Below, one piece after another: positions 1 through 64,000 of a stretch of 64,000 nucleotides of DNA. The DNA is taken from assembly GCA_964616485.1 (NCBI GenBank), contig CAZTRB010000005.1, positions 11,592 to 75,591 of the forward strand, read 5' to 3'. Origin of the DNA: an uncultured Muribaculaceae bacterium (GTDB lineage Bacteria > Bacillota_I > Bacilli_A > RF39 > UBA660). The translations under genes were made by a program, and so were the position numbers. The notes below the pieces were generated by a model. It worked only from the letters and a program-made list of their open reading frames with translations, searched no databases and was not told where the DNA came from. The number at the start of each line of letters is the position of its first letter. The first letter of the stretch is position 1.

Positions 1-613
1 TTCTATATTTGGATCATAGCAATCATCAGATGTTGCAAAAAATAAGTCTGCTTTTGTAGTCCAAGGAACAACAAAATCGTAAAATCCATCTAATTGTCCT
101 AATCTAGTAAATAATCCCGTAGAAACTTCTAACTCTATTTTCTTCGTATCATTTTCTGTTTTGTAATTTATTATTCCAAGTAAACTCTTAGCAGTATCTA
201 AAGAATCAACTCCATCAAATTCTCTAACTTCTCCCCAAAGCGTTCCTTCATTAAGTACTTGTTTGTTAAAATCAGAATAAGCATAAATAACAAATCCCAT
301 CTCTTCATTAACCAATATAACCTCTTCTTCATTAAACAACTCTGGAATAACACTAGGTTGCTCTACCCTATATACAATTTCAAACCCGTGTATATCACAT
401 CTTTCTAAAAACAGATTCCAAGGCATTGACTCATATGTATCTCCAGCTGCTGTCAATAGTGGTAAGAGCATTTCATAAACCTTTGATTTGGATTTTATAT
501 ACATAAGTTGATCTTCTCTACTCCAATCAGATCTTTTTTTTCCTATTTTTCTTTCAAAAAACTCTTCATTATAAATATTTAGTAAATCTCTTATTTCTTT
601 ATCATCACCCATT
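1..613 (-). CDS. hypothetical protein, partial (3' end lies beyond the window edge)
   Basis: ATG at 613..611 on the minus strand; open reading frame runs to position 1. N-terminus MGDDKEIRDLLNIYNEEFFERK... No recognisable motif. Confidence 0.5.
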
Positions 614-777
614 TTATTCTCCTAAACTTCTCTATTATTCTCTTTAATTTAATATAATAGTATTGATAAAATTACAAAAACGATTAAGAGAATAAATATT
701 GCACTTTTTCTTTATTTTTTTATATATATTATACAACTATTTTAGATTTTATAAATAAAAAAGATAGATACTTTAAT

Positions 778-1974
778 CTATCTTTGATCAGAACCATTAC
801 CTACTTGCGGTAATAGTTCTTTAGGTCCATCAATACCCGGAACTTTTGAATCCGTCATATTCTTAAGAGTTATTAATTTAGCCACATTAGTAGCCGTTTT
901 TAATCCTTGAATAATACGCTCTTTTTGTTCAGGAGTAATTGGTTCTTGTTTTGCTTCTCCATAAAAAGGATGATAAACATTTCCCGAGATTAAATCTACG
1001 GTTATACCAGCATCATAGTTTAAACCATCATTGTAACTGGTAGATAACCTTAAAACAGCTGAACCTTTTTTTGTTGAAACACTATAATTTATAGATTCTC
1101 TTGCCTCTGGAGCCGATTTATAACTTATACTATACTCTAATATCTTATCATCATCGTAAGATATTCTATTATATCCAACATCTCCATGTCCATTAAAAGC
1201 ATTCATAATCATCTCATCTTCTGAAGTAACGTGGATATCCCACCTAACATTATCACTAAAATCTTTTGGATCTCTTATGTTAGGATTAGCAAAAGGATTT
1301 ATAGCATCACAAAGATCTCTTAAATTAGGATATATTTCTAACGCTGCTTCACTAGTTCCAAAATCTACCATATTATGTTTATTAAGCCATTCATCAATCG
1401 TAATATTTGGTTTTCCTTGTTCAATCAATCTTCTGTAAACTTCAGCCAATAACTCTTCTTGTTTATCAGCATGTATACTTATATTCGGATTATTTAAATT
1501 TTTCCCTTTAAAAAAATCTTCAAATTCGGTAAAAAAGATTATAGGTCCTATTTTTTTATTCATATTATAAGACTCTATATACATACTTTCTAAGTCATCT
1601 TCAATTAATTGATTTCTTTTTGCCTTAATAATATCTGAATACTTATATGGATAAACAGGATAAATTTCTTTATCAACAAATTCTTTGAATTCTTCAAATC
1701 TAGCGCTAGTACAAAACTCATTTGGACTATGACTCTCAAGATCTCTGCCTATTCTAATACCAGATAGAACACTTTTCGGATGTTTAGCGTATATTCTTTG
1801 TGCTAACTCTAATGGTATTTTACCACTAACATTTATATTACCTTCACTATTAAGACTTATGCTTATACCATCCTTAGAATATTCATCTGTTTCTATTCCC
1901 TTATCATTGATAACAGTACCCTTACGTTCTATCTCCAAGACGTCCATTAAAACTTTTAATTCTAATTCACTCAT
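778..1974 (-). CDS. hypothetical protein (398 aa)
   Basis: Long ORF with no recognisable catalytic motif; acidic, soluble-looking. Forms a same-strand trio with the upstream partial ORF and the downstream NERD protein. Confidence 0.6.
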   Translation of the reverse strand: MSELELKVLMDVLEIERKGTVINDKGIETDEYSKDGISISLNSEGNINVSGKIPLELAQRIYAKHPKSVLSGIRIGRDLESHSPNEFCTSARFEEFKEFVDKEIYPVYPYKYSDIIKAKRNQLIEDDLESMYIESYNMNKKIGPIIFFTEFEDFFKGKNLNNPNISIHADKQEELLAEVYRRLIEQGKPNITIDEWLNKHNMVDFGTSEAALEIYPNLRDLCDAINPFANPNIRDPKDFSDNVRWDIHVTSEDEMIMNAFNGHGDVGYNRISYDDDKILEYSISYKSAPEARESINYSVSTKKGSAVLRLSTSYNDGLNYDAGITVDLISGNVYHPFYGEAKQEPITPEQKERIIQGLKTATNVAKLITLKNMTDSKVPGIDGPKELLPQVGNGSDQR

Positions 1975-2063
1975 TTTATTCCCCCTTTATGAATTTGGCA
2001 TTTATTGTATACGACTTAACACTAAAAGTCAAGATTTAGAAAACAAACAAAAATAATTAAATA

Positions 2064-2771
2064 TTATTTTTTTATTTTCAATTTTTCTATATGTTCTTTT
2101 TTTTCTACATTAGTTTTTTTTCCGTATTGTTTCAATTTATTATAAATAGTGTCTATTTCATCAATAGTCAACTCTTTTACATGTTCACTAATTAATATTC
2201 TTTCTTTTAACTCTTGCCTCTGAATAACTACCTTTCTGTCTACGTTTAATTTTTTAAATTCACTTCGTTCACTAAACACTATTAAAGAGTAAATTTTATT
2301 ATTTGGTATCAATTTTTCTAGATATTTAATATGTTTATGATTTTGCCACAGGGGATTATAAAACTTATATTTTTTTCCATATATATTACTTAACCAGTCT
2401 TTTTGGTTATAAGAACCATATATCCATCCACTATAATTCTTACTTTCAATAACATAAATACCAGAAGTGGTAATGTACACTAAATCAATCTCAGTCGTAC
2501 CATCTTCAGTAGGTATATATAAATTTGTTAATATCTTTGAATAAACGGGTATTTTCTCTAACTTAATAAACGTTAATCCTTCACCAAAATAACCTGTATC
2601 AATTAAAAATCTTAATAAGCTTACTCCACTTTCTTTTCTATAATTAGATTTGTAATACATAATTATATAAGGAATTTCTCTAAATAAATTTATTAAAAAT
2701 AATATAAGCAATAACCATCTAAGAGTATATATTAATTCTATAAAATTTTTAATAAGTTCTAATATTATCAT
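2064..2771 (-). CDS. NERD (nuclease-related domain) membrane-anchored protein
   Basis: N-terminal hydrophobic segment (LRWLLLILFLINLF). Core EIDLVYITTSGIYVIESKNYSGWIYG fits the NERD domain pattern. Confidence 0.6.
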   Translation of the reverse strand: MIILELIKNFIELIYTLRWLLLILFLINLFREIPYIIMYYKSNYRKESGVSLLRFLIDTGYFGEGLTFIKLEKIPVYSKILTNLYIPTEDGTTEIDLVYITTSGIYVIESKNYSGWIYGSYNQKDWLSNIYGKKYKFYNPLWQNHKHIKYLEKLIPNNKIYSLIVFSERSEFKKLNVDRKVVIQRQELKERILISEHVKELTIDEIDTIYNKLKQYGKKTNVEKKEHIEKLKIKK

Positions 2772-2830
2772 AATATTTTCTCCTAACAGTAAGTTTGAAT
2801 TTTTTAGAAATAATTTCGTTTTAATTTTAT

Positions 2831-2860
2831 AAACAAAAATGAAGAACCTTTCGGTCCTTC
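2831..2860 (-). terminator. rho-independent terminator downstream of recG
   Basis: Imperfect hairpin gaagaacc-tttc-ggtccttc at 2841-2860, with an A-rich run 2831-2840 on plus that gives the U-tract on the minus transcript. Confidence 0.5.
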
Positions 2861-2998
2861 GTCAGGGGGTTTTTGGTTGAATACACTCTCACATTATTAT
2901 AACCGTAAGAGCGAAACAGCATAATGTATTATCATTATGCATATTTATAATAATATGTATTTAGATAATTGTCAATTAGTTAGTTGATTTTTCCATAA

Positions 2999-4993
2999 TT
3001 AATCGGTATTTATTTCCGATATTAATCTTATTCTTAATTTATCTTTTTCATATTGTTCATCTTTTAAAAATTCTTCTGAATCTTTCTTCGCTTGAACTAA
3101 GATTTTATAGTCTATTCTTAGGTTAGCTATCTTAAAGGCCATATCTCCACTTTGTTTAGTACCGAAAAGATCTCCTGACCCTCTTAGTTTAAAGTCTTCT
3201 TCGCTAATAACGAAACCATCATTTATCGTTTCCATGATCTCTAATCTCTTAGTATCACTATTACTTATTAGTAAGCATTTTGATTCGATAGCGTTTCTTC
3301 CCACTCTTCCTCTTAATTGGTGAAGAGTCGAGAGTCCGAATCTATTGGCATTAAAGATTACCATCATCGTCGCATTTGGAACGTCTACTCCGACTTCGAT
3401 AACTGTCGTACTTATTAAGATATTGATCTTATTTTGTTTAAACTCTGACATGATAAGGTCTTTTTCTTTGGTCTTCATCTTTCCATGAACGATGTCGATA
3501 TTATATTTATTACCGAATACTAAGTTCATCTTATCTCTAAGAGTATAGACATTTAATAGATCTAATTCCTCATTCTCTTCGATTAGAGGTGCTATTACAT
3601 AGATTTGATAGTTCTTCTCTAGTTCATTACTCATCTGTTGATAGACTTCTTTCATCTCTTTTTCTGAATAGACTTTAGTCTTAACAGGTAGTCTTCCTTT
3701 AGGCATCTCTTTTATCGTTGAAACATCCATATCACCGTATACTGTTAATGCAAAAGTTCTCGGTATAGGAGTAGCACTCATATATAAGACGTCTGGCTTA
3801 ATACCTTTGTTTTTCAAGTTTGATCTTTGGTTAACTCCGAAACGATGTTGTTCATCGGTTACGACTAATCCTAGATTCTTGTATTCTACCTCTTCTTGAA
3901 TAAGAGCGTGGGTACCGATAATAATATCGACTTCACCATTCTTTAAATCTTCATAAATTACTTGTTTATCTTTCTTTGAGATAGAACCGATTAATAATTC
4001 TACTTTTAAGTCTTCGCTCTTAAATAACTCTCTTATATTGTTATAATGCTGAATAGCTAGTATTTCTGTCGGTGCCATCAAAGCACTCTGATAACCACAA
4101 AGTTTATTATAATACATAGCCATAATAGCTACTATCGTCTTACCACTACCAACGTCTCCTTGTAATAGACGATTCATTCTTCTCGTACTACTCAAGTCTT
4201 TAATTATCTCATCGATCGCATTTACTTGATCACTTGTTAATTCGAATGGTAACTTCTTAACTAGTGTATTTATATCTTTATCAGTCTTTCTTTCAACACC
4301 GATATTGTTCTTATTATTTTCGGCTTTCAAATAGTTTATCTTAAACATAAACTCGAATAACTCTTCGTATTTAAGTCTCATACTAGCTTCTTTTAACTTA
4401 TCATAATTAGGCGGATTATGAACGATATTAAGAGCCGTCTTTTTATTTAGAAAATCATATTTCTCAATTAAATGCCTTGGTATTCCTTCGGTAATATCTC
4501 TTCCATATTGAATAAGAGCATTATTAATACTATTAGCGATTATCTTTTGTGATAATCCGCTAGTAGTATGATAGACTGACTCAATCTTTTCTTTATCATT
4601 TAACGAACCAAATTTAATATCCGAGGCGTTGATGATATTCTTACTCTTATCATACTTACCTAAGACGATTACTTTCTCTCCGATATTAAGACTCTTCTTT
4701 AAGAATGCTCTTCCAAAGATCGATATACCTACTACGCCATAGACTGTTAGTAATCTAAAGTTTAACTTATTTAGACCACCTCTAAATCTAATGACGATCG
4801 GAACACTCTCGACTTTTCCATCGATAACGATCTTTTGCTCGACATCATCGATCGCTCTTATATCAGTCCTTTTTAAGACTTCATATCTATAAGGATAGTG
4901 GGTTACTAAATCATCTATCGTTAAAATATTTAATTTATTAAACAACTCTTCTGTTTTCGGACCTATTCCTTTTACTCCAGACAACTTATCCAT
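2999..4993 (-). CDS. recG: ATP-dependent DNA helicase RecG
   Basis: Helicase motifs GSGKT, DEQHRFGV and SATPIPRT. The ORF-track start is over-extended; the likely start is MDKLSGVKGIGPK at ATG 4993, with a GGGAAG RBS upstream. Confidence 0.9.
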   Translation of the reverse strand: MDKLSGVKGIGPKTEELFNKLNILTIDDLVTHYPYRYEVLKRTDIRAIDDVEQKIVIDGKVESVPIVIRFRGGLNKLNFRLLTVYGVVGISIFGRAFLKKSLNIGEKVIVLGKYDKSKNIINASDIKFGSLNDKEKIESVYHTTSGLSQKIIANSINNALIQYGRDITEGIPRHLIEKYDFLNKKTALNIVHNPPNYDKLKEASMRLKYEELFEFMFKINYLKAENNKNNIGVERKTDKDINTLVKKLPFELTSDQVNAIDEIIKDLSSTRRMNRLLQGDVGSGKTIVAIMAMYYNKLCGYQSALMAPTEILAIQHYNNIRELFKSEDLKVELLIGSISKKDKQVIYEDLKNGEVDIIIGTHALIQEEVEYKNLGLVVTDEQHRFGVNQRSNLKNKGIKPDVLYMSATPIPRTFALTVYGDMDVSTIKEMPKGRLPVKTKVYSEKEMKEVYQQMSNELEKNYQIYVIAPLIEENEELDLLNVYTLRDKMNLVFGNKYNIDIVHGKMKTKEKDLIMSEFKQNKINILISTTVIEVGVDVPNATMMVIFNANRFGLSTLHQLRGRVGRNAIESKCLLISNSDTKRLEIMETINDGFVISEEDFKLRGSGDLFGTKQSGDMAFKIANLRIDYKILVQAKKDSEEFLKDEQYEKDKLRIRLISEINTD

Positions 4994-5051
4994 ACTATCA
5001 CTTCCCTGCACTGTATTATAGCACATTTTAGGGAATATAAAAAGTGAAACC

Positions 5052-5495
5052 TTACATTTCGAATAAGGTTTCACTAAATACACATATTAGATCTTCGTCT
5101 AGTTTCAAGGATTTATTATTTATTATCGTAAATGATAATTCTTCGTTTTCATTTAAAGTATCATATTCACTAAAAGAGTTGGTATTTATTAATTTTAAGT
5201 TATCAGAAAATATCTCATATGTTCCTTCTAGCTTAATATGTCCTTCACAAGAACTAATACTGAGTTCATAAGTAAAATCATCTCTAAGTTTTAAATAAGT
5301 GTTCATATCGTCTTTTACTCTATAGTCACCGTGCAGCTTCGTATCTGAAAAAGATCTCTTATTAACTGTATTAACAGCATAAACGTAAACTTCAATAGGT
5401 GTTGGAACGACAATGTATACTAGGATAATACTAAAAACTGCTATAAGTAAAAAAGTAATATTGGCTATTTTATTAAAGTCTCTACTCTCTTTCAT
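5052..5495 (-). CDS. hypothetical membrane-anchored protein (147 aa)
   Basis: AGAGGAGG RBS 8 nt upstream of the ATG; N-terminal TM helix ITFLLIAVFSIILVYIVV. Confidence 0.55.
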   Translation of the reverse strand: MKESRDFNKIANITFLLIAVFSIILVYIVVPTPIEVYVYAVNTVNKRSFSDTKLHGDYRVKDDMNTYLKLRDDFTYELSISSCEGHIKLEGTYEIFSDNLKLINTNSFSEYDTLNENEELSFTIINNKSLKLDEDLICVFSETLFEM

Positions 5496-5601
5496 ATTAA
5501 AAGCCTCCTCTAATTATAGGATAACTAACAACTTTATAAAAGTAAACTAACAAGAGAGTGAAACAATGTTAACTTTACAATAAAATTTCATCTTTTTGTG
5601 C

Positions 5602-5630
5602 TTGACAAACTAAACCCTTTCGATTATTAT
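5602..5630 (+). promoter_or_regulatory. consensus sigma-A-type promoter (TTGACA-17-TATTAT) facing into the 3' end of the PFOR gene
   Basis: ttgaca at 5602-5607, a 17-nt spacer, tattat at 5625-5630. There is no plus-strand CDS downstream. Confidence 0.45.
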
Positions 5631-5636
5631 ATAAAT

Positions 5637-5783
5637 CACCAGTTCGTAATGGCGAATTGGTCGCTAGTATCACACTAGCCAACCCCTTTTTATTCTTTTT
5701 TGTGAAGGGCCTTTCTCAGGGGGAAGGCTCTTCCTATTTTATAAGAAAAACAGAGTAACATAAGTTACTCTGTTATTTTTTTG
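5637..5783 (+). ncRNA. candidate small RNA (unclassified), ~145 nt
   Basis: Predicted TSS just after the promoter above. Contains an internal GC-rich hairpin (5702-5731, gaagggcctt/aaggctcttc) and ends at a strong hairpin plus U-tract (5751-5783). Its last ~19 nt are antisense to the PFOR stop region. Confidence 0.3.
5745..5783. terminator. bidirectional rho-independent terminator; hairpin contains the PFOR stop codon
   Basis: cagagtaac-ataa-gttactctg at 5751-5772, flanked by an A-run (5745-5750) and a T-run (5773-5783). Confidence 0.7.
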
Positions 5784-8700
5784 TCTTCTTTTAAAGACTC
5801 ATAATGTTCGTATACTCTAATAGCTTCTCTCTTATTTATATCATAGAAGTCATCTTTCTTTTCAGGATTGACTTTATTAAGAGCTGCATACCTATTCTCT
5901 CCGTCTAAGAACTCTTCATATTTATCGAAGTCGGCTTTACTATCTAGAGAAAACTCTTCAGTCGTTGGGTTATATCTAAATATTGGGAAGTAACCTGATT
6001 CAGTTGCTTTCTTCTCTTCTTCGATACTAGTTCCCATTCCGGCTTTTATTCCTTGAACGATACATGGTGAATAAGCGATAATAAGTGAAGGTCCTTTGTG
6101 GTTCTTCGCTTCGTTGAAAGCCTTGATCGTCTGCATCATATTGGCACCTAGTGAAACTGTTGCAACATAGACATGAGGATAAGTCATAGCCATCTTAGCT
6201 AGATTCTTCTTGTGTGTCTCTTTACCCGAAGCAGCGAACTTAGCGATACCACCATACTTACTAGATTTAGACGCTTGTCCTCCAGTATTAGAATACATCT
6301 CGGTATCTAATACTAAGATATTAACGTCTTCATTACTTGCTAAGACGTGATCTAGACCGTTGTAACCGATGTCATAAGCCCAACCATCTCCTCCGATTAT
6401 CCAGAATGATTTGGTCTTGATAAAGTCTTTCTCTTCTAATAACTCTGGGATATTAAGACTGTCTACTATTTCATAAAGTCTCTTACTGTTTTCTAGATTA
6501 GTATCTTCTAGGTAAGAATTTACTACTTCTAAGTCATTATCATTTATCTTAGATAGGTTATCTCTTAAGATCATCTTAATCTTATCTTTGTGAATTACTT
6601 CAGATACTCTCATACCGAAACCAAACTCAGCATTGTCTTCAAACAATGAGTTAGCCCATGGTACTGAATAAGGAGTACTCGGTACGCTTCCACCATAAAT
6701 TGAAGAACATCCTGTAGCGTTAGCTATTACTAACTCTTCTCCGAATAATTGTGTTAACAATTTTATATATGGAGTCTCTCCACATCCAGCACAAGCGCCA
6801 GAATACTCGAATTTTGGTGTAGCGAACTGACTTCCCTTAACGGTATTAAGAGTCATCACTTGTTTTTCTGTAACGACGTTAAATAAATAATCCGTCTCTC
6901 TTAAAGTCTCTTCATCATTTATCTGTTCGATAGCCGTCATAACTAGAGCTTTCTCACCCTTCTTACCTGGACAAATGTTAACACATAGACCACAACCAGT
7001 ACACTGCTCGATATTAACACCGATTGCATATTTTAAGTTTTGATCTTTTATATTAGCATCGATTAATTTAGCTTTTAATGATTCTGGTGCATTCTCTACT
7101 TCCTCTTCATTAAGTAGGAAAGGTCTGATTACTCCATGAGGACAAACGAAAGCACACATATTACACATAATACAATTCTCTTCATTATAGACAGGTACTG
7201 TATCGGTAATATTTCTCTTCTCTTCTTTTGATCTTCCACCGACAAAACTACCATCGACAATTTTCTCAAATTCACTAACGGGAATAGAGTATCCTCTACG
7301 CTCATTTATAAGGTCAAAGATCGACTTTCCAACGAATGAAGATTTATTATCTTCGATGTCATCAAAACCAGAGAAATCGACTATTGTAAGTGTTTCTAAA
7401 GCTCTATCTATTGCCCGATTATTCTTCTCGATTACTTCAGTTCCTTTATTTTTAAATAAAGTCTCTAAGGCTTTTTTAATCTCTTTAAAAGCGATTTCAA
7501 AATCAATTAATTTACTTACTTTAAAGATAGCCGTAGCCATAATCGTATTAATCTTATTTCCAAGACCCACTTCATTAGATATCTTATTAGCATTAAGAGA
7601 ATAAACTTTAATATTCCTATTCTTAATAATAGCTCTATCTTTATTACTTAAAGCCTTAAATAATTCTTTATCATCTTTAAAAGTATTGACGATAAAAGTG
7701 CCGTTCTCGACAATATCATCTAACATATCAAACTTAGATAAATAACTATCTTTAGTACACACTACTAGACAAGGTTTGTTAACATAATATGTCGACTTAA
7801 TCGGCTTACTTGCAAAACGCATGTGACTCTTAGTAACACTACCAGACTTCTTCGAATCATACTCGAAGTAACCTTGAACATAAGAATCCGTATTATTACC
7901 GACAATCTTGATTATGTCTTTCGAAACACTGACCATTCCATCAGATCCAAAACCATAGATAACCACTTCTTTAGTCTCATTATCTACTGTTAAAGTGATC
8001 GGATCTAGACTCAAGTTAGTTAAGTCATCTTTTATACCGATCGTAAACCCATTAAACTTATCTTTTCTATCTAAGAACTTATAGACGGCATTTATCAGGC
8101 TAGGATCAGTATCTTTACTAGAAAGACCATATCTTCCTCCGACTACTTTAATGTTCTTACCTGTTTCCCTAATTACATTAGATATATCTAAATATAAAGG
8201 TTCGCTAGTCCCATGTTCTTTAGTACGACTTAAGACTGCTATATCAGTAACTGTATCTGGTAAAACATCTAATAAATATTTACTGCTAAACGGACGATAT
8301 AAGTGTACTTCGATTAGTCCAATCTTCTCACCCTTTAAACTATTGATAGTCTCTTTAATCGTCTCACAAATAGAACCCATAGCAACGATAATCTTCGTCG
8401 CGTCTTTTGCTCCATAATAATTAAACGGCTTATAGTCTCTTCCCGTAATAGCATTAATCTTTTTCATATACTCATTAACGATATCGGGAAGATTATCATA
8501 ATACTTATTTCTAGCTTCCGATAACTGGAAATAAATATCATCATTAGTATTAGTTCCTCTCGTTAAGTTATTAATACTTAAAGCTCTAGACCTAAACTCT
8601 TTTAAAGCGTCTTCATTTATTAATTCCTTTACTTTTTGAAAATCGATCACTTCTATCTTTTGTAACTCATGACTAGTCCTGAAACCATCAAAAGTATTTA

Positions 8701-9193
8701 TAAAAGGAACTTTACCTTCCATCGTAGAAAGATAACTAACGTTACTTAAATCCATTACTTCTTGAACAGAAGAGGATTGTAATATAGCAAACCCCGTCGT
8801 TCTAGCAGCATAGATATCTTGATGATCTCCTAAAATAGAAAGCGAATGACTCGCTAAAGAACGAGAAGCTACATTTATAACACAAGGAAATAACTGCCCT
8901 GCAATCTTATACATATTAGGAATCATCAACAAGAGTCCTTGAGAAGCCGTAAATGTCGTAGCTAAGATACCATTTTGAAGAGCACCATGAACCATAGCGA
9001 TAGCACCGGCTTCACTCTCCATCTCGACTACTTTTATTTTCGATCCCCAATAATTCTTCTTCCCTTCAGCACTCCAACTATCGACATTCTCAGCCATAGG
9101 TGATGCGGGTGTTATCGGATATATACCGGCTAGTTCAGAAAAATTATAAGCGACTAAACTACACGCTTCATTACCATCCATTATCTTATACAT
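5765..9193 (-). CDS. nifJ: pyruvate:ferredoxin (flavodoxin) oxidoreductase, single-chain PFOR
   Basis: N-terminus MDGNEACSLVAYNFSELAGIYPITPASPMAE. Two 4Fe-4S ferredoxin motifs (CIMCNMCAFVCP, CTGCGLCVNICP). TPP-binding region GGDGWAYDIGYNGLDH. Start taken at ATG 9193, with an AAAGGAG RBS upstream. Confidence 0.92.
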   Translation of the reverse strand: MYKIMDGNEACSLVAYNFSELAGIYPITPASPMAENVDSWSAEGKKNYWGSKIKVVEMESEAGAIAMVHGALQNGILATTFTASQGLLLMIPNMYKIAGQLFPCVINVASRSLASHSLSILGDHQDIYAARTTGFAILQSSSVQEVMDLSNVSYLSTMEGKVPFINTFDGFRTSHELQKIEVIDFQKVKELINEDALKEFRSRALSINNLTRGTNTNDDIYFQLSEARNKYYDNLPDIVNEYMKKINAITGRDYKPFNYYGAKDATKIIVAMGSICETIKETINSLKGEKIGLIEVHLYRPFSSKYLLDVLPDTVTDIAVLSRTKEHGTSEPLYLDISNVIRETGKNIKVVGGRYGLSSKDTDPSLINAVYKFLDRKDKFNGFTIGIKDDLTNLSLDPITLTVDNETKEVVIYGFGSDGMVSVSKDIIKIVGNNTDSYVQGYFEYDSKKSGSVTKSHMRFASKPIKSTYYVNKPCLVVCTKDSYLSKFDMLDDIVENGTFIVNTFKDDKELFKALSNKDRAIIKNRNIKVYSLNANKISNEVGLGNKINTIMATAIFKVSKLIDFEIAFKEIKKALETLFKNKGTEVIEKNNRAIDRALETLTIVDFSGFDDIEDNKSSFVGKSIFDLINERRGYSIPVSEFEKIVDGSFVGGRSKEEKRNITDTVPVYNEENCIMCNMCAFVCPHGVIRPFLLNEEEVENAPESLKAKLIDANIKDQNLKYAIGVNIEQCTGCGLCVNICPGKKGEKALVMTAIEQINDEETLRETDYLFNVVTEKQVMTLNTVKGSQFATPKFEYSGACAGCGETPYIKLLTQLFGEELVIANATGCSSIYGGSVPSTPYSVPWANSLFEDNAEFGFGMRVSEVIHKDKIKMILRDNLSKINDNDLEVVNSYLEDTNLENSKRLYEIVDSLNIPELLEEKDFIKTKSFWIIGGDGWAYDIGYNGLDHVLASNEDVNILVLDTEMYSNTGGQASKSSKYGGIAKFAASGKETHKKNLAKMAMTYPHVYVATVSLGANMMQTIKAFNEAKNHKGPSLIIAYSPCIVQGIKAGMGTSIEEEKKATESGYFPIFRYNPTTEEFSLDSKADFDKYEEFLDGENRYAALNKVNPEKKDDFYDINKREAIRVYEHYESLKEDKKITE

Positions 9194-10142
9194 CAATATT
9201 TCTCCTTTTTAATCCCTTACTCATCTCTTTAATAATGTATATAGGTCTTTTCTTTATCTCTGAATATACCTTCGATAAATAGGCTCCTATTATTCCTAAT
9301 GAGAATAGTTGAACTCCTCCGACGAAGAAGATTAACCAAAATACTAATAACACACTACTTATAGAGACATCTATTATTAAGTTTACCACAATTATAACGA
9401 ATAAGACAAACGCTACGAGAGAAAATAATAGACTCATTACAAAAGGAATCATCAAAGGAACTGTTGAAAAACCAATTATTCCCTCGAAAGCATACACTAA
9501 GAGATTCCAAAAACTCCACTTAGTATTACCTGCCACTCTCTCGACATTCTTATACTCTAACCACTTAGTCTTAAATCCAACGAAAGTAAACAGACCTTTA
9601 GAATAACGATTATACTCTCTCATCGTCAAGATTGAATCGACTACTTGTCTTCTCATCAATCTAAAGTCTCTAGCTCCATCGACCATCTCTGTCTTAGAAA
9701 TTTTATTTATCAACTTATAAAATCTTCTAGCAAAGAAACTCCTAATAGGTGGTTCTCCTTTTCTAGTCGTCCTCCTACAAGCTACGACATCGTAGTCCTC
9801 CTCTTTAATAAGACGATACATCTCTTCTAAAAGACTAGGTGGATCTTGTAAATCAGCATCAAGCGTCGCTACATAATCTCCAGTCGCATGTTCTAATCCC
9901 GCTAAAACAGCACCTTCTTTACCAAAGTTTCTAGAAAGAGAAATATACTCTACTCTCTTATCTTTCTTCTTTAATTCTTTAATATATTCTAAAGTATTAT
10001 CTTTAGAACAATCATTGACAAAGACAAATTCAAAATTAACTTTCTTTAAGTTTTCTGCTATCCTAGTTACTTCTTCATAAAAGTAAGGAAGCGACTCCTC
10101 TTCATTATAACAAGGAACGACTAACGATATTTTTTCTCTCAT
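9186..10142 (-). CDS. GT2 polyprenyl-phosphate sugar transferase (GtrB/CsbB-like), with C-terminal TM helices
   Basis: ISLVVPCYNEEESL ... DADLQDPP (DxD) motif plus two C-terminal TM helices. Overlaps the PFOR start by 8 nt. Confidence 0.8.
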   Translation of the reverse strand: MREKISLVVPCYNEEESLPYFYEEVTRIAENLKKVNFEFVFVNDCSKDNTLEYIKELKKKDKRVEYISLSRNFGKEGAVLAGLEHATGDYVATLDADLQDPPSLLEEMYRLIKEEDYDVVACRRTTRKGEPPIRSFFARRFYKLINKISKTEMVDGARDFRLMRRQVVDSILTMREYNRYSKGLFTFVGFKTKWLEYKNVERVAGNTKWSFWNLLVYAFEGIIGFSTVPLMIPFVMSLLFSLVAFVLFVIIVVNLIIDVSISSVLLVFWLIFFVGGVQLFSLGIIGAYLSKVYSEIKKRPIYIIKEMSKGLKRRNIDV

Positions 10143-10143
10143 A

Positions 10144-11592
10144 CTATTCTTTAATCCTTCTTTCTATTTTTTCAAAGATTCCCATATACCTAACATAAGC
10201 GTCTTTTTCCAAAGGAATCTCATAATACTTTTTAAGTTCTTTTAACTCTTCACTATTTATCGGGTTAAACTTATAGACTAGTTTTAAAGGGTTAGCTTTT
10301 ATCTCGATAGTATTTTGATTAGATTCTAACTGTTCTTTAATGTATTCTCCCCTAGTCTTCTCAAAATAAGATATTAACAAGAAAGAAGAGATATAATAAA
10401 TTACTAACAAGCTCGTTAATAAGACGACTCTCTTACTAACATTAAATTCTTTATTACTAACAAATATTGCTAAGGAACTAATTAAAAATAAAGTAAAGGC
10501 ATAATTATTACCAAAGTCCCACTCCTGTGATATAAGACTAAAAAGACTAACTGCAATCGAGAAGATAAATAAGACATTTATTAATCTCTTACTCTTTAAA
10601 TCTTTACTATAATAGTGAAGACTTCTAATCAATAAATAAAAATATAATAAGTAATAAAAAGCATAATACCAATTCTCTACTGCAAAGAAACCGTTATAAC
10701 GATTAATTACTAAAGTTAAAGATACTGGCGAATAGAAAGAGAAATTATAAATAAAAGAAAAATACAAGATGATATTAAATAAGACGATAAGTATTCTAGA
10801 GTAAATCCCTTTAAGTCTTTCCCCTAAATAAAAGTTAATCGGTATCGTCGACAATATTATTAATAATATATTTCTAGAAAAAGTATTTTCGATAAAATCG
10901 GGAATACTATTAAAGACATAGTTTATATCGAGAATAAAAATACTCTCTTTAAAGAAACTAAAGACGAATAATAAAGTCAAGAGATGAAAGATTACTACTA
11001 AGAGATACTTTTTATTATAATTACATATTAAGTAAAATATATTTGCTATAACAAAAGAAATAGCGATGAAGATAGACGAGGTAATAACATAACTACCGAG
11101 AAGTATCATCATGACATAATCACGATAGTTTCTCTCTTTATCTCTTATACTAAATAGACTATAGAAATATATAAAACCTAGTAATATCGGTATCGTATAA
11201 CTAAAAGCACCACTTACAGAGACGTAATTATAAGCAAACATATCGACGCTGACTAAAAGCATTAATAAAAATGTTATCACATACATAAACTTGTTCTTTA
11301 CTATTCCTAATAGAGTGTTGGTCCTAAAGACAAACATCGAAGTAACTATCGCTATTATCAGATTAAACCAAACTTTATTATAAGAGAATATATTAATAAA
11401 AAAACCACTTATTACTCTTCCGTCTAAAATAGAAGAATTTTCTAAATTATAAGCGATCCCCTCTTTACCTAAAGAAAAAAAAGCCCAATCTATTCCACCT
11501 AATGGAGATAAAAAAGCCACTATCAAAAAGAAGAAAAAGACATATGTCGTTAACTTATATTTATAATCTATCGTTTTAATTCTATCATTCAT
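10144..11592 (-). CDS. polytopic membrane protein (>=10 TM), putative GT-C glycosyltransferase or glycan polymerase partner of the GtrB-like enzyme
   Basis: Hydrophobic throughout, with a ~75-aa soluble C-terminal tail. Sits immediately next to the GtrB-like GT2 in the same operon. Confidence 0.5.
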   Translation of the reverse strand: MNDRIKTIDYKYKLTTYVFFFFLIVAFLSPLGGIDWAFFSLGKEGIAYNLENSSILDGRVISGFFINIFSYNKVWFNLIIAIVTSMFVFRTNTLLGIVKNKFMYVITFLLMLLVSVDMFAYNYVSVSGAFSYTIPILLGFIYFYSLFSIRDKERNYRDYVMMILLGSYVITSSIFIAISFVIANIFYLICNYNKKYLLVVIFHLLTLLFVFSFFKESIFILDINYVFNSIPDFIENTFSRNILLIILSTIPINFYLGERLKGIYSRILIVLFNIILYFSFIYNFSFYSPVSLTLVINRYNGFFAVENWYYAFYYLLYFYLLIRSLHYYSKDLKSKRLINVLFIFSIAVSLFSLISQEWDFGNNYAFTLFLISSLAIFVSNKEFNVSKRVVLLTSLLVIYYISSFLLISYFEKTRGEYIKEQLESNQNTIEIKANPLKLVYKFNPINSEELKELKKYYEIPLEKDAYVRYMGIFEKIERRIKE

Positions 11593-11600
11593 AAAGTCTC

Positions 11601-12080
11601 CTATAACTTATCTATGTAATCCTCTATTAATTTTACCATATTTTTAGTATTACTCTCATACTTTTTAGGTTTAAAAGTCTTAGCTTTTTCTAAAGTCTTA
11701 GAAAGTTTATTAAGATCTTTAAGAGGAAGTATATATTTCTTAGAACTTAATTGTTCGATAATCTCTAATTGATGATCGTTATCATGCTCTTTAAACTTCT
11801 TTAGTCTAGGAGCAGCTATTACAACTTTATTATATTCTAATCCCTGTAAGATAGAACCTACTCCACCATGAGTAATTAATAAACTACAATCTTTAATCAT
11901 CTTAGCAAACTCTTCACGAGAAATAAAATCAAAGATTTTCATATTAGGACTCTCATACTTAGTATGACCTGCTTGGACAATTACTTCTTCTTTAATAGTT
12001 CCTTTCTTTATCTCTCTATCTATTTGCTCTAATAAACGTTTAAACTCTTTATCTTGAGTTCCAAGAGTAACTAATATCAT
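11601..12080 (-). CDS. Alg13-like glycosyltransferase subunit (GT28 C-terminal domain; Cps14G/EpsF-type)
   Basis: MILVTLGTQ ... THGGVGSI motifs. Start ATG 12080 overlaps the Alg14-like stop (TAATG), and a G-rich RBS lies upstream. The ORF-track GTG extension is not used. Confidence 0.75.
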   Translation of the reverse strand: MILVTLGTQDKEFKRLLEQIDREIKKGTIKEEVIVQAGHTKYESPNMKIFDFISREEFAKMIKDCSLLITHGGVGSILQGLEYNKVVIAAPRLKKFKEHDNDHQLEIIEQLSSKKYILPLKDLNKLSKTLEKAKTFKPKKYESNTKNMVKLIEDYIDKL

Positions 12081-12550
12081 TAGTAAATCCACCCCCCATA
12101 AACCGCTTTAGGATAAAGTTTTAACATACTCTCCCATTGAACGATAAATAAATCGGCAAAGAGATAGATTAACCTTCCCGTAATCGTCTTACTCTTACTA
12201 TTAGCAAGCGTCTCGATATAAATAATCTTACTACCGAATATTTTACCGACACAACACATTGGTCCTGCCGTATGAGCACCAGTAGTTATGATTACTTTAG
12301 GTCTAATCTTAAAGTAAAGAAAGAGACTCTTAAAAGAATTATATATTAACTTAAAGGGATAAGTTAATAAATGAGCCTTAGTTCCATAGACTAAATACTT
12401 TACTTTTCCCGGATATTTATCTTTTAAAGTCATATTAGATTTAGTCTTTTCTGTTATTATATAGTGATCATATTTCTCAAACATCGAAGACAACTTCATC
12501 ATCTCAGATAAATGACCACCAGTAGAAGATATAAATAAAACCTTTTTCAT
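12080..12550 (-). CDS. Alg14-like glycosyltransferase membrane-anchoring subunit (Cps14F-type)
   Basis: VLFISSTGGHLSEMMKL motif. Translationally coupled to the Alg13-like gene. Confidence 0.7.
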   Translation of the reverse strand: MKKVLFISSTGGHLSEMMKLSSMFEKYDHYIITEKTKSNMTLKDKYPGKVKYLVYGTKAHLLTYPFKLIYNSFKSLFLYFKIRPKVIITTGAHTAGPMCCVGKIFGSKIIYIETLANSKSKTITGRLIYLFADLFIVQWESMLKLYPKAVYGGWIY

Positions 12551-12557
12551 AAACCAC

Positions 12558-13772
12558 CTATTTTAGTATTTTAAACCAATCTTTCTCTATATTTTTAGCT
12601 AAGTACTTTTGAGATATTTTAAGATTCTCTTTACTTAGTTTTTCTCTATACTTATTATCTTTTAAAATAAGAACGATTTTTTCTTTTAAAAGGCTTAAGT
12701 CTCTATTAGGTATCAAAACATCACTATTATCTTCTAAGACTTCACATATTCCCTTAGCACTATCGAAACCAATAACAGGAAGTCCATAACTAGCAGCTTC
12801 GATTACGACTAAACCGAAAGACTCCGAGAATGATGTAGTTACGAAAAGAGAACTATCTAACATATACTTTTCTATCTTATCTTTAGATAAAAATCCGAGT
12901 AATTCGACATTATCATTTAAAGATAATTTCTTAATTTGTTTCTCTAAATTACTTCTTTCAGACCCATCACCGATTAGGTAAAGCTTAATATTAGGTATAT
13001 TTTCTCTAACCAAAGATAATACTTCTAAAAGGTCAGAGTGTCCTTTTTCTAGAGATAATCTTCCGACATTGATTATGTTATTTGTCTTTAATAGAGATTT
13101 TTTCTTCGGCAATTCGTCTAAGACATTGGGTATATAAAGACACTCTACATTCGTCTTATCTTTATAAAAGTCTCTGAGTTCTCTAGATACTAAGATAAAA
13201 TAAGAAAATCCTTTAATAGAAGATACTAACTTTCTAACATATTTTTTATCGTTATTATGATAGTTGTGATCGGTAACAATTTTTACAATATGTCTATTAC
13301 CATAAGTAGATACTAATCTATTATGGAAGGTCCTAGTAGTAATTACATACTTGCTATTTATTTTAATAATAGCATTAATATTTAAAAGACTTTTTTTAAA
13401 TAAGAGAACAAGAGCTATATATGCTTGTTTTAATATACCAAAGATATTCTTATTAGTTAATTCTTTTTTAAACTCTTCTCTATTAGGTTTAGAATCAATT
13501 AAATATTTTATCTTAATCTTCTTATCAAAATAAAACGCGGGTTGTTCTAGCAACTTATAAGTAGTTATAATCTCTATCTCAAACTTTTTATCTAGCATCT
13601 TACAAAGAGAAGACAAGTACTTTTCGATACCACCATATCCTAAATGAAGAGCTAATATCGTTATCTTATTTTCTTTTAGTTTTCTCTTGTTATATTTTAA
13701 AATTAAAAACACTAAAAATAAGATAATAACAAAAGACAATAATACTAATAACAGTTGCAATATATCACACAC
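12558..13772 (-). CDS. GT4-family (GT-B) glycosyltransferase with an N-terminal TM helix
   Basis: GRLSLEKGHSDLLEV ... ESFGLVVIEAASYGLPVIGFD (the E-x7-E region). Confidence 0.8.
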   Translation of the reverse strand: MCDILQLLLVLLSFVIILFLVFLILKYNKRKLKENKITILALHLGYGGIEKYLSSLCKMLDKKFEIEIITTYKLLEQPAFYFDKKIKIKYLIDSKPNREEFKKELTNKNIFGILKQAYIALVLLFKKSLLNINAIIKINSKYVITTRTFHNRLVSTYGNRHIVKIVTDHNYHNNDKKYVRKLVSSIKGFSYFILVSRELRDFYKDKTNVECLYIPNVLDELPKKKSLLKTNNIINVGRLSLEKGHSDLLEVLSLVRENIPNIKLYLIGDGSERSNLEKQIKKLSLNDNVELLGFLSKDKIEKYMLDSSLFVTTSFSESFGLVVIEAASYGLPVIGFDSAKGICEVLEDNSDVLIPNRDLSLLKEKIVLILKDNKYREKLSKENLKISQKYLAKNIEKDWFKILK

Positions 13773-13812
13773 TTTCTAAGTATAGTTTATCACTTTTAGA
13801 AGAATAATAAAA

Positions 13813-13847
13813 TAGCAAGAAAAAAGATATCTTTTTCAAGATATCTT
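13813..13847 (-). terminator. rho-independent terminator of the giant prepilin-like gene (overlaps its stop codon)
   Basis: Two copies of the palindrome aagatatctt separated by tttc (13824-13847), preceded on plus by an A-run 13816-13823. Confidence 0.6.
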
Positions 13848-16800
13848 ATCCCCAATTTTCACAACCACAAGCTGCTGTTCTACAAGAATTATTTCCTCCT
13901 ACACAAGTACTATAAGTGTATAGACAATTATTCCATCCACATGCACTATGTTGACAATAATAGTATCCGGCACATCCACAGCAATCATTATAACAGGTTG
14001 CAGCTTCCTCACCAGAAACACAACATGTTGTCGAAGTTTTATACCATGTTTGGCCACCCGAACTAGGTTTGCTACTTGCACACTTAGTTCCGCACCCATA
14101 ACCTCCTGTGTTTTGGTAACATTCATAGATATTTCCTTTAGTTTTACAATATGTTCCGCAACAAGAGTAACTAGTACATCTTTTATTTCCAGTACATCCG
14201 CATCCGGCAGTATAACAAGAATTATATCCTCCAACACAAACGGACGGGTTACCTGTTAAACAAGAATTCCATCCACAATTAGCATGTTGACAACTCTTAT
14301 TGGTAACACAACTCGATGTTATAGAACAAGTTCCTGTATTACCCGCTCCATCTGTAACCGTGTATGTCTTTGTACCTTTAACATTTGAATCATTATATGT
14401 AGCTGGAGATACTCCACTTGCATTATCAGAAGTTGTAACTTTTACGGTTATTCCATTAGCTCCATTCGCTGTTTTAACAGCAGTACAAGTAGGATTAACT
14501 GTATCTCTTTTTATCGTAAATACATTAGATGCAGCAGATGCATTACCTGCATTGTCAATTGATCTTACATAGAAATTCCAATTCCCATCCCAGTTTATCG
14601 TCCATGGATTTGACATTGCTGTCCAATTTGCAGCATCATGACTATACTGATAACTAGCAATTCCAGAACCAGTTCCGTCCGAAGATGATGCAGTTATTAC
14701 AACATTAGATTTTGTCCAAGTGCCTGAAGTATAAGAACCTAGATTGATCGTTGGTTTTGAAGGTTTTGTTGCATCTCTCTTTATTGTTACGACATTTGAA
14801 TTATCACTTATGTTACCAGATTTATCTATAGCCCTTACATAAACGTTCGTAGATATATCTGAACTAATTGTCCATGGATTCGACATCGTCGTCCATCCCG
14901 ACGTCCCATTAGTACTATATTCATATCTATCTAAGTTAGTATCCGATGAACTCGCTGTTATGACAATATTTTGATTTGACCATGTATTAGATGTATATGT
15001 AGTACCATCTGCTTTTTTCAAGGTTAAAGTTGGTTTCGACGGTTTCGTCGCATCTCTTTTAACATTAAAGACGTTTGACACATCACTTATATTACCAGCA
15101 CCATCAGTAGACCTTACATAGTAATTACTTTCGACATCTGTACTAATTGTCCATGGATTTGCCATATTTGTCCATCCTGAAGTTCCATTAACACTATATT
15201 CATATTTACTTATTCCTGAAATATTATCAGTTGAACTTGCCGTTACGACTACATTGCCAGAGGTCCATGTCCCTGAAGTATAAGAACCTAAATTGATCGT
15301 CGGTTTCGATGGTTTAGTAGCATCCCTTTTGATAACTACGGCATTAGATACATCACTAACATTTCCTGAGGAATCGATTGCTCTTACATAGATGTTTGTC
15401 GAAGTATCCCAGTTAATCGTCCATGGATTTGTCATAGCCATCCATCCCGATGTTCCGGTCGTACTATATTGATATCCAGCTAAGTTATCATCAGTTGAAC
15501 TTGCTGTAATGATTATATTTTGATTTGACCATGTATTAGATGTATAAGTAGAATTGTCTGCTTTCTTCATTGTCAATGTTGGTTTTGATGGTTTCGTCGC
15601 ATCTCTTCTAACAATAAATGGATTTGAATTATCACTTACGTTACCAGCACCATCAGTCGATCTGACATAGTAAGTTTTATCGGTATCGAAGTTTATCGTC
15701 CATGGATTTGACATCGTCGTCCATCCTGAAGTTCCATTGTTACTATATTCGTATTTGCTTATTCCCGAAATATTATCAGTTGAACTTGCCGTTACGACGA
15801 CATTACCAGAAGTCCATGTACCAGAAGTATACGAACCTAGATTAATCGTCGGCTTCGATGGTTTAGTACCATCTATTTTTACCGTTTGGTTGTTCGGACA
15901 AGTAACACAGTTTCCTGCTCTATCACAAACCTCGCCCGGTCCAGCCGTCGTCGTATTTATATCACTAGTATAAGGTTTAGTAATTGTCGTATTTACACAA
16001 CCACTACCACTATCACTACAAGTACCAATTATATTTACAGTCGTCTTACTCCATGCAGAACTTCCACCACTACTTACACAAGTTGGTTTCGTCGTATCGA
16101 TCGTATCGACGACTACCGCTTTATTAGTAACATGTCCAGCTTGGTCCTTAACCCACACATAATATGTACCATTATCAGAAGCTATATTTGGAACACCAAT
16201 TCCAAAACTAGTTCTTGCCGATATAGCGGTAAATGTCGGTTGTGTCGTCGAACTCTTATTTATACCGTAACCGATTATTCCTGAATTAGTATCTGTTCCG
16301 GTAAATACTATCGTTCCGTTAAGTCCGTCTTGACCAGTATCGATTATCGTCGAGTACGCTACATCCCAACTTACTGAAGTACCAGAACCCGTCAAGTAAA
16401 CGTGTCCGAAAGTCGAGAACGTTCCCGAACTACCCGCTTTTTGAATATAGATATATTCTGCCCAATCTCCAGTTCCAGCTTGTGGAGTGATCCAGTAGAC
16501 GCTTGAACCTGTACCGGTAGAATTAGAAGCTCTTTGAATAGTATACCCAACTGGTATCTTTGCAATTATTCTATGAGCATATACAGCATTAGCTCTCGAA
16601 GTTACAGTTTGAACATAACCTCCTAATCCAGGAGAACTGACACCATTTGTCGTTATTCTCATAACGTATGAACCATATGGGTTAGATTGAGCTACTCTAG
16701 CGTGAGTAACAGTACCATTTCCACTATTATTATATACGCTAAAGTTATTTGTCCCAGAAGCAAACGTCGGATCTTTGAATAACGGAGTCCCTGATATTGC

Positions 16801-18897
16801 TTCTGATATAACCGGAGCATTTTTATCTATTCTTACGATTTGGTCAGCCTGGCAAGTAGTACAGTTTCCTGCATTATCACAAACTTGTCCAGGTGATTCA
16901 TTAGTCGAATTTATATTAGAAGTATATGTTTTCGTTACCGTCGAATTCACACAACCACTATCAGCGTCATTACACGTTCCAGTAATCGTGACATTCGTCG
17001 TTTTCCATGTAGCGCTTCCACCACTATTTATACATGTTGGTGGTTCGTTATCGGCAGTTATCGTTTGGTGATACCATCCGCCACTATTTGGCGATTGAGT
17101 TATGACGTTACCAGCATTATCAACTAGTCTCGTATAAACGGTATATACTCCTCCAGGTAAACTAACAACGTGTTTATTTTGTCCAGTAATAGATGTAATG
17201 CCACCTACAGCAACACCGTTTCTTTCCATCTTGACTTGGAACTCTTTAATACCACTCAAATTATCAGCAACCGTAATTGTCAACGTTTGATTAGCACTAT
17301 ATACTCCCGTTAATAAGCTATAACTTGCAGTAGGAGCCGTCTTGTCGATTCTAGAAATCGTTACTGATGAAGGATCAGATGATAAACCGACAACGTTTCT
17401 CGTACGAACTTGAGCATTCGTTACATTTGACGAATAAATATTATAATTTGTCGATTGCCAAGAAGCGCCATCATTAAACGAATACTCAGTCGTTCTAACT
17501 AATCCAGCTCTTGGAATCAAGTTAACTTTTACATTGTTCTTAGTCCAGATACCTGGAGAAGCAGCGACTAAATCAATTCTAGAAACATTGTAAGATACAC
17601 CACTTAGTGCTCCTAAAACTAATCTAAAGTTAGAGTATTGTCCAACCGAAGGTAAAATAAACTCTATGTCTCTAGTACCTTGAATCATTAATGCTGATAC
17701 TGAGAGTTCATTCCCATTTTGATCTTTAAAGTAGACTCTACCCGTCGTCGTCGTTGGAATATTAGTATTTAAAGTCACAGTTAATTTCTTAATACCATTA
17801 AATGTCGGATACGAAGCAGTACCAAACGTTATAACTGGGTTTGTCGTAGTCGTCGTTAGTATTGTACCCGCTAAATTTAACCCCGAAAGAGTATATTCAT
17901 ATTGGTTAGGGAACAATTGATATGCATACTCAACATCAAATTCTGGTTTTGGAACACCCACTCTTACGTCGATTGAACAAATCCCCTCATTACCCGCTTC
18001 GTCTTTAACATAACCTACGACTGTCGTAAGTCCCATATCTAATTTAAGACTATCTTTTTTATTATAATCAATATTCTTTATACTAGTACCAAGTCCATAA
18101 GTTAAAAGTCCACTATCAGCATCATCTTTAGTATCGAACTTAACATAAACGTCTCCCGAATACCACCCTAACGCTTCTAAGTTTCCGCCATCTCTAATAA
18201 GTGTACAAGTTGGAGGAGTCTTATCGACATATACTTTTACCGGACAACTAGTTTGATTTCCACTCTTATCAACTATATTAATAAAACTCTCAGTAGTAGT
18301 CGTACCAAATGTCTTAGAGAATCTAGCTAAACGACAACCACTAGTTTGGTCACTACAACCAACACTAATTGTTCTATTTTCCTTAGTCCATGTAGTAGAT
18401 TCACCTATGACACTACCACATACCGGATTATCATTATCAGATTCATACTTAGAACAAGCCGAACCTTCAGTAGAATAATTTTCACAATACAAACACGCTC
18501 TATATTCGTAGTCACCACTAACTTTGCTTACCTCAACATAACTAAGTAAACTATTACAAAATCCATCTGTTTCCGGATCTTTTAATTCATCAGAGTAACC
18601 TTTTTCAATAACATCACTCAAATAGACAATAGATCTATCTCCATCGCCTGGTAAATTACAAGTGTAATCATTATTAGCAATACAATCAACAACCATGTTA
18701 TTCGTAGCTGTTTGCATATTCTTTTCATAAGCTAAATAAGTATTATCCTTACTACTTCCAATATAATTAGAAATAGCCGGAACTGTAATGATTGCCAATA
18801 TAGCAATTATCACGATAACGGCGATTACTTCTATTAAAGTAAACCCTTTCTTTTTCTTGGCTTTTTCCAAAATTTTACTAACAGTTTTCTTTCGCAT
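13846..18897 (-). CDS. giant modular type IV pilin-like protein (~1683 aa): class III signal peptide, cysteine-containing HYR/Ig-like modules, five tandem Ig-like repeats and a cysteine-rich C-terminal domain
   Basis: MRKKTVSKILEKAKKKKG|FTLIEVIAVIVIIAILAIITVPAI is a canonical prepilin leader, with Gly at -1, Phe at +1, Glu at +5 and a ~21-residue hydrophobic helix. AAGGAG RBS 8 nt before ATG 18897. The ORF-track upstream extension is translation of the promoter. Repeats of ~88-95 aa begin DATKPSKPT. The last ~160 aa contain about 34 Cys. Confidence 0.8.
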   Translation of the reverse strand: MRKKTVSKILEKAKKKKGFTLIEVIAVIVIIAILAIITVPAISNYIGSSKDNTYLAYEKNMQTATNNMVVDCIANNDYTCNLPGDGDRSIVYLSDVIEKGYSDELKDPETDGFCNSLLSYVEVSKVSGDYEYRACLYCENYSTEGSACSKYESDNDNPVCGSVIGESTTWTKENRTISVGCSDQTSGCRLARFSKTFGTTTTESFINIVDKSGNQTSCPVKVYVDKTPPTCTLIRDGGNLEALGWYSGDVYVKFDTKDDADSGLLTYGLGTSIKNIDYNKKDSLKLDMGLTTVVGYVKDEAGNEGICSIDVRVGVPKPEFDVEYAYQLFPNQYEYTLSGLNLAGTILTTTTTNPVITFGTASYPTFNGIKKLTVTLNTNIPTTTTGRVYFKDQNGNELSVSALMIQGTRDIEFILPSVGQYSNFRLVLGALSGVSYNVSRIDLVAASPGIWTKNNVKVNLIPRAGLVRTTEYSFNDGASWQSTNYNIYSSNVTNAQVRTRNVVGLSSDPSSVTISRIDKTAPTASYSLLTGVYSANQTLTITVADNLSGIKEFQVKMERNGVAVGGITSITGQNKHVVSLPGGVYTVYTRLVDNAGNVITQSPNSGGWYHQTITADNEPPTCINSGGSATWKTTNVTITGTCNDADSGCVNSTVTKTYTSNINSTNESPGQVCDNAGNCTTCQADQIVRIDKNAPVISEAISGTPLFKDPTFASGTNNFSVYNNSGNGTVTHARVAQSNPYGSYVMRITTNGVSSPGLGGYVQTVTSRANAVYAHRIIAKIPVGYTIQRASNSTGTGSSVYWITPQAGTGDWAEYIYIQKAGSSGTFSTFGHVYLTGSGTSVSWDVAYSTIIDTGQDGLNGTIVFTGTDTNSGIIGYGINKSSTTQPTFTAISARTSFGIGVPNIASDNGTYYVWVKDQAGHVTNKAVVVDTIDTTKPTCVSSGGSSAWSKTTVNIIGTCSDSGSGCVNTTITKPYTSDINTTTAGPGEVCDRAGNCVTCPNNQTVKIDGTKPSKPTINLGSYTSGTWTSGNVVVTASSTDNISGISKYEYSNNGTSGWTTMSNPWTINFDTDKTYYVRSTDGAGNVSDNSNPFIVRRDATKPSKPTLTMKKADNSTYTSNTWSNQNIIITASSTDDNLAGYQYSTTGTSGWMAMTNPWTINWDTSTNIYVRAIDSSGNVSDVSNAVVIKRDATKPSKPTINLGSYTSGTWTSGNVVVTASSTDNISGISKYEYSVNGTSGWTNMANPWTISTDVESNYYVRSTDGAGNISDVSNVFNVKRDATKPSKPTLTLKKADGTTYTSNTWSNQNIVITASSSDTNLDRYEYSTNGTSGWTTMSNPWTISSDISTNVYVRAIDKSGNISDNSNVVTIKRDATKPSKPTINLGSYTSGTWTKSNVVITASSSDGTGSGIASYQYSHDAANWTAMSNPWTINWDGNWNFYVRSIDNAGNASAASNVFTIKRDTVNPTCTAVKTANGANGITVKVTTSDNASGVSPATYNDSNVKGTKTYTVTDGAGNTGTCSITSSCVTNKSCQHANCGWNSCLTGNPSVCVGGYNSCYTAGCGCTGNKRCTSYSCCGTYCKTKGNIYECYQNTGGYGCGTKCASSKPSSGGQTWYKTSTTCCVSGEEAATCYNDCCGCAGYYYCQHSACGWNNCLYTYSTCVGGNNSCRTAACGCENWG
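14500..15870 (-). repeat. five tandem ~265-285 bp intragenic repeats (alternating two subtypes) encoding Ig-like modules
   Basis: Recurring ...ggtttcgatggtttagtagcatc... blocks at about 15834, 15571, 15290, 15036 and 14741. Protein repeats are TKPSKPTINLGSYTSGTWT.../TKPSKPTLTxKKAD... Confidence 0.8.
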
Positions 18898-18931
18898 AAT
18901 AAAGCTCCTTGTATTATCTTTTATATATAAC

Positions 18932-18960
18932 ATTTTAATATCTTTATACATAATAGTCAA
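18932..18960 (-). promoter_or_regulatory. sigma-A-type promoter of the prepilin-like gene (TTGACT-17-TAAAAT)
   Basis: Reverse complement of agtcaa at 18955-18960 gives the -35. Reverse complement of atttta at 18932-18937 gives the -10. The spacer is 17 nt. Confidence 0.5.
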
Positions 18961-19043
18961 GAAAGATTTAGTCGTTAAATCTTTTAGTTTTTTGTAAAAA
19001 GTTGTCTAATTCCTTATAAATTATGTAAAACTTTCCTAGCAAG

Positions 19044-19072
19044 TAGACACTATATACAATATATTATATAAT
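19044..19072 (+). promoter_or_regulatory. sigma-A-type promoter of the dockerin-hydrolase gene (TAGACA-17-TATAAT), divergent from the pilin-like gene
   Basis: tagaca at 19044-19049, a 17-nt spacer, tataat at 19067-19072. Confidence 0.5.
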
Positions 19073-19105
19073 TATATTACTAATAATGGCATGGAGGTGT
19101 AACAA

Positions 19106-21121
19106 ATGAAGAGATTTTTATTCGTGATTCTTTTGATATTGCTTCTTTTTAATAGTGGAACAGCACATGCAGAAATTATTAAGACTGGTCGGGCTATAGC
19201 CGATGTTGGGCTTAGAATTAGAGCTACTCCCTCTACTAGCGGAACACAATTAGGAACGATACCCTATGGAACGATAGTTAGAATCATCGGTGAAGCGAAT
19301 GGTTCGGGATGTAACGATCCTTGGTTTCAAGTAATTTACTCTACTGGTAATAGTAATATAAACGGTTATTCTTGTTCTACTTATATAACGGAAATTACGG
19401 AGTATGATACTGAAGAGAATACGCCTACAACACCACCAGTAAATAGCGAGGACTTCGAAGCCTACTTAACTTCACAAGGATTCCCAGAAAGCTACAAAGT
19501 CAAACTAAGAATTTTACACGAACAACATCCTAATTGGATATTTGTCGGTATAAAAGTAAGAGAGTCTTGGCAAACGTCTTTAAATCTTCAAGGCGAAGAT
19601 GGAAGAAGTACATTAAATGTTAATGCGGCAAGAAAGGCTTTGGGGCAAGAGGGATATTTATCGACTGCAGCGGGACACTATAACTATGAGACTGACACTT
19701 TTATTCCTAAAGATGGTACTTATTGGTTTCAAGCTAACTCAGATGCTATTGGATATTACCTTGACCCAAGAAACTTCATGGACGAGAAAAATGTTTTCAT
19801 GTTCGAAAGTCTTTTACAAAACGATGCTATTCATACTAAATCAGTAGTCGACGGGATCTTGTCGAGTGACTTCATGAAACAATATTCTAATCATTTCATG
19901 AAAGGTGCAAGAGACTACAACGTTTCTGCTACGCACTTAGCATCACTATCTAGACAAGAAGTAGGAATTACTAACGGTAACATTGTTACTAACGGAAAAG
20001 CCGGAGTATTATCAGACGGAGTTAACTATAACGGTTACTATAACTTTTTTAATATCGGAGCATCATCATCGGGAGATCCGAAGTTAAAATCGTTACAAAG
20101 CGCTAAAGCTCGCGGCTGGAATTCACCTGAGAAATCAATCGTTGGTGGAGCGGCTTTTATATCTAGTGGTTATATTAATGCCGGACAATACACGGCTTAT
20201 CTTCAAAAGTTTAACGTCGATCCTAATGCTACTAAAGGAATATGGCATCAGTATATGACTAACATAGCGGCATTATCTTCGCCGGCAATTACGACATATA
20301 ACTCATATAATAATCTCGGTTTCATAAACCATTCATTTATATTCTCGATTCCAATATTTACTAATATGCCAGAAAGCACTTCGTTACCTCCCTTAGGTAA
20401 CCCAAATAACTGGCTAAAAGAAATAAAGATAAATGGTATCGCTTTATCTAGTTTCTACGGTGGTACCACTAATTACACCATCGATATTCCTTACGAGGAA
20501 GAGATTACAGTAGAGGCTAAAAAAGTAAATAGTAACGCTACTGTATCAGGAACTGGAACAAAAGCCTTAACGGAAGACAAAACCACTTTAACGATTAAAG
20601 TCACTGCTCAAAACGGAAGCGTTAAAAACTATACGGTAACAGTTAATCGTGGGATAAAAGACGATCCTAACTTAGAGATAGATCTTCTATTAAAAGATGT
20701 CTTAACTGATAGCAAATACAAATACGATAGTAAAAATCTTTGGGGAATAACTCTAGGAACTAGCGTTAAGAGTCTTACTAGTAAAATAAAAGGAAAATAT
20801 AAAACAGTAAGTGTAAATATAAAAAATAAAGACGGCAATACTAAAACAGACGGTGTCATAGTTACAGGAGATAAAGTAACGATAACGACTAAACAAGAAT
20901 CTACTACTATCGAAGTAATAATCTTTGGTGATACTAATGGAGACGGATACATCTCGGCAATCGACATCTTAAGCGCTCAAAAACATATCCTTGGATATAC
21001 TACTCTTTTAGGAACTAGTTTCAAAGCGGCAGACATAAATAAAGACGGTGTCATATCAGCTTATGACTTACTACAATTTCAAAAACACGTCTTAGGTTAT
21101 ACTAATATAAGCCAATCATAG
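19106..21121 (+). CDS. secreted multidomain putative peptidoglycan hydrolase: signal peptide, SH3b, GH73/glucosaminidase-like domain, cadherin-like beta-sandwich and a C-terminal dockerin
   Basis: GGAGGTG RBS. Signal peptide ...GTAHA. SH3b-like region IRATPSTSGTQLGTIPYGTIVRI. GH73-like motifs LSRQEVG...NFFNIGA...YMTNIAA. Cadherin-like region LKEIKINGIALS...TIKVTAQNGSVKNYTVTV. Dockerin repeats GDTNGDGYISAIDIL and DINKDGVISAYDLL. Confidence 0.7.
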   Translation: MKRFLFVILLILLLFNSGTAHAEIIKTGRAIADVGLRIRATPSTSGTQLGTIPYGTIVRIIGEANGSGCNDPWFQVIYSTGNSNINGYSCSTYITEITEYDTEENTPTTPPVNSEDFEAYLTSQGFPESYKVKLRILHEQHPNWIFVGIKVRESWQTSLNLQGEDGRSTLNVNAARKALGQEGYLSTAAGHYNYETDTFIPKDGTYWFQANSDAIGYYLDPRNFMDEKNVFMFESLLQNDAIHTKSVVDGILSSDFMKQYSNHFMKGARDYNVSATHLASLSRQEVGITNGNIVTNGKAGVLSDGVNYNGYYNFFNIGASSSGDPKLKSLQSAKARGWNSPEKSIVGGAAFISSGYINAGQYTAYLQKFNVDPNATKGIWHQYMTNIAALSSPAITTYNSYNNLGFINHSFIFSIPIFTNMPESTSLPPLGNPNNWLKEIKINGIALSSFYGGTTNYTIDIPYEEEITVEAKKVNSNATVSGTGTKALTEDKTTLTIKVTAQNGSVKNYTVTVNRGIKDDPNLEIDLLLKDVLTDSKYKYDSKNLWGITLGTSVKSLTSKIKGKYKTVSVNIKNKDGNTKTDGVIVTGDKVTITTKQESTTIEVIIFGDTNGDGYISAIDILSAQKHILGYTTLLGTSFKAADINKDGVISAYDLLQFQKHVLGYTNISQS

Positions 21122-21130
21122 GAGGACTTT

Positions 21131-22546
21131 ATGAAAAAAATCTTTAAACCATTTACAATGGTTTTCCTTTTTACAGTGATGTTTTTGTTTAATAATAACG
21201 TCTTGGCAGCTAACTTAAATGTCTCGATAACCTCGAGTACTAGTAGAGCGGTAGTTGGTAACAATATTACTTATACGGTTAGAGTGTCTTCTAATGCTAA
21301 ATTTGGTAATATTCATTATAGATTAGAATATGACACTTCTAAGTTAACTCATGTAAGTGGAACACTAAATAATTTTGATTTAAATGTTATCGATAAATAT
21401 TCTGCTACTTACACTTTTACTTTTAGAGCAAAAGCAAGTGGTAATGCTAGAGTAACGTTCGTAATCAACGAAGCCTTAGAATTAAATAACAATTCTTTTA
21501 ATTATAATACTAGAACCAATAAAGATATAACGATCATAACTCAACAACAATTAGAAGCTAGCTATAGTAAAAACAACTACCTATCATCTTTAAAAATAGA
21601 TAATTTTGAAATGACACCGGCTTTTAATAAAGATACTTTAGAATACTCGATAGAATTAGAAAACGATGTTAAATCAATAAATATTAGCGGTACTAAAGCA
21701 GATTCAACAGCATCAGTCGAAGGTTTGGGTGCACATGAATTAATAGAAGGACCAAATAAAATAAATATAAAAGTTACTGCCCAAAACGGTGCCTCTAGAA
21801 CATATACGATAAATGCAACGGTAAAAGAATTAAATCCCATTATCGTAACTGTCGACGGCAAAGAATATAATGTCGTTAGAAAAAAAGACCTAATAAAAAA
21901 ACCTAATAGCAAATACGAAGAGACGATTATACAAATAAATGAAGAAGATGTCCCAGCTTTCATAAACGAGACGACTAAAGTAACATTAATCGGGCTTAGA
22001 GATGAAGAGGACAACATTTCTTTATTTAGTGTTAAAAATGATACGTATATTCCTTACCAAGAATTCGCTTTTAGTAGTATAATATTTACGGAAGAAAATT
22101 TAGACGATCTTCCTAAAGGTTATACTAAAACTAAATTAAAACTCGAAGAAGTAGAAATAGACGCTTATCAAGATAACTCTAACTTAAATTTCTACCTAAT
22201 AAAAGGAGTGAACATTGAAACGGGAATAACTTCCCTATATCAATATGATAGTAAAGAAAACACTCTTCAAATATATAATGATTCATTAGCTAAACAAAAT
22301 AAGGAATTAACTAATAAGAATAATATTTATCTTTATACTATAATTGGTCTAATAGCACTCATAGCTATATCTTCCGGAACGATATTAGTAAAGACTTTAA
22401 AAAATGAAAAACCTAAAATAAAAAAAGAAGAGAAGACCGACAAAAAAGTCAAAGAAAAAGTAGAGGAACCGAAAGAACCTATCATAGAAGAAGAGAGTCT
22501 AACAAAACAAATAAAGAAAATGAAAAAAAATAAAAAACAATCTTAA
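21131..22546 (+). CDS. membrane-anchored cohesin-like scaffold protein (signal peptide, cohesin-like domain, cadherin-like domain, C-terminal TM and Lys-rich tail)
   Basis: AGGAGG RBS. Cohesin-like pattern NVSITSSTSRAVVGNNITYTVRVSSN...IHYRLEYDTSKLTHVSG...RVTFVINEA. Cadherin-like region LSSLKIDNFEMTPAF...INIKVTAQNGASRTYTINATV. TM helix IIGLIALIAISSGTILV followed by a lysine-rich tail. Confidence 0.6.
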   Translation: MKKIFKPFTMVFLFTVMFLFNNNVLAANLNVSITSSTSRAVVGNNITYTVRVSSNAKFGNIHYRLEYDTSKLTHVSGTLNNFDLNVIDKYSATYTFTFRAKASGNARVTFVINEALELNNNSFNYNTRTNKDITIITQQQLEASYSKNNYLSSLKIDNFEMTPAFNKDTLEYSIELENDVKSINISGTKADSTASVEGLGAHELIEGPNKINIKVTAQNGASRTYTINATVKELNPIIVTVDGKEYNVVRKKDLIKKPNSKYEETIIQINEEDVPAFINETTKVTLIGLRDEEDNISLFSVKNDTYIPYQEFAFSSIIFTEENLDDLPKGYTKTKLKLEEVEIDAYQDNSNLNFYLIKGVNIETGITSLYQYDSKENTLQIYNDSLAKQNKELTNKNNIYLYTIIGLIALIAISSGTILVKTLKNEKPKIKKEEKTDKKVKEKVEEPKEPIIEEESLTKQIKKMKKNKKQS

Positions 22547-22561
22547 TATACTGGAGGAATT

Positions 22562-24667
22562 ATGAAAAAGAAAAAGATCAAATACCAAAATATATTCACA
22601 ATACTTTGTATCTTAAGCAGCTTATATCTAATCCAATCTATCTACTTATTTTCACAAATAGAAACAGTTATTAGATACTCTGTAATTGGTATTTTAGTTC
22701 TTTTCGACTTCTTTATATTAATTAAGATGTTTTTCTTAAAGACTAAAAAAACTATTATATATATTATAGTCTTAGTCTTTTTTAGTGGAATATATATATT
22801 CTTAGGATACAATTTAAATAGAATATACTCTTATTTTACTAACTTAAATAAGACGATTACTTATTCGACTAGTTTAGTTACCTTAAAAAGTACTAAAGAT
22901 GTCGATCTAATAACACTTAAGAATGCTAATATAGGTCTTATCGATGATCCGACTTCTGAAGATGGACACATCTTAGCACAAGAGATAATAAAGAAAGAGA
23001 GTTTATCTAAAAACAATAATATTATCTATAGGCATTCATATACTGAACTTATATTAGATTTATATGATAAAGACTTAGACTATATTTTTCTTCCTAGTTC
23101 TTATGTCGATATCTTTAGTACGATCGAAGGTCTTGAAGATATAGAAGATAAAATTAAGACTATTCTAACGACAGAGATGGAAAAGACTAAAGAAGAGGCA
23201 CAACTATTAGGAGATCCTAAGAATATAGATGAACCATTCACGATGTTATTAATAGGTATTGATTCAACGGCTGATGGTATTCAAAATGCCGACTCATTTA
23301 ATGGAGATTCTCTTATGGTACTTACTTTTAATCCTAAGACGATGACTGCTACGATGTTAAGTATACCTAGAGATACGTATGTTCCAATAGCATGCTTTCC
23401 AAATAAAATAGAAAATAAGATAACTCATTCTGCTTCTCGTGGTACAAGTTGTGTTATAAATACTATTCAAAACTTATTGGATATAAAAATAGACTATTAT
23501 ATGAAGATTAACTTTACTGGTCTAGTCGAACTAGTCGATGCCGTCGGTGGAGTCGAAGTCGATGTTCCTTATAGTTTTTGTGAACAAAATAGTAAGAGAA
23601 AATTCGGTAATAGTACTATCTATGTAAAAGAAGGTTTAAGGACACTTAATGGTGAAGAGGCCTTAGCATTATCTAGAAATAGAAAGAATAATTATGAATA
23701 TTGTTCTAAAGAATGGACTAAGGGAAATAGAAGTGACTTTGTAAGAGCAGAGAACCAACAAAAAGTAGTTCAAGGAATATTAAATAAAGTAAAAGGTTAT
23801 ACTTCTATTAACAAAATAGAAGAGTTATTAAAAATAGTCTCTAAAAACTTAGATACTAATATGAGTGAGAAGACGATTTTCTCATTCTATAATATTGCAA
23901 AGGATGTCATGATATCATCGTCTAATTCTGATATACTATCTATTCAAAGATTAGAGATAGTCGGATGGGGACAAACGATATACGATGAGACATCTAAGTT
24001 ACAGTTGTGGAATTATGTTCCAAATAAGAGAAGTACCGAAGATGTAAAAGAAGCTATTAAAATAAATTTAGGACTGAAAAAACATGAGTTAATCAAGACT
24101 TTCACTTATTCTTGGAAAGAAGAATATACTCAAAAGATTCCAGGTAAAGGGCCTTATAGTATATATACTACTTATGACTTGCTAAAAGACTTTACTAACA
24201 TGAATATAACGGATGTCGAGCTATGGGCTGAAAAAAACGACATTACTTTAGTCATAGAAGAAGTAGAAAAGGTCGGTTACAAAAATGGTACAGTCGTTAA
24301 TCAAGAGTATCCAGTTAATAAGAGATTAGATTTAATACCCGATAGAACATTAAAAATAGAAGTAGTCAAGAATAAAGATACTAAAATAGACTGTTTAAAA
24401 GACGAGGAAAACATTATTTGTCTAATACCTGACTTTATCGGTAAAACTAAGAAAGACGTAGCTCTTTGGGGAAATAAGTTCTCTAATCTAGTAGATGTTA
24501 AATATGTAGAAGTGGAGTCTGAAGAAGAAGAGAATACGATAATAGATCAAACGATTAAAGGTATTACGATAAAAGAATTACTTGAGAATAAAGAGAGTAT
24601 CACTTTTACTATCGTTAAGAAAAAAGAAATAATACCACCTATCGAAGAAGAAATGGAAGAAGAATAA
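22562..24667 (+). CDS. LCP (LytR-CpsA-Psr) family glycopolymer ligase with an N-terminal membrane region and an extended C-terminal domain
   Basis: TMLLIGIDSTADG ... DSLMVLTFNP ... SIPRDTYVPIA ... DYYMKINFTGLVELVDAVGGVEVDV. C-terminal ~250 aa of unknown fold with an acidic tail. Confidence 0.8.
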   Translation: MKKKKIKYQNIFTILCILSSLYLIQSIYLFSQIETVIRYSVIGILVLFDFFILIKMFFLKTKKTIIYIIVLVFFSGIYIFLGYNLNRIYSYFTNLNKTITYSTSLVTLKSTKDVDLITLKNANIGLIDDPTSEDGHILAQEIIKKESLSKNNNIIYRHSYTELILDLYDKDLDYIFLPSSYVDIFSTIEGLEDIEDKIKTILTTEMEKTKEEAQLLGDPKNIDEPFTMLLIGIDSTADGIQNADSFNGDSLMVLTFNPKTMTATMLSIPRDTYVPIACFPNKIENKITHSASRGTSCVINTIQNLLDIKIDYYMKINFTGLVELVDAVGGVEVDVPYSFCEQNSKRKFGNSTIYVKEGLRTLNGEEALALSRNRKNNYEYCSKEWTKGNRSDFVRAENQQKVVQGILNKVKGYTSINKIEELLKIVSKNLDTNMSEKTIFSFYNIAKDVMISSSNSDILSIQRLEIVGWGQTIYDETSKLQLWNYVPNKRSTEDVKEAIKINLGLKKHELIKTFTYSWKEEYTQKIPGKGPYSIYTTYDLLKDFTNMNITDVELWAEKNDITLVIEEVEKVGYKNGTVVNQEYPVNKRLDLIPDRTLKIEVVKNKDTKIDCLKDEENIICLIPDFIGKTKKDVALWGNKFSNLVDVKYVEVESEEEENTIIDQTIKGITIKELLENKESITFTIVKKKEIIPPIEEEMEEE

Positions 24668-24682
24668 ATTTTTAGCAACTAT

Positions 24683-24713
24683 AGAGAGCTAGAGATAGAT
24701 TCTCTTTTGTTTG
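24683..24713 (+). terminator. possible weak terminator after the LCP gene
   Basis: Short hairpin agaga-tagat-tctct followed by ttttgtttg. Confidence 0.3.
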
Positions 24714-24729
24714 TCATTAAAATATTACT

Positions 24730-24758
24730 TTGACAATTAATATACTATATAGTATAAT
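24730..24758 (+). promoter_or_regulatory. consensus sigma-A promoter of rnj (TTGACA-17-TATAAT)
   Basis: ttgaca at 24730-24735, a 17-nt spacer, tataat at 24753-24758. Confidence 0.6.
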
Positions 24759-24796
24759 CACCTAGTTAGTTCTTTAAAAATATGAAAGGAGAAATT

Positions 24797-26470
24797 ATGA
24801 ATAAAGAAACAAACGATACTAAAATTATTATTTTAGGAGGTTTGGGAGAAGTCGGTAAGAACATGTATTGTGTAATGCATGGTGACGACATTATTATTAT
24901 TGATTCGGGTATCAGTTTTCCAGATGCAGGAATTTTGGGAATTGATTATATATTACCAGATTTTACTTTTTTAAAGCAAAATCAAGATAAGATTAAAGCC
25001 TTGATAATAACTCATGGTCACGAGGACCATATAGGAGCTATTCCTTTTTTGGTGCAATCAATAGATATACCAGCGATATATGCCCCTAACCAAGCTAAAG
25101 AGTTAATAAGTATGAAGCTACAAGATCGTAACGTTAGATATGATAATCTATTCGTCTACGATGACAAGACAATTTTAAAATTTAATAAGCTAGAAGTAGA
25201 GTTTTTTATAACGACTCACTCGATTCCCGATTCACATGGAGTCTTGATAAAGACACCTGATGGAAACATCGTAACGACTGGAGACTTTAAGTTCGACTTT
25301 ACTCCGATAGGTCCGATGGCTGATTTACACAAAATGGCAAGAATCGGAGAAAACGGAGTTGATGTTCTATTAAGTGACTCAACAAACGCATTAAATGAAG
25401 GTATAAGTATAAGTGAGACGAAAGTAGACAATGCTCTAAATGATATTTTTGATAAATATACACAACAGAGAATAATAATAGCCACTTTCGCTTCAAACAT
25501 CTATCGTCTTAAACACATTATCGAGACATGTTACAATCACGGAAGAAAAATATGTGTCTTCGGTAGAAGTATGGAGAATAATATCAAGATATCGATAAGT
25601 GGTGGTTATATAAACCATTCTGATATCTTAGTCACACCAGAAGAAGCTAATTCGTTAAAGCCTGGTGAAGTAACTATACTATCTACCGGTTCACAAGGAG
25701 AACCTTTGGCTGCTCTTTCGAGAATATCTAACGGTACTCATAAGCAAATTAAGCTTAGACCAGACGATGTCGTAGTATTGTCATCTTCACCGATACCGGG
25801 CAATGCTCAAGCTATCGGGAATACGATAAACAAATTATATTTACAAGGAGTAAAAGTATATACTAATAATACTTCTAATGAAATCCATACATCGGGTCAT
25901 GCCAATATGGAAGAGCTAAAACTGATGATTAGGTTGATGAAACCAAAATATCTAGTGCCTTTCCACGGTGACTATCGCATGTTAAAGAGTCATGCCAACT
26001 TAGGAATAGAGTGTGGGGTACCAAAAGAAAATACCTTCGTCTTAAAAAACGGAGATGTCTTGGTATTAAAAGATCGTGTTCTAACTAAAGGAACGCCAGT
26101 AATAGCCAGTGATATCTATGTCGATGGTAGTCGCTTAGAAGAAGTAAACAGTGCTGTTCTAAGAGATCGTAAAGTAATGGCAAGTGATGGTATACTAGTA
26201 GTCATTGCTAATATCGATATGAAAAACAAGAGTCTGCTTATTAAACCTAACGTTACTACTAGAGGTTTTGTCCTAGTAAATGAGAATGAGACTTTATTAA
26301 AACAAATTGTAAATAAAGCCGAAGAAATAATCTTAAATAAGTTAGAAGATCAAGCATCTAGTTTCATGGATATTAAAAATCAAATAACGGCTGATTTATT
26401 CCCTTATGTATACGAATTAACGGGAAGAAAGCCGATCATATTGCCAGTAATTTTAGATATTAAGAAATAA
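24797..26470 (+). CDS. rnj: ribonuclease J
   Basis: Metallo-beta-lactamase HGHEDHIGAIP with beta-CASP organisation. AAAGGAG RBS precedes ATG 24797; the ORF-track start is 15 nt too early. Confidence 0.9.
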   Translation: MNKETNDTKIIILGGLGEVGKNMYCVMHGDDIIIIDSGISFPDAGILGIDYILPDFTFLKQNQDKIKALIITHGHEDHIGAIPFLVQSIDIPAIYAPNQAKELISMKLQDRNVRYDNLFVYDDKTILKFNKLEVEFFITTHSIPDSHGVLIKTPDGNIVTTGDFKFDFTPIGPMADLHKMARIGENGVDVLLSDSTNALNEGISISETKVDNALNDIFDKYTQQRIIIATFASNIYRLKHIIETCYNHGRKICVFGRSMENNIKISISGGYINHSDILVTPEEANSLKPGEVTILSTGSQGEPLAALSRISNGTHKQIKLRPDDVVVLSSSPIPGNAQAIGNTINKLYLQGVKVYTNNTSNEIHTSGHANMEELKLMIRLMKPKYLVPFHGDYRMLKSHANLGIECGVPKENTFVLKNGDVLVLKDRVLTKGTPVIASDIYVDGSRLEEVNSAVLRDRKVMASDGILVVIANIDMKNKSLLIKPNVTTRGFVLVNENETLLKQIVNKAEEIILNKLEDQASSFMDIKNQITADLFPYVYELTGRKPIILPVILDIKK

Positions 26471-26496
26471 AAAAACAGTTTCCTGTTTTTTTTTTA
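26471..26496. terminator. bidirectional terminator between convergent rnj and rny
   Basis: aaaaacag-tttc-ctgtttttttttt. Confidence 0.6.
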
Positions 26497-28047
26497 CTAT
26501 TTTGCTTCTTCTTGAGCTCTAGTTTCTCTTATAACTGTTACTTTAATAGTACCCGGATATTGCATAGTAGACTCAATCTTTTCTTTAACCTCTCGCGCAA
26601 TCTTGTGAGACGTTAAGTCGTCGATCTCTTCTGGTTTAACTATTACTCTAAGTTCTCTACCCGCTTGAACAGCAAAGGTCTTATCGATACCACTCATATC
26701 TTTAGTAATCGCTTCTAGTTGACCTAGACGTTTAATATAGTTTTCTAAAGAATCGTTTCTAGCTCCTGGACGCGATGCCGATAGAGCATCTGCTATAGCT
26801 ACTATTACCGAGATAATCGATGTAGCTTCTCTATCGCCATGGTGAGACTCGATCGAATTAATAACCGCTTCATGTTCATTAAACTTTTTAGCAAGCTCAA
26901 TTCCAATCTCAACGTGACTTCCTTCAGCTTCGTGATCAATCGCTTTACCAATATCATGTAACAACCCAGCTCTCTTAGCAAGCATTTGATTCTCACCAAG
27001 TTCTGCCGCTATTAAACCTGCTAGATGTGCAACTTCTTTAGAGTGATCTAAGGCATTTTGACCATAACTAGATCTAAAATGTAATTTACCTATTATCTCT
27101 ACTAGTTGAGCATCGACTTTAGTAATACCAAGTTCGAATAAGGCATCATTACCATGCTCGATTACTTTTTGTTTCATCTCTTTACTTACTTTATCATAAA
27201 TCTCTTCGATTCTAGTCGGATGAATACGACCATCTTTAAGTAGAGTCTCTAACATTACTCTAGCAGTCTCTCTTCTTAAAGGATCAAAACTTGAAAGGAC
27301 TACCGCTTCCGGAGTATCATCGATTATTAAATCTACTCCCGTTATAGCTTCAATAGTACGAATATTTCTTCCCTCTCGTCCTATAATTCTTCCTTTTAAT
27401 TCATCATCTGGAAGAGCGACGACAGTAACAGTCTGATCATTCGCTATATCAGCAGCATATCTTTGCATAGACATCGTAAGTAAGTTTTTAGCCTTCTTAT
27501 CTACTTCTAATTTAGCTTCGTCTTCTCTTTCTTTAATATACAAAGAAATCTCTTTATTCATCGTCTCTTCGACAATTTTCATGACTTCTTTTCTAGCCTG
27601 ATCTCGATTTAACTTTGCTACATTCATAAGTTGTTCTAATTGTTCTTGTTTCATTTCTTCTATTTTTGCGTATTCTGACTGAATATCTTTTTGAGATTCT
27701 AAAATTTTATTTTCTTTTTCCTCTAAAGAAAGTTCTCTTTTTTGGAACAATTCATCACGCTTATCTAGGTTACCCTCTCTTGCATGTAACCTATCTTCAG
27801 CCGCTTTAATTTCGTCTTTCTTTTCTTTAAAACCTTTTTCCGCTTCTAGTTTAGTCTTGTGAAGTTCTTCTTTTAACTCAAATAAAGAATCACGTTTATT
27901 TCTTTCCGCTTCTTTTTTAGCATTCTCAATAATCTCGTCGGCATTTTTAGCGGCTTTTTTCACTTTATTGTTAATAAAGTAATATCCCGCAAAAAAACCA
28001 GTAAATATTCCAGCAAGAACTAGCAAAACAGAGATTAGTGTTTCCAT
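26497..28047 (-). CDS. rny: ribonuclease Y
   Basis: N-terminal TM helix, KH domain ([13 protein letters not shown]) and HD domain (HHGD). GGAGG RBS places the start at METLISV (ATG 28047). Confidence 0.9.
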
Positions 28048-28176
28048 AATTTCCTCCATTTTCTAATTCAATATAATTTAACAGTTAATATTACATAAGT
28101 AAATATTACTATCTCTATTGTATGTTTTTTTAATGATATTGTCAAAGTAAATTTTGAAACAAATAAAAAGAGAAAT

Positions 28177-29190
28177 TTATTTTTTCTCTTTCTTTACACT
28201 AATACCATAAAATTCTCTAGTCTTAGTCTCAATCTCATCGAATAAATCTCTTCTCTCTTTAAGTAGGATTTTCACATTTTCTTTTCCTTGACCTAGTTTT
28301 TCACCGTTATAAGAGAACCAAGCTCCACCTTTTTCCACGATGTTTGCACTGACGGCTAGATCGATTAACTCTCCTTCTTTAGAAACCCCTTCTCCATACA
28401 TAATATCGACTGCTGCGACTTTGAATGGTGGAGCCACCTTGTTTTTAACGACTTTAACATTCGTCTTATTACCGATAATAGCGTCTCCTATCTTTATTTG
28501 TTCGCTTCTCCTAATCTCTAAACGAATCGTCGAATAGAATTTTAAAGCTCTACCACCAGGAGTCGTCTCTGGGTTACCAAACATGATTCCTACTTTTTCA
28601 CGCAATTGATTTATAAAGACAGCAATAGTGTTTGTTTTATTGATAACACCTGATAACTTTCTTAGAGCTTGACTCATAAGCCTAGCTTGTAATCCGACAT
28701 GTGAATCACCCATTTCACCAGCAATCTCTGCTTGTGGAACGAGTGCAGCCACCGAGTCGATAACGACGATACTAACGGCTTCACTTCTAACTAAAGCCTC
28801 ACATATTTCTAAAGCTTGTTCACCAGTATCTGGTTGAGCTAATAATAAATCGTTAATATTAACTCCTAAGTTTTTAGCATACGTCGGATCAAGAGCATGC
28901 TCAGCATCGATAAACGCCGCCTTACCACCTTGCTTTTGAACCTCGGCTATTGCATGTAATGCAAATGTCGTCTTACCACTTGATTCCGGACCATATATCT
29001 CGATAATCCTTCCTTTAGGATAACCACCGACACCTAATGCTATATCTAACGAAAGGGAACCACTTGGTACGGTATCGACTTCCATATGTCTGCTTTCTCC
29101 AAGCTTCATTATCGCACCTTTACCAAATTGTTTTTCTATATCTAATAATACTTGTTCTAATGTTTTTTCCTTGTCTGTACTTTTGTTCAT
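28177..29190 (-). CDS. recA: recombinase RecA
   Basis: Walker [10 protein letters not shown] and typical RecA sequence throughout. Confidence 0.95.
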
Positions 29191-29257
29191 AAATTACCTC
29201 CACTTATTACTCACAAAATTATAATACAATAGATTAAATAAAAAAGCAACTGTTTTT

Positions 29258-29271
29258 CGAACAATTGTTTG
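29258..29271. promoter_or_regulatory. putative LexA (Cheo/SOS) box upstream of recA
   Basis: cgaacaattgtttg fits GAAC-N4-GTT(C/T). Overlaps the predicted recA promoter region. Confidence 0.5.
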
Positions 29272-29329
29272 TATTTAATGTTTTGTTGACACTTTGTATT
29301 AAAAAAATAAAATTTCTATAAAAGAAATT

Positions 29330-29938
29330 CTATTTTTCACGATCTTTATTAACAAAAATTATCTTTTTATTAATACTATAGTATTCAAACATAGACGTTA
29401 TAGATAATACTGTAGCAAAATATAATAAGAATTCAGCGGCTCTTATACCGATAAGTTCAAATGGTAAATTACCGAAAAATACTAACGAAATACCGATCAT
29501 TAACATTACTGTCTTCAATTTCCCGCTTCCTATTGCCGCTACTACCTTACCCTTAGCCGCAGCTTCCATCTTAATCGCATTAACGATTATATCTCTTAAT
29601 ACGATGACTATCGGTATTATAGCATCTATCTCATTTAATGAAGCTAAAATAATTAAAACTGAGTTAACTAAGATCTTATCAGCGATAGCATCTAACATCT
29701 TTCCCGTGTTAGTAATCAAACCTTTTTTTCTAGCGATATAACCGTCATAAAAATCAGTAAAAGACGCTATTAAAAAGATTACTCCACTAATAAGATATTT
29801 AGAATCTAAAACGACACTATCTGTTATCTTAATTATAGGAAAAACTATTCCTACTTCGTAAAATGGAAAAAGTAAGAGGATAATTAAAACAACAGCTAAT
29901 ACTATACGGGATAATGTTAATTTAATTGGTAAATTCAT
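29330..29938 (-). CDS. pgsA: CDP-diacylglycerol--glycerol-3-phosphate 3-phosphatidyltransferase
   Basis: DGYIARKKGLITNTGKMLDAIADK (CDP-alcohol phosphatidyltransferase motif). Confidence 0.85.
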   Translation of the reverse strand: MNLPIKLTLSRIVLAVVLIILLLFPFYEVGIVFPIIKITDSVVLDSKYLISGVIFLIASFTDFYDGYIARKKGLITNTGKMLDAIADKILVNSVLIILASLNEIDAIIPIVIVLRDIIVNAIKMEAAAKGKVVAAIGSGKLKTVMLMIGISLVFFGNLPFELIGIRAAEFLLYFATVLSITSMFEYYSINKKIIFVNKDREK

Positions 29939-30416
29939 AATATAAACTCGCCCCCTTCTCGCTAAGAAGCTCTTCCGTTATCTTTCCTTTTTTAGGAAGT
30001 TTAATTAAGATTATTAAATATATTAATATTAAAAAAAATACTATAACACCCAAAGAAAAATAGACATATTTCTTATTTATTTTCTTTGCTTTTACCAATG
30101 TATATGGAGATACGACTTTCTTTTCTTTAGTATCTTTCTTTTGTGCTTCTAATATATCATCTAAAGATATTTTAGAAGTATGTTCAAATAAGAAATCATT
30201 AAACTCATCCAAGACATCTTCAGAATCAAGCCCCAGATATTTAGCATAGTAAGCAACAATTTCTTTCATCGATAAGACATCTTTAAAAGCTCTTACATTA
30301 CCGGCTTCTAAACTCTCTAGATCAAAACTATCTATCTTTAAATCATCAGCGGCTTCTTCGACACTAACACCGTTTCTCTCTCTCGTTTCTCTTAAATATT
30401 CACCAAGTTCTTTCAA
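29922..30416 (-). CDS. RodZ/YmfM-like helix-turn-helix membrane protein
   Basis: N-terminal XRE-type HTH (LGEYLRETRERNGVSVEEAADDL) plus a TM helix. Sits upstream of pgsA, as ymfM does in Bacillus. Confidence 0.6.
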   Translation of the reverse strand: MKELGEYLRETRERNGVSVEEAADDLKIDSFDLESLEAGNVRAFKDVLSMKEIVAYYAKYLGLDSEDVLDEFNDFLFEHTSKISLDDILEAQKKDTKEKKVVSPYTLVKAKKINKKYVYFSLGVIVFFLILIYLIILIKLPKKGKITEELLSEKGASLYYEFTN

Positions 30417-30435
30417 CTGATCACCTCAATAAAAA

Positions 30436-30790
30436 AAATAATATTAATAAGCCATGTTCTGTTCCTATTTCTAGGCGACAAACATTTATCTACCGAATTA
30501 CTTCAGTCCTTAACTCCGTTTGATTCCTTCGTTAAAGTTCCTCTACCGAAATTTGAGTTTCTCGCTTGCGGGGTTTATCACGTTCCACTTCCATCGTTTC
30601 CAACTTGTTCGTCACTATGACACTTTATAGCTAATCTAGTCATATCCGAAGACTTAGACTATTTCGCCGCCGTTAGTTACCTACCTAGAGTTATTTTTTC
30701 CTCTAGCACAAACACTACAGACATCTCAGCCTGTGCGAGCATGGACTTTCCTCTATATTATTAAAAATACAGCGTTTGTCTTAATATTAT
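30436..30790 (-). ncRNA. rnpB: RNase P RNA, Bacillus-type (type B)
   Basis: Minus strand reads ...GAGGAAAGTCCATGCTCGCACAGGCTGAGATG..., which is near-identical to the B. subtilis rnpB 5' core, and ...ACAAGTTGGAAACGATGGAAGTGGAACG...ACATGGCTTATT at the 3' side. P1 forms between ATAATATTAAG (5') and CTTATTAATATTAT (3'). Lies next to gpsB, as in Bacillus. End coordinates are +/-10 nt. Confidence 0.85.
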
Positions 30791-31125
30791 TCATCTTTTC
30801 CATAAACAATTTTTTCAAGTTGTGATAACCTTCTAATGACATCAAGATTAGATAGATTCTTATTAGTATCGTCACACTCTGCTTCTTTAGCAATTTCTAG
30901 ACTAACTTTCAAATTTCTTATCTCTTGTTTTAAAGACATTATTTCATCGAGCAAAGACTCTTTCTCTTTCTCATAATCTTTTAACACCTTAAAAAATTGT
31001 TCATAATCTCCGATAATAAGATCTAAGTATTGATCAACTTCTTTTAATCGATACCCTCTAGTATCGATTTTAAATTCTTTTTCTAATATATCTTTCGAAG
31101 ACAGATTAAATTGTTCTTGATACAT
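30787..31125 (-). CDS. gpsB: cell-cycle protein GpsB (DivIVA-domain)
   Basis: KDILEKEFKIDTRGYRLKEVDQYLDLIIGDYE. Start taken at ATG 31125; the ORF-track start is a TTG extension. Confidence 0.8.
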   Translation of the reverse strand: MYQEQFNLSSKDILEKEFKIDTRGYRLKEVDQYLDLIIGDYEQFFKVLKDYEKEKESLLDEIMSLKQEIRNLKVSLEIAKEAECDDTNKNLSNLDVIRRLSQLEKIVYGKDE

Positions 31126-31291
31126 ACTTTTCACCAATCCCTTACGTTAACATTATCTAATATAATACGTTTTTTGTCAATGAAACATATTAGCTAATAT
31201 AAGGTTTATCATTATTTTTCTAATATAGTAGAATTTTTCTATAAAATATAGTATAATTTATGAGTATAATTATGTTATACAAGGAGATTAA

Positions 31292-31864
31292 ATGAATTAT
31301 CCAAAAGGCGTAAAAGTAATAGAAAATAAAAACTATAGATACGATAATAGAGGTATGATCTTAGAAGAAGACATAAACCTCTCTAATCAATATTATATAA
31401 ATAAGAAGATAGCCTATATATATAAGAGACCCACTCCAATACAAGCTACTAAGACGGAATATCGGAACAATAAAAAGATTATTAAAGAGGCTTTTTTTAA
31501 GGAGTCCTCTACTACCGATTATAACGGTCTTTATAAAGGAATATATATAGATTTTGAGGCTAAGGAGACGAGAAGTAAGACTTCTTTTCCATTAAGTAAC
31601 ATTCATAACCATCAAATAGAACATTTAACAAATGTCTTAGATAATGGTGGGTTGGCTTTCTTTATAATTAGATTTACTACTTTGGATAAGACTTTTTTAT
31701 TAACAGCAAAAGACTTTATAGAATATTTTCAGACTAGTAAAAGAAAATCTATTCCTTTAGATTATTTTAATGAAAGAGCATATCTTATCAAAGAGGGCTA
31801 CAATATTAGATTAGACTATATTAAAATAGTAGATATACTATTGGGAGGTACAAATGAGTGCTAA
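31292..31864 (+). CDS. recU: Holliday junction resolvase RecU
   Basis: RecU-like sequence with AAGGAG RBS. recU-ponA arrangement as in Bacillus. Confidence 0.8.
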   Translation: MNYPKGVKVIENKNYRYDNRGMILEEDINLSNQYYINKKIAYIYKRPTPIQATKTEYRNNKKIIKEAFFKESSTTDYNGLYKGIYIDFEAKETRSKTSFPLSNIHNHQIEHLTNVLDNGGLAFFIIRFTTLDKTFLLTAKDFIEYFQTSKRKSIPLDYFNERAYLIKEGYNIRLDYIKIVDILLGGTNEC

Positions 31865-34652
31865 AAAGAGAAACAATAAAAAGAAATTATCGATAAAAAG
31901 AAATGTTAGGGATTTGATAATATTTACAATAATCGCTACTATTTTAGGATTAGTATTTATGAACTTAGTTTTTACTCTTCTTATGTTAGTAGGTATTTTC
32001 ATAATATTAAAACTATCTATATACTTAAGTAAAAAGAAAAAGAAGAAATCTTTTAGAATAATCTTAAATACTTTGGTTGCTATTATCTTAATTGGTTCAA
32101 TTGCAGTAGTCATCGGTGGTGCGTGGTTCTTAAATCGCGTCGTTAAAAATTCGCCAGAATTTAATGAAGAGGTATTATCGATGTCACAAACGACAAAGAT
32201 ATTCGATATGAATGGTGTTGAAATTACCGAATTAGGTACGGAAAAAAGAGAGATAATAAAGTTCGAAGACATGAGCGAAGTCTTAATAGACGCTCTAGTC
32301 GCTACTGAGGATTCTAGATTCTTTCAACATAACGGATTTGATGCTCCTCGTTTCTTAGCCGCTTCTGTCAAACAAATTTTAGGACAAAAAGATGCCGGTG
32401 GTGCTTCGACTATTACGATGCAAGTAGCTAAAAACAGTTATAACAAAGATAGATCTAATGTAGCATCTGGTACTGAAGGTATCGAACGTAAATTTAGTGA
32501 TATTTACTTAGCCGTATTTAAAATAGAAAAAAACTATTCTAAACAAGAGATCTTAGAGTTCTATATAAACAACCACTTCTTGGCAAACAATGCTTATGGA
32601 GTAGAACAAGCTAGTAAAATATATTTTAATAAGAAAGCTAGTCAATTAACGTTGTCTGAAGCGGCTCTTATAGTAGGAATGTTCCAAGCACCTAGTGCTA
32701 CTGATCCTTTTAAGTATCCAGAAACGGCTACTAAAAGAAGAGCCGAAGTATTATATTTAATGCAGACTCACGGATACATAACTAAAGAAGAAAGAGATAT
32801 TGCAAATGCAATACCCGTAAAATCACTTTTATTTTCGACAGCCGAAGAACAAAAATTTTATTCTTATTTAAATACTGTCGTTGAAGAAGCAATCAAGAAG
32901 TATGACGTTAATCCACATACTAGTTCTTTATTAGTATATACGAATATGAATAGATCATATCAAACTATAATCGATGATGTCTTTAGTGGAGCTACCTTTA
33001 ACTGGGAAAACCCTGTCGTTCAAGCGGGAGTCACACTTATGGACGTAAATACTGGTAAAATATTAGCTATCGGAGCCGGTAGAAACCAAACGGGTAATAG
33101 AAACCATAACTATGCTACTAGTTCAAAAAGACAAATCGGATCTGTAGCAAAACCGTTATTCGACTATGGTCCTGGTTTTGAATATAACAACTGGTCTACT
33201 TATACATTGTTCGATGATTCACGTTATTATTACTCGACTGGACAAGAATTAAGAAACTCAGATCGTGGTTATATGGGAACGATTACACTTAGAACCGCTC
33301 TTGCACAATCAAGAAATATACCAGCATTAAAAGCCTTCCAACAAGTAAATAAAAAACAAGTCTTTGACTTCGTCGATTCTCTTGGTGTAAGCATGGAACC
33401 TGACGCTTATAAGTCTAAATATCTACATGAAGCATATTCGATTGGTGCTTACACTGGATCTAATCCATTAGAGATGGCTGGAGCTTTTGCAGCTTTTGCT
33501 AACGGAGGGTTCTATTACGAACCGTATACTATTAACAAGATTGTCTTTAGAGATACGGGAGAAGTTCTAACAAACGAGTCTACGAAACAAAAAGTCATGA
33601 GTAGTTCAACTGCTTTCATGATGAACGACGTCTTAAAGACTGCAGTTAATAGTGGGCTAAGTGGTGCTGCTAAAATAAACGGTGTTAACATCGCTGCAAA
33701 GACGGGGACGACGAACCATACACCAGCTACATTACAAACTTTCGGATTACCAGGTAGTGCTTTAAACGATGCTTGGGTAGTCGGTTATGATACTAAGTTA
33801 GTCCTTTCTATCTGGTACGGATACGAACCTATAAGTCGACAATATTATACGACTAGTAATTCCGCTTATGTACAAAGAAAAGCACTATTCTCGGCTATTG
33901 GAGGAAAGATATTCCAAAGAGATGGATCGGACTTTCCAATGCCAAACACTGTCGTAAAAGTAGCTATCGAGATGGGAACTAACCCTGCTAAATTAGCTAG
34001 TCAATATACCCCTTCCGATAAAATAGTCTATGAATATTTTAAGAAAGGAACAGAGCCCACCGAAGAGTCGACAGTATACAAGAAGATGAATGCTCCTAGC
34101 AATCTCTCCTTGAGTTATGAACCTTCTACTAAAAACTTAATCTTAAATTGGAACTCAGCAGGTAACAAAGCAGATGACGATCTCGGTCTCGGTGCGCTAG
34201 GATATAAGATATATAAGAATGATGCTTATATAGACTTTACAACGAGTACTTCCTATACGATTAAAAACACTAGTAACCCAAATGGTATCTATTCAATTAG
34301 AGCCGGTTACCAACATAGTGATCAAAACAATAGTGGTGCTATATCTAAAGAGTTCTCTTTAGATAATATGAGTACTTATGATGCCACTTTAAACGTTCCA
34401 GCTAATAAGACTTATAGAGTAGGAGATTCTTTAGAAGCATATGATTTAAATCCAGGTGCTGGCGACGTAAAACTTCTTAAAGATGGAGTAGTTACCGTTG
34501 GAACTGTAGCAATATCAATTAAAAATAAAGACGGAGACACCGTCTCTGGTATCGATACAATAGATGTTGACAAATATACGATAACATATGTAGTAAGCTA
34601 TAAGAGTGCTTATACAAAAACATTAACGAGAACCGTTACTATAGATCCATAA
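31854..34652 (+). CDS. ponA: bifunctional penicillin-binding protein 1A (transglycosylase/transpeptidase) with a C-terminal Ig/FN3-like extension
   Basis: GT51 motifs EDSRFFQHNG and GASTITMQ. Transpeptidase motifs SVAKP, SRN and KTGT. Confidence 0.9.
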   Translation: MSAKKRNNKKKLSIKRNVRDLIIFTIIATILGLVFMNLVFTLLMLVGIFIILKLSIYLSKKKKKKSFRIILNTLVAIILIGSIAVVIGGAWFLNRVVKNSPEFNEEVLSMSQTTKIFDMNGVEITELGTEKREIIKFEDMSEVLIDALVATEDSRFFQHNGFDAPRFLAASVKQILGQKDAGGASTITMQVAKNSYNKDRSNVASGTEGIERKFSDIYLAVFKIEKNYSKQEILEFYINNHFLANNAYGVEQASKIYFNKKASQLTLSEAALIVGMFQAPSATDPFKYPETATKRRAEVLYLMQTHGYITKEERDIANAIPVKSLLFSTAEEQKFYSYLNTVVEEAIKKYDVNPHTSSLLVYTNMNRSYQTIIDDVFSGATFNWENPVVQAGVTLMDVNTGKILAIGAGRNQTGNRNHNYATSSKRQIGSVAKPLFDYGPGFEYNNWSTYTLFDDSRYYYSTGQELRNSDRGYMGTITLRTALAQSRNIPALKAFQQVNKKQVFDFVDSLGVSMEPDAYKSKYLHEAYSIGAYTGSNPLEMAGAFAAFANGGFYYEPYTINKIVFRDTGEVLTNESTKQKVMSSSTAFMMNDVLKTAVNSGLSGAAKINGVNIAAKTGTTNHTPATLQTFGLPGSALNDAWVVGYDTKLVLSIWYGYEPISRQYYTTSNSAYVQRKALFSAIGGKIFQRDGSDFPMPNTVVKVAIEMGTNPAKLASQYTPSDKIVYEYFKKGTEPTEESTVYKKMNAPSNLSLSYEPSTKNLILNWNSAGNKADDDLGLGALGYKIYKNDAYIDFTTSTSYTIKNTSNPNGIYSIRAGYQHSDQNNSGAISKEFSLDNMSTYDATLNVPANKTYRVGDSLEAYDLNPGAGDVKLLKDGVVTVGTVAISIKNKDGDTVSGIDTIDVDKYTITYVVSYKSAYTKTLTRTVTIDP

Positions 34653-34656
34653 ATTA

Positions 34657-34681
34657 AAGTAGAGAATACTCTACTTTTTTT
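34657..34681 (+). terminator. rho-independent terminator after ponA
   Basis: aagtagag-aat-actctactt followed by tttttt. Confidence 0.65.
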
Positions 34682-34694
34682 AATAAAAAAAAGC

Positions 34695-35345
34695 CTATTT
34701 AAGACTTTGTTTATAATACTTGCATATCTCTTGTAATTTACAAGAAGAACATTCTGGTTTTATAGCTTTACAATTATATCTTCCAAATAAGACTAATTGA
34801 TGATGAAGCTTACACCAGTTTTTCTTTGCAAATTTTTTCATTAACTTCTGTTCGATAACTTCTACCGAATCTTCTTCTTTGACTAAGTTTAATCTCTTAC
34901 TAACTCTAGCTACATGAGTATCAACAGCAATTGCTGGATAATCAAATAGATTACTTAAAACGACATTAGCAGTCTTTCTTCCTACTCCAGGAAGAACTTC
35001 TAAGTCTTCTCTGTTATTAGGAACAACACTACTATGTTTATCTATTAATATTTTAGCGATATCTTTGATGAAAATACTCTTCTTATTAAAAGTACCTATC
35101 GGTTTAATTATATTAGCAATATCTTCTACTGAACCTTCACTTAACTTAAATAAAGTGTCATATTTAGAAAAAAGTTCTGGAGTAACACTATTTACCCTCT
35201 TATCCGTCGTCTGAGCACTAAGAACTACTGCAATTAACAACTCATAGTCTTTATTATAATTAAGTTCACATCTAGGATTAGGATACTTTTCATCTAAATA
35301 ATCTTCTATTTTTTTAATTTTCACGCTCTTCATCCATCCAGTCAT
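34695..35345 (-). CDS. nth: endonuclease III
   Basis: HhH-GPD motif LPGVGRKTANVVL and 4Fe-4S cluster C-x6-C-x2-C-x5-C. Start codon uncertain (ATG 35345 or 35333; the ORF-track TTG start is unlikely). Confidence 0.85.
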   Translation of the reverse strand: MTGWMKSVKIKKIEDYLDEKYPNPRCELNYNKDYELLIAVVLSAQTTDKRVNSVTPELFSKYDTLFKLSEGSVEDIANIIKPIGTFNKKSIFIKDIAKILIDKHSSVVPNNREDLEVLPGVGRKTANVVLSNLFDYPAIAVDTHVARVSKRLNLVKEEDSVEVIEQKLMKKFAKKNWCKLHHQLVLFGRYNCKAIKPECSSCKLQEICKYYKQSLK

Positions 35346-35979
35346 AATCGAAGATATCAATCTTTTCTACCTCTTTTTTATTTTGATACTCTTTCTTGTT
35401 CTTTACTACATCTTCTCTAGTCTTAATACCTTTCTTACCCCACTCATAAAGAATCTTGTCGATATAACGAAGTTCTGGAACACCATTAAATACCGCTTCT
35501 TTAACAGCTTCTTTGACCATCTCTTCACTATAATTCATATCTTGCCATGCTTTTACTATCTCATATTGCATAGGCGATAAGGGCTTACCTAATTCACTCT
35601 CTAATAAACTATAAACGTTATATTCCTTAGTAATTTCATTATTAATATCCTCTATAAAGTAAGTCGCTATCTTTTCAAAGAAACGATCGAGAGATATATA
35701 CTCTTCAGTGACATTTTTCTCATTTTTAACGACTTTAATATTAATTAAATCCTTTTCTTTTAACAAAGAAACATATCTTAAGACTTCTTTAGGAGTAGTA
35801 CCAAAGTCTGCAGAGAACTTATTAATATCGAATAATAATTCCGTACTTAAACCATTTAAATACATCAAAAAGATAAATGTCTCTGAATCGATACCTAACT
35901 TTTTATAAAACTTATATAAATTAAGCGGTATAACGACATTCTTTCCTTTCATAATATCCAAGATCTTTTCTTGTTTCAT
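35314..35979 (-). CDS. dnaD: DnaD-domain replication initiation/membrane attachment protein
   Basis: DnaD-like C-terminal region YEIVKAWQDMNYSEEMVKEAVKEAV. AGGGGGA RBS. dnaD-nth synteny as in Bacillus. Confidence 0.75.
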   Translation of the reverse strand: MKQEKILDIMKGKNVVIPLNLYKFYKKLGIDSETFIFLMYLNGLSTELLFDINKFSADFGTTPKEVLRYVSLLKEKDLINIKVVKNEKNVTEEYISLDRFFEKIATYFIEDINNEITKEYNVYSLLESELGKPLSPMQYEIVKAWQDMNYSEEMVKEAVKEAVFNGVPELRYIDKILYEWGKKGIKTREDVVKNKKEYQNKKEVEKIDIFDYDWMDEEREN

Positions 35980-35987
35980 AAATCCCC

Positions 35988-37067
35988 CTAATAGTTTTTC
36001 TTAATATAGTCAATTATTACTCTATTGTCATTTTCTAAATTACCCTTTAATATTTTATCTTCAATATCTGTGAATATCATCGCTATTTTTAATTTGGAAT
36101 CGACCACTTCTAAGATCTCATTTCCTTTGATGTTAATATCTCTTTTAGAATATATAGGTAAAGAGCTATATTTCTCCGTTATAGCAAGACGATCTTTACC
36201 TAAGATATCTGCCGCTACTTGATTAATATAAAGACCATACTTATATAGTGTCTTTCTACTTATACCAGTCTTAACGACACTCTTAATATTTTTAATAATC
36301 TCTTTCTCATGCTTAGTAAAATTATATCTATCGGAGACATCGATCGATGACCATGCTCCTAAAAGATCGCTTTTAAAGACTATTTTCTCTAGATTATATA
36401 GTTCCAATTCCTTATCTAAACCTAATTCTAAAAGAAGAGATACTCCATAAGAAGCGTTCGGATTAGAAAATATTTTATCTAACTCTTGTCTCTTTCTCTC
36501 ATAAGATAAACCTACTAAATTTTGTTTAGTATCTATTATAGCTTTTTTTACTTCATCACACAACTTAAAATTTAGTGAAGTAGCAAATCTCACAGCCCTT
36601 AATATTCTAAGAGAGTCTTGCTCAAACTTATCATAAGCATTACCCACCGTCTTTATAATCTTGTTGTCGATGTCTTCCATACCATTTAGAAGATCTAGTA
36701 TACTTCCTTTGCTATCGATACATAGAGTATTTATCGTAAAGTCTCTTCTTTTTAAGTCCTCTACTAAATCATCGATATATTCTATCTCGACAGGTATTCT
36801 ATTATTATGATATTTTATCTCTCTACGGAAGGTCGTTATCTCAAATCTTTTACCATGAGAATAAACGGTAATTGCACCATAATTTTCATTTGGTAACAAT
36901 CCTTCTTCAAAAATCTTTAACAACTCCTGTGGTTTAGCATTAGTCGTTATATCGACGTCTAAAGAAGACATACCTAAAATATAATCTCTTACGAATCCTC
37001 CTACTATGTAAGCCTGAAAACCTGAACTCTCTAATTTTTTTAATAATTTTAATGAAGTCTTTAACAT
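35988..37067 (-). CDS. cca: CCA-adding tRNA nucleotidyltransferase
   Basis: GGFVRDYILG ... DVDITT (pol-beta nucleotidyltransferase motif). AGAGGAG RBS. Confidence 0.85.
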   Translation of the reverse strand: MLKTSLKLLKKLESSGFQAYIVGGFVRDYILGMSSLDVDITTNAKPQELLKIFEEGLLPNENYGAITVYSHGKRFEITTFRREIKYHNNRIPVEIEYIDDLVEDLKRRDFTINTLCIDSKGSILDLLNGMEDIDNKIIKTVGNAYDKFEQDSLRILRAVRFATSLNFKLCDEVKKAIIDTKQNLVGLSYERKRQELDKIFSNPNASYGVSLLLELGLDKELELYNLEKIVFKSDLLGAWSSIDVSDRYNFTKHEKEIIKNIKSVVKTGISRKTLYKYGLYINQVAADILGKDRLAITEKYSSLPIYSKRDINIKGNEILEVVDSKLKIAMIFTDIEDKILKGNLENDNRVIIDYIKKNY

Positions 37068-37080
37068 CGCATCTCCTCTG

Positions 37081-37560
37081 TTAATAATTATTATCTAAAT
37101 AAGTTATAATCTCTTTAATATCTTTTTCAAATAAAGTACCGAAAGCTAAGTCGATATACCATTCTTTCGTTTCTTTAATATATTTATCGATAAAATTTTT
37201 ATTAGCAAGGACAACCTCTTTAAGATTACAAAGACGATCCGCTAATTTAACGGTCTTGGCAGCTTCATTTAAAGAGATTCTCTCTATATAGTTAGACATA
37301 TCATAATTATCTTCTTTAGTAAGTAAAACGACTATATTAGCTATCTCAACACTCGTTAAAGAAGATAACTCTTCATAAGTAGTATCCGTATCTTCTAAAA
37401 GATCATGACATAGAGCAATGACCTGATATTTTTCATCAAAGCCTTTTTCTTTTAAAAGAAGAGATACAGAAAAAGGATGTAAATAATAAGGTGTCCCTTG
37501 AATTCTCTTTTGATCGGCATGTTTTAGTTTAACGAATTCTCTTATATTATCTATATTCAT
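37081..37560 (-). CDS. small HD-domain hydrolase (Rel/SpoT-type HD fold; possible small alarmone hydrolase)
   Basis: H...HD...D pattern: LHPFSV ... CHDLLEDTD ... KLADR. Confidence 0.6.
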   Translation of the reverse strand: MNIDNIREFVKLKHADQKRIQGTPYYLHPFSVSLLLKEKGFDEKYQVIALCHDLLEDTDTTYEELSSLTSVEIANIVVLLTKEDNYDMSNYIERISLNEAAKTVKLADRLCNLKEVVLANKNFIDKYIKETKEWYIDLAFGTLFEKDIKEIITYLDNNY

Positions 37561-37610
37561 ATAGCCCTCTATTAATATTATATCATGTATTATAATGACA
37601 GCAAAACACT

Positions 37611-37642
37611 AAAACAAAAAAAAAGAAAAGTAAACCTTTTCT
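37611..37642 (-). terminator. terminator downstream of hup
   Basis: Hairpin agaaaag-taaac-cttttct, preceded on plus by a long A-run (U-tract on the minus transcript). Confidence 0.45.
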
Positions 37643-37648
37643 TTCTTA

Positions 37649-37921
37649 CTAGTTAACTGCTTCTTTTAATGCTGTACCAGCTTTAAAAGTAACGGCTTTT
37701 CTCGCAGCAATTTTAACTTTTGCTCCTGTTTGTGGGTTACGTCCCTCTCTTGCTTTTCTATGTGAAACTCCGAAAGTTCCAAATCCAGCAACTGGTACCT
37801 TGTTCCCCTTTGCTAATGCATTAGAAATAGTATTAAATACTGCGTCTAAAGCACGTGTTGCATCAGCTTTTGTAAGTCCCGTTTCTTTTGCAACTGCTTC
37901 TACTAAATCTGCCTTTTTCAT
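37649..37921 (-). CDS. hup: DNA-binding protein HU
   Basis: MKKADLVEAVAKETGLTKADA ... RNPQTGAKVKIAARKAVTFKAGTALKEAV. Near-identical pattern to Bacillus Hbs. Confidence 0.95.
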   Translation of the reverse strand: MKKADLVEAVAKETGLTKADATRALDAVFNTISNALAKGNKVPVAGFGTFGVSHRKAREGRNPQTGAKVKIAARKAVTFKAGTALKEAVN

Positions 37922-38018
37922 TATATTACCTCCTCCTTTTAAGCATAATATGCTTACATATACAAAATATCACAAATTATTTGTAAAATCAACATATTAT
38001 ACGTATTTTTCAATATAT

Positions 38019-39059
38019 TTACATAATTAACGCTTTTTCATTCAAAACATAGCGATAAGCCTTATTTTCATGGATAATAATAAACGTACTTTCTCTTTTC
38101 CTCTTACTCTCAAAAAACAAGATAGGTATCCTTAATTCATCTTCGATATCGATTAGATCTTTAACGTTAGTTATATCCATTACATTAAATTTACTTAAGT
38201 CTGGTTTTTTAGCCACTTCAGCGATAACATTGGCATAAGTAGTTAAGATCCTATCTCTTTCTTTAGTGTAAGGGTCAGCGTTTTTAAGGTGTAGTACTCT
38301 CTTTAAATAATAGAAGAATAAGACAAATGACACCATTACTAAGAATATTCCAATAGTAAGACCGTACTGATTAACGATGTTATCTTTACTAAAAACATTT
38401 TTATTCTCATTGAAAGATCCCGTTTTATCGACACTTACTACCGTATCCAAAAGAGGAATTTTAGCTGTCATAGTGTGAAGATCAGCGACTTTCTTAGCCG
38501 TTTCTTTAGTCGTAATAAGATTGTTTATTTCAAAGACAACTTTTATATAAGCCTCTGTTAAGATAGAACTTTCTTTTCTAAACTCCAAAGCTTCTTCTTG
38601 ATATTCTTTATAATCGATAGTCGTTTTATAATCAAAGAACACGACTCCTGTCTCTTGTTTTATGACTTTATTTTTAGGAAACAAAACGTCTTCTCTCTTC
38701 CATAATTCTTCCGTTTGAAGGCCGTCTTTATAAGTGTTAACTAAAAACAAAGATATAGAATATTCCGCTTCAGAATCAATTAGATTAATAGACGTAAGGT
38801 CATAAGTAAATTTTAAATCGATATAGTCGATATATTTAGCTAGAATCTTATTCTTATTAATATATTCATCTTTATATAAAAAGTTATCTTTTAGTCTAAA
38901 ATTATACTCGATATCACCGAAAGATTTATAATCGACAACGATATTATTTTTGTTATTTTCTATACTCGTACTATCATAAGTTATAATTGATCCGGCAAAA
39001 AAGAGTAATACCCCTAGTAATAATAATACTATACTTTCCTTTTCTTTAGTTCTTTTCAT
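38019..39059 (-). CDS. bitopic membrane protein of unknown function (last gene of the WXG/TasA/SipW operon)
   Basis: N-terminal TM helix, ~200-aa extracytoplasmic region, second TM (LTIGIFLVMVSFVLFFYYL) and a ~100-aa cytoplasmic tail. Confidence 0.5.
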   Translation of the reverse strand: MKRTKEKESIVLLLLGVLLFFAGSIITYDSTSIENNKNNIVVDYKSFGDIEYNFRLKDNFLYKDEYINKNKILAKYIDYIDLKFTYDLTSINLIDSEAEYSISLFLVNTYKDGLQTEELWKREDVLFPKNKVIKQETGVVFFDYKTTIDYKEYQEEALEFRKESSILTEAYIKVVFEINNLITTKETAKKVADLHTMTAKIPLLDTVVSVDKTGSFNENKNVFSKDNIVNQYGLTIGIFLVMVSFVLFFYYLKRVLHLKNADPYTKERDRILTTYANVIAEVAKKPDLSKFNVMDITNVKDLIDIEDELRIPILFFESKRKRESTFIIIHENKAYRYVLNEKALIM

Positions 39060-39073
39060 CTTGACCTCCTATT

Positions 39074-40213
39074 TTAATTATTTAAAAGTTCATTAAACCA
39101 TACTGTAGGATATCCAAAATATGGTAGAGAAACATTATATTTTGCAACTATGTCTTCCGGATAAACTCTCCAGTTATCTTCTGACGAATTATTATCTCCT
39201 TTTGTTATGAGATAATCTATATCACCATTAGATAATCTACTTATATAATTAATCCTGTGAACGACATAGGTATTATCGTATCTATAATAGATTATATCAT
39301 ATTGAACTAAATTATTAATATCTTTATCACTTAATTTTTCTAAAATTAATAAATCTCCTCTTTTAAAAGTATCTTTCATACTATCGGATAAAACGGCCAT
39401 CGGATAATAATTAAATACTCTTAAGATAAACATTATTAATACCGATACGACGATGGCAAGAATAGTTATACCACCATTCTTTTCATCGATAAACCTTCTC
39501 GTTCTAGAATCGCTATTATTAACCAAGGTACTTATATTAAAATAGACGAACATCGGTAGCAACAAACCGAATAGAGTCGTTACAATCCAGGGATGGCTAG
39601 GTAAAATAGGTAAGATGATTAGTAATAGTCTCGTCCATACCAAGTAGATTATAGTCGTCTTATACTTCATATTTCTTTGTAAATAAGTCATGACATAACT
39701 AGTTATAATAAGCGGAAGGACTAATGAAGAAAACATCTTAAAAAGATAACTAAACTCACTTACAGAGAAAATATATAAGACATTCATACTACTGAAAGCC
39801 AATAAAAATGAAATGATACTATTATTAATTAAAGTATCTTTGGAGTTGGTAATTAACTTATATCTTATATACTCGTTTACCGTTATCGTTCCAATAGTAG
39901 TAAAAACAACTTTTAAAAGAGTAATTAAAGACCTATTATATATCGATTTCTCATAACCAAAGAAAAGACCAGACATAAAATATATTAAAGAATATATTAT
40001 TAAGATTATTATTATGTTTTGAGTCTTATCGTAGTTATCTTTGCTCTTAGTATATTTAGTATCGAATAAAAAGAAGAAAGTAACTGCTATTATCGATAAA
40101 ATTATCATATTCATTATTCCTGCATACACAGAGAAGATAGAAGTAACTAGATAATTTTGAAATATTATATATAAAAACAGTATTATATATGTTAAATATA
40201 TTTTCTTCATCAT
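39074..40213 (-). CDS. archaeal/ER-type signal peptidase I (SipW-like) fused to an N-terminal polytopic (~8 TM) membrane domain
   Basis: C-terminal domain AVLSDSMKDTFKRGDLLI ... HRI ... TKGDNNSSED resembles the SipW SGSMEP/His/GDNN catalytic blocks. AGGAGG RBS immediately before ATGATG at 40213/40210; the ORF-track extension is translation of the RBS. Confidence 0.65.
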   Translation of the reverse strand: MMKKIYLTYIILFLYIIFQNYLVTSIFSVYAGIMNMIILSIIAVTFFFLFDTKYTKSKDNYDKTQNIIIILIIYSLIYFMSGLFFGYEKSIYNRSLITLLKVVFTTIGTITVNEYIRYKLITNSKDTLINNSIISFLLAFSSMNVLYIFSVSEFSYLFKMFSSLVLPLIITSYVMTYLQRNMKYKTTIIYLVWTRLLLIILPILPSHPWIVTTLFGLLLPMFVYFNISTLVNNSDSRTRRFIDEKNGGITILAIVVSVLIMFILRVFNYYPMAVLSDSMKDTFKRGDLLILEKLSDKDINNLVQYDIIYYRYDNTYVVHRINYISRLSNGDIDYLITKGDNNSSEDNWRVYPEDIVAKYNVSLPYFGYPTVWFNELLNN

Positions 40214-40310
40214 GGTCCTCCTATTATAAATATTATATACTACAACAAAGAAAAAAAACAACTTTTACAGTCTTTTGTACTGTTTAATTGTTTTTTTGTA
40301 AACTTATCTT

Positions 40311-40826
40311 TTAACGAACTACATAGTCAAGTGTCAGCCTCAAGTCTTTTGTTAAGTCTTCAGCGGTAACTTCTTCAGTCATATCTGGATTATAATAAGC
40401 TATAACTTCAAATAATTTGCTTTGTCCGACTTGTAATACTTCACCGGCTTCTATTCCGTTTATTGTATAAATAATAAATCCTTCTCCATAGTCTTTAGGA
40501 TTTAATTCAATGGCATTTAATTTAGCATCTAGGTTTCCTTGATTTCTAACATTAACAACATATTTAACGGTATCACCAGGATCGACAAAAGTAGCGCTAA
40601 ATATAGCGGTCTTAGAATCTAAAACGGTCGATTCTAAACTTTTTCCACTTCCCTCAGTCTCTGTGCTATTAATTGCCGTTATCGCGACGTCAAAGTCAGG
40701 GTTAACGATCGTAGCACTTCCTTTTATTTCTAACTGCGTAGATAAAAGAGCATACCCTACTGACACAAAAACAAGTGCAACTAGTAAAGCTCCAATCATC
40801 GTATTTTTCTTATCTTTATTGCTCAT
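40311..40826 (-). CDS. TasA/camelysin (peptidase M73)-like secreted protein, putative SipW substrate
   Basis: Lys-rich N-terminus plus hydrophobic signal KKNTMIGALLVALVFVSVGYA. Core FVDPGDTVKYVVNVRNQGNLDAKLNAIEL resembles the CalY/TasA LKPGDSVKKEF..QNSGSL block. AGGAGGA RBS. Confidence 0.5.
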   Translation of the reverse strand: MSNKDKKNTMIGALLVALVFVSVGYALLSTQLEIKGSATIVNPDFDVAITAINSTETEGSGKSLESTVLDSKTAIFSATFVDPGDTVKYVVNVRNQGNLDAKLNAIELNPKDYGEGFIIYTINGIEAGEVLQVGQSKLFEVIAYYNPDMTEEVTAEDLTKDLRLTLDYVVR

Positions 40827-40880
40827 ATAATCCTCCTATAATAAATTTTAATATATATGGCTTTTATTGTCAATTATTCG

Positions 40881-41948
40881 CTATGAATCTACTACTTTTA
40901 ATTTAAGACGAATCATACTCTTAACCTGATTAAATTGTTCAGTAGAATGAAACATTGTCTGTGAAATTGTCGTTGAACCTACTTTATCACCAGTTACGAC
41001 CCATTCGTAATAGTTTGTTCTTAAGAATGTACTAGGGTCTTTTCTATTTACATAAGGTTCAGAAACAGCTGTCGCATAGTTTTGCCAACCTTTAGCACCA
41101 TCAGCCGTCGTCCTTTGAAGCTGTTTTATTTTACCAGCACTAACTGGAAGTTTTACGATTATTCTAATAGTCTCTCCCTTTTTTACGACTATTTCATCAT
41201 CTCTTTTATATTCTTTTCCGTTATACCAAAGAGTAGGAGTTTGGGCTACTTTACCTATTTTAGGTGAGATATAATAATCATCATTATCAATATCTCCGAC
41301 AAAAGCCCTAGCTTCTTCATCGAGACTAAGATTAGTACTAGTTATTTGACTATTGACTATCTTTTTAACTTCTTCTTCCTTTATTTTAATCTCTTCTATT
41401 TTAGTAGTAGTAACTCCTTTAATAGAGGCTATCTCTTTATCAATACTCTCTTTTAAAATCGTCAAAGTTCTAAAGTCACTATCGACATTCGTCGTTAATT
41501 CATCTTTAGTAGATTGATAAGTCTTATAAGCACTAGTTAAAGTAGTCGTCTCTTCATTATTACTATCTAACTCGTATTTAGGTGAAGGTTCTCTTAGTTT
41601 ATCAAGAGTCTCTTTATTTTTCTCATACTGTAAATCTAAATCTTTAAAAGTCTCTAACATCGATACTAGATTGTTTACTATGCGTTCTGAAACTGGAATC
41701 AATGCTTGTTCGACATTTTTATTAAGATTTTTAATAGCTTCTATTATCTGTGGTAAAAACTCGGACTTTAAATACTCTTGTCCCGCTTCTTTCCAATTCT
41801 CACCGCTCATCGAATCTAATAGATTTGTGTCTATATCAACTATTTTAGTAACATCTTCAAGCACCCTTTTCGCTTTGTTAACAAGTTCTTTTTCACTTTT
41901 GAGTTTTTCATAATAATTATCGTAAGGATTAATATAAAAAATTGCCAT
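40881..41948 (-). CDS. two-domain protein: N-terminal helical LXG/WXG-like domain plus C-terminal beta-rich domain of unknown function
   Basis: N-terminal LDSMSGENWKEAGQEYLKSEFLPQIIEAI resembles the LXG-domain consensus (..G.aadaikaYfe..h.Pllqal). Central coiled-coil region. C-terminal ~150 aa beta-rich. Confidence 0.4.
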   Translation of the reverse strand: MAIFYINPYDNYYEKLKSEKELVNKAKRVLEDVTKIVDIDTNLLDSMSGENWKEAGQEYLKSEFLPQIIEAIKNLNKNVEQALIPVSERIVNNLVSMLETFKDLDLQYEKNKETLDKLREPSPKYELDSNNEETTTLTSAYKTYQSTKDELTTNVDSDFRTLTILKESIDKEIASIKGVTTTKIEEIKIKEEEVKKIVNSQITSTNLSLDEEARAFVGDIDNDDYYISPKIGKVAQTPTLWYNGKEYKRDDEIVVKKGETIRIIVKLPVSAGKIKQLQRTTADGAKGWQNYATAVSEPYVNRKDPSTFLRTNYYEWVVTGDKVGSTTISQTMFHSTEQFNQVKSMIRLKLKVVDS

Positions 41949-41964
41949 TTAATCACATCCTTTA

Positions 41965-42288
41965 TTAATTTATATCTAATTTGCTAGTATTGTCTTCTAA
42001 AAATTGAATTCGATTTCTTTCATCGGTATTATAAGCTTCGATTGCTTCTTCTAAAAACAAAATCAAACTCTCTAATTCTTTTATTTCTAAAGGAAAGTTT
42101 TCACTTATCTTTAAATACTTGTCATACATAATTTGTTGAGTCTTACCAACCCAAACATCAGTTTCTCCATTTATTTGCTTTAGATTATGATCTAATTCAT
42201 CGAATTTACTTTCAAGACTAAACTTTTTTTGTTTTAAAAGAGCTACTACTTTTTCAAGTTCTTTAGTATTAATATCTAAATTCATCAT
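41965..42288 (-). CDS. WXG100-superfamily small helical protein
   Basis: 107 aa, predicted helical hairpin with central W-V-G (ETDVWVGKTQQIMYDKY). ATGA overlap with the upstream gene. Confidence 0.55.
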   Translation of the reverse strand: MMNLDINTKELEKVVALLKQKKFSLESKFDELDHNLKQINGETDVWVGKTQQIMYDKYLKISENFPLEIKELESLILFLEEAIEAYNTDERNRIQFLEDNTSKLDIN

Positions 42289-42587
42289 AGCTTATCACCG
42301 TCTTTTCTCATTTCAGCAACAAACTCATTATTTCTCTTAGTGTATACCCCCATACAATAGTCTATCTTTTCATAGATTCTTTTCAACCTATGATTCTCAT
42401 ATTTACTTTTTGAAATAAATCCACGATACTTATCACAAAAAGCATCACTATCGACGCCTTTCCAATTTTGTTCGATTATCGGAAGTAAGTCTTCTATTTC
42501 TTTAATTACTTTTTCTATCTCTTCATACTTAGTCTCAATAGATAACGAAACACTATCCATTTCTTGAAATTTAACTTTTAGTTTCAT
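42285..42587 (-). CDS. WXG100-superfamily small helical protein
   Basis: 100 aa. IEQNWKGVDSDAFCDKYRGF matches the WXG100 hallmark (W-x-G followed by a ..F...F helix). AAGGAG RBS. Confidence 0.6.
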   Translation of the reverse strand: MKLKVKFQEMDSVSLSIETKYEEIEKVIKEIEDLLPIIEQNWKGVDSDAFCDKYRGFISKSKYENHRLKRIYEKIDYCMGVYTKRNNEFVAEMRKDGDKL

Positions 42588-42588
42588 A

Positions 42589-43482
42589 TTAAACTCCTTG
42601 CTTCAATACATCGATATATATTTCGTTAGTCAATAGGGTTTCAACGGTAATATCTAACTTTTTAGCGATGTTATTGATATAGTTTTTATATATACTCATC
42701 TCTTTATTAGTTAAGCCATCCGGTATTTCAGGAGCATAATAAAGAGAGTGAAAAGTTTTAAACAAAAGAGTCTTATTTTTATCCTCGATTAATAGTTCGG
42801 AAAAAGTAATATTACTTGATTCTGCTACTTTTTCTAGATGTTCTTTAGTTATTAAAAAAGTCAGGCTTTGTTCAAAAATATTAAAATCTTTGTTTTTTGC
42901 TAACAATTCTAAAAGTTGTTTTTGAATGACAAAATTATCTTCTGTAGAAAAAACTAAATTTGGTGCGAATCTTTTTAAGTAGAAGATTAAGGCCTTAGTG
43001 TTTTGGCCTCCAAATAAAAGACGATTTAAATTAAATGGGTCTTTTTCGTTAACGTTTTGAACTAGCAAACTTTGTCCAAACGAATCGAAATCAGCAAGGT
43101 CCGTAATCTGGCTATTAGGAAGCATGCTTGGTCCACCTACAGTCTCTCCAATTACACCACTAAATCCACCACCTCCAGTATAGCCACTATAACCACTACC
43201 ATTATTAGTATCATCTTCGACAATCTTACCAAGATTCTCTTCACTAGTTATCATGTCTTCACTATGTCCTCTAAGTCTTCTAATTAATTGTGTTTTATTT
43301 GTAGCAAGACTATCTACGTCTTTTTTAATATCTTCGGCAACAGTCGATAGTTCTAATTCTTTAAATACAGCAAAATCAGTAGCCACCGAAGTAGCGACTG
43401 CTTCCAAAAGGGCCGAAGTCTCTGATAACTTACTAATTACTTCTTCTAATTCTGCAGAGTTATAAATTATTTCATTTGTCAT
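42589..43482 (-). CDS. hypothetical protein with an N-terminal WXG100-like helical hairpin, Gly-rich linker and ~170-aa C-terminal domain
   Basis: N-terminal 90 aa helical (SAELEEVISKLSETSALLEAVATSVATDFAVFKELE). Linker GSGYSGYTGGGGFSGVIGETVGG. Only 18 bp downstream of the der stop. Confidence 0.45.
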   Translation of the reverse strand: MTNEIIYNSAELEEVISKLSETSALLEAVATSVATDFAVFKELELSTVAEDIKKDVDSLATNKTQLIRRLRGHSEDMITSEENLGKIVEDDTNNGSGYSGYTGGGGFSGVIGETVGGPSMLPNSQITDLADFDSFGQSLLVQNVNEKDPFNLNRLLFGGQNTKALIFYLKRFAPNLVFSTEDNFVIQKQLLELLAKNKDFNIFEQSLTFLITKEHLEKVAESSNITFSELLIEDKNKTLLFKTFHSLYYAPEIPDGLTNKEMSIYKNYINNIAKKLDITVETLLTNEIYIDVLKQGV

Positions 43483-43500
43483 ATAATCACCTACTTATTA

Positions 43501-44805
43501 TTAATCACTTCTATTTTTAAACTGTAATACTATCGGAGTACCACTTAATTCAAAATTTTCTCTTAATTTATTTTCTAAATATCTCTCGTATGAAAAGTGA
43601 ACGAGATTTTTATTATTAACATGAAATGTATATTTAGGAGGTTTCTTTCCCGTTTGATTGACAAAATATATCTTAAGTCTCTTACCTTTATAAGATGGTG
43701 GTGGATTTAATGTGTATGCTTCAATCATAACTTCAGATAAAAGACTACTCGCTATTTCTCTACTTATATTTTCTTTTACTTTAAGTATCTCAGGCATAAT
43801 AGTATGAATTCTCTTTTTAGTTAAAGCCGATGTAAATACGATCGGTACATAACTTAAAAATTGAAACTCTGATCTTACTTTCTTAGTATATTCTCTTATA
43901 TCCATATCTTTAACAGTATCCCATTTGTTAACGACGATTATTAATCCTTTACCACTTTCCAAGACATATCCGGCAATATGTTTATCATGCTCGATAATTC
44001 CTTCTTCCGCATTAATTACTAAGAGACAAATATCGCTACGATCAATCGCCTTCATACTTCTAAGAGCACTATACTTCTCAATATTTTCAAATATTCGTCC
44101 CTTTTTTCTTAATCCAGCTGTGTCGATAGCTACAAACTCTTCATCGTTATATCTGAACACCGTATCAACGGCATCTCTAGTCGTTCCAGGAACATCACTA
44201 ACAATTAAACGGTCTTCATTTAAAAGAGCATTTATAATACTACTCTTACCGACATTGGGCCTTCCAACGACGGAAAACTTTAAACGATTATCTTCTATTG
44301 AATAATCTCTCTTCGGTAAATGCGATACTATTTCATCGAAAAGTTCGATGAAACCGATATTATGCTCTCCACTTACTTGAACATAACTATCGAATCCAAG
44401 CTCATAAAAATCATAGATATTATCGATACTCTTTTTACTATCTACCTTGTTAATAACGACTATTACTTCCTTGTTACTTTTTCTTAACATATCTCTTACT
44501 AAATAGTCGTTACTAGTCAAGCCCTCTTTACCATCGACGATAAATAACACGACATCGGCTTGTTCGATAGCAATTTCCGCTTGCATTTTTATTACGTCAT
44601 TAAATTTTATCTCTTCACTATCGATACCACCGGTATCAATAACATTGAACTTATAATCTCCGTAAGTAGTATCACTATATATCCTGTCTCTAGTAACTCC
44701 AGGAGTATCTTCGATAATAGATATTCTTGAACCGACCATACGATTGAAGATTGTGCTTTTTCCAACATTAGGCGTTCCGACTAATGCGATAATTGGAAGG
44801 TTCAT
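43501..44805 (-). CDS. der: ribosome-biogenesis GTPase Der (EngA), tandem G domains plus KH-like domain
   Basis: Two Walker A motifs (GTPNVGKST, GRPNVGKSS) and a C-terminal KH-like region. Confidence 0.95.
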   Translation of the reverse strand: MNLPIIALVGTPNVGKSTIFNRMVGSRISIIEDTPGVTRDRIYSDTTYGDYKFNVIDTGGIDSEEIKFNDVIKMQAEIAIEQADVVLFIVDGKEGLTSNDYLVRDMLRKSNKEVIVVINKVDSKKSIDNIYDFYELGFDSYVQVSGEHNIGFIELFDEIVSHLPKRDYSIEDNRLKFSVVGRPNVGKSSIINALLNEDRLIVSDVPGTTRDAVDTVFRYNDEEFVAIDTAGLRKKGRIFENIEKYSALRSMKAIDRSDICLLVINAEEGIIEHDKHIAGYVLESGKGLIIVVNKWDTVKDMDIREYTKKVRSEFQFLSYVPIVFTSALTKKRIHTIMPEILKVKENISREIASSLLSEVMIEAYTLNPPPSYKGKRLKIYFVNQTGKKPPKYTFHVNNKNLVHFSYERYLENKLRENFELSGTPIVLQFKNRSD

Positions 44806-44871
44806 ATAATCACCTCGATTTTCTTAATTATAGCAAATTTTCTCATCTTTGTTAACAAAAAAAGAAATAAA

Positions 44872-45462
44872 CTATTTCTCTTTTACTATTTGTTCTATTT
44901 GATTGACAATCTCTTCGCGTCCTAATTTAGTAACACTTGAAAAAAGAACGATATTGTCTCCGACAATTATATCTAAAGTATCTTTAAGTTGTTTTAAATT
45001 CTTCTCTTTTTCTCTAGAACTAACTTTATCTGTCTTTGTAGCAACGATCGTTACCGGTATTTGATAATGCTTTAAATAATTATACATTAAGACATCATCA
45101 CTACTAGGTTTATGACGAAAATCGACTAATAGAAAGACTCTCTTTAACTCGTCTCTTTTCTCCAAATACTCTTCTACCATAAGACCAAACTTCTTAATTT
45201 CCTCTTTACTAGTATCAGCATAACCGTAACCGGGCACATCGACTAAATAAAAGCTATTATCGACATTAAAGAAATTTAAAGTACTAGTCTTTCCAGGCTT
45301 AGAAGAAATACGAGCCATGTTTCTTCTATTGACAATCGTATTTAAGAAACTACTCTTACCGACATTACTGCGTCCTAACATAATGAATTCTTTCATGCCA
45401 TCTTCCGGATATTGACTTCTTCTAACGGCACTTATAAATAAATCGACATTATTAAAATTCAT
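44872..45462 (-). CDS. engB: ribosome-biogenesis GTPase EngB (YsxC/YihA)
   Basis: GRSNVGKSSFLN ... DVPGYG ... TKTDK. Start taken at ATG 45462 (AAGGTGAG RBS); the ORF-track start is a TTG extension. Confidence 0.85.
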   Translation of the reverse strand: MNFNNVDLFISAVRRSQYPEDGMKEFIMLGRSNVGKSSFLNTIVNRRNMARISSKPGKTSTLNFFNVDNSFYLVDVPGYGYADTSKEEIKKFGLMVEEYLEKRDELKRVFLLVDFRHKPSSDDVLMYNYLKHYQIPVTIVATKTDKVSSREKEKNLKQLKDTLDIIVGDNIVLFSSVTKLGREEIVNQIEQIVKEK

Positions 45463-46426
45463 CTCTCTCACCTTGACTTTCAATATACTCTTTACAAGTA
45501 TTGTCTAAATCTCTAATAAAAGGCATGACTTCATCCATACTAGAAAGTCTAGCACCAGAAGCAAATTGATGACCTCCACCCCTATATTTTTCAGCTACAG
45601 TATTTATTATCGGACCACGTGATCTAATATTAAACTTGATTATATTATTTTTAATATCTTCTGATACCGTAACCCATACCAAGATTTCTTCGATATTATT
45701 AAAGTTATTTATTAAGTTTCCAGCACTACTAGCATCTACTCCATACTCGGTCATTATATCGTTAGTAATGATTGTATAAGCAAGCTTATTGTCAGTAACA
45801 ATCATGTTTTGAGATATATAACCTTGTAATTTTATCTCATTTAAAGGCCTTAAATATAACTTTTGATATAAGTCTTCGACATCTAAGTGATACTTCTCAA
45901 TAAGCTCGGCAACAATTCTCAAAGTATTGTGATTACTATTGAAAAGGAATCTGTTAGTGTCCGATATTATACCTAAAAACAAATACTTAGCTACCTCTTC
46001 ATCAAGTTGTAAGTTGTTTTCTTTTATAAAACGATAGACTAATTCTGAGGCACTACTTGCCGTAGTATCTACATACTCTAAAGGGCCGAAAACATCGATT
46101 GCTGGATGATGGTCTATCTTGCATATCTCTTTATACAAATCGACATTAGAAGCTTCAATTCTCTTCATATCGGGCGTATCGACGACGATAAGTAAAGCTT
46201 CTTTATCTTTAGGATCAAACTTATCTAATTTAGGAAAATAGTTATACTTAGCACTCTTAGCTCCGACTGCATATATTTCTTTATCTTTAAAGGCTAACTT
46301 TAAAGATTCTTTTAAAGCTAGTTGTGCTCCCAAGGCATCGGGATCAACTCCGATATGCCTAGCGATTACTATTATCTTATATTCTTTTACTTTTTTATAT
46401 ATTTTTTTTAACATTGGTACATCCAT
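45452..46426 (-). CDS. nrnA: DHH/DHHA1 phosphoesterase NrnA (oligoribonuclease/pAp phosphatase)
   Basis: IVIARHIGVDPDALGA (DHH region) and C-terminal GGGHQFASGA (DHHA1). Confidence 0.85.
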   Translation of the reverse strand: MDVPMLKKIYKKVKEYKIIVIARHIGVDPDALGAQLALKESLKLAFKDKEIYAVGAKSAKYNYFPKLDKFDPKDKEALLIVVDTPDMKRIEASNVDLYKEICKIDHHPAIDVFGPLEYVDTTASSASELVYRFIKENNLQLDEEVAKYLFLGIISDTNRFLFNSNHNTLRIVAELIEKYHLDVEDLYQKLYLRPLNEIKLQGYISQNMIVTDNKLAYTIITNDIMTEYGVDASSAGNLINNFNNIEEILVWVTVSEDIKNNIIKFNIRSRGPIINTVAEKYRGGGHQFASGARLSSMDEVMPFIRDLDNTCKEYIESQGERDEF

Positions 46427-46427
46427 T

Positions 46428-47609
46428 CTATTTGTTAATTATTTCCACCGTATCTCTTGCAATCATTAACTCTTCGTCCGTCGGTACAGTATATACTAAG
46501 ACACTAGAGTCTTCACTACTAATTTTAGCAAAAGTACCACGAGCTTTATTAGCTTCATTGTCTATCTTAATTCCAAGACAATTTAGTTTCTCGATTATTT
46601 CTGCACGAGATTCAGGACTTCGCTCACCTATTCCCGCCGTAAAGCAAATAGCGTCTACTTTACCTAACTGAACATAATACTGAGCTATATATTTAACGAT
46701 CGAGTTAACGAACATCTCTTGAGCGAGAATACAGTTTTCATCTCCTCTTTTAATACCTTCTTCGATATCGCGAGAATCACTACTTACGCGGCTTACTCCT
46801 AAAAGACCAGATTTCTTATTTAAGTCATTCATTACCTCGGTAGCACTCTTTCCTTCTTTTTCCATAACATAAGGAATAATAGATACGTCGATATCACCAC
46901 TTCTTGTTCCCATTACGACACCGGCATGAGGAGTAAATCCCATCGAAGTATCGATACATTTACCGTCTCTAACAGCAGTTATACTAGAACCGTTACCTAA
47001 GTGACAAGAGATAATATTAATATCTTCTCTTCCTAATTCTTCCATCATACGAAGAGTAATAAACCTGTGAGAAGTACCGTGAGCCCCATATTTTCTAACC
47101 GAATAATCTTCATACCAAGTATGTGGTACCGGATACAAGTATCTCTCTCTTGTCATCGTTTGATGAAACGCTGTATCAAAAACAGCTACCATCGGAGTCT
47201 TTGGTAAAACTTCTCTAAAAGCCTCGATACACGTGACATTTGCCGGATTATGAAGTGGAGCAAATTCATTGAAACTAATTATATCTGCTAATACTTCATC
47301 AGTTATCATGATCGAAGAGACATACTTGTCTTTACCATGAACGACACGATGACCAACTCCCTCTATCTCTTCATAATTAGAGATTACTTGGAGTTCTATT
47401 AATTTATCTAATAAGAGTTTAACGGCTACTGCATGATTTTCTAATTCATTTTCAACAACGATCTTATCACCCTTATACTTTAGAGCATAACGTCCTCCCT
47501 CAATTCCTATTCTTTCAAATAGTCCTGATATTAAAACTTCTTCACTATTAATATCAAATAAAGAAAATTTTAAAGAACTACTTCCTGCATTAATCGACAT
47601 TATTTTCAT
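46428..47609 (-). CDS. ackA: acetate kinase
   Basis: MKIMSINAGSSSLKFSLF plus conserved acetate kinase blocks. AAGAGG RBS. Confidence 0.95.
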   Translation of the reverse strand: MKIMSINAGSSSLKFSLFDINSEEVLISGLFERIGIEGGRYALKYKGDKIVVENELENHAVAVKLLLDKLIELQVISNYEEIEGVGHRVVHGKDKYVSSIMITDEVLADIISFNEFAPLHNPANVTCIEAFREVLPKTPMVAVFDTAFHQTMTRERYLYPVPHTWYEDYSVRKYGAHGTSHRFITLRMMEELGREDINIISCHLGNGSSITAVRDGKCIDTSMGFTPHAGVVMGTRSGDIDVSIIPYVMEKEGKSATEVMNDLNKKSGLLGVSRVSSDSRDIEEGIKRGDENCILAQEMFVNSIVKYIAQYYVQLGKVDAICFTAGIGERSPESRAEIIEKLNCLGIKIDNEANKARGTFAKISSEDSSVLVYTVPTDEELMIARDTVEIINK

Positions 47610-47665
47610 AAATTTACCTCTTTCAATAAGACTATTTTAACAAAGATTACCTTATTTGTGAACAC

Positions 47666-48853
47666 TTACAACAAATATTCAAAATTATCTTCTTCTTTTT
47701 CGGTAATGGTAATAGTCTCTATCTTACTTATCGTCTCATCAATCTTCGTTTCATAATCGATCTTTTTCTCTTCTTCTAGACACTCACTTAAGTAAGGATG
47801 AATAACGGGATGCTCTGGTACAAAGATCGTACAACAGTCTTCGAAAGGAAGAATGCTCGTATTATATGTATCTATTTCCTCAGCTATCTTAATTATATCT
47901 AATTTATCCATGCAAGCGACGGGTCTTATAACGGGCATATTAGTAACTTCGTTTATAACCGACATACTCCTAAGAGTCTGACTAGCTACTTGACCTATTG
48001 ATTCACCATTTATTAACACTTGGCACTTTCTTCTCTTAGCATATTTATCAGCTATCCTATACATCATACGACGCATGATCGTAATCATATAATCTTTACT
48101 CATATTTTGATAAATCGCTTCTTGTATATCGGTAAAAGGAACGATATGTAATTTAATTTCTTTGGTATAAGCAGCTAATTTTCTAGTAAGAGTAATGACT
48201 TTCTTTCTAGCATCTAAACTAGTATGAGGAAGTGCTTCAAAATATAACATCTCGGCATTAATTCCTCTTCTCATCGAAAGATAAGCGGCTACTGGCGAAT
48301 CGATACCACCACTTAACATGACTAACCCCTTACCCATACTATTAAGTGGATAACCACCTAAACCATTATAACTATCTGTATATATATAGACATATTCATT
48401 TCTAATCTCGATACTTACTAATAATTCTGGATTAGTAACATTAACCTTTTTATCTTTAGTATTCTTAAGTATAAGCCCACCCATTTGTCTAGAAAACTCA
48501 AGACTAGAGACGGGAAAAGTCTTATCACTACGTTTCGTTTCTACTTTAAACGTAGAAAAACTTTTATCTTTGATTATAGATAAAAGTGTCTTTTCGATAG
48601 TTTCAATATCTTTACTTATCTTATAAGCTAAAACATACTTATGAATTCCAAAAGTCTTATTAATTACTTTTAAAATCTCTTCTTTATCTTTAATATCAAA
48701 CTCTATATACATACGAGCAAGATCTTTTCTTATTTTAACATTATAATTAAGTAGTTTTTCATCTAAATCTCTATAAAGTAGACCTATAAAGAAATTACGA
48801 TTATTCTTTTTAGTATTAAGTTCACCATACTTAATCATTATAACTAGATTCAT
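47666..48853 (-). CDS. thiI: tRNA 4-thiouridine synthase ThiI
   Basis: THUMP domain followed by the PP-loop SGGIDSPVA. Start ATG 48853 preferred over the GTG inside the RBS. Confidence 0.85.
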   Translation of the reverse strand: MNLVIMIKYGELNTKKNNRNFFIGLLYRDLDEKLLNYNVKIRKDLARMYIEFDIKDKEEILKVINKTFGIHKYVLAYKISKDIETIEKTLLSIIKDKSFSTFKVETKRSDKTFPVSSLEFSRQMGGLILKNTKDKKVNVTNPELLVSIEIRNEYVYIYTDSYNGLGGYPLNSMGKGLVMLSGGIDSPVAAYLSMRRGINAEMLYFEALPHTSLDARKKVITLTRKLAAYTKEIKLHIVPFTDIQEAIYQNMSKDYMITIMRRMMYRIADKYAKRRKCQVLINGESIGQVASQTLRSMSVINEVTNMPVIRPVACMDKLDIIKIAEEIDTYNTSILPFEDCCTIFVPEHPVIHPYLSECLEEEKKIDYETKIDETISKIETITITEKEEDNFEYLL

Positions 48854-48867
48854 AAGCACCTCTTTTG

Positions 48868-49482
48868 TTATTTTACTTCGGTAATATAGAGTTTTTCCTC
48901 TACATGGACAATGACTAAATCTACTTTAGTTGGATAAGATAAATTTTCGACATAAGTTATATCTACTGTCGTTTTAAAACACTTATCATCCTTTAAATCG
49001 TCTTTGATATAAGAACACTTACCTTCAACTAATTTAGAAGTAGCTTCTTTTACTATTGGAAGCTTTTGCTTTCTATCTCCATAAACATTATTCTCAACAT
49101 ATTTATAGATCGTATCTTTAGCTGCTAAAGAGAAATTATCTTTTGCCGGAACATAGATAAACTCTATTCCACCAATATCTGAATTAGTTACTTTGCTGTT
49201 TAAATCGTAAAAATCTGCTGCAAATAATTCACTTATAATCAAGGCATAATCTTCTTCGACAATAGTTTCATTATTTAAGACTTCTTTTAATTTCTCAAAT
49301 TTTTCTTTATATAAATCAGTCTTATTTTCGTATAAGACATAACCATATTTCTCAATAGTCTCTAAGACCTTAACTTCTTCTATTACTTCTGGAGAAGATT
49401 TGAAAAAATAATACCATACTCCTACAAAAGCGACTAATAAGACGATTAAAAATACTAAAAACCACATTACTTTTCTCTTCAT
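48868..49482 (-). CDS. hypothetical membrane-anchored protein (204 aa)
   Basis: N-terminal TM helix WFLVFLIVLLVAFVGVWYYFF; the remainder is predicted extracytoplasmic. Confidence 0.5.
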   Translation of the reverse strand: MKRKVMWFLVFLIVLLVAFVGVWYYFFKSSPEVIEEVKVLETIEKYGYVLYENKTDLYKEKFEKLKEVLNNETIVEEDYALIISELFAADFYDLNSKVTNSDIGGIEFIYVPAKDNFSLAAKDTIYKYVENNVYGDRKQKLPIVKEATSKLVEGKCSYIKDDLKDDKCFKTTVDITYVENLSYPTKVDLVIVHVEEKLYITEVK

Positions 49483-49483
49483 A

Positions 49484-51568
49484 TTAACTCCCTTTAATAA
49501 TATCTTCTTCGTTTACTACCGTTAATCTAGAATTCTTTATCAAGTCATATATTAGAATGTCATTAGATACTCTTAGTAACTTATCTACAAATTCCGTATT
49601 CTTAACGACTTCTTCTTGATTGACAATAGCGTTACCAAATACATAAGTCTCTTTTTTTCTACTGTTATAATACATATCTTTATTTAACCAACTACCATTT
49701 GGAAAAGGTACGAGGTTATTCTCCTTAACGCTGAATATATCTCTACCCAATGCATAATTATTATAAAAACCAAACATGTTTCCTAAAGTCGGCATTACGT
49801 TATACATAGCCATCGGATAACTAATTACTTCTGGTTTAACATCAGAGTCTTTAGACCATATTATTAATGGGACTCTCTTGATAAGTTCATAATCATACTC
49901 ATTGAAAGGTACATAATCAGGATCTTCTTCATCTAAAACAGCATCGTTTTCTTTATCATAGTTATAGAAACGTACATAGTTATCAAATGGTAATTTAGCA
50001 TCGTGATCACCATAGAGTACAATGACTGTGTTTTCTAACAATCCTTTGTCTTCTAATTCTTCTAATAATACTCCTAAAGCATAATCGGCATAATGAGCAG
50101 ACTTAATATAATTACCAAACTTAGTTCCTTCCATATAAGGATAAACGATCTCTTCAGTCTCACCAATTTCCTCATTATAAACTAATTCTTTTATATCGAC
50201 GGCAAACTCACCGTATTTATCTACTTGATTAAAAGGAGTATGATTGGTAAGCATGATAAGTGTCGCATAATAATTATCGTGCTCTTTCGCTATCTCTTCT
50301 ATTTTTAATACCGATTGTTTAAAGAAAGAAACATCGGATAAACCAAGGCCGATTATTTCATCGATCTCGTAATCAGTCTTTCCATATAAACGGTCATACC
50401 CCAAACTTTTATGCATAACTCTTCTGTTCCAATAGTCAGCATTATTACCATGCATCGAAAAGGCATAATATTCTTTTTCTTTTAATAATTTTGGTATAGA
50501 AATATACTCTTTATCGGCATAATTGCCAAAAGCCGTACCGACATTAGCCGGCATTAACGAAGTGTTAAAAGTAAACTCCGTATCACTACTATTACCTACG
50601 TTAACATGGGCAAAAAAGTTATCGAAATAAAGCCCAGAAGACGCTAATTTGTTTAAATTAGGAGTTACTTCTTCGCCATTAAATTTTAATCCGATTAAGA
50701 AAGATTGAAGACTTTCACCGTGTATAGATATTATATTCTTACCCTCATATACATTGGTATATTTATTACTCTTTTCTTTTATTGGAGTTTCAAAATATTC
50801 ATTAAAGTTTTTAAGGGCATTATCAAATCCAAAAAGAGAAGCAAATTTAGGTTCAAGGCTTTTCACCATATCATTTAAATGATATGGAAAGATACCAAAT
50901 CTCATAACGATGTTTTCCCTATTCCACTGTCTCATTAAAGTACCATAATCATTATCTCTTAATTGTAATAAGAAAAATATCGTAGAAAAAACTGCAAAAG
51001 CAAAAGTAGCTTTAGCTAATTTTTTAGAAGTCTTTAAAAACCCCGTATTTTTATAATAATCGTTTTTTAAATAATGACGATGAAAATAATATAAAATTAT
51101 CGGTGCTAATAGATATAGAAGATCTTTGATTTCAAAGACATTTTCTATAACGGCATCTCCGACAGCAACGATAAACTTCATCGTCGAAAGTTGAGATATA
51201 GAAGCGAAAGAAGTATAGTTCGTATAATAAGAAGAGTTAATTAAACAAATAAGAGATAAGATAAAAGTAATTGAAAACATATAAGTAAACTTATATTTAT
51301 CTTTTAATAGATAAGAGATTGAACCGATCAATAATATAAAGGAAAAGTCTCCTAATAGAGGAGAATAGTCTAATAGATTATCAATCGAATTTATCGTTAA
51401 ATATCTAAGTAACCAAGCATTAAAAACATTTAAAAAAACAAACAATACAAATAATTTATTGTTCTTTAAATATGTTACAAAAGAATTTTTAAAATTTAAA
51501 AGACTTCCTTTCGGATTATTTTTAAATGTATTATAATTTTTTTTAATCTTTCTAAATAACTTCTTCAT
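49484..51568 (-). CDS. LtaS-family lipoteichoic acid synthase/phosphoglycerol transferase (5 TM plus extracellular sulfatase-like domain)
   Basis: N-terminal polytopic region followed by the sulfatase-fold motif NVGNSSDTEFTFNTSLMP. Confidence 0.8.
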   Translation of the reverse strand: MKKLFRKIKKNYNTFKNNPKGSLLNFKNSFVTYLKNNKLFVLFVFLNVFNAWLLRYLTINSIDNLLDYSPLLGDFSFILLIGSISYLLKDKYKFTYMFSITFILSLICLINSSYYTNYTSFASISQLSTMKFIVAVGDAVIENVFEIKDLLYLLAPIILYYFHRHYLKNDYYKNTGFLKTSKKLAKATFAFAVFSTIFFLLQLRDNDYGTLMRQWNRENIVMRFGIFPYHLNDMVKSLEPKFASLFGFDNALKNFNEYFETPIKEKSNKYTNVYEGKNIISIHGESLQSFLIGLKFNGEEVTPNLNKLASSGLYFDNFFAHVNVGNSSDTEFTFNTSLMPANVGTAFGNYADKEYISIPKLLKEKEYYAFSMHGNNADYWNRRVMHKSLGYDRLYGKTDYEIDEIIGLGLSDVSFFKQSVLKIEEIAKEHDNYYATLIMLTNHTPFNQVDKYGEFAVDIKELVYNEEIGETEEIVYPYMEGTKFGNYIKSAHYADYALGVLLEELEDKGLLENTVIVLYGDHDAKLPFDNYVRFYNYDKENDAVLDEEDPDYVPFNEYDYELIKRVPLIIWSKDSDVKPEVISYPMAMYNVMPTLGNMFGFYNNYALGRDIFSVKENNLVPFPNGSWLNKDMYYNSRKKETYVFGNAIVNQEEVVKNTEFVDKLLRVSNDILIYDLIKNSRLTVVNEEDIIKGS

Positions 51569-51613
51569 CCGTATACCTCGCGATTATATTATAGCAAAAA
51601 CAAACACTTCTTT

Positions 51614-52450
51614 CTAGTTTTTATTTCTCTCTTCTTTGTTTTTTAAATGGTTATATGAGTTTAAAATCATTCCTAAAACAAAGATATAAGATAAGACATA
51701 AAGCCATAGCATTAAGAATAAGAGACTAGACATGCTACCATAGAAAGTCTCATATCCAGTGTAAAAATCAATATAATATGAGTATAAAAAAGTACTTATT
51801 ACCCACATAATAGAAGTAAATAAAGTCCCAGCATTTAACTCTTTACTATTTAATCTAATACTAGGAGCGATATAATATAAAAATTTGACTGCTAAATAAA
51901 TAAAGAGAAAAGAGATTGGGTATTTAAATAAATTAAATACTAAATAATAAATACTATCAGTTATATTCGTATTAGTTACGATTGATCCGATTATTCTAAA
52001 TATTAAGTTACCAAAAGCAGGCACCAACAATAAGAAAACGAATAGTATAATAAGAACGATAAACATGAAAAAAGACTTTATCTTTTTCTTTAAATAGTTT
52101 TTATCGTCGACTTTATATATAGAATTAGAGGCAATTATTATCGAGTATGTCCCATTAGATGCTAACAAAACGGTCGGTATTAAAACTATCCATAAACTTA
52201 GACTCGAAATATCACTCTTAGATACTCCTATGATTAGATTAGCGACATTAGTAGGTAAGTTATTATGAATAATAGTCGTCATACTCTCCGAAGAGATACT
52301 AAATTTTGTCAAAACAGCACCGAGTAACACCAGTAAAGGGACTAACATCATCATTAAATAAAAAGCCAGGTGAGCAGGTAAAACACTCATCTCTGGCCTT
52401 TTTATAAGATTATATATTTCCTTGAAAAAGGCTGTTACTTTTCTCTTCAT
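51614..52450 (-). CDS. YihY/BrkB-family membrane protein
   Basis: Six predicted TM helices. N-terminal IKRPEMSVLPAHLAFYLMMMLVPLLV is typical of YihY. Confidence 0.7.
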   Translation of the reverse strand: MKRKVTAFFKEIYNLIKRPEMSVLPAHLAFYLMMMLVPLLVLLGAVLTKFSISSESMTTIIHNNLPTNVANLIIGVSKSDISSLSLWIVLIPTVLLASNGTYSIIIASNSIYKVDDKNYLKKKIKSFFMFIVLIILFVFLLLVPAFGNLIFRIIGSIVTNTNITDSIYYLVFNLFKYPISFLFIYLAVKFLYYIAPSIRLNSKELNAGTLFTSIMWVISTFLYSYYIDFYTGYETFYGSMSSLLFLMLWLYVLSYIFVLGMILNSYNHLKNKEERNKN

Positions 52451-52462
52451 TTTAAGACCTTC

Positions 52463-54514
52463 TTACTTATATTCCTCTTTATCTTTACGCATTTCTAAAG
52501 TAGCTTCATTTATAGCATCATCAATCGTCTTTATCTCATCGATAATCATACTAAAACCAATAGCAGCACCAAATCCATAAGGAAGAGTCTTTAACTCTTT
52601 AGAAATCTTTTTAGCATAAGTAGTAACTTGTTGTTCACTGTATCCGACCAAATAAATTAAGAATTCATTTCCATCAGTTCTTATAATCTCAGTCTTTTCA
52701 AGCTGAGTATTAACTAAAATACTAGCAGCACCAATAATAAGCTTATCACCTTGATCATAACCATAATTGTCATTTACATATTTAACATTATTTAAGTCGA
52801 TTACGATTATACCTTGTGGATACTTATCACTATCATTCCATAGTTTTTTACTAAAGTTTAAGTAATTTCTATTCTTAAGAGAAGTTAACATATCAGTATA
52901 TTTACGACGCTCTTCTTTCTTAACATATTTTTTCTCTTTAAAACTTCTTAATATTAGAATAACGACTAAGATAGCTATGATAGGAATGATTAAGATAACA
53001 AAAAGTATTACATATAATTCTTCAAAAGAACTCTTTTCTAAAAGTGTTAGATTAAGACTGCTTAGACCTTCGTTACGATAATTATAATAAGAGTTAGTAC
53101 TTATTATATAGTCGAATATTTTATGTAAGACTTTATTGCTATCATCATTTTTAACCATAAAATTATAGTCTTTAGTAATCGTCGATTCAAATAAAATCTC
53201 ATAATCAGAAAACTTATTATTTTTGTAATAGTTATATACTTCTTTATCGACGACGACTAAGTTACCATTAGAACTCTTAAGTAGACTGTCTAGAGTTTGT
53301 GCTGGTACGAGAGCAGCTTTGCTACTATCTTTAAAATAATTATAAATAGCATTGTTTTCTAATAAGTATACTTTTCTACCTTTAGTCGACTCAAAAGTAT
53401 TAACGACAAACTTATCTTTAGCTTTTCCTAAGACGACATATTTCTCGATAAACGGAGAAATAGTAGGTACGTAATTACTATGTTCAAAATCATAGTAATT
53501 AAAGTAAATATCAACTTCCCCCTTATTAATAGCTTCTTTTAAAGCTTCAAGGGTATCGTATTTATTAAAAGTTATTACCTTATCACTCATTAATCTTTGC
53601 ATCCTACCAATGTATTCAGCAGCTATTCCCGACAATTCCTTCTTGTCTTTTACTTCGTAAGGATAGTTTTCTACATAACCATAAATATAGTTTTTAGTTA
53701 AAAATTCTGTCTTTTCCTTATCGTTTATATTAGCGGCATTAATATAATAATCTAAAAGCATCTTATTATATACCGAGACGTAATTGTTCTTCTTCCAAGT
53801 CTTAAAATATTTAGTAACGATCTCGTTCATTCTCGAATCATTCTCTTTATCACTTAAAGAGAGAACGATACTTCTACTAAAATCGGTAAATATGTATTTA
53901 ATATGAAAATCTTCTTTTAAAATAGTCTCATTCAGATACATCGTATTAGGAATAATAATCATATCGATAGCGTCTTTTTCATAATCTTCAAAAAGTTTAT
54001 CGGCTTCTTCATAAGTCTTATATTTGACTTGACCATAACTCTTTAAATAATAAATTATCTCATCAGAATCGTTAGCTAAAATTCCAAAAGTCTTACTTCC
54101 CACCTCATTAATTGAGTCATATCTACCTTTTTCTTTACCAATCAAAGCATAGACTTCTTCTTGTAAGAATAAGTCTTTTTCACTTAATACTTCTTTATTA
54201 GTTAAAATTCTAAATCTATAGCCTTTAGAATCGATAACACTTTCTTTTAAAAAAGGAACAACATTAAATTCAAAACCAGTATCTTTACTAAAATCATCGA
54301 TAAATCTTCTAAAAACACCGCCGTTACCAAAAACAGGATAATCACTAAGAATACTAAAATCGACGACTGTCGCTTGATTCTCCTTAATCCATTTATTATC
54401 CGCTACCGTAAACGAATTTTGGTCTTCCTTATTAAAATAATAATATAACGATAAGAATGTCACTATCGCTATTATTAAAGGTATTATAAATAACCATTTC
54501 TTCTTAATTTTCAT
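52463..54514 (-). CDS. membrane sensor protein with a large extracytoplasmic domain and a degenerate cytoplasmic GGDEF domain
   Basis: TM helix near the N-terminus and a second TM (LYVILFVILIIPIIAILVVILIL). C-terminal GGDEF-like fold carries RTDGNEF in place of RYGG(D/E)EF. Confidence 0.6.
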   Translation of the reverse strand: MKIKKKWLFIIPLIIAIVTFLSLYYYFNKEDQNSFTVADNKWIKENQATVVDFSILSDYPVFGNGGVFRRFIDDFSKDTGFEFNVVPFLKESVIDSKGYRFRILTNKEVLSEKDLFLQEEVYALIGKEKGRYDSINEVGSKTFGILANDSDEIIYYLKSYGQVKYKTYEEADKLFEDYEKDAIDMIIIPNTMYLNETILKEDFHIKYIFTDFSRSIVLSLSDKENDSRMNEIVTKYFKTWKKNNYVSVYNKMLLDYYINAANINDKEKTEFLTKNYIYGYVENYPYEVKDKKELSGIAAEYIGRMQRLMSDKVITFNKYDTLEALKEAINKGEVDIYFNYYDFEHSNYVPTISPFIEKYVVLGKAKDKFVVNTFESTKGRKVYLLENNAIYNYFKDSSKAALVPAQTLDSLLKSSNGNLVVVDKEVYNYYKNNKFSDYEILFESTITKDYNFMVKNDDSNKVLHKIFDYIISTNSYYNYRNEGLSSLNLTLLEKSSFEELYVILFVILIIPIIAILVVILILRSFKEKKYVKKEERRKYTDMLTSLKNRNYLNFSKKLWNDSDKYPQGIIVIDLNNVKYVNDNYGYDQGDKLIIGAASILVNTQLEKTEIIRTDGNEFLIYLVGYSEQQVTTYAKKISKELKTLPYGFGAAIGFSMIIDEIKTIDDAINEATLEMRKDKEEYK

Positions 54515-54525
54515 AATTCACCACT

Positions 54526-55269
54526 TTATTGAACATTCGTCCAAACAAACTTTGTCGCTCCTCTTCTTAAATAACCGATCATTGGAAATCTACTACCTTG
54601 TCGGCTTTTTATAGTATCGACACTAGCATCTATATCGCTAGCTTTCTTCGTGACTTTAAGACTACAAGTACCTTCGGTAGTTCCGTCTTTAACGAAACCA
54701 TATATCGTATGAGTACCATCTTCTTTTAAATCATACGTTTGTTTTTGATTATAGACTACTTCTTTTGCACTAGATAATCCATAAGATAATCCGGTTACAC
54801 GAGATAAGTCATTAACGAACCTAATCTCTATCTTATCGACAAAGTTACCATCTTCATCCATTTTACCCGTGGCCATTATCGTACAGTTATAGTCTTTATT
54901 CAAGAAAAACTCGATATCATAAAACTTTTTTTGTTCATCATTTAATACTTCCGTTACTTTAGAAGCCAAAGCCTTACCTGGCGCCATATCTGCAGAATCT
55001 TTAATCGTGACTATTACTTTTACTATTTTCCCACTAACATACGGTTTAGTAACTCTTACGACAATATCTTCTTTCTCAATTTCTGTCTTAATACTATCTA
55101 ATTGTTCTTTTGATATAAGCACACTCTCGATTCCATCAAGTCGCTCACCATAAACTGGCATCCCACTACTTCCGATAAATAAATTATATATAAAGTAGCC
55201 AAAAGCAATGACTACTATGTAAACTAAAATAATAAATACTGTTAATTTATGTTTTTTTATAAAATTCAT
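54526..55269 (-). CDS. hypothetical membrane-anchored protein (247 aa)
   Basis: N-terminal TM helix LTVFIILVYIVVIAFGYFIY. No recognisable motif. Confidence 0.5.
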   Translation of the reverse strand: MNFIKKHKLTVFIILVYIVVIAFGYFIYNLFIGSSGMPVYGERLDGIESVLISKEQLDSIKTEIEKEDIVVRVTKPYVSGKIVKVIVTIKDSADMAPGKALASKVTEVLNDEQKKFYDIEFFLNKDYNCTIMATGKMDEDGNFVDKIEIRFVNDLSRVTGLSYGLSSAKEVVYNQKQTYDLKEDGTHTIYGFVKDGTTEGTCSLKVTKKASDIDASVDTIKSRQGSRFPMIGYLRRGATKFVWTNVQ

Positions 55270-55351
55270 ACTTCACACTCCAGTACACTAATTATATACC
55301 AATTTAAGTCAATAATCAAATCTAAGAAGAAAAAAAAGCAATATTTTTTTA

Positions 55352-56767
55352 CTACTTTTCTAACTCTTCTTTTATTTTTGCCATCAACGTCGCTGGGTTA
55401 ACATTTCCCTTTGTTTCTTTCATGATTTGACCCATTATATATTTAAGCGCTCTCTCATTACCACTCTTGTAATCGATGACACTTTGTTCATTGGCCAACA
55501 ACACTTCTTTAATCATATTATCGACGACATCATTGTCTATTTCTCTTACACCGTGATCATCTAATATTTTATCAACAGAATCTGTTGATAAAAGTAATTC
55601 GTCCAATATATCTTTAAATAATTTACTATTTATCTTACCACTATCTAAGTAATCGACCGTTTGTTTAAATTTTTCTCTCGTTAAATTTGTCTTTTCGATA
55701 GTCATATCGTTTTTATTTAAAAATGCTGCAATATCTCCTAAAAGAAGATTACTAGCAATGACAAGATTGATGTCTTCGTCTAAAAACTGATTTAAATAGT
55801 CAGAGACAACTCTATTTTGAAGAATCTTGGCACTATTAATTTCACTTATTCCAAAAGCCAAATATTTTTCTCTTCTCTCTTCTAATGACATAGGCATCTC
55901 TTTTTTCGTCTTAGCAATATATTCATCAGTTAAGATGACGAAAGGAATATCCGGTTCTGGGAAATAACGATAATCATTACCCGTCTCTTTTTTACGCATA
56001 AGTATCGTCGTATCAGTCTTATCATCGTATCTTCTCGTCTCTTCTGTTAAGACTTCACCTTTTTCTAATAAGGAAGACTGTCTCTTTTCTTCATACTCGA
56101 TAGCTAATCCGACATTACTAATCGAACCAATATTCTTTATCTCTATTTTAGTTCCTAACTTTTCAGTCTTACTAATCGAGACATTACAATCACATCTCAT
56201 GCTTCCTTCTTCGATTTTACAATTGGAAACATCGGCATATATTAAAAGATTTCTAAGTTTATCGACATATTTAACAGCTTCTTCTGCCGAGGAAATATCG
56301 GCTTCAGTAACTATTTCTACTAAAGGAACTCCAGATCTGTTGAAATCTAATAAAGATCTATTATCGGAATGAATACTCTTGCTAGTATCTTCTTCTATGT
56401 GAATATCATGAATCCTTATTTTCTTTAAACCGTTATCCGTGTCTATTTCGACATAACCATCTACTCCGATAGGTGTTCTGTTTTGTGTAATTTGATAACT
56501 CTTCGGATTATCGGGATAAAAGTAATTCTTTCTATCGAAATGCATTCTCTTATTTATCTTACAATTAAGTACTAAAGCCGCTCTTAAAGCGAGAGCAACG
56601 GCTTCTTTATTTACTAAAGGCAACGTTCCAGGATAACCCCAATCGATAAGAGTAGTACTAGTATTAGCCATTTTCCCATAATTGTTAGCACTAGCCGAGA
56701 ACATCTTCGTCTTTGTCTTTAATTCGACGTGTACTTCGATACCTACAGTCGTCTTATAACTACTCAT
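55352..56767 (-). CDS. gatB: Asp/Glu-tRNA(Asn/Gln) amidotransferase subunit B
   Basis: TVIGIEVHVEL ... typical GatB sequence. AAGGAGGTG RBS precedes ATG 56767; overlaps the gatA stop by 8 nt. Confidence 0.9.
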   Translation of the reverse strand: MSSYKTTVGIEVHVELKTKTKMFSASANNYGKMANTSTTLIDWGYPGTLPLVNKEAVALALRAALVLNCKINKRMHFDRKNYFYPDNPKSYQITQNRTPIGVDGYVEIDTDNGLKKIRIHDIHIEEDTSKSIHSDNRSLLDFNRSGVPLVEIVTEADISSAEEAVKYVDKLRNLLIYADVSNCKIEEGSMRCDCNVSISKTEKLGTKIEIKNIGSISNVGLAIEYEEKRQSSLLEKGEVLTEETRRYDDKTDTTILMRKKETGNDYRYFPEPDIPFVILTDEYIAKTKKEMPMSLEERREKYLAFGISEINSAKILQNRVVSDYLNQFLDEDINLVIASNLLLGDIAAFLNKNDMTIEKTNLTREKFKQTVDYLDSGKINSKLFKDILDELLLSTDSVDKILDDHGVREIDNDVVDNMIKEVLLANEQSVIDYKSGNERALKYIMGQIMKETKGNVNPATLMAKIKEELEK

Positions 56768-58214
56768 TAGAAGCACCTCCTTTAGGATTTAAATCTAACT
56801 TTAGTTCTTTCTCGATAAAAGATGCCAATTTATAAATGGTCGCTTCATCGAAATCTTTTCCTATTATTTGCATTCCAATTGGAAGATTTTCTATGAAACC
56901 AATAGGAAGATTTAATGCAGGTATTCCCGCCATGTTAGCCGGCATAACTAAAACATCATCAAGAAACGACTTATTAGGGTCTTTCTGTTCAGAATCTATA
57001 TCATAAGCAGTAGTCGTCGTAGTCGGACCAATTATCAAATCATAATCTTTAAAGATATTTAAAAAATTCTTTCTAATATCATCTCTTATCTTTAAAGCTT
57101 TATCATAATATTTTCTAGCATTATCTCCACTCAATACTAAAGAACCAATCATAATTCTTCTCTTTACTTCATCTCCAAATCCTTCTCCTCTAGTCTTAGC
57201 ATAAAGCTCTTCTAAATCAGAAGGGTTATTATGAGAATAGCCGTATTTAATACCATCAAATCTGGCTAGATTACTGCTAGCTTCTCCCATAGCAATAATC
57301 TGATAAAGAGTGACGATCTCTTTTAAATGTTCAATCTCGACAAAGTCGATAAGACATCCTTTTTCTCTTAAAAGACTAACGATATCATTAAATTTATCGA
57401 GCACGTTTTTATCGACTATATCAGTAACAAAATAACTAGGAATAGCGATTTTCATTCCCTTTATATCTTCACCTATTAATCTAGTGAAATCATCTAAATT
57501 ATCTGAACTAGTCATATCGTTTTCGTCTAATCCCGCTATTACATTTAAAAAAGCCGCATTGTCATAGACATTTTTACTAAAGTGACCTATTTGATCTAAA
57601 CTAGAAGCAAATGCTACCAACCCATATCTAGATACCCTTCCATAAGTAGGTTTAATTCCGACTAAACCGCAGTAACTAGCTGGTTGTCTAATCGAACCTC
57701 CCGTGTCACTTCCTAATGAGAGTGGAACTATTCCAGCACCTACACAAGAAGCGGAACCACCACTACTACCACCAGTTATCTTCTTAATATTCCAAGGGTT
57801 TTTAGGTTCTTTAAAATAACTCGTCTTACTAGTAGAACCCATAGCAAACTCATCCATATTAGTCTTACCGATAATGATCATATTATTTTCTTTTATCTTT
57901 TTAACGACTGTCGCATCATAAATCGGTACGAAGTTTTCTAACATCTTCGAAGCACAAGTAGTTCTTAGATTCTCTGTACAAATATTATCTTTTATAGCGA
58001 TAGGTATACCGAAAAAAAGTGTGTCTACTTCTTTATTTTCTAGTTCAATAGCACGTTTTAAAGCCTCTTCCTTATTTAAAGTTATAAAACTATTCAAGAT
58101 AGCATTATCTTCAATGTTTTTAAAAGCTTCTTCGACTAAGTCTTTAGGAGTAATGATTTTTTCTCTTAACAATTTATTTATCTCTCTTATTTCAAGATTT
58201 AAATACTTACTCAC
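56760..58214 (-). CDS. gatA: Glu-tRNA(Gln) amidotransferase subunit A
   Basis: Amidase signature GGSSGGSASCVGAG ... GSDTGGSIRQPA. Confidence 0.92.
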   Translation of the reverse strand: MSKYLNLEIREINKLLREKIITPKDLVEEAFKNIEDNAILNSFITLNKEEALKRAIELENKEVDTLFFGIPIAIKDNICTENLRTTCASKMLENFVPIYDATVVKKIKENNMIIIGKTNMDEFAMGSTSKTSYFKEPKNPWNIKKITGGSSGGSASCVGAGIVPLSLGSDTGGSIRQPASYCGLVGIKPTYGRVSRYGLVAFASSLDQIGHFSKNVYDNAAFLNVIAGLDENDMTSSDNLDDFTRLIGEDIKGMKIAIPSYFVTDIVDKNVLDKFNDIVSLLREKGCLIDFVEIEHLKEIVTLYQIIAMGEASSNLARFDGIKYGYSHNNPSDLEELYAKTRGEGFGDEVKRRIMIGSLVLSGDNARKYYDKALKIRDDIRKNFLNIFKDYDLIIGPTTTTTAYDIDSEQKDPNKSFLDDVLVMPANMAGIPALNLPIGFIENLPIGMQIIGKDFDEATIYKLASFIEKELKLDLNPKGGASNE

Positions 58215-58509
58215 TTAACATCACCGGAACTTCCACAAAGTTACCACTAGCTCTAGGTACACTAATAATTACCTTTTTATAATCCAGCATATCTTTTACT
58301 TCATCTTCTCTCAAAGTAGAATCTTTAGAAAAAGGGCTAATCAATATATCTTCATCAGTCGCTTTAATATCTTCTATTTTAGAGACACTATCCATTATCA
58401 TCTTTAACTGAACTCTAAATTTTTCTATCTCTTCTTCAGTTAAATATATTTTAGCTAAGTTAGCTACTCTTAAAACTTCTTCTCTCGATAATTTTTCCAA
58501 AAAAATCAC
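58207..58509 (-). CDS. gatC: Glu-tRNA(Gln) amidotransferase subunit C
   Basis: ~100-aa protein immediately upstream of gatA and overlapping it; LSREEVLRVANLAKIYLTEEEIEKF. Confidence 0.85.
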   Translation of the reverse strand: MIFLEKLSREEVLRVANLAKIYLTEEEIEKFRVQLKMIMDSVSKIEDIKATDEDILISPFSKDSTLREDEVKDMLDYKKVIISVPRASGNFVEVPVMLSE

Positions 58510-58584
58510 TCGCTTTCATTTAAATAATATATCATAAAATCTAACAAATAAAAAGAGAGTAGTCTCTCTTTCGAATAGTTATTA

Positions 58585-59001
58585 CTAATTATTAGCATCA
58601 GAATATAAATTTATAAACCTATTAACATTTTCCCTATGCTTTTTAATAGCCATGTTCCTTTTCGTTACTTTAAAAGCTATCTTCTCAGATGTTTTTAAAG
58701 TAATCATAATTTTCTTATACCAAAAAAGACCTCCACTTTTAAAAGTAACGCTTTCTATATTATCATCGCTTATAAATTGAATCTTATCTGGTTCTGGCCT
58801 ACCACTAAATTGATTAAGAGGTATTATACCAATCCCTTTTTCCATTTTATTAATTAACATAGATTTTAACTTAGCGTTTGCAAAAACACCTAAAAGCAGG
58901 TGCTGAGTAGCAGTCGGCAAAATCATTCCTAAAAAGTAAATATTATCATTACCCCAAAAATTAGCATCTCTAAAAGCCTTTTCTATTTTTCCATCGTTCA
59001 T
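58585..59001 (-). CDS. hypothetical protein (138 aa)
   Basis: Monocistronic small ORF; no recognisable motif. Confidence 0.45.
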   Translation of the reverse strand: MNDGKIEKAFRDANFWGNDNIYFLGMILPTATQHLLLGVFANAKLKSMLINKMEKGIGIIPLNQFSGRPEPDKIQFISDDNIESVTFKSGGLFWYKKIMITLKTSEKIAFKVTKRNMAIKKHRENVNRFINLYSDANN

Positions 59002-59145
59002 ATATAACCTCTTTCTCTTTTAATTAATAATAGCACATGTTTAGTTTATTTAAATAGTAATTAACATTTTTTACATCTTTTAAATAACATATATGTTGTT
59101 AAAATATCGATATTGTTGTATATTTAATCTATACTAGGAGGTATT

Positions 59146-60228
59146 ATGAATAGAAAAATAAAAGTAGTCCAATATGGTGTTGGTAAAATGTCGCAATATA
59201 CGATGCGTTATGCTATCGAAAAAGGTTGTGAAATAGTCGGAGCAGTCGATTTAAATCCAGAAATTGTTGGAAAAGATATTTCTGTTATTTTAGGTGGTAA
59301 CGCTACTGGAGTATTAGTATCTTCGATTGCAGATGCAGAGAAAATGCTTTTAGAAACGAGACCCGATGTTTGCTTAGTAACTACTATGAGTCTACTAAAT
59401 GATGTCTATTCTGCTCTTGAATTATGTGCTAAGTTAGGAATAAACGCTATTACTATTTGTGAAGAGACTTTCTTCTCGCTTAACTCTAATCCTATTTCTA
59501 CTAAAGCGATAAATGCTATTGCTACAGAAACGGGAGCAACGATATTAGGTACCGGTTACCAAGACGTTTATTGGGCTTATCTAGTATCTACCATTGCTGG
59601 TTCTACTCAAAGAATATCTAAAATCAAAGGGTCTTCTTCATATAATGTAGAAGAGTATGGAATAGCTTTAGCTAAGGCTCATGGAGCTGGATTAACGATA
59701 GATGAGTTTAATAAGACGATAGCGGCAGCCGATGATATAAGTGAAGAAGAGAGACAACAATTAATCGATAAATGTGAATTTCTTCCATCTTATATGTGGA
59801 ATGTAAATGGTTGGTTAGCTTCTAAATTAGGACTTAAAGTAATCTCACAAACACAAAAATGTGTTCCACAGATTGCAGAAGAAGACATAGAATCTAGTAC
59901 TTTAGGTTTAACTATTTCTAAAGGAAATGCTACTGGTATGAGTGCCGTCGTTATAACAGAGACGGAAGAAGGAATAACGATCGAATCAGAATGTATCGGT
60001 AAAGTTTATGGAGACGAAGATTTCGATAAAAATGAATGGACTGTCTACGGTGAACCAGACACGACTTTTGTCGTAAATAGACCATCTACTGTAGAGTTAA
60101 CTTGTGCTACGATGATTAACAGAATACCAGACGTAATAGATGCTCCCGGAGGATTTATAACTTCTGATAAACTAAGAGAGCCAACATATAAGTCAAAAGC
60201 TTTAAATGAATATGTTGAAAACTATTAA
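59146..60228 (+). CDS. NAD(P)-dependent oxidoreductase with a DapB-like N-terminal Rossmann fold (amine dehydrogenase / 2,4-diaminopentanoate dehydrogenase-like)
   Basis: KIKVVQYGVGKMSQY glycine-rich dinucleotide loop. GGAGG RBS. ~360 aa. Confidence 0.5.
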   Translation: MNRKIKVVQYGVGKMSQYTMRYAIEKGCEIVGAVDLNPEIVGKDISVILGGNATGVLVSSIADAEKMLLETRPDVCLVTTMSLLNDVYSALELCAKLGINAITICEETFFSLNSNPISTKAINAIATETGATILGTGYQDVYWAYLVSTIAGSTQRISKIKGSSSYNVEEYGIALAKAHGAGLTIDEFNKTIAAADDISEEERQQLIDKCEFLPSYMWNVNGWLASKLGLKVISQTQKCVPQIAEEDIESSTLGLTISKGNATGMSAVVITETEEGITIESECIGKVYGDEDFDKNEWTVYGEPDTTFVVNRPSTVELTCATMINRIPDVIDAPGGFITSDKLREPTYKSKALNEYVENY

Positions 60229-60233
60229 GTATT

Positions 60234-60262
60234 AAAAAAACACACATAAGTGTGTTTTTAAA
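60234..60262. terminator. bidirectional terminator between the oxidoreductase gene and fhs
   Basis: aaaaaaacacac-ataa-gtgtgttttta. Confidence 0.7.
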
Positions 60263-61877
60263 TGCCTATAATTTCTCCTGAGTTATCTAAATAAATTTTC
60301 TCGTAATTAGGCGTTTTAGATAGGCCGGGCATGGTTAAGATTTCACCTAAGAAAACCGTTATAAAACCCGCACCAGTACGTAGTTCTATATCTCTTACTA
60401 AGACATCAAAGTCTTTAGGATAACCCAACTTTTTAGGATCATCACTTATAGAATATTGAGTCTTAGCAATACATATAGGTAATTCGTCTTCTTTGATATT
60501 ATTAATGTATTCGATTTTCCTTAAAGCTTTCTCACTATATGAAATAGAACTCGCTCTATAAATTTCTTTACATACTTTTTCTATCTTAGTAGTTATAGAT
60601 TCTGAAAAATCATATAGGGGTTTAAAATCATTTTCTAAATCACTTATCTCAACTATTTTATTAGCAAGAGCAACGGTCGATAATCCTCCCTTTAAATAAG
60701 CTTCACTGGTAGCAAATTTGACTAATTTATCGTTACAATAATTTTTTACTACACCTATCTCTTCATCGGTATCATCTGAGAATTCGTTTAGACAAACGAT
60801 AACATTAGAAGTAAATTTTTTCATATTTTCGATATGGACTCCTAGATTAGGTAACCCAGCTATTAACGATTCTCTCTCGTCTTCTAAGTTACCATTGTGT
60901 TTTAAAGCTCTAATGGTAGCGACGATAACGATACAATCTGGTTTTAAGTTAGCTTTTTGGCACTTGATATTTAAAAACTTTTCTGCACCGAGGTCAGCTC
61001 CAAATCCCGCTTCCGTTATAACATAATCAGCGAGTTGTAACGCTAAATTAGTAGACACTATCGAACTACAACCATGAGATACGTTAGCAAAAGGGCCACC
61101 ATGAACTAAGACAGGATTATTTTCTAATGTCTGTACTAAATTAGGATTAAAAGCATCTTTTAAAAGAGCCATTAGGGAACCACTAATATTTAAATCTCTT
61201 ACATATAAAGGATTACCATTTAAATCTTTAGCAATAAAAATGTTTTCTAAATTAGTCTTTAAATCATCGTAGTCGGTAGACAAACAAAAGATACTCATGA
61301 CTTCACTCGCTGCCGTAATATCGAAAGAAGTCTCATATGAAACTTTACTATTTATCGTCAAATCTCTTAAAGACCTATCATTTACATCGAGACATCTTTT
61401 AAATACTATCTCGTTTGGATCTATATTTAATTTATTACCATGAAATACGATATTATCGATAGCGGCAGAAATAAGGTTGTTAGCACTAGTTATAGCATGA
61501 AAATCTCCGGTAAAGTGAAGATTAATATCTTCTCTAGGAATCAATTGACTATAACCGTCTCCTGTCGCTCCGCCTTTAATACCAAAGATAGGTCCTAAAG
61601 ACGGTTCTCGAAGAGCGCCGATTGCATCTTTACCTAGGTGTTTAAAAGCATCGACTAAACCTATAGCAACGGTAGTCTTTCCTTCTCCATAAGGAGTAGG
61701 ATTTATTCCCGTTACTAAGATAAGTTTACCTTTTTTTCTCTTCATGACATCATTAAAATAAATCTTTGCTTTATCTTTACCATAATAACTTAATAAGTTA
61801 TCATCTAAATCTAACTTTTCAGCTATTTCTCTAATCTCTTTTTTAACCACTCTTTTAGCAATCTCTTCACTATTCAT
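60258..61877 (-). CDS. fhs: formate--tetrahydrofolate ligase
   Basis: GINPTPYGEGKTT (P-loop of FTHFS) plus conserved C-terminal blocks. Confidence 0.92.
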   Translation of the reverse strand: MNSEEIAKRVVKKEIREIAEKLDLDDNLLSYYGKDKAKIYFNDVMKRKKGKLILVTGINPTPYGEGKTTVAIGLVDAFKHLGKDAIGALREPSLGPIFGIKGGATGDGYSQLIPREDINLHFTGDFHAITSANNLISAAIDNIVFHGNKLNIDPNEIVFKRCLDVNDRSLRDLTINSKVSYETSFDITAASEVMSIFCLSTDYDDLKTNLENIFIAKDLNGNPLYVRDLNISGSLMALLKDAFNPNLVQTLENNPVLVHGGPFANVSHGCSSIVSTNLALQLADYVITEAGFGADLGAEKFLNIKCQKANLKPDCIVIVATIRALKHNGNLEDERESLIAGLPNLGVHIENMKKFTSNVIVCLNEFSDDTDEEIGVVKNYCNDKLVKFATSEAYLKGGLSTVALANKIVEISDLENDFKPLYDFSESITTKIEKVCKEIYRASSISYSEKALRKIEYINNIKEDELPICIAKTQYSISDDPKKLGYPKDFDVLVRDIELRTGAGFITVFLGEILTMPGLSKTPNYEKIYLDNSGEIIGI

Positions 61878-61912
61878 ATTATCACCTACCTTGATTATAC
61901 TATATTTTTAGA

Positions 61913-63751
61913 CTATTTATTTAATTTATTTATTACCGAAACAATTGCATCGACACTTAGGTTTTCACTTTCATATAACTCTTCGATACTACCTTGCTCA
62001 ATAAATTTATCTTTATATCCTAGTGAGACTATCTTTTTAGAGAAACCTATCTCATTTAAATACATTTGTACTTTAGAACCTAAACCACCATTTAACAAAT
62101 TATCTTCAATCGTAATTATGTTATACTTTTTGTCTTTTAGATACATTAACAGTTCCTTGTCCACCGGCTTTACAAAAGTAACACTTACCACCATGACATT
62201 CTTTCTACTCTTTTCTACTGCCTCTAATGCTTTTTGAGACATCTTTCCAACAGCTAAAACAGCTGTTTTTTCTCCTTCTCTAAGCACTTCCCATTTACCA
62301 AGTTCCACCTTTTTTAATTTATCCATAGCAAAATAGTCCTTTCCTCTAGGATATCTAATCGCTATCGGAAAACCTTGTTTTAGCGACCATTTTAAAATAG
62401 TCTCTAAATCAGTCGCATGCTTAGGAGCTATAATTACTAAGTTAGGTATCATCGATAAATAAGATAAATCGAATATTCCTTGATGTGTCTCACCGTCGTC
62501 TCCGACTATTCCCGCACGATCAATAGCAAATATTACCGGTAATTTTTGCATACTAACATCGTGAATAACTTGATCTATTCCTCTTTGTAAGAAAGTCGAA
62601 TAAATAGCTAATACAGGACGCATACCCTCGTTTGCTAAGCCGGCTGCTAAAGTAACTGAGTGTTCTTCGCATATACCCACGTCAAAACTTCTCTCTGGAT
62701 AATCTTTAAAAAATTTGCTTAGTCCCACTCCTTCTTTCATAGCTGCCGTTATAACGACTATCTTCGGATCTTTTTTAGCTAAATTTAATAACGCTTTACC
62801 AAATTCTTCCGAATATGTTGCACCTACTTGCTTAAGTACTCCTAGATTCTTATCAAAAGACTTTACTCCATGATATGATTCCGGATCAATCAAAGCCTTC
62901 TCATAACCTTTTCCTTTAGTAGTAACGACATGTAAAAGAACTGGTTCATCTTTATTCTTTATCCTATTCAATACTTTTATTAAGAGATTTATATCGTGGC
63001 CATCGATCGGTCCGACATATGTAAGTCCCATAGCTTCAAAGTATTTAGAAGGTACTAAGAAACCTTTAACACGATGTTTAACTGCCGATGTAACTCGAAT
63101 AAACTTATCTCCTAAATATGTTCCATCGACACTATGTTTAACTTTGTTTTTTAGATTAATATATTTTTTGTTTATACTAATTCTACTCAAATAACTAGAT
63201 AAACCACCGACGTTAGAAGATATACTCATTCCGTTATCATTTAATATTACAAGCATTTTGGTCTTTCTATAACCTAAATCATTTATAGCTTCAAGACTCA
63301 TTCCATTGCTAATAGCGGCATCTCCAACTAAAGAAATGACATTAAAATCCTCTTTCTTTAAGTCTCTTGCCCTAGCAATACCAAGAGAAGCCGAGATAGA
63401 AGTACTACTATGACCAGTTTCAAAAAAATCATATTTACTCTCGCTCCTATAAGGGAAACCCCTTAATCCTTTATACATTCTAAGTCGATCAAACTGTTCT
63501 TTTCTTCCCGTTAAAATCTTATAAACATAACTTTGATGACCAACATCAAAGATTATCTTATCCTTATCAAAATCAAAGACTGAAACAAGAGCGATAGTAA
63601 GCTCTACTACTCCTAAATTAGAAGCTAAATGACCTCCCGTCTTAGAGACTTTATCAATCAAAAACTCTCTAATTTCATTAGCTAATTTTTTCTTCTCTTT
63701 TATATTTAATTTCTTTACATCATCTATACTATTAACTTTGTCTAAAACCAC
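61913..63751 (-). CDS. dxs: 1-deoxy-D-xylulose-5-phosphate synthase
   Basis: GGHLASNLGVVELTIAL ... GDAAISNGMSLEAIN (TPP-binding) ... transketolase-like C-terminal domains. Confidence 0.92.
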   Translation of the reverse strand: MVLDKVNSIDDVKKLNIKEKKKLANEIREFLIDKVSKTGGHLASNLGVVELTIALVSVFDFDKDKIIFDVGHQSYVYKILTGRKEQFDRLRMYKGLRGFPYRSESKYDFFETGHSSTSISASLGIARARDLKKEDFNVISLVGDAAISNGMSLEAINDLGYRKTKMLVILNDNGMSISSNVGGLSSYLSRISINKKYINLKNKVKHSVDGTYLGDKFIRVTSAVKHRVKGFLVPSKYFEAMGLTYVGPIDGHDINLLIKVLNRIKNKDEPVLLHVVTTKGKGYEKALIDPESYHGVKSFDKNLGVLKQVGATYSEEFGKALLNLAKKDPKIVVITAAMKEGVGLSKFFKDYPERSFDVGICEEHSVTLAAGLANEGMRPVLAIYSTFLQRGIDQVIHDVSMQKLPVIFAIDRAGIVGDDGETHQGIFDLSYLSMIPNLVIIAPKHATDLETILKWSLKQGFPIAIRYPRGKDYFAMDKLKKVELGKWEVLREGEKTAVLAVGKMSQKALEAVEKSRKNVMVVSVTFVKPVDKELLMYLKDKKYNIITIEDNLLNGGLGSKVQMYLNEIGFSKKIVSLGYKDKFIEQGSIEELYESENLSVDAIVSVINKLNK

Positions 63752-63759
63752 TGTTTACC

Positions 63760-64000
63760 TCACTTAAATAACATATACTGAACTTTCTCTTTCAACACAT
63801 GAATATATTTCATTTCACCCTTTAACTCTCTAGTATAATACTTATTACCGCTTATATCGACACTTACAACTTGATTAGAAGACGGCAATACGTCTTTAGT
63901 AGTATATAGCCATCTATAAAACGAAGATAATTCGATATCCATATTATTTAATATATAAGTAAATAATAAATCAGGACCCAAGTACTTGATATATTCATAC
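63760..64000 (-). CDS. hypothetical protein, partial (5' end beyond the window edge)
   Basis: Open frame continues past position 64000 (...YEYIKYLGPDLLFTY...). The M in the ORF track is a TTG codon, not the true start. Confidence 0.4.
   Translation of the reverse strand, partial: YEYIKYLGPDLLFTYILNNMDIELSSFYRWLYTTKDVLPSSNQVVSVDISGNKYYTRELKGEMKYIHVLKEKVQYMLFK

Follow-up and report, generated by a model that had tools for sequence, protein, structure and literature searches.

The locus described here raises the question of what the N-terminus of a type IV pilin is doing on a protein of 1683 residues, the product of a gene (13846-18897, minus strand) that lies in a window of 64 kb, the window being the whole stretch of DNA that was analysed. 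Modular pilins are a recent concept, with experiments on two small Streptococcus sanguinis proteins, and a family of 100-400-kDa proteins probes the limits of this concept: either type IV machines manage subunits 10-30 times as large as usual, or the N-terminus of pilins has a further role as a surface anchor. We know of no pilin near 180 kDa that is built into a filament across a Gram-positive wall. The explanation favored here, in which our confidence is evenly balanced, is that the protein is a giant modular type IV pilin-like adhesin that would bind glycans and be displayed by a type IV filament.

The two S. sanguinis modular pilins, PilB with a vWA module and PilC with a lectin module, are presented by type IV pili (PMC8179133). 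The InterPro catalogue of modular pilins comprises more than 1200 proteins in 264 architectures (Raynaud et al., 2021; PMC8179133), and the most extreme example given in that survey has 860 residues (PMC8179133), which the giant protein exceeds about twofold. Like the members of this catalogue, it joins an N-terminal IPR012902/PF07963 motif to domains that are not specific to type IV pili, here Big_7 and OmpL47-type repeats that score above cut-off and a predicted CBM32-like fold, and this is what defines a modular pilin; unlike them, the family to which it belongs runs from about 900 to 3792 aa and consists mostly of modules that carry no Pfam signature.

Gene start, prepilin signal and pilin module

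The mechanical ORF list holds a longer form of the gene (13846..18960, minus strand), the start of which would be overlapped by a promoter-like site. As the preliminary description had it, this ORF is over-extended and the real start is ATG 18897, which is preceded by a well-spaced ribosome-binding site and from which the 5052-nt reading frame runs unbroken in DNA of 31.6% GC. The features at this end of the gene are as follows.

18932..18960, minus strand: promoter-like TTGACT-17-TAAAAT, a 10/12 match to consensus of a kind not enriched over shuffles
18905..18910, minus strand: AAGGAG ribosome-binding site, read directly, 7 nt ahead of ATG 18897
18844..18897, minus strand: basic leader peptide, aa 1-18, ending in Gly-1, with a predicted prepilin peptidase cut after G18
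18439..18843, minus strand: pilin module, aa 19-153, with a hydrophobic alpha1-N, a predicted long alpha1 and then a small, Cys-containing head predicted to be a beta-sheet

The N-terminus consists of the Lys-rich leader of 18 residues, MRKKTVSKILEKAKKKKG, followed after the predicted cut by FTLIEVIAVIVIIAILAIITVPAI, such that Gly-1 is G18, Phe+1 is F19, Glu+5 is E23 and Pro+22 is P40. It is recognized above the curated cut-offs by both PF07963 (N_methyl; 29.3 bits against 21.2) and TIGR02532 (27.8 against 16.3), and the giant gene holds the sole copy of the prepilin motif in the 64 kb. In an alignment of 25 diverged homologues, Gly occupies position -1 in 19 sequences and Ala in the other 6; F+1, L+3, E+5 and P+22 never vary and G+14 hardly does. 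All five are signature positions of alpha1 in type IVa pilins and in pseudopilins, and within type IV filaments E+5 is linked to contacts between subunits and to extraction. Structure prediction gives a helix of 55 residues at the N-terminus (aa 21-75) and behind it a small beta-sheet head, and in a PDB profile search 22 of the 23 matches fall on pilins or pilus-like chains, among them Geobacter PilA (2e-10), S. sanguinis PilE1 (4e-9) and FimA, whose alignment covers residues 1-103. The class III signal with its pilin-type alpha1 helix, already recognized in the preliminary description, is bona fide and opens a pilin-type N-terminal module. The protein is not an LPXTG adhesin, as its C-terminus (...AACGCENWG) has neither LPXTG nor a transmembrane segment and its N-terminus is the prepilin signal.

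Domains behind the pilin module

The remaining part of the protein is a chain of adhesin-like modules grafted behind the pilin N-terminus, in agreement with what had been proposed earlier, and it can be divided as follows.

18205..18438, minus strand: Cys-containing Ig-like module 1, aa 154-231, a divergent PTC...SGC...AGNC-type copy, 35-38% identical to the other two
17965..18204, minus strand: Ig-like domain, aa 232-311, with TYGxGTS ... GYVKDxAGNEGxC, and with invariant columns in family alignment A1
17548..17964, minus strand: conserved beta-sandwich, aa 312-450, with a predicted galactose-binding-like fold (CBM32 / F5-8 type C / CBM29)
17053..17547, minus strand: two Ig-like domains, aa 451-615, the second with weak DUF7743/Big_13-type matches below cut-offs
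16813..17052, minus strand: Cys-containing Ig-like module 2, aa 616-695, from sequence comparison of the copies
16318..16812, minus strand: beta-rich module, aa 696-860, shared by only a few homologues (P0003, 52% identity; P0047, 39%)
16099..16317, minus strand: Ig-like domain, aa 861-933, from its sequence pattern, with no family above threshold
15865..16098, minus strand: Cys-containing Ig-like module 3, aa 934-1011 (934-1013 in the comparison of the copies), 58% identical to module 2
14482..15864, minus strand: five tandem OmpL47-type/Big_7 repeats of 90-95 aa, aa 1012-1472, from NF047446, PF17957 and pairwise identities
14317..14481, minus strand: short Ig-like linker domain, aa 1473-1527, from its sequence and a weak Big_9 match
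13849..14316, minus strand: Cys/Gly-rich distal domain, aa 1528-1683, with 28 Cys and 23 Gly in 156 aa

The two Cys-containing modules that had been reported are modules 2 and 3, to which module 1 adds a divergent further copy. Modules of the latter type are repeated in many homologues. The label HYR that had been given to them is not supported as a family assignment, as the best PF02494 match (16.6 bits, E 0.01), a weak hint, falls below the cut-off of 21.7 and sits on aa 232-311, off the Cys modules, and the isolated modules have no significant Pfam family. The same negative Pfam result was obtained for aa 312-450, aa 696-860 and the Cys-rich tail. The distal domain carries a CQHxxCGWNxC...CVGGxNSC...GCGC motif at both of its ends; a Cys-rich C-terminal domain had been correctly noted, although with about 34 cysteines in place of the 28 counted here. 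The C-terminal Cys-rich regions of homologues match TNFR/ephrin-receptor-like Pfam models.

The five tandem repeats, also described previously, follow the order A-B-A-B-A, with repeats 1 and 3 being 84% and repeats 2 and 4 being 76% identical, and the array is likely to form an extended stalk. The repeats are matched by PF17957 (27.1 bits against a cut-off of 24.1) and by NF047446, the OmpL47-type barrel model, in six stretches (E 9e-44; 147.8 against 40). The likeness to Leptospira OmpL47 is confined to this repeat domain, as the whole-protein model NF047441 fails (79.8 bits against 250) and the envelope, the signal and the remaining architecture differ. Tandem Repeats Finder, whose period limit is 500 nt, reports no DNA-level array; an A-B unit is longer than this, at about 550 nt, and its copies have diverged.

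The beta-sandwich of aa 312-450 is a candidate glycan-binding site, a role suggested only by its predicted fold. This fold resembles the CBM32/F5-8 type C modules of gut glycosidases, such as the CBM32 of Clostridium perfringens NanJ and those of GH29 fucosidases, at a sequence identity of 9-17% and with no Pfam hit, and in contrast to those modules it is joined to a pilin and not to an enzyme. A concrete handle on ligand specificity is offered by this conserved CBM32-like domain.

Glycan binding by a lectin-type module would parallel the function of S. sanguinis PilC (PMC8179133), and the giant protein shares with PilB and PilC a monoderm (Bacillota) host, a canonical class III signal, a small pilin module and C-terminal adhesion modules. 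The S. sanguinis proteins, however, are bimodular, a few hundred residues long and encoded inside the pil operon, whereas the protein described here has about 14 modules, and its gene is an orphan with no adjacent machinery that is multi-copy in relatives. In addition, the lectin module of PilC is ConA-like, unlike the CBM32/F5-8C-like fold predicted here, and assembly of the giant protein is proposed from its sequence. The layout of a pilin module followed by beta-rich domains is also that of CofB of ETEC, TcpB, GspK and Thermus ComZ, which are thought to be located at filament tips (PMC8179133). These proteins differ from the giant protein in having 300-550 aa, in being operon-encoded and in their diderm hosts, and no sequence similarity to them was detected past alpha1.

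A family of accessory genes in uncultured gut and rumen Bacilli

Searching with a profile of the first ~520 residues gave 478 clusters of proteins at E<=1e-30. The majority have 900-3800 aa, the longest has 3792 aa, and the motif (G or A, then F-T-L-I-E after the cut) is kept within the first 130 residues in 106 of the 133 representatives that were checked. Every genomic match lies in a low-GC 'Bacilli' MAG of an uncultured gut or rumen bacterium, 170 relatives being located in gut and rumen MAGs of this kind, to which the large family is, as far as seen, confined, and the nearest relative in the genome-contig scan is 53% identical. Members already go under the name 'prepilin-type N-terminal cleavage/methylation domain-containing protein' in at least one source (JGI), and a search for literature on pilins this large, on giant modular pilins or on RF39 pilins found nothing relevant; the family of giant pilins is so far undescribed. 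The preliminary description had called the architecture highly unusual, which is true relative to the published survey with its 860-residue extreme but not in the sense of unique, given a family of this extent.

Family members share a conserved block, consisting of a Cys-Ig domain, an Ig domain, the CBM32-like beta-sandwich and Ig domains, followed by lineage-variable Ig-like and Cys-rich modules. The best-conserved stretch is the Ig-like domain of aa 232-311, and aa 451-615 form the end of the N-terminal block that is colinear throughout the family. That the gene is a chance ORF, an assembly chimera or a pseudogene in decay whose pilin-like start is a coincidence is extremely improbable. The assembly is of a metagenome type and repeats can mis-assemble, but the frame is uninterrupted over its 5052 nt, the ribosome-binding site and the promoter-like site are correctly placed, colinear homologues (35-53% identity over about 520-700 aa) occur in many independent MAGs, synteny around the gene is conserved in L003, L006 and L008, and the identical protein is recorded at both NCBI and ENA.

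The genes are accessory, often tandem duplicates, and unlinked to pilus operons. Frequently 2-5 of them stand in a row, in one case taking up about 21 kb of a 25-kb stretch, and the 1.34 Mb of loci that were scanned contain 72 ORFs with a prepilin motif, the majority longer than 600 aa. The hosts are abundant uncultured gut and rumen Bacilli that spend a striking coding capacity on giant-pilin genes, which are therefore likely to be central to attachment, be it to mucus, fibre or partner cells. One family-bearing MAG assembly is a single chromosome of 1.31 Mb, and genomes in this clade are apparently small.

This genomic setting also bears on the main rival reading, possible but on the unlikely side, that the protein is a membrane-anchored surface adhesin that never polymerises, in which the class III signal and alpha1-N, whether processed or left intact, would act only as a bitopic anchor and the Ig-like chain would span the wall and present the binding modules straight from the cell surface. 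Some members (those in L053 and L066, and P0263, P0310 and P0318) have an ordinary N-terminal transmembrane anchor in place of the G-FTLIE signal while keeping pilin-head-like sequence, which suggests that anchoring may be the conserved role. Moreover, the genes are scattered and never lie within pilus operons, up to five giant paralogues in tandem are hard to accommodate in one filament, and at 1683 to 3792 aa the proteins are far larger than any pilin shown to assemble. Against this stands the conservation of alpha1 across diverged members, since a plain anchor would hardly account for the invariance of F+1, P+22 and especially E+5, or for the near-invariance of G+14. The lineage also retains the small pilins and the ATPase with adjacent minor pilins that are described below.

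Assembly machinery and a proposed route to the surface

The preliminary description had stated that the window lacks pilus machinery, and Pfam searches, tblastn with PilB-type ATPases and motif scans indeed found no T2SSE ATPase, T2SSF platform protein or A24 peptidase in the 64 kb. Four non-nested ORFs of at least 120 aa are without any Pfam family, and at ORFs 5052-5495 and 48868-49482 the negative result comes only from tblastn (for the ATPase) and the motif scans. A downstream ORF of 482 aa (10144-11592) was considered as an O-antigen-ligase-type pilin glycosyltransferase and was dropped, because Pfam gave no match to it at a threshold as loose as E 0.5. Additional flanks of the window from two Logan assemblies contain housekeeping genes only.

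Relatives do encode a T2SSE ATPase (Pfam 6e-120), for which GspE (1e-148) and PilB (1e-135) are much closer fits than PilT (1e-53). It adjoins, divergently, two pilin-like (minor-pilin) genes with signals of the form G, then F-[TV]-[VI]-[IV]-E after the cut, and in L083 one of the ATPase-adjacent genes encodes a 748-aa LRR/CBM25 modular pilin. This MAG set also contains small pilins of 130-200 aa. One such ATPase (P0148) and a RecA (P0407) that is 84% identical to the RecA of the window share their listed longest contig, of 839233 bp. Neither T2SSF nor an A24 peptidase turned up when 1.5 Mb of related loci were scanned for motifs, a negative that is uninformative because these loci cover only a few per cent of the genomes.

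With such machinery, the favored route to a filament-displayed adhesin would begin with membrane insertion through the hydrophobic alpha1-N, after which a prepilin peptidase would cut after G18 and methylate F19. Type IV filament machinery driven by a PilB/GspE-type ATPase, as seen in relatives, could then incorporate the protein via alpha1, presumably as a tip-located or rare subunit. The ~1500 residues of domains, arranged as beads on a string, would reach out past the cell wall, where the lectin-like and distal Cys-rich domains may recognize glycans, or ligands of another kind, that are presented by host mucus, by food particles or by partner cells.

Very improbable by comparison is a secreted or shed protein, the N-terminus of which would target a pseudopilus (type II secretion or Com-like) or which would be released after processing, for example as a soluble glycan-binding scaffold. 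The lineage ATPase does score highest with GspE models, and a dockerin-bearing secreted protein is encoded divergently beside the giant gene and is syntenic with it. However, to our knowledge type II secretion substrates never themselves bear prepilin signals, the envelope is of the Bacilli type without an outer membrane (PBP1 and an LCP ligase are present), and neither a cohesin nor any other release signal was seen.

A further explanation, which we hold to be doubtful, is that the class III signal has been co-opted as a general export and anchoring route for a large and fast-diversifying repertoire of giant adhesins, served by a minimal, dispersed type IV apparatus consisting of an orphan PilB-like ATPase and two minor pilins. 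The C-terminal modules of this repertoire are shuffled, and the presence or absence of its members differs between close relatives. In archaea, non-pilin proteins with class III signals, such as the sugar-binding proteins of the Sulfolobus bindosome, serve in ligand binding and not in filament building, and like them the giant protein is large, has a prepilin-type signal and is encoded away from assembly genes, although it belongs to another domain of life and has no homology to them outside the signal. We know of no demonstration of such bindosome-like use in bacteria; if true, co-option would represent a bacterial counterpart of these archaeal surface proteins and a new mode of Gram-positive cell-surface construction. 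One MAG in the set additionally encodes a Tad-like RcpC together with a CpaF-like protein as a pair.

Prepilin signal and pilin module

In the mechanical ORF list the giant gene occupies the frame 13846..18960 (-), whereas the preliminary description had placed its start at ATG 18897. We accept that start because of the position of the ribosome-binding site and because a promoter-like site would overlap the longer frame:

18960-18932, (-), promoter-like TTGACT-17-TAAAAT
18910-18905, (-), ribosome-binding site AAGGAG, read from the DNA, with a 7-nt spacer before ATG 18897

The resulting product has 1683 aa and begins MRKKTVSKILEKAKKKKG↓FTLIEVIAVIVIIAILAIITVPAI, where the arrow marks the predicted prepilin cleavage site. 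The class III signal noted in the preliminary description is confirmed by PF07963 (N_methyl; 29.3 bits, gathering score 21.2) and TIGR02532 (27.8, cut-off 16.3), while the ComGC, GspG, PpdD-type pilin and ComGD/E models also match, more weakly. A six-frame motif scan found no second prepilin motif across the 64 kb.

When the first 160 aa were aligned with 24 homologues (37-53% identical), F+1, L+3, E+5 and P+22 were invariant and G+14 nearly so, and the residue at -1 was Gly 19 times and Ala six times. F+1, L+3, E+5, G+14 and P+22 are the positions that characterize type IVa pilins and pseudopilins. Against all PDB sequences the profile of this module gave 23 matches. Pilins or pilus-like chains account for 22, including Geobacter PilA (2e-10), Streptococcus sanguinis PilE1 (4e-9), Pseudomonas aeruginosa PilA, Neisseria meningitidis PilE and Dichelobacter FimA, which aligned over residues 1-103. 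An AlphaFold2 model from the same alignment (pLDDT 85.8) predicts an unbroken helix spanning aa 21-75 and, after it, a small beta-sheet. The assignment of the giant protein as a modular protein with a class III signal is solid.

Modules downstream of the pilin module

The module list of the preliminary description was essentially right, with three corrections. The Cys-containing Ig-like modules are real and number three (aa 154-231, 616-695 and 934-1011) rather than two, and the Cys-rich C-terminal domain is present but has 28 Cys, not about 34, over its 156 aa. The five tandem repeats are 90-95 aa each in the order A-B-A-B-A, with like units 84% and 76% identical, and correspond to OmpL47-type barrels/Big_7; the HYR label given to the Cys modules is a sub-threshold hint only. 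The distal tail is rich in Cys/Gly, and the equivalent C-terminal regions of homologues match TNFR/ephrin-receptor-like Cys-rich Pfam models.

Homologues are colinear with the giant protein from aa ~14 to 520-700 and diverge beyond, which defines a conserved block of the pilin module, a Cys-Ig module, an Ig domain, a 140-aa beta domain and further Ig domains. The predicted fold of the beta domain (aa 312-450) resembles F5/8 type C or CBM32-type modules of GH29 fucosidases, an Akkermansia F5/8 type C domain protein (entry titled sialidases and fucosidases), the CBM32 of Clostridium perfringens NanJ (galactose complex), CBM29 and a pneumococcal fucolectin module. It has no Pfam match, and so appears to be a galactose-binding-like domain that previously had no signature. 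Judged by fold, it is the best candidate for a ligand-binding function conserved in the family.

A family of giant pilin-like proteins

The concept of modular pilins is already known, with 860 aa as the most extreme case in a 2021 survey (PMC8179133), and at least one source (JGI) labels members of the present family 'prepilin-type N-terminal cleavage/methylation domain-containing protein'. The literature searched contained no pilin family of 1000-3800 aa, no CBM32-like core conserved in giant pilins and no giant-pilin expansion in uncultured low-GC gut Bacilli.

An initial search with the giant protein gave 79 matches, of which ~35 (900-1900 aa, PF07963 present) have the N-terminal block in common, many with Listeria-Bacteroides (Flg_new) repeats in place of its C-terminal modules. 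A family profile of aa 46-520, run against 1.84 billion cluster representatives, retrieved 4187 proteins with E<=1e-3, of which 1779 reach 1e-10 and 478 reach 1e-30. A prepilin motif lies within the first 130 aa of 106 of the 133 new representatives checked (median length 984 aa), and the gene calls of several more begin inside it; the longest member with the motif has 3792 aa. Scanning one genome per species, a set outside which the window's own genome falls, gave 170 relatives, the closest 53% identical. All 78 fetched loci belong to uncultured MAGs from gut or rumen, labeled Bacilli, Tenericutes, Erysipelotrichaceae, 'Clostridium sp.', Mycoplasma sp. CAG:956, or Candidatus Onthousia, Coprosoma or Pelethosoma.

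Relatives' loci totaling 1.34 Mb contain 72 prepilin-motif ORFs, mostly of 600-2300 aa, and one MAG whose assembly is a single 1.31-Mb chromosome (isolate name ending 'circ') has at least three family loci. Tandem arrays occur on related metagenomic contigs, with five giant N_methyl proteins in a row (933, 1738, 1614, 1200 and 1165 aa) at locus L093 1222-22100 and three of about 1390-1690 aa in 24 kb at L001 10001-24182. In the related proteins P0002, P0013, P0026, P0030 and P0046, Lys-rich leaders of 40-85 residues, far longer than usual for prepilins, precede the G/A↓FTL[IV]E site. On a 366-kb contig (L092), the gene for a 989-aa N_methyl protein is followed after 1.5 kb by a sortase gene (14537-15253), and a second N_methyl protein, of 903 aa, is encoded 4 kb further on.

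Machinery, display and genomic setting

As the preliminary description noted, the 64-kb window has no T2SSE, T2SSF or A24 peptidase gene. Related MAGs encode a T2SSE ATPase (Pfam 6e-120) that fits the assembly-ATPase models GspE (1e-148) and PilB (1e-135) far better than PilT (1e-53). It is 65-84% conserved over many contigs, stands alone in a conserved housekeeping neighborhood (LepA ... HemN-like ... Tmk) and is divergently adjoined by two pilin-like genes:

Locus L081, MKLDNKG↓FTVIE and MKKIDNKG↓FVIVE
Locus L083, a 188-aa pilin and a 748-aa LRR/CBM25 modular pilin

One such ATPase (P0148) lists the same 839233-bp longest contig as a RecA (P0407) 84% identical to that of the window, and so comes, very probably, from a fairly close relative. 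Small pilins (130-200 aa, TIGR02532 motifs) also occur in related MAGs. In the single-chromosome MAG OZ006981.1 (L004 14215-18212), a 968-aa family member is closely followed by a Tad-like pair, an RcpC/CpaB-SAF protein and a 436-aa CpaF/VirB11-like ATPase; two ~260-300-aa proteins there have no family assignment. A platform protein and prepilin peptidase were not found in the visible few per cent of related genomes, which is not evidence of absence.

The favored reading, which we put at about even odds, is that a type IV filament takes up the giant protein at its tip or as a rare subunit and so displays it. The conservation of E+5, P+22 and G+14 goes far beyond the needs of a membrane anchor, an assembly-type ATPase persists in the lineage together with minor pilins and small pilins, and the modular pilins of S. 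sanguinis are presented by a type IV filament (PMC8179133). The main rival, that the pilin helix serves only as an anchor, is somewhat less likely but has real support: paralogues are numerous and large, family genes are never linked to pilus operons, and in some members an ordinary TM helix replaces the pilin helix. Two such relatives (L053 5302-7668 and L066 4148-6460), ~8 kb from the PilB-like ATPase, begin with a TM anchor (MYDEEEKSFSLRKILLTLILIIVFIILL) rather than G↓FTLIE yet keep a pilin-head-like sequence (…LQEMLDMKLLVPFTDKNGKSCD…YELKVYLKC…).

At 31.6% GC, the window is a chromosome segment of Bacillota type with genes for RNase J, RNase Y, RecA, RecU, DnaD, PBP1 and an LCP ligase. The giant gene is flanked by:

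19106-22546, (+), divergent: secreted SH3_3, cadherin-like and type I dockerin protein, plus a cadherin-like paralogue
9186-13772, (-), directly downstream: glycosyltransferase cluster of GT4, an Alg14/Alg13-like pair, a 482-aa ORF with no family match, and GT2

No cohesin partner for the dockerin was seen within the window, and no terminator-like site separates the giant gene from the glycosyltransferase cluster. Ser and Thr make up 25% of the giant protein, and its glycosylation is conceivable. The arrangement, dockerin gene included, is syntenic in the related loci L003, L006 and L008, the last with two tandem copies of the giant gene, whereas L090 (RecA 87% identical) has the RecA-RNaseY-RNaseJ-LCP-cadherin-dockerin-GT neighborhood without it (compare window 13846-21121). 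The gene is thus positionally conserved in some species yet accessory, with presence/absence and copy-number polymorphism among L090, L008 and the window.

Elsewhere in the window lie two further features:

38019-43482, (-), seven-gene cluster: DUF5305; a 395-aa polytopic protein with a C-terminal S26 signal-peptidase domain; a 171-aa protein with a TasA/camelysin-style N-terminus; 355-aa and 297-aa proteins; two ~100-aa WXG100-like proteins (PF06013 E 5e-5, below cut-off)
52463-54514, (-), 683-aa protein with a C-terminal GGDEF domain

The cluster is possibly of the SipW-type fiber or WXG100 secretion kind, and a TasA-style protein similar to its 171-aa member is found near the PilB-like ATPase of L081. 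The GGDEF protein indicates cyclic-di-GMP signaling in the window's organism.

Follow-up and report, generated by a model that had tools for sequence, protein, structure and literature searches.

A gene of 1704 codons in the window (the whole 64,000-nt stretch of DNA that was analysed) combines a prepilin-type N-terminus with an extremely Cys-rich C-terminal module. We propose, with a probability of roughly one half, that this module makes up the end, distal to the membrane, of a giant modular type IV pilin or pseudopilin, and that in it two antiparallel arms braced by disulfides form a stalk that carries a variable adhesive head. The module belongs to a rare, uncatalogued family known only from the C-termini of prepilin-type proteins in uncultured low-GC Bacillota; it is the module that is new, the kind of protein carrying it, the modular pilin, being already known. 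We infer the fold and the disulfide map of the module from sequence, and adhesion is probably the function of the head, to judge by analogy with known modular pilins. The positions of the features are collected in Table 1.

Table 1. Features of the pilin-like gene, in window coordinates
Feature	Window position	Strand	Evidence or remark
Giant modular type IV pilin-like gene	13846..18960	-	ORF list; 1704 codons from TTG
Class III (prepilin) signal	18784..18858	-	Pfam N_methyl, TIGR02532, direct sequence reading
Last Ig-like beta domain, aa 1486-1550	14311..14505	-	AlphaFold2 pLDDT 69-86, all-beta
Cys-rich module, aa 1551-1704	13849..14310	-	28 of 154 residues are Cys; unmatched among families and PDB sequences
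N-arm, motif copy a SCQHANCGWNSCLTGNPSVCVGGYNSCYTAGCGC, aa 1556-1589	14194..14295	-	
Variable Cys-rich core (candidate 'head'), aa 1590-1667, 14 Cys, some in CC and CCGC clusters	13960..14193	-	
C-arm, motif copy b YCQHSACGWNNCLYTYSTCVGGNNSCRTAACGC, aa 1668-1700	13861..13959	-	Followed by ENWG and stop
Terminator-like gene end: TAA stop, hairpin and U-tract	13820..13848	-	Fold -13.2 kcal/mol, z = -4.3

Gene, reading frame and gene end

The Cys-rich peptide quoted in the earlier note, from coordinates 13846-14345, is encoded by the 3′-end of one uninterrupted ORF, and it had been read correctly. The alignment of relatives with the gene product keeps one frame across both the preceding Ig-like domain and the Cys module, which supports the frame of the ORF. 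The gene product matches the database protein P0001 (1701 aa, in NCBI and ENA) at 100%; the database copy starts three codons downstream of the TTG, and the true start is likely the Met codon 21, at window positions 18898-18900. At the other end of the gene, an AT-rich perfect 10-bp hairpin, AAGAUAUCUU-GAAA-AAGAUAUCUU, overlaps the TAA stop and is followed by a U-tract. This hairpin was not flagged by the consensus terminator scan, because it contains only two G-C pairs. Since hairpin and U-tract stand directly 3′ of the stop, the end of the gene at TAA looks genuine.

A prepilin-type N-terminus followed by a long beta spacer

A class III signal consists of a short hydrophilic leader ending in Gly, followed by about 21 hydrophobic residues with Glu at position +5. 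In the protein studied here the leader ends in ...KKKKG and continues with FTLIEVIAVIVIIAILAIITVP, with Glu at +5. This N-terminus is recognised by Pfam N_methyl (E = 5.8e-7; 29.3 bits, cutoff 21.2) and by TIGR02532 (27.8 bits, cutoff 16.3), and the generic label of a surface protein, as used in the earlier note, gives way to a prepilin-type N-terminal cleavage/methylation motif. C-terminal to it follow six OmpL47-type beta-barrel domains and a Big_7 domain, as assigned by Pfam and NCBIfam, and then the Cys-rich module, so that two marks of a modular type IV pilin, the class III signal and an extra C-terminal module, are present. Ig-like and OmpL47-type beta domains span ∼1,400 residues between the signal and the module. 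The last Ig-like domain, with Cys1492 and Cys1545, directly precedes the module, is conserved in relatives and can be aligned with P0121, P0126, P0127 and P0129.

Within the 64-kb window, no prepilin peptidase, pilus ATPase or other type IV pilus machinery was found. PilD, PilB, PilC and PilM-like genes were absent from a Pfam scan that covered 47 of the 48 other window ORFs of at least 120 aa and left out the ORF at 5765-9196, a PFOR gene identified by synteny with locus L005 only.

Modular pilins are established adhesins (PMC8179133), and in Streptococcus sanguinis PilB carries a vWA module and PilC a lectin module (PMC8179133, PMC9934059). As in these pilins, a class III signal, a pilin helix and a module grafted on the C-terminal side are combined in the present protein; in such pilins the module is believed to sit at the tip of the filament and to serve in adhesion, and the gene can lie apart from the pilus machinery. 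The present protein differs from them in its length (∼1,700 aa, against a maximum of 860 aa in the modular pilin survey, PMC8179133), in the long Ig-like spacer described above and in a terminal module with 18% Cys and no database signature, and its incorporation into a pilus is putative. It is recognised that bacteria equip filaments with binding modules by means of modular type IV pilins. Among these pilin-borne modules, many have no database signature, and the Cys module is one such case.

Composition and internal repeat of the Cys-rich module

Cys makes up 18.2% of the last 154 residues of the ORF (28/154), against 0.6% in the other 45 window ORFs (107 Cys in 17,878 residues), and the binomial probability of this density is ∼1e-32. 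Both the extreme C-terminal Cys density and the internal duplication of a ∼33-residue Cys motif, as claimed in the earlier note, are thus borne out. The two copies of the motif, with the consensus sCQ(H/N)xxCgWNxCLTGsxTCvGG(Y/N)NsCxTxxCGC and 6-7 Cys per 33 residues, flank a core of 78 residues. Copies a and b have 22 of 34 residues in common, and the motif recurs with its six conserved Cys in at least five relatives, so that it is no product of chance. A recent duplication at the DNA level is ruled out by a nucleotide identity of only 66% and by use of the same codon at 15 of the 22 identical residues; to judge from this comparison, the duplication is old and maintained at the protein level. 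Each arm of this gene holds one motif, the N-arm measuring 44 residues and the C-arm 43, and the motif starts 6 residues from the base of the N-arm and ends 1 residue from the base of the C-arm. Among the 27 gaps between Cys residues of the module, none has CxxC spacing.

A rare family confined to prepilin-type proteins

Searches of the module against Pfam (E <= 10) and NCBIfam (E <= 1) returned only a 12-bit similarity to a C2H2 finger (E = 0.15), the same databases gave no match for nine or more module relatives, and a profile of the module family had no match among all PDB sequences at E <= 10. The module is, as had been supposed, not a described domain. With the module alone as query, a word-index homologue search gave no match, and a local phmmer search against 120 whole-protein homologues returned only the module itself. 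Relatives were retrieved by an exhaustive HMMER scan (P0121, E = 1.2e-14; P0122, 5e-10; P0125, 3.8e-5) and by profile search (P0126-P0132), and one additional module locus was found among 241 million metagenome records; the family amounts to about a dozen relatives among billions of proteins. P0123 and P0124, which also came up in the exhaustive scan, were rejected as repetitive, unrelated proteins, and Lysostaphin_N matches on P0022 and P0131 are spurious, reflecting a common 13-residue periodicity. A scan of viral contigs contained no module relative and hence gave no sign of a phage receptor-binding origin. Literature searches on cysteine-rich prepilins and on 'Cys-every-fifth' retrieved nothing relevant.

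N_methyl was found in every full-length module relative, namely P0121, P0125, P0127, P0128, P0132, P0022 and the ORF of locus L003. From this constant association with a prepilin signal, the module can be recognised as the terminal piece of a giant type IV pilin of modular build.

Matched and mirrored arms around a variable core

Across the family, an N-arm and a C-arm made of short C-x4-C units surround a variable core. The arm pairs (N/C) measure 16/16, 26/27, 29/30, 30/30, 32/32 and 44/43 residues (the last in this gene), and the long ones 107/102, 121/119, 142/142 and 179/180 residues; the pairs 97/80 and 27/49 are less well matched. Over all 12 pairs, from 16 to 180 residues, the two arm lengths covary with r = 0.99, where arm boundaries were set by our own regular expression and the C-arm of P0022 was pieced together from sub-clusters. 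Moreover, the order of unit lengths is mirrored, not direct, between the arms (10/10 in P0128, p = 0.0008; 16/18 in P0121, p = 0.002; 8/10 in P0122, p = 0.04), as measured on these three long-armed relatives with many units, the present gene having one motif per arm. The motif itself stands at mirrored distances from both arm bases across relatives, and Cys residues recur in the family with a period of 5, 10 or 13 residues. Compensated arm lengths together with mirrored unit order constitute pairing evidence of the kind used for RNA hairpins, obtained here from sequence alone.

The core is wholly different between relatives. P0022, which lies in a syntenic locus and is the positional orthologue, differs in its core and has arms of four times the length, and P0121 and P0133 are identical over 1736 nt, after which their modules are completely different. 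The two pilin genes of locus L006 that agree over their first 1.7 kb and differ in the module may be a tandem pair diversified by cassettes or a product of misassembly. In a neighbouring paralogue on L005, the arms consist of single-Cys units of 7-8 residues.

In this gene the module has the family's C-terminal position, directly after an Ig-like domain ending in ...G.TGTC.[IV].[IV], and it has matched arms with a motif at the base of each and an even number of Cys (28). It lacks the family cap CxTWGxWxxWSxxxCS...C..RT.Y, and the protein ends at CGCENWG. The cap, of ∼25 residues (WSxWSTxxCS...C..RT.Y), is present in P0121, P0122, P0125, P0126, P0127, P0129 and P0130 and is also absent from P0128 and P0131; it is frequent, not universal.

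Probable disulfides in an export background poor in Cys

AlphaFold2 with an alignment of eight sequences modelled the Ig-like domain confidently and the module with a pLDDT of 27-45, and a single-sequence model of the long-armed P0128 had a mean pLDDT of 35. The number of Cys is even in 8/8 distinct complete modules (chance 1/256), and CxxC spacing occurs only once across all complete family modules. Even counts and near-absent CxxC favour a disulfide-bonded distal domain over metal binding; thus, of the disulfide tip and the metal-binding module between which the earlier note had hesitated, the former is preferred and the latter loses ground.

The exported neighbours of the gene contain 0-2 Cys each, except a membrane-anchored LCP/PASTA protein with 7. 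Exclusion of Cys from exported proteins is a documented trend in Firmicutes, a group generally regarded as not depending on disulfides outside the cell (PMC2823432), and against this background the Cys density is as unusual for a Gram-positive-like exported protein as had been stated. No Dsb or thioredoxin-like gene was found in the 64-kb window.

Proposed stalk and head, and competing explanations

In the proposed arrangement, the protein would be exported and cleaved by a prepilin peptidase, upon which the N-terminal helix would anchor the subunit in the membrane or at the pilus tip, and the beta domains would provide a long spacer. Within the Cys module, the arms would lie antiparallel against each other, the N-half of a motif (CQHxxCGWxxCL) facing a C-half (CvGGxxxCxxxxCG), and ∼14 disulfides would lock the arms into a rigid, protease-resistant stalk. 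This stalk would display the variable Cys-rich core as a target-binding head, which could adhere to ligands of host, mucus, cell or particle. The present gene would then represent a minimal stalk, with a single motif in each arm and without a C-terminal cap.

Because each arm holds a single motif here, each motif of this gene could equally fold on itself, and a module of self-folding motifs with unpaired arms, extracellular and disulfide-rich, is an unlikely alternative. Knottins, or inhibitor cystine knots, have ∼30 residues and six Cys connected I-IV, II-V and III-VI; a mini-hairpin or knottin-like fold of each 33-residue motif would be geometrically as good as pairing, and the conserved LTGSxT between the motif halves could be a tight turn, the core of P0122 being inserted exactly there, between the N-half and the C-half of one motif. 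In the long-armed relatives, each arm would have to form its own disulfide-braced solenoid, and the matched lengths would have some other cause. The Tenebrio molitor antifreeze protein is such a beta-solenoid, with 12-residue TCTxSxxCxxAx coils and one cystine per coil, and the module resembles it in its Cys content (∼18-19%), in a composition rich in Thr, Ser, Asn, Ala and Gly and in a short regular Cys period. However, the period is 5, 10 or 13 residues with C-x4-C in the module family, and the mirrored two-arm plan has no counterpart in the antifreeze protein. Neither insect antifreeze (PF02420) nor knottin families were matched in Pfam at E <= 10, and the family profile resembled the sequence of no solved structure in PDB at E <= 10, antifreeze included. 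Self-folding motifs leave unexplained both the tracking of arm lengths over 16-180 residues and the mirrored rather than direct order of units.

The thiols might also serve in disulfide or other bonds between molecules, with other subunits, surface proteins or host mucins, resulting in covalent bundling or adhesion. Such cross-linking would suit an exposed terminus of very high Cys density, core clusters (CC and CGC) that fit purely local pairing badly, and the avoidance of Cys by other exported proteins, which makes these thiols look special-purpose. We nevertheless consider it quite improbable, since even Cys counts in all eight complete modules are what closed intramolecular pairing predicts, and conserved spacing with mirror symmetry points to a defined fold.

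Still less probable is a Zn-ribbon-like, metallothionein-like or Fe-S module. Zn ribbons and other Cys4 sites use CxxC (or CxxH) knuckle pairs and ligand Cys in sets of four, whereas CxxC is missing here and nearly so in the family, and the Cys counts of relatives include 26, 42 and 66, which are not multiples of 4. High Cys content, two conserved His in the CQH motifs, CGC/CCGC clusters and the weak C2H2-finger similarity would fit metal binding, but His alternates with Asn in the motif, the module forms the distal end of a pilin that is exported, and no metal-binding family was matched. That the gene end is a decaying, non-functional remnant truncated before its cap, as the stop at CGCENWG could suggest where seven relatives run on for ∼25 residues, is very improbable, with an intact ORF, all conserved Cys kept in both motif copies, an even Cys count, a terminator-like hairpin directly after the stop, no cap remnant downstream of it in any frame and two relatives that likewise do without the cap.

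Returning to paired arms with a displayed head, we tentatively extend this reading to the family as a whole: mirror arms might zip into a disulfide-laddered stalk whose length is tuned by compensated gain and loss of units (16-180 residues per arm), bearing a hypervariable Cys-rich head exchangeable as a cassette through recombination inside the arm repeats. This would be a protein architecture not recognised before, and a variable-receptor system on giant type IV pilins. As the lineage otherwise excludes Cys from exported proteins, such a system would need dedicated oxidative-folding capacity. If the stalk with its head is real, it would be a new disulfide-rich fold of tunable length, a case of heavy disulfide use in a Firmicute, contrary to the Cys exclusion that generally rules there, and a candidate factor in the choice of host or partner by poorly known, uncultured Bacilli- or Tenericutes-labelled bacteria of gut and digester. 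If the module is only a compact disulfide knot, it would still give a useful new domain definition for annotation.

Likeness to other Cys-rich proteins

Antiparallel strands joined by disulfide rungs are known from theta-defensins, protegrin and tachyplesin, peptides of 17-18 residues with 2-3 rungs. These cystine-ladder hairpins are the simplest model for the single-Cys-unit arms of the L005 paralogue, whereas arms in the module family span 16-180 residues and bear a putative head domain. The C-x4-C periodicity of the family is shared with CefA (NF038108), the precursor of a Cys-every-fifth RiPP. A CefA match on P0132 is sub-threshold (E = 0.017; 15 bits, cutoff 30) and was rejected; the present protein has no match to NF038108, and no radical-SAM partner lies nearby. 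Moreover, CefA has ∼65 aa and undergoes its modification in the cytoplasm, whereas the module terminates an exported protein of 1,700 aa.

The thrombospondin type 1 repeat is a long, thin, disulfide-capped antiparallel module with a layered Cys-Trp-Arg core, and its hallmarks (PF00090/PF19030) are a WSxW strand, CSxTCG and an Arg ladder. In the relatives, the cap (WGxWSxWSTxxCS...C.sRT.Y) looks like a WSxWS strand, whereas the present gene is capless. No such repeat was matched on this protein, its module or any module relative, and a profile of 12 caps had no match in PDB at E <= 10, which leaves a thrombospondin-repeat identity of the cap unsupported.

Ephrin-receptor-like and TNFR-like repeats are extracellular, disulfide-rich and ligand-binding. 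The module has no match to them (PF07699, PF23091) at E <= 10, and its Cys spacing differs from theirs. Sibling giant prepilins from this lineage have repeats of this type (PF07699, PF23091, PF07562) where the present protein has its module, at the C-terminus, and bear eukaryote-type disulfide modules at sub-threshold scores: Ephrin_rec_like/TNFR in P0023, with matches below the Pfam thresholds, and TSP1_ADAMTS in P0037, with 21.7 bits against a cutoff of 23.8.

The cysteine-rich module and the protein that bears it

The module forms the 3′ end of a single unbroken ORF of 1704 codons (database copy P0001, 1701 aa), of which the peptide quoted in the earlier note is the correct translation. A frameshift, named there as a possible objection, does not apply: the frame is sound, as relatives co-align in-frame over both the Ig-like domain and the module. 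With 28 Cys in 154 residues (18.2%) versus 107 in 17,878 (0.6%) for the remaining 45 tabulated ORFs (≥120 aa), the module is enriched ∼30-fold over those 45 ORFs (binomial P ∼ 1e-32). This density is indeed unusual for a surface protein, since the window's other exported proteins have 0–2 Cys, with a single exception of 7. Firmicutes tend to exclude Cys from exported proteins (PMC2823432), and the giant prepilin gene is therefore an outlier within its own genome.

The internally duplicated pattern of ∼33 residues was also borne out. The two copies match at 22 of 34 residues, with consensus sCQ(H/N)xxCgW(N/D)xCLTGSxTCvGG(Y/N)(N/K)(S/T)CxTxxCGC and six conserved Cys, yet their nucleotide identity is just 66%, so that the duplication is an old one maintained at the protein level, and a recent DNA repeat is ruled out as their source.

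At the N-terminus stands a class III (prepilin) signal, ...KKKKG/FTLIEVIAVIVIIAILAIITVP, where P0001 scores 29.3 bits with Pfam N_methyl (cutoff 21.2) and 27.8 bits with TIGR02532 (cutoff 16.3). Behind it come Ig-like domains, together with six beta-barrel domains of the OmpL47 type (NF047446, E = 1e-43). P0001 is therefore a modular type IV pilin or pseudopilin of very large size, with the Cys module forming its far end. Proteins of this kind, in which a C-terminal module is grafted onto a type IV pilin, are already known: a pilin moiety with a grafted adhesive module is established for PilB and PilC of Streptococcus sanguinis, although the largest modular pilin noted in that survey has 860 residues (PMC8179133), versus 1704 codons here.

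Features of the giant prepilin gene, its surroundings and related loci (window positions unless a locus is named)
Feature	Position	Strand	Remarks
Giant prepilin ORF	13846..18960	-	P0001
Cys-rich module	13849-14310 (aa 1551 to stop)	-	starts directly after Ig-like domain ending ...AGNTGTCSITSS
Motif copy a, N-arm	14194-14295	-	SCQHANCGWNSCLTGNPSVCVGGYNSCYTAGCGC
Motif copy b, C-arm	13861-13959	-	YCQHSACGWNNCLYTYSTCVGGNNSCRTAACGC
6-Cys Ig-like domain, twice	aa 640-705, 958-1023		PTC...TC.D..SGC...C.NAGNC.TC
Five tandem OmpL47-type repeats	aa ∼1040-1480		∼88 residues each, subtypes alternating
Five-gene glycosylation cluster	9186-13772	-	directly downstream; synteny kept at L005 14475-19890
GT4 of cluster			closest in NCBIfam to SdgA, an adhesin O-glycosyltransferase, with a score well under the cutoff
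PssD/Cps14F-like gene of cluster			
PssE/Cps14G-like gene of cluster			
Polytopic membrane protein of cluster			482 aa, unannotated
GT2 of cluster			best resembles PgfS, from a protein-glycosylation system in Streptococcus (314 bits; cutoff 500)
Two secreted proteins	19106-22546	+	divergent from pilin gene
DUF5305 and signal peptidase I cluster	38019-41948	-	
Prepilin paralogue near P0022	L005 5778-9890		1370 aa
P0121 and P0133	L006 1348-4440 and 5893-8166		duplicated trigger-factor gene between

A small family with a shared plan

As the earlier note had supposed, the module is not a described domain: Pfam (E ≤ 10) and NCBIfam (E ≤ 1) returned nothing in it, and a family profile had no match among PDB sequences at E ≤ 10. 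Run exhaustively with HMMER against 1.84 billion representatives, the final 166 residues matched, besides P0001, the proteins P0121 (1.2e-14), P0122 (5e-10) and P0125 (3.8e-5); two further matches were discarded as spurious repetitive proteins. A profile run against 5.8 billion proteins contributed P0126–P0132, species genomes gave four loci, 241 million metagenome records gave one, and a viral scan gave no module relatives. Every relative with its N-terminus present carries the prepilin motif (P0121, P0125, P0127, P0128, P0132, P0022 and the full L003 gene containing P0122). The module is an uncatalogued, very rare family with unusual internal symmetry. Its sources are labelled as 'Bacilli', 'Tenericutes' or 'Mycoplasmatota' MAGs. 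Contigs L001–L004 bear relatives under the record title 'uncultured Muribaculaceae bacterium' (Bacteroidota). In gene content (prepilin genes; tig, lon, greA and YceG on L003) they resemble the window and the relatives with one of those three other labels, and the Muribaculaceae label is probably wrong.

All members follow one plan: an Ig-like domain leads into an N-arm, the arm into a Cys-rich core that varies, and the core into a C-arm, after which there is usually a cap (CxTWGsWSgWSTxxCS...C.sRTvY). Arm units are built on C-x4-C(G) and span 10 (sCaNaACGyn) or 13 residues (sCxNsACGVxsYk), and the 33-residue motif lies at the base of both arms; in P0001 each arm is a single motif and the core has 78 residues. 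When arms were delimited by a simple self-defined pattern, C-x4-5-C-[GSTLE], their lengths correlated with r = 0.99 over 12 proteins.

Arm lengths (residues) delimited by the self-defined pattern
Protein	N-arm	C-arm
P0126	16	16
P0127	26	27
P0132	27	49
P0130	29	30
P0125	30	30
P0131	32	32
P0001 (gene under study)	44	43
P0129	97	80
P0122	107	102
P0128	121	119
P0121	142	142
P0022	179	180

Mirrored order in the two arms

Reading each arm from its own base, with p obtained by shuffling, we found the order of unit lengths to be mirrored between the arms, not direct. In P0128 both arms read 13,13,13,13,5,5,13,5,5,13, a match at 10 of 10 positions (p = 0.0008), followed by P0121 (16/18, p = 0.002) and P0122 (8/10, p = 0.04); this evidence, with its self-defined boundaries, is strongest in the relatives, not in short-armed P0001. 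Direct tandem duplication or gene conversion would leave the same order in the sequence direction, and DNA duplicated in inverted orientation would specify a different peptide. The mirrored order therefore speaks for selection that keeps antiparallel arms in physical register, akin to compensatory change in an RNA hairpin. The motif is placed likewise: in P0001, P0121 and P0125 the distance from the N-base to its start is 6–14 residues and that from its end to the C-base is 1 residue, and in P0122 both copies are displaced inward by 23 residues, with the core inserted between the N-half (CQHANCGWDSCL) and C-half (CVGGNKTCTNSACG) of a third motif. This suggests an antiparallel packing of N-halves of the motif against C-halves.

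We propose, with a probability of about 0.5, that the giant modular pilin carries the module at its distal end as a disulfide-braced, two-armed stalk, presenting a variable Cys-rich head. The pairing of the arms is supported by covariation in the relatives, and the head most likely serves adhesion, by analogy with modular pilins. It is rather unlikely, given this covariation, that the arms are unpaired and form self-folding beads or solenoids. AlphaFold2 with an 8-sequence alignment gave pLDDT of 69–86 for the preceding Ig-like domain and 27–45 for the module, and a mean of 35 for the regular long arms of P0128 as single sequence.

The prepilin paralogue near P0022 on L005 has the same arm/core/arm/cap plan, with arms of 7–8-residue single-Cys units (CxxWxxxx; CNSWRNGx / CNGYEQx), numbering 8 and 7 in the two arms, for which inter-arm cystine rungs would be the simplest pairing. 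P0017 and P0028 look similar. The architecture thus appears broader than the C-x4-C unit type.

Variability of the module

The P0022 locus is syntenic with window 5765–22546 (PFOR, GT2, polytopic membrane protein, PssE-like, PssD-like, GT4, giant prepilin, divergent SH3/dockerin and cadherin-like genes), which marks P0022 as the positional orthologue of P0001; its arms are 4× longer and its core is different and shorter. On one contig, L006, P0121 and P0133 are 100% identical over 1736 nt plus 200 nt upstream, then wholly different (142-residue arms with core A versus 16-residue arms with core B), and re-converge in the final ∼120 nt. This pair looks like cassette exchange or diversification with putative recombination breakpoints within the arm repeats, or else is an assembly artefact, the coverage being 4.4×.

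Disulfides versus metal

The earlier note had offered a disulfide-knotted tip or a metal-binding module, and of these a disulfide-bonded tip is favoured. Cys counts are even in all eight distinct complete modules (28, 72, 56, 26, 24, 28, 42 and 66; chance 1/256), and the extracellular, disulfide-bonded nature of the module is the firmest part of our proposal. Intermolecular thiol cross-linking is an improbable use of these cysteines. Metal binding is more doubtful still: CxxC, a hallmark of zinc knuckles, is absent from the P0001 module and occurs once among all complete modules, the motif His alternates with Asn, and several Cys counts are not divisible by four. At the same position, two sibling giant prepilins from the whole-protein search show sub-threshold Pfam similarity to eukaryote-type disulfide modules, TSP1_ADAMTS in P0037 and TNFR/Ephrin_rec_like/NCD3G in P0023. 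Outside the module, the giant prepilin has 26 Cys, likewise even. No Dsb-like or oxidoreductase gene lies within the 64-kb window. Tentatively, the family might represent a length-tunable, cassette-swappable stalk-and-head receptor architecture that needs oxidative folding in a Cys-excluding Firmicute.

Ends of the gene

P0001 lacks the cap and ends CGCENWG. That the gene is a decaying, truncated copy is nonetheless hardly credible: P0128 and P0131 lack the cap too, and no lost continuation is encoded downstream in any frame. The stop codon overlaps a perfect 10-bp hairpin with a U-tract behind it (−13.2 kcal/mol, z = −4.3), which a consensus terminator scan did not flag because it has just two G–C pairs. 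The listed ORF starts with TTG and the database copy with an ATG 3 codons further in (window 18898–18960); taking the Met at codon 21 (MRKKTVSKILEKAKKKKG/F...) as the start would leave a leader of 18 residues, fewer than with either of these, and the start as annotated probably lies too far upstream.

Genomic context

The window is an unremarkable stretch of chromosome from a walled Bacillota of low GC content (31.6%), with RecA, RecU, DnaD, PBP1, an LCP protein, RNases J and Y and a glycosyltransferase cluster; type IV pilus machinery was not found within its 64 kb. The giant pilin is very rich in Ser/Thr/Asn, so it might be glycosylated by the adjoining cluster. Of the two divergent secreted proteins, one combines SH3_3, cadherin-like and type I dockerin domains and the other has a cadherin-like one. 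This pair borders the pilin locus of L005 as well, and the presence of a dockerin in a genome resembling those of Bacilli is a hint of cohesin–dockerin surface assembly. The DUF5305 protein is accompanied by a protein of 395 aa that contains a signal peptidase I domain of the SipW/archaeal type, and by two unannotated Cys-free ORFs of 171 and 355 aa, the first with weak DUF11-repeat similarity; the group resembles a cluster for a surface fibre or matrix that depends on SipW.

What the first reader, a model, noticed from the sequence alone, without database searches (positions are those of the whole stretch)
38019..43482. Seven-gene operon combining WXG100-like and LXG-like proteins with a TasA-like protein and a SipW-type signal peptidase, inserted between der and hup
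In transcription order the operon encodes a 297-aa protein with a WXG100-like helical N-terminus and Gly-rich linker, then two ~100-aa proteins with central W-x-G motifs in the classic position (IEQNWKGVDSDAF; ETDVWVGKTQQIMY). Next is a 355-aa protein whose N-terminus resembles an LXG domain (SMSGENWKEAGQEYLKSEFLPQII) followed by a beta-rich C-terminal domain. After that come a signal-peptide-bearing TasA/camelysin-like protein, an archaeal-type SipW peptidase, and a bitopic membrane protein. WXG100/LXG proteins are normally type VII secretion substrates or chaperones, while TasA-like proteins are processed by SipW and exported by Sec. Finding both modules in one tightly packed operon (gene junctions of 1-54 bp, 4-bp ATGA overlap), with no EssC-type ATPase in the window and only 18 bp after the der stop, is not an arrangement I recognise. 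It could be a fibre or adhesin assembly module, or a polymorphic-toxin-like cargo island.
Basis: partly seen in the sequence, partly recalled or inferred. Interest (0 to 1): 0.75.

Follow-up and report, generated by a model that had tools for sequence, protein, structure and literature searches.

The report
Two adjacent secretion cassettes, not one
The seven genes are real, but they are best read as two separate, already-known kinds of gene cassette lying side by side: a type VII secretion effector set whose cargo looks like an adhesin, and a TasA/AbpX-like biofilm fibre set with its own signal peptidase.

Summary
All seven ORFs, the W-x-G motifs, the gene junctions and the der/hup flanks are as described. 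The single-operon reading does not hold.

- **Fibre cassette (g5-g7).** It encodes a 171-aa secreted acidic beta-sandwich protein, a roughly 9-10-TM archaeal-type signal peptidase I and a DUF5305 protein. This matches the AbpX-like/TasA-superfamily fibre module described in a 2026 preprint.
- **Its own promoter.** A near-consensus promoter (TTGACA-17-TAAAAT) sits in the 54-nt g4-g5 gap. It is conserved in seven other loci. Five of them (L010, L013-L015, L016) have no g1-g4 directly upstream.
- **It occurs alone.** The triad appears without g1-g4 in at least six loci.
- **Effector cassette (g1-g4).** In 22 metagenome loci, wherever the contig reaches far enough upstream, the upstream cassette genes precede g4 in the same order. 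None of those loci carries g5-g7. Some hold tandem copies. In one locus the cassettes sit directly before a bona fide EssC.
- **Its parts.** g2 and g3 are a diverged WXG100 pair. The g4 N-domain heads proteins with many different C-termini, and PPE proteins are its best structural match. The g4 C-domain is an Ig-like domain that also ends Sec-exported surface proteins.

No T7SS machinery was found in about 72 kb around the locus. Pfam LXG does not match g4. Verdict: a juxtaposition of two known kinds, with a divergent and uncharacterised effector family.

The parts
42589..43482 (-). g1. A 297-aa cytoplasmic protein with an N-terminal helical hairpin (about residues 1-95), a Gly/Ser-rich linker and a conserved helical C-domain of about 190 aa. 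It is the first gene of the T7-type effector cassette and a presumed targeting or chaperone factor.
   Evidence: ORF. No TM segment. Pfam DUF5344 (the YwqI family) only at E 0.07. The 14-sequence profile has the ESAT-6-like HP0062 as its top PDB hit at E 0.12. hhalign to g3 gives 67% over 35 residues. Whenever present, a homologue of about 300 aa is the first gene of the cassette in the metagenome loci.
42285..42587 (-). g2. A 100-aa diverged WXG100-family protein with WKG at residues 42-44.
   Evidence: Pfam WXG100 at 24.0 bits (E 4.9e-5), below the GA of 27.3. TIGR03930 at E 7e-6. The profile hits EsxA, ESAT-6 and EsxB over full length at E 0.04-0.1. It is a paralogue of g3 (hhalign 95.6%, E 1e-8). 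The L016 relatives that match the g2 profile (E about 1e-6) include two WXG100 proteins above Pfam GA, at 28.4 and 49.0 bits.
41965..42288 (-). g3. A 107-aa diverged WXG100-family protein with WVG at residues 46-48 and YxxxE at residues 86-90. It overlaps g2 by 4 nt.
   Evidence: Pfam YwqH-like at E 1e-3 and WXG100 at E 0.02. NCBIfam ESAT6_2 at E 1.3e-4. The profile's top PDB hit is HP0062 at E 1.5e-3, followed by EsxA and EsxB. YxxxD/E is conserved in 3 of 3 orthologues. The L016 relative scores 49 bits on WXG100, above GA.
41409..41948 (-). g4 N-domain (residues 1-180). Three long helices with an invariant W52 in the loop after helix 1. This is an LXG/PPE-like trafficking domain.
40884..41255 (-). 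g4 C-domain (residues 232-355). An Ig-like beta-sandwich that serves as the cargo and looks like an extracellular binding or adhesin domain.
40845..40873 (-). Near-consensus sigma-A-type promoter (TTGACA-17-TAAAAT) in the g4-g5 gap, followed by a GGAGG ribosome-binding site.
   Evidence: Best match in 37500-44000, at 11 of 12. The hexamers, spacing and RBS are conserved upstream of g5 in L002, L010, L012-L016. In L010 and L013-L016 no g1-g4 lies directly upstream. This is a consensus match plus conservation, with no transcript data.
40311..40826 (-). g5. A 171-aa precursor of a secreted acidic beta-sandwich subunit. It is an AbpX-like member of the TasA superfamily and the presumed donor-strand fibre subunit. 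The signal peptide covers residues 1-26, with predicted cleavage after the conserved G-Y-A.
   Evidence: One TM-like segment at residues 10-28. AF2 gives a helix at 5-29, a low-confidence stretch at 30-46 and then an 8-strand sandwich. The 55-sequence profile has AbpX (9sj2_C) as its top PDB hit at E 0.03, with 9rhp_A at E 0.45. Seven of 55 members hit Peptidase_M73/TasA and 37 of 55 hit DUF7507. The mature protein has pI 4.2 and 16% Asp+Glu. It is always followed by the g6/g7 types in intact loci.
39074..40210 (-). g6. A 378-aa dedicated signal peptidase I. About 9 hydrophobic segments (residues 1-266) precede an archaeal/ER-type catalytic domain with Ser275 (SDSM), His318 (VHRI) and GDNN at residue 338.
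   Evidence: TIGR02228 at 68.7 bits, above the cut-off of 51.85. Pfam Peptidase_S26 at 32.1 bits, above 22.9. The Bacillus SipW equivalog scores 57.6 bits, below its cut-off of 190. Hydropathy and motifs. The start codon is supported. The full-length architecture is conserved in distant triads. It matches the '10-TM SPase I' reported next to abpX.
38019..39059 (-). g7. A 346-aa DUF5305 protein with two TM segments (residues 9-27 and 234-258). It is the presumed accessory subunit of the signal peptidase, equivalent to TafG.
   Evidence: PF17231 at 48.5 bits, above the cut-off of 29. Hydropathy. The literature proposes DUF5305/TafG as an SPase-associated factor, sometimes fused to the SPase.

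Best explanation
The region holds two independent cassettes that are neighbours in this lineage.

**Cassette A (g1-g4): a type VIIb secretion effector set**
- The paralogous WXG100-like hairpins g2 and g3 (g3 carries a YxxxE export motif) are inferred to pack with the N-terminal hairpin of g1 along the three long helices of the g4 N-domain.
- That would give an elongated pre-secretion bundle like LXG-Lap or PE-PPE complexes.
- An EssC-type ATPase encoded elsewhere would recognise the bundle and export g4.
- The g4 cargo is not a toxin. It is an Ig-like extracellular domain that also sits at the distal end of Sec-exported, membrane-anchored surface proteins. g4 is therefore most likely a released or surface-associated binding protein.

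**Cassette B (g5-g7): an AbpX-like, TasA-superfamily fibre system**
- It is transcribed from its own strong promoter.
- Pre-g5 enters the Sec pathway.
- The polytopic archaeal-type signal peptidase g6, assisted by the DUF5305 protein g7, removes the signal peptide after the conserved G-Y-A.
- The acidic 145-aa subunits then polymerise outside the cell by donating their N-terminal strand to the next subunit. The result would be thin matrix or bundling fibres.

**Shown here**
- Homology.
- Domain architecture.
- Predicted folds.
- Separate recurrence of the two cassettes.
- Promoter conservation.
- Linkage of a related cassette A to EssC.

**Inferred**
- Complex formation.
- Export routes.
- The cleavage site.
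- Polymerisation.
For: **Separability**
- g5-g6-g7 occurs without g1-g4 at the same chromosomal site in L010, L013, L014 and L015, and at other sites in L019 and L021.
- In the 22 metagenome loci, the cassette genes upstream of g4 appear in the window's order wherever the contig extends far enough. None carries g5, g6 or g7. The long loci lie in at least five different genomic contexts. Copies are tandem in L042 and L044.
- In L016 the two modules are separated by spoVIF.
- A conserved TTGACA-17-TA(A/G)AAT promoter lies upstream of g5. In L002 and L003, g1 has its own extended -10 promoter after a terminator.

**Cassette A is T7SS-type**
- Two related cassettes in L042 are followed directly by a protein with FHA and FtsK_SpoIIIE domains. 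It scores 1041 bits on TIGR03928 EssC, against a cut-off of 778.
- g2, g3 and their relatives show WXG100 evidence. The YxxxD/E motif is present.
- The C-termini behind the g4 N-domain are polymorphic.
- The g4 C-domain is shared with Sec-exported surface proteins.

**Cassette B is an AbpX/TasA-type fibre system**
- The g5 profile's top PDB hits are AbpX, and some members hit TasA-family models.
- The peptidase passes TIGR02228 and carries about 9 extra hydrophobic segments. g7 is DUF5305.
- The mature subunit is acidic.
- The same three-part module is described for AbpX and Tafi loci in archaea and Bacillota.
Against: - No T7SS core gene was found in the 64-kb window or in about 8 kb of extra flank. 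The rest of the genome could not be searched, so an export machine for g4 is assumed.
- Pfam LXG never matched g4 or 28 relatives.
- g2 and g3 of the window fall below the WXG100 gathering score.
- Foldseek of the g5 model against PDB gave no significant hit. The TasA fibre scored E 0.075. The AbpX sequence match is weak at E 0.03.
- g1-g4 and g5 have stayed adjacent in three diverged lineages (window, L002, L003; about 41-45% identity in g4). In L003, g5 follows g4 by 9 nt with no promoter. Some functional coupling is therefore not excluded.
- No terminator was detected between g4 and g5, so read-through is possible.
Confidence: 0.7

Rival explanations
1. One composite surface structure. The T7-type cassette delivers g4, whose Ig-like domain caps, decorates or anchors the g5 fibre. 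The seven genes would then act together.
For: - The two cassettes are adjacent on the same strand in the window, L002 and L003 despite about 41-45% divergence in g4.
- In L016 a WXG cluster also lies in the same neighbourhood.
- No terminator was found between g4 and g5.
- Bacterial abpX loci often encode anchor or tip proteins. This locus has no other candidate.
- The g4 cargo is an extracellular Ig-like domain rather than a toxin, and no immunity gene follows.
Against: - Each cassette recurs many times without the other.
- g5 has its own conserved promoter.
- There is no profile similarity between the g4 C-domain and g5 (hhalign probability 0.5%).
- The g4 C-domain is modelled as a complete sandwich at pLDDT about 97, with no obvious open groove.
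- Effectors with the same architecture as g4 occur widely as about ten 50%-identity clusters. Their genomic contexts were not examined.
Confidence: 0.12
2. g1-g4 is an orphan or decaying T7-type cassette in a reduced genome that has no T7SS. The proteins stay in the cytoplasm and have no function or a repurposed one. Only g5-g7 is functional.
For: - No T7SS gene was found in about 72 kb.
- Related genomes are small. One circular MAG is 1.31 Mb.
- The region shows frequent gene loss in relatives: g6/g7 are lost in L003, L016 and L022, and g1-g4 is absent in L010 and L013-L015.
- In the window, g1 has lost the separate promoter region seen in L002 and L003 and starts 18 nt after der.
Against: - All four ORFs are intact.
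- The invariant W52, the WxG motifs and the YxxxE motif are kept.
- Gene overlaps and tight spacing are preserved.
- The GC content matches the flanks.
- A related low-GC metagenome contig, of unknown taxon, carries EssC beside such cassettes.
Confidence: 0.12
3. A sporulation-linked structure. The genes build a spore appendage or coat-associated fibre, because relatives carry them between spoVIF and spoIVA.
For: - The position between spoVIF and spoIVA is conserved in L002, L003, L010 and L022.
- From background knowledge, TasA was first described as spore-associated.
Against: - The g5 promoter is a near-consensus vegetative sigma-A type in every locus.
- The window genome keeps all seven genes. 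It lacks the spoVIF, spoIVA and SASP genes that relatives carry at the syntenic sites.
- Distant triads lie at unrelated sites.
Confidence: 0.04

Closest known systems
AbpX-like loci of the TasA superfamily (Pyrodictium abyssi AbpX and homologues in Bacillota and Chloroflexota; bioRxiv 10.64898/2026.01.04.697558), and the haloarchaeal Tafi loci TafA/E-TafD-TafG (PMC11821415, PMC12337348)
   Same: - A small acidic secreted beta-sandwich subunit, and AbpX is the top PDB sequence hit for g5.
- An adjacent dedicated signal peptidase I with many extra TM helices.
- A DUF5305 accessory protein with two TM segments.
   Different: - The sequence relation to AbpX is weak (E 0.03).
- The aromatic-2/acidic-4 donor-strand signature reported for AbpX is not evident in the predicted mature N-terminus LLSTQLEIKG.
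- There is no minor pilin, tip or wall-anchor gene in the cassette.
- The signal is Sec-type rather than the Tat signal of Tafi.
- The host is a low-GC gut Bacilli lineage; one related MAG is a 1.31-Mb circular genome.
Bacillus subtilis tapA-sipW-tasA operon
   Same: - A matrix-fibre subunit with a dedicated ER/archaeal-type signal peptidase in the same locus.
- The N-x-G-(S/T)-(I/L) strand motif.
- Some g5 family members hit the TasA Pfam model.
   Different: - g5 is 171 aa and does not itself hit PF12389.
- g6 fails the SipW equivalog model (57.6 bits against 190) and has a polytopic N-domain.
- There is no TapA. DUF5305 is present instead.
T7SSb LXG effector with Lap1/Lap2 targeting factors and a cognate WXG100 protein (Streptococcus intermedius TelA/TelC; PMC10801868), and Staphylococcus aureus EsaD with EsxB/C/D (PMC10653861)
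   Same: - Three small helical partner genes lie directly upstream of a larger protein.
- That larger protein has a conserved helical N-domain and an exchangeable C-terminal cargo.
- A related cassette lies next to EssC.
- The N-domain has a PPE-like fold. This agrees with the reported resemblance between LXG complexes and PE-PPE.
   Different: - There is no match to Pfam LXG, DUF3130 or DUF3958.
- The motif is SxWxE(L/A)G rather than LxG.
- The first partner (g1) is about 300 aa with an extra conserved C-domain.
- The cargo here is an Ig-like surface-type domain, not a toxin.
- No immunity gene follows.
Mycobacterial PE-PPE pairs (T7SSa substrates)
   Different: - Sequence identity is only 4-10%.
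- They come from a different phylum and a different machine type (T7SSa).
- The partners are WXG100-like hairpins rather than PE proteins.

Membership tests
WXG100 (PF06013 / TIGR03930) | Score at or above the curated family threshold | tested here: not met
   - g2 scores 24.0 bits against GA 27.3, and 26.1 bits against 44.85 on TIGR03930.
- g3 scores 15.5 bits.
- L016 relatives that match the g2/g3 profiles do pass Pfam GA, at 28.4 and 49.0 bits.
WXG100 (PF06013 / TIGR03930) | About 100 aa, a helical hairpin and a central W-x-G | tested here: met
   - g2 is 100 aa with WKG at residues 42-44. g3 is 107 aa with WVG at residues 46-48. Both are conserved in orthologues.
- Full-length profile alignments reach EsxA, ESAT-6, EsxB and HP0062.
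WXG100 (PF06013 / TIGR03930) | Genomic linkage to an EssC/EccC ATPase | tested here: inconclusive
   - None was found in the window plus flanks.
- A related cassette in L042 is adjacent to EssC, which scores 1041 bits on TIGR03928.
- The rest of the genome could not be searched.
LXG polymorphic toxins (PF04740) | Match to the LXG domain model | tested here: not met
   - g4 gives no hit at E <= 1.
- LXG is not among the 25 most frequent families (of 215 matched at E <= 0.1) for 28 N-domain relatives.
LXG polymorphic toxins (PF04740) | A conserved N-terminal helical domain with variable C-terminal domains across homologues | tested here: met
   - Many of the 207 hits match only residues 1-180 and carry other C-termini.
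- These include Peptidase_C39_2 domains, unknown domains and one protein of 5353 aa.
LXG polymorphic toxins (PF04740) | Small helical targeting factors encoded directly upstream | tested here: met
   g1-g2-g3 precede g4 in the same order in every locus long enough to show it.
LXG polymorphic toxins (PF04740) | A C-terminal toxin domain with an immunity gene downstream | tested here: not met
   - The C-domain is an Ig-like sandwich shared with surface proteins.
- The next gene is g5.
LXG polymorphic toxins (PF04740) | T7SSb-dependent export | not testable with these tools
   This needs a secretome comparison with and without essC.
TasA superfamily, AbpX-like branch | An N-terminal Sec-type signal peptide with an SPase I site | tested here: met
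   - Basic N-terminus, a hydrophobic segment at residues 10-28, and a nearly invariant G-Y-A (G24, Y25, A26).
- Cleavage itself was not tested.
TasA superfamily, AbpX-like branch | Sequence or structure relation to a solved member | tested here: inconclusive
   - The profile's top PDB hits are AbpX at E 0.03 and 0.45. The alignment spans the region after the predicted cleavage site and the N-x-G-T-I strand.
- Seven of 55 members hit PF12389, best at E 1.4e-3.
- Foldseek gives the TasA fibre only E 0.075.
TasA superfamily, AbpX-like branch | A dedicated SipW-type signal peptidase, polytopic in the AbpX branch, plus DUF5305 in the locus | tested here: met
   compared with the description.
TasA superfamily, AbpX-like branch | Polymerisation by donor-strand complementation | not testable with these tools
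   - The only hint is that residues 30-46 are unstructured and of low confidence in the monomer model.
- No multimer prediction or electron microscopy was possible.
Archaeal/ER-type signal peptidase I (TIGR02228) | Score above the cut-off, with Ser/His catalytic motifs | tested here: met
   68.7 bits against 51.85. SDSM at residue 275, VHRI at 318 and GDNN at 338.
Bacillus SipW (NF046067 equivalog) | Score above the equivalog cut-off | tested here: not met
   57.6 bits against 190.
DUF5305 (PF17231; TafG-like) | Score above GA, with two TM segments flanking an extracellular domain | tested here: met
   48.5 bits against 29. TM segments at residues 9-27 and 234-258.

The most novel reading that the evidence does not exclude
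A T7SS-exported Ig-like protein (g4) and a Sec/SipW-processed TasA-like fibre (g5) cooperate. Two unrelated export routes would then supply parts of one surface structure, for example an adhesin that caps or cross-links the fibre. This would explain why the cassettes have stayed adjacent in several diverged lineages and why the g4 cargo is not a toxin.
Probability: 0.1. Interest if true: 0.7.

Novelty: new variant of a known kind. Interest (0 to 1): 0.35.

Why it matters
- **Annotation.** The locus should not be read as a new hybrid secretion system, and the seven genes should not be annotated as one operon.
- **A new effector family.** The work defines a conserved four-gene T7SSb-type cassette (g1-g2-g3-g4). 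Current Pfam and NCBIfam models do not recognise it at curated thresholds. It is recurrent in low-GC metagenome contigs and MAGs of uncultured, largely gut-derived Bacilli. Its cargo can be a non-toxic Ig-like surface domain. If g4 is really exported, T7SSb substrates would extend beyond toxins to adhesin-like proteins.
- **Reach of the fibre module.** The recently described AbpX-type module (subunit, polytopic signal peptidase, DUF5305) turns up in low-GC Bacilli lineages, one of them a 1.31-Mb MAG. Its compact three-gene form with a strong promoter would suit heterologous tests.

Tried and rejected
- **Pfam and NCBIfam on the window proteins**. No LXG, DUF3130, DUF3958 or TasA model hit g4 or g5.
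- **PDB sequence searches with g4 profiles**. These returned only coiled-coil noise.
- **Foldseek of the g5 model against PDB**. No hit reached E < 0.01. The type IV pilin idea raised by the top hit (AAP filament) was dropped: there is no G/A-1 prepilin site and no prepilin peptidase, and a signal peptidase I lies next door.
- **afdb50** was not available.
- **g4 C-domain as a pilin-like paralogue of g5.** Rejected by hhalign at probability 0.5%.
- **Wide alignments for locus searches.** The genome scan with the 55-sequence g5 alignment and the metagenome scan with the 28-sequence N-domain alignment both failed for lack of a conserved stretch. They were repeated with narrower alignments.
- **Extending the window's contig to look for essC**. 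Only about 4 kb was gained on each side, and no T7SS gene appeared.
- **Cluster look-up for source names**. None was recorded.
- **Literature search for a SipW-WXG100 link**. Nothing relevant was found.
- **Sporulation-appendage idea.** Kept only as a weak rival, because the promoter is sigma-A-like and the window has lost the neighbouring spo genes.

Full report
**1. Observation**

The seven minus-strand ORFs exist at the stated coordinates. The same seven genes were called in a public contig that carries identical proteins.
- der ends 18 nt before g1, and hup follows g7.
- Junctions are 1 nt, a 4-nt ATGA overlap, 16 nt, 54 nt and 14 nt.
- The W-x-G motifs are at residues 42-44 of g2 and 46-48 of g3.
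- Base composition does not differ from the flanks (0.29-0.31 against 0.30-0.33).

Two corrections are needed.
- g6 most likely starts at the ATG at 40210, behind a GGAGG site. It is then 378 aa, as in the public call.
- g6 has about nine hydrophobic segments before its peptidase domain. g7 has two TM segments.

**2. The downstream three genes**

- **g6** passes the archaeal-type signal peptidase I model: TIGR02228 at 68.7 bits against a cut-off of 51.85. It keeps the SDSM, VHRI and GDNN motifs.
- **g7** is DUF5305, at 48.5 bits against 29.
- **g5** has a basic N-terminus, one hydrophobic segment and a nearly invariant G-Y-A. The AF2 model (pLDDT 80) then shows a low-confidence stretch followed by an eight-strand sandwich. 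The predicted mature protein has pI 4.2.

A 55-sequence profile of g5 relatives has AbpX as its best PDB sequence match (E 0.03 and 0.45). The alignment covers the region just after the predicted cleavage site and the N-x-G-T-I strand. Seven of the 55 members hit the TasA/camelysin Pfam model.

The literature describes exactly this trio:
- a TasA-superfamily donor-strand subunit;
- a dedicated signal peptidase I, with ten TM helices in the AbpX branch, which includes Bacillota;
- a DUF5305 accessory protein.

It is reported for AbpX loci and for haloarchaeal Tafi, where the parts are TafA/E, TafD and TafG.

The Foldseek search of the g5 model was not significant. Fold-level membership therefore rests on weak sequence evidence plus strong context.

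**3. The upstream four genes**

*g2 and g3*
- They are paralogues (hhalign 95.6%, E 1e-8).
- They score just below the WXG100 thresholds.
- Their profiles align end to end with EsxA, ESAT-6, EsxB and HP0062.
- Relatives in locus L016 that match the g2/g3 profiles pass the Pfam threshold at 28.4 and 49.0 bits.
- g3 orthologues keep a YxxxD/E motif.

*g4*
- It modelled with high confidence (pLDDT 93): three long helices, a linker and an Ig-like sandwich.
- LXG-Lap complexes have themselves been reported to resemble PE-PPE.

*Modularity of g4.* An exhaustive profile search found 207 relatives.
- The N-domain heads proteins with other C-termini. These include C39-like peptidases, unknown domains and one protein of 5353 aa. 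Some carry a canonical W-x-G-E-A.
- The C-domain closes Big_2/Bact_surface_Ig-like proteins that start with a signal peptide, anchor or lipobox. It is therefore an extracellular domain.

Pfam LXG never matched.

**4. Are the two halves one system?**

Context says no.
- **g5-g7 alone.** The trio stands alone between spoVIF and spoIVA in L010. In L013, L014 and L015 no g1-g4 lies within about 10 kb upstream. It also occurs at unrelated sites in L019 and L021.
- **Partial forms.** In L003/L004, g1-g5 remain but g6 and g7 are replaced. In L016 a WXG cluster lies upstream of spoVIF, with g5 and g7 downstream. In L022 only g5 is left.
- **g1-g4 alone.** A metagenome scan with the g4 N-domain returned 22 loci. 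Wherever the contig is long enough, g1-g2-g3-g4 occur in the same order. They lie in at least five genomic contexts, sometimes in tandem, and never with g5-g7.
- **Link to EssC.** In L042 two tandem cassettes are followed directly by a 1534-aa protein with FHA and FtsK_SpoIIIE domains. It scores 1041 bits on the EssC equivalog model, against a cut-off of 778.
- **Separate promoters.** The best promoter-like site of the region, TTGACA-17-TAAAAT, lies in the g4-g5 gap. It is conserved with its RBS in eight of nine loci. g1 has its own extended -10 promoter in L002 and L003.

**5. What remains open**

- No T7SS core gene lies in the window or in the few kilobases of flank I could add. The rest of the genome was out of reach.
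- The two cassettes have stayed neighbours in three diverged lineages, and no terminator separates them.
- A functional link, for example g4 decorating the g5 fibre, is therefore not excluded. It has no positive support: there is no g4C-g5 profile similarity.
- The position next to sporulation genes looks incidental. The g5 promoter is of the vegetative type. The window also lacks the spoVIF, spoIVA and SASP genes found at the syntenic sites in relatives.

**6. Verdict**

The sequence features are real. The family assignments are right in kind, though mostly below strict thresholds. The proposed new combined arrangement is best explained as two known kinds of cassette side by side.

The more interesting residue is the g1-g4 cassette itself. 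It is a divergent T7SSb-type effector family that current family models do not recognise at curated thresholds. Here it carries an adhesin-like rather than a toxic cargo.

Interest is moderate to low at 0.35. Novelty is rated as a new variant of a known kind.

Noticed in passing
window 13846-18960 (-): A 1704-aa ORF with a prepilin-type N-terminal methylation motif (residues 35-59) and a Big_7 domain. It looks like a giant pseudopilin-like surface protein.
   Followed up: no
window 37922-38018, 43483-43500 and 47610-47665, compared with L010 and L022: Relatives with the same gene order carry spoVIF after der, spoIVA before hup, and an SASP gene between thiI and ackA. The window has none of these at the syntenic sites, which suggests an asporogenous derivative lineage.
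   Followed up: partly
window 19106-24667 (+): Three adjacent surface-type genes: an SH3_3 plus dockerin protein, a cadherin-like-domain protein, and an LCP (LytR_cpsA_psr) protein with a PASTA domain.
   Followed up: no
L008 563-2396 and L012 (start of contig): A group II intron-type reverse transcriptase gene sits directly upstream of g5, and the contig ends there. Whether g1-g4 lie beyond it is unknown.
   Followed up: no
L003 11703-12542 / L004 3904-5163; L016 10507-10685; L022 10492-11294: The peptidase/DUF5305 pair has decayed repeatedly while g5 is kept. It is replaced by an AAA_14/DUF4143 gene in L003/L004. g6 is deleted in L016. Both genes are gone in L022.
   Followed up: partly
P0202 (5353 aa) and P0203 (601 aa): Proteins with the g4-type N-domain and a canonical YW(E/K)GEA motif. 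One is more than 5000 aa long. Its C-terminal content was not examined.
   Followed up: no
L032 6420-8297: A second, shorter effector set lies upstream of the g1-g4 cassette. It has g2-like and g3-like genes followed by a 415-aa protein. That protein has a helical N-terminus and an alpha/beta-hydrolase C-domain similar to PHB depolymerases and esterases.
   Followed up: partly
L021 4282-5133 and 6433-6948: A distant fibre cassette carries a second g5 paralogue and a 283-aa protein with weak g5 similarity, possibly a minor or tip subunit. It lies next to SpaA and sortase genes.
   Followed up: no
window 40251-40283 (-): A weak AT-rich hairpin (ACAGT-7-ACTGT) followed by a T-run lies between g5 and g6. 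It may be an attenuator after the subunit gene. The terminator scan did not call it.
   Followed up: no
window 52463-54514 (-): A 683-aa GGDEF-domain protein lies about 12 kb from the fibre cassette. Diguanylate cyclases are reported near abpX loci. No link was tested.
   Followed up: no
window 30444-30787 (-): Bacterial RNase P RNA of class B, at 296 bits. This fits a Bacillota origin.
   Followed up: no

Follow-up and report, generated by a model that had tools for sequence, protein, structure and literature searches.

Gene content of the locus

The 64,000-nucleotide stretch of DNA analysed here (the window; G+C content 31.6%, with a class B RNase P RNA) contains a minus-strand gene for a signal peptidase fused to an N-terminal membrane domain, located between the genes for a small secreted protein and for a membrane protein of the DUF5305 family (Table 1). 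These three genes are part of a longer co-directional run that consists of der, a 297-aa gene, two WXG100-like genes, a 355-aa gene, the 171-aa gene, the peptidase gene, the DUF5305 gene and hbs. Among named relatives, the nearest are MAGs designated 'Bacilli bacterium', Erysipelotrichaceae or Clostridiales.

Table 1. Features of the fused signal peptidase gene and its neighbourhood, in coordinates of the window
Feature	Position	Strand	Residues or product	Basis
DUF5305 protein gene, presumed peptidase accessory subunit	38019..39059	-	346 aa	Pfam DUF5305, E 9.8e-13
Fused signal peptidase CDS	39074..40210	-	378 aa + stop	ORF list, RBS, identical database protein
ER/archaeal-type signal peptidase I catalytic domain, predicted to be extracytoplasmic	39077..39412	-	aa 267-378	
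His318 codon	39257-39259	-	peptidase catalytic residue	
Ser277 codon	39380-39382	-	peptidase catalytic residue	
TKGDNN..D block			aa 336-345, catalytic domain	
TM9, predicted membrane anchor of the peptidase	39413..39475	-	aa 246-266	AF2 helix 246-262, hydrophobicity, positive-inside count
N-terminal 8-TM domain, predicted CPBP/type II CAAX-protease-like fold, degenerate motifs	39488..40210	-	aa 1-241	
Arg116 codon	39863-39865	-	N-terminal domain, TM4	
Glu113 codon	39872-39874	-	N-terminal domain, TM4	
Secreted 171-aa protein gene, presumed substrate	40311..40826	-	171 aa	ORF, composition, conserved motif in relatives
Promoter-like site TTGACA-17-TAAAAT	40845..40873	-	11/12 matches	consensus scan

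The minus-strand reading frame described in the initial annotation is present in the window, as are all the peptide blocks named there (AVLSDSMKDTFKRGDLLI, HRI and TKGDNNSSED). The AGGAGG ribosome-binding site (40222..40217) lies directly 5' of ATGATG, as had been pointed out, and the extension of the frame to a TTG at 40261 is unnecessary. In the sequence AGGAGG-ACC-ATG-ATG, the end of the Shine-Dalgarno motif is separated by 3 nt from the ATG at 40213 and by 6 nt from the ATG at 40210. The second of these is the likelier start; it is also the start of an identical database protein (P0001, 378 aa) and of the same gene as called on an independent contig (L001). Initiation at the in-frame ATG three bases upstream would yield a peptidase of 379 aa. 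Residue numbers given below refer to the 378-aa product of 39074..40210.

The DUF5305 gene starts 14 nt past the peptidase stop codon and has its own AGGAGG; its product contains two TM helices (approximately aa 9-28 and 232-252). The 171-aa protein carries a signal peptide that ends in ...VSVGYA and is followed by LLSTQLEIKGSATIV, an alternating, strand-like N-terminus. After GYA, the mature protein would comprise 145 aa, with a pI of 4.2 and 15.9% Asp+Glu. A promoter-like site just upstream of this gene may start the three-gene unit; overall, such sites are no more numerous than expected from shuffling, so that the evidence from this site is weak.

The same arrangement was observed in all eight loci compared, namely the window and seven independent loci (L002, L004, L007/L008, L009, L010, L011 and L012): one to three small secreted proteins are encoded directly before the fused peptidase and a DUF5305 protein is encoded directly after it. 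In L010 and L012, the module occupies the same slot between der and hbs, with spoVIF and spoIVA in the flanks and without WXG-like genes; the WXG-like genes of the window are therefore an unrelated insertion. In each of the seven independent loci (L007 in the case of L007/L008), small proteins encoded directly upstream of the peptidase contain VGYA followed by [AL][FL]S..L.I.G, and the N-terminus that they share extends to [A/L][F/L]S..L.I.G[T/S]A. All these subunits bear ordinary Sec-type signal peptides. Following the putative cleavage after GYA, the mature proteins would begin with LLST in the window, LFSE in L007, AFAT in L011 and AFSN in L004; LLST, at this putative site, does not fit the AbpX-type donor strand, in which position 2 is aromatic and position 4 acidic. 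The suggestion in the initial annotation that the peptidase cleaves its small secreted neighbour is supported as the most likely reading. The further description of this protein as TasA-like derives from context and composition, and no tie to the TasA superfamily was detected for it in sequence or structure comparisons.

The catalytic domain

Judging by its sequence, the C-terminal region of approximately 130 aa is an intact ER/archaeal-type signal peptidase I (TIGR02228; MEROPS S26B). The TIGR02228 model matches aa 250-372 with a score of 68.8 bits (cut-off 51.85) and the Pfam Peptidase_S26 cut-off is passed as well (32.2 against 22.9), whereas the NCBIfam SipW equivalog NF046067 scores 57.8 bits, far below its cut-off of 190. 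The peptidase is therefore SipW-like in type and is not a SipW orthologue, so that the original designation 'SipW-type' is appropriate with respect to the TIGR02228 family and does not extend to strict orthology. All the expected catalytic elements are present: the Ser/His pair, within the SxSM and HR blocks, in which His replaces the Lys of bacterial enzymes, and the aspartates of the GDNN..D block. Among 120 representatives with 21-35% identity to the query, S277, M278, H318, R319, G338, D339 and D345 are 100% conserved. In the predicted structural model, the catalytic domain matches the fold of SEC11A and SipA. The identification, in the initial annotation, of a Ser/His peptidase of the ER/archaeal (SipW/Sec11-like) type fused to an N-terminal 8-TM domain is supported.

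Membrane topology and the N-terminal domain

In the AF2 model, the N-terminal domain consists of eight helices (2-25, 27-48, 59-84, 95-121, 127-149, 153-180, 183-199 and 208-233), connected on the outer side by loops of only about 8-10 residues. Next come a linker on the cytoplasmic side that is rich in Lys and Arg, an anchor helix (246-262) and the beta-rich catalytic domain; the last helix (aa 367-377) is short, amphipathic and too short to span the membrane. The predicted cytoplasmic loops contain 15 Lys and Arg residues compared to two in the outer loops, and the protein is therefore assigned an N-in orientation with nine TM helices and the catalytic domain outside. Thus, the model supports nine TM helices in total, eight in the N-terminal domain and one that anchors the peptidase. 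The presence of a polytopic part ahead of the catalytic region was correctly recognized in the initial annotation; its length is approximately 245 aa rather than the 270 residues given there.

Structure comparison of the predicted model shows that the N-terminal domain is an eight-TM alpha-helical bundle of the Rce1 type, the fold relatives of which are CPBP/Rce1 intramembrane proteases and the pseudoproteases SpdC, APH-1 and TMEM147. Rce1, SpdC, APH-1 and TMEM147 are recognized as one fold group, which unites the CPBP/type II CAAX proteases with non-catalytic relatives (Pei et al., 2011, cited in PMC12260438). In a Foldseek search with this domain, the sole credible membrane matches were SpdC (probability 1.00, TM-score 0.52 on the target) and Rce1 (probability 0.91-0.94), with E-values of 0.05-0.09 that are not significant on their own. 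No similarity was found at the sequence level: PF02517 (CPBP) was unmatched in 50 family members at E<=0.1, Pfam and NCBIfam scans of the domain in 50 members yielded only noise (DUF6541, Per1, MerF), and the domain profile retrieved no chain among PDB sequences at E<=10; a hand-built CPBP consensus likewise recovered no Rce1 or SpdC sequence from the PDB. A motif search for a CPBP gene in the window and the related loci was negative as well. The assignment of the CPBP fold is accordingly one of predicted structure and not of sequence similarity to PF02517 or PDB entries; common ancestry with CPBP proteins is likely, though not proven.

Active CPBP enzymes contain the motifs EExxxR, FxxxH and HxxxD/N (PMC12260438). 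In the family alignment, TM4 contains x-E113-x-x-R116 (98% and 97% conserved, respectively), which differs from the canonical EExxxR by a single Glu and a spacing that is one residue shorter. In TM5, F137-x3-[D/E]141 (74% and 70%) takes the place of FxxxH. Neither FxxxH nor HxxxD/N was found in the alignment of the N-terminal domain family, and there is no conserved His, the highest His share in any column of the domain being 34%. Further conserved positions are G81, N101 (99%), Y91, P201 and P204; several of the conserved positions map to two short outer loops, in which the model pairs residues 86-88 with 202-204 as a small sheet. The peptidase of the window has Val101, Leu137 and Ser141 in place of N101, F137 and the acidic residue 141, and is therefore an even more decayed member of the family. 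The N-terminal domain is most probably non-catalytic; nevertheless, the conservation of E113 and R116, at about 98%, could reflect a retained chemical role that is not purely structural.

Conservation of the fused architecture

Database searches identified 354 homologues of the whole protein, nearly all of them 370-400 aa long, with about 99% query coverage and 28-47% identity, and the fused architecture is retained in hundreds of proteins whose identity ranges over 21-47%. When a profile was built from just the N-terminal 245 residues, it matched 1,575 cluster representatives (from clusters at 50% identity) at E<=1e-3, of which 1,210 reached E<=1e-10. Among the best 150 of these 1,575 matches, 120 are of fused length (355-430 aa), and 29 are shorter entries that end at arbitrary points, like fragments; a stand-alone N-terminal domain, that is, a split orthologue, was not found among these 150. 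As to the check proposed in the initial annotation, on whether orthologues are fused or split, nearly all of the best 150 matches are fused. A tblastn search of the peptidase against plasmids returned matches to the catalytic domain only.

The long reading frame might, in principle, be an artefact in which a frameshift or mis-assembly joined a membrane-protein gene to a short sipW. Nothing was found in favour of this possibility apart from a few shorter database entries (138-333 aa), and these end arbitrarily within helices or within the peptidase domain, like fragments at contig ends. Conversely, an identical gene is present on the independent contig L001, and the 354 full-length homologues, some as distant as about 28% identity, have the same length and domain order; together with the matches to the N-terminal domain profile, of which nearly all of the best 150 share the fused layout, these homologues rule out a frameshift. 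We therefore reject the artefact, the probability of which we consider negligible, and treat the reading frame as a single gene.

The gene thus belongs to a large and barely described class of polytopic ER-type signal peptidases that has been noticed once in the literature, in a 2026 preprint (10.64898/2026.01.04.697558). Far from being a rarity, the fusion is the standard architecture of this large uncharacterised family (354 homologues; 1,575 representatives). The N-terminal extension is indeed common, as had been considered, although no member of the family is characterised.

Comparison with known signal peptidase systems

The choice of the precursors that go on to form extracellular fibres, such as those of TasA, AbpX and Tafi, is made by dedicated signal peptidases. 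The gene arrangement in the window and in the seven other loci matches that of fibre modules of the AbpX/Tafi type in the TasA superfamily, which for the genome in question provides the annotation of a candidate three-gene surface-fibre module (subunit, peptidase and DUF5305 protein). AbpX-type loci encode a signal peptidase I together with a DUF5305 accessory protein, and the AbpX-linked peptidases are described, in a single sentence of the January 2026 preprint, as having ten TM helices (10.64898/2026.01.04.697558). Like the peptidase of the window, these enzymes (e.g., P. abyssi WP_338249487.1 and C. amylolyticum A0A1M6GRN4) are of the TIGR02228 type, contain many TM helices rather than one or two, occur in Bacillota and are encoded beside small acidic subunits (pI ~4, ~15% Asp/Glu) and DUF5305 proteins. 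Going by the published description, they differ from the window peptidase in having ten TM helices as opposed to nine and a short C-terminal helix, and the window subunit lacks the AbpX donor-strand signature. The terms CPBP, CAAX and Rce1 are absent from the preprint, which gives neither a fold nor a function for the extra helices; the CPBP-like assignment offers both a fold and a hypothesis for them.

The SipW protein of Bacillus subtilis, encoded in tapA-sipW-tasA, is about 190 aa long and has one N-terminal and one C-terminal TM segment. Compared to SipW and SEC11, the peptidase of the window has an additional 8-TM CPBP-like domain, and it is paired with a DUF5305 protein rather than with TapA. 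In the Tat-fimbriae system of haloarchaea, TafD and TafG likewise combine a dedicated signal peptidase I and a DUF5305 protein with donor-strand fibre subunits. The signal peptidase TafD is required for the processing of TafA in this DUF5305-containing archaeal locus (PMC11821415); its role in subunit processing is backed by genetics, and the DUF5305 protein TafG has been proposed to assist it (PMC11821415, PMC12337348). DUF5305 is likewise proposed as a peptidase accessory in the AbpX preprint (10.64898/2026.01.04.697558). In contrast to the window peptidase, TafD has four TM helices, an N-terminal peptidase domain, an extra C-terminal extracellular domain and no CPBP-like domain, and its substrates are exported via Tat.

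A close parallel to the N-terminal domain comes from Staphylococcus aureus, in which the degenerate CAAX-like protein SpbR binds and regulates, or inhibits, the signal peptidase SpsB in trans, and SpdC plays an analogous role for SagB (PMC12260438; 2025 PNAS). The motif decay of the N-terminal domain resembles that of SpbR, in which the corresponding sequences are HELYMR and FIYLD. By analogy, the CPBP-like bundle would stand in cis in the same relationship to the peptidase as SpbR and SpdC do in trans to the single-pass SpsB and SagB. There are several differences: SpbR-SpsB and SpdC-SagB (PDB 6u0o) are pairs of separate polypeptides whereas the window protein is a fusion, SpsB is a bacterial P-type (Ser/Lys) enzyme whereas the window peptidase is of the ER type and has no Pfam CPBP match, and SpbR inhibits its partner. 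To judge from the searchable literature, neither the assignment of the CPBP fold nor the parallel with SpbR-SpsB has been made before, and no publication joining CPBP with TasA-type peptidases was found. The fusion supports the SpbR-SpsB relationship from an independent direction.

In the signal peptidase complex of eukaryotes (SEC11, SPC12, SPC22/23 and SPC25; PDB 7p2q), an ER-type catalytic subunit is similarly embedded among extra TM helices and has an extracytoplasmic beta-sandwich partner, of which DUF5305 has been suggested to be an analogue (10.64898/2026.01.04.697558). The additional helices of the window protein belong to a fused CPBP-like bundle with no relation to SPC12 or SPC25, and the analysis gave no sign of membrane thinning or of selection for h-region length.

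Predicted function and alternative interpretations

Bacterial CAAX-protease-like pseudoproteases are abundant, and most have no assigned partner. The covalent fusion described here, with >1,200 clusters at 50% identity, offers a defined 1:1 system in which to study the way such a bundle might position or gate a signal peptidase. We consider it reasonably probable that this ER-type signal peptidase is dedicated to the fibre-like subunit encoded next to it and acts with the DUF5305 protein, and that the CPBP-like bundle is a non-catalytic scaffold or gate. Of this picture, the analysis establishes the domain architecture, the intact peptidase residues, the fold, the topology and the conserved neighbourhood, while the substrate, its cleavage site, the absence of catalysis in the N-terminal domain and the scaffolding are inferred. 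The peptidase would remove the signal peptide of the small acidic protein or proteins encoded upstream, probably after ...VGYA, and this cleavage would expose a strand-like N-terminus, as for donor-strand polymerisation in fibres of the TasA, AbpX and Tafi types. The Ser277/His318 dyad, along with Asp339 and Asp345, would come after nine TM helices and thus lie on the outward side of the membrane, and the product of the downstream DUF5305 gene, a membrane protein, would act together with the peptidase. The eight-helix CPBP/Rce1-like bundle, from which the His motifs are gone, would serve as an intramembrane scaffold that holds the anchor helix and/or the signal-peptide helix of the substrate, and perhaps also the DUF5305 helices. 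In this manner, the bundle would fix the place of cutting and determine which precursors are cut by the active site.

Several other roles can be envisaged for the N-terminal domain. It might be a built-in regulator or inhibitor that gates the peptidase to cognate fibre subunits or to certain conditions and keeps it off the general secretome. SpbR, which shows a similar decay, binds SpsB and inhibits the cleavage of several substrates in vivo as well as in vitro (PMC12260438), the N-terminal domain has the same fold and motif decay, and dedicated TasA-type signal peptidases are known to be substrate-selective (PMC10269814). However, a permanent 1:1 covalent inhibitor in >1,000 clusters is an ill fit for an enzyme that processes an abundant structural subunit, and the protein has no regulatory input domain; moreover, specificity gating overlaps with the scaffold model and is inseparable from it by sequence analysis. 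Hence a regulatory role appears unlikely, albeit credible. Still less probable, in our assessment, is a second active intramembrane protease, that is, a divergent Glu-based CPBP enzyme that clears the signal peptide or makes a second cut in the subunit. The 97-98% conservation of Glu113 and Arg116 and the acidic residue found four positions after F137 in about 70% of the proteins are compatible with such an activity, given that the catalytic base of CPBP enzymes is a Glu (Rce1 structure 4cad), and strong expression of a fibre subunit would leave the membrane loaded with its signal peptides. Yet both His-bearing motifs are absent, with no column of the domain exceeding 34% His, and equally decayed CPBP members (SpdC, LnsB and SpbR) are non-catalytic (PMC12260438). 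Furthermore, N101, F137 and the acidic residue 141 are missing from the window protein while its peptidase is intact, which suggests that the chemistry of these positions is non-essential.

The proposal in the initial annotation that the fusion couples substrate translocation or retention to cleavage finds no support, given a fold known from scaffolds for partner TM helices and not from channels. A device for translocation or retention, or a membrane platform for the assembly or anchoring of fibres, would be in keeping with the constant location of the gene beside secreted subunits, and the conserved outer-face loops G81-Y91 and P201-W208 could contact a nascent subunit. However, the subunits have ordinary Sec-type signal peptides, the CPBP scaffold/protease fold is not that of a known channel, and outer loops of some 8-10 residues are too small for an assembly platform. 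We reject a translocation channel on fold grounds and regard the broader group of such functions as very improbable.

A bolder variant of the preferred scaffold model, which we consider rather doubtful, is that the fused protein and the DUF5305 protein make up a self-contained prokaryotic signal peptidase complex in which the CPBP/APH-1-like bundle docks the signal peptide. If so, the fusion would be Rosetta-stone evidence that degenerate CAAX-like proteins are general and ancient partners of signal peptidases, in a partnership that spans the ER-type and, as in SpbR-SpsB, the bacterial-type enzymes. Within such a complex, Glu113 and Arg116 might recognise the signal peptide by its charged n-region or might even retain a second catalytic activity.

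Residue loss in the fused peptidase and its presumed substrate

Among 120 family representatives of the fused signal peptidase, position 101, located in TM4 of the CPBP-like N-terminal domain, is occupied by Asn in 99% of the sequences, compared with Val in the window protein and Ala in its closest relative, the database homologue P0002. In the window peptidase, F137 is additionally replaced by Leu and the acidic residue 141 by Ser. The N-terminal domain has few conserved polar residues, and this sub-lineage has lost several of them; its subunit has likewise lost the AbpX-type donor-strand residues, the aromatic at mature position 2 and the acidic residue at position 4.

Features of the window and of related loci (coordinates are window positions unless a locus is named)
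Feature	Position	Strand	Remark
1,701-aa ORF	13846-18951	(-)	N-terminus with KKKGFTLIEVIAV
Class B bacterial RNase P RNA	30444-30787	(-)	296 bits
Peptidase codon 101 (TM4)	39908-39910	(-)	Val in window protein
A/U-rich hairpin, 97-nt gap between 171-aa and peptidase genes	40253-40296	(-)	
Four-gene stretch between der and fibre module	40881-43482	(-)	297-aa, two ~100-aa and 355-aa genes
800-890-aa protein gene directly 3' of DUF5305	L004 10234-12627; L002 3378-6050		
SipW-like peptidase and neighbour	L005 6611-8681		Canonical arrangement
Counterpart of the two parts of P0253	L009 5185-7161		Two genes, zero gap (6000/6001)
Subunit-peptidase-DUF5305 module in spore-forming relatives	L010 5106-9742; L012 5092-9730		

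Possible coupling of the presumed substrate and the peptidase

In one representative, P0253 (655 aa), a substrate-like protein that carries a signal motif and a CBM2-like domain is in frame with the fused peptidase; this is either a true substrate-enzyme fusion or a read-through of the gene call. In the window, the gap between the two genes (folding z = -1.98 vs shuffles) contains a hairpin with a 3' arm formed by a run of eight U, immediately followed by CUUU, which is a weak candidate for a leaky terminator that may set a high subunit-to-enzyme ratio.

Gene neighborhoods of the module

The canonical SipW-like arrangement in L005 differs from the fused-peptidase module in that neither a CPBP-like domain nor DUF5305 is present in this locus. 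The L005 peptidase (251 aa, one N-terminal and one C-terminal TM segment) adjoins a protein of 219 aa whose N-terminus is of the camelysin/TasA type and which gives a weak match to Peptidase_M73.

The large protein encoded next to DUF5305 in two related loci combines a similar N-terminal signal-like segment with repetitive beta-helix-like sequence and a Listeria-Bacteroides repeat (Flg_new, E 2e-11), and might serve the same fibre as its tip or as an adhesin; its counterpart is missing from the window.

The chromosomal slot of the module, der...hbs/cca, is common to the window and to L010 and L012, where the module is flanked by spoVIF and spoIVA, both missing from the window. The fibre may conceivably be linked to spores, as TasA was originally described to be.

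The four genes following der in the window are not found in the der-hbs slot of L010 and L012. The two short ones are WXG100/ESAT-6-like (weak HMM matches, under the cut-offs), and the 355-aa protein has a helical N-terminal half and no signal peptide. This gene order is reminiscent of a cassette for an LXG toxin or type VII secretion substrate; an EssC-like ATPase was not seen within the window.

Other features of the window

The N-terminus of the 1,701-aa ORF comprises a type IV prepilin-like leader and a hydrophobic segment; a pilin-like protein would not usually be this large. The class B RNase P RNA is consistent with a low-GC Bacillota host.
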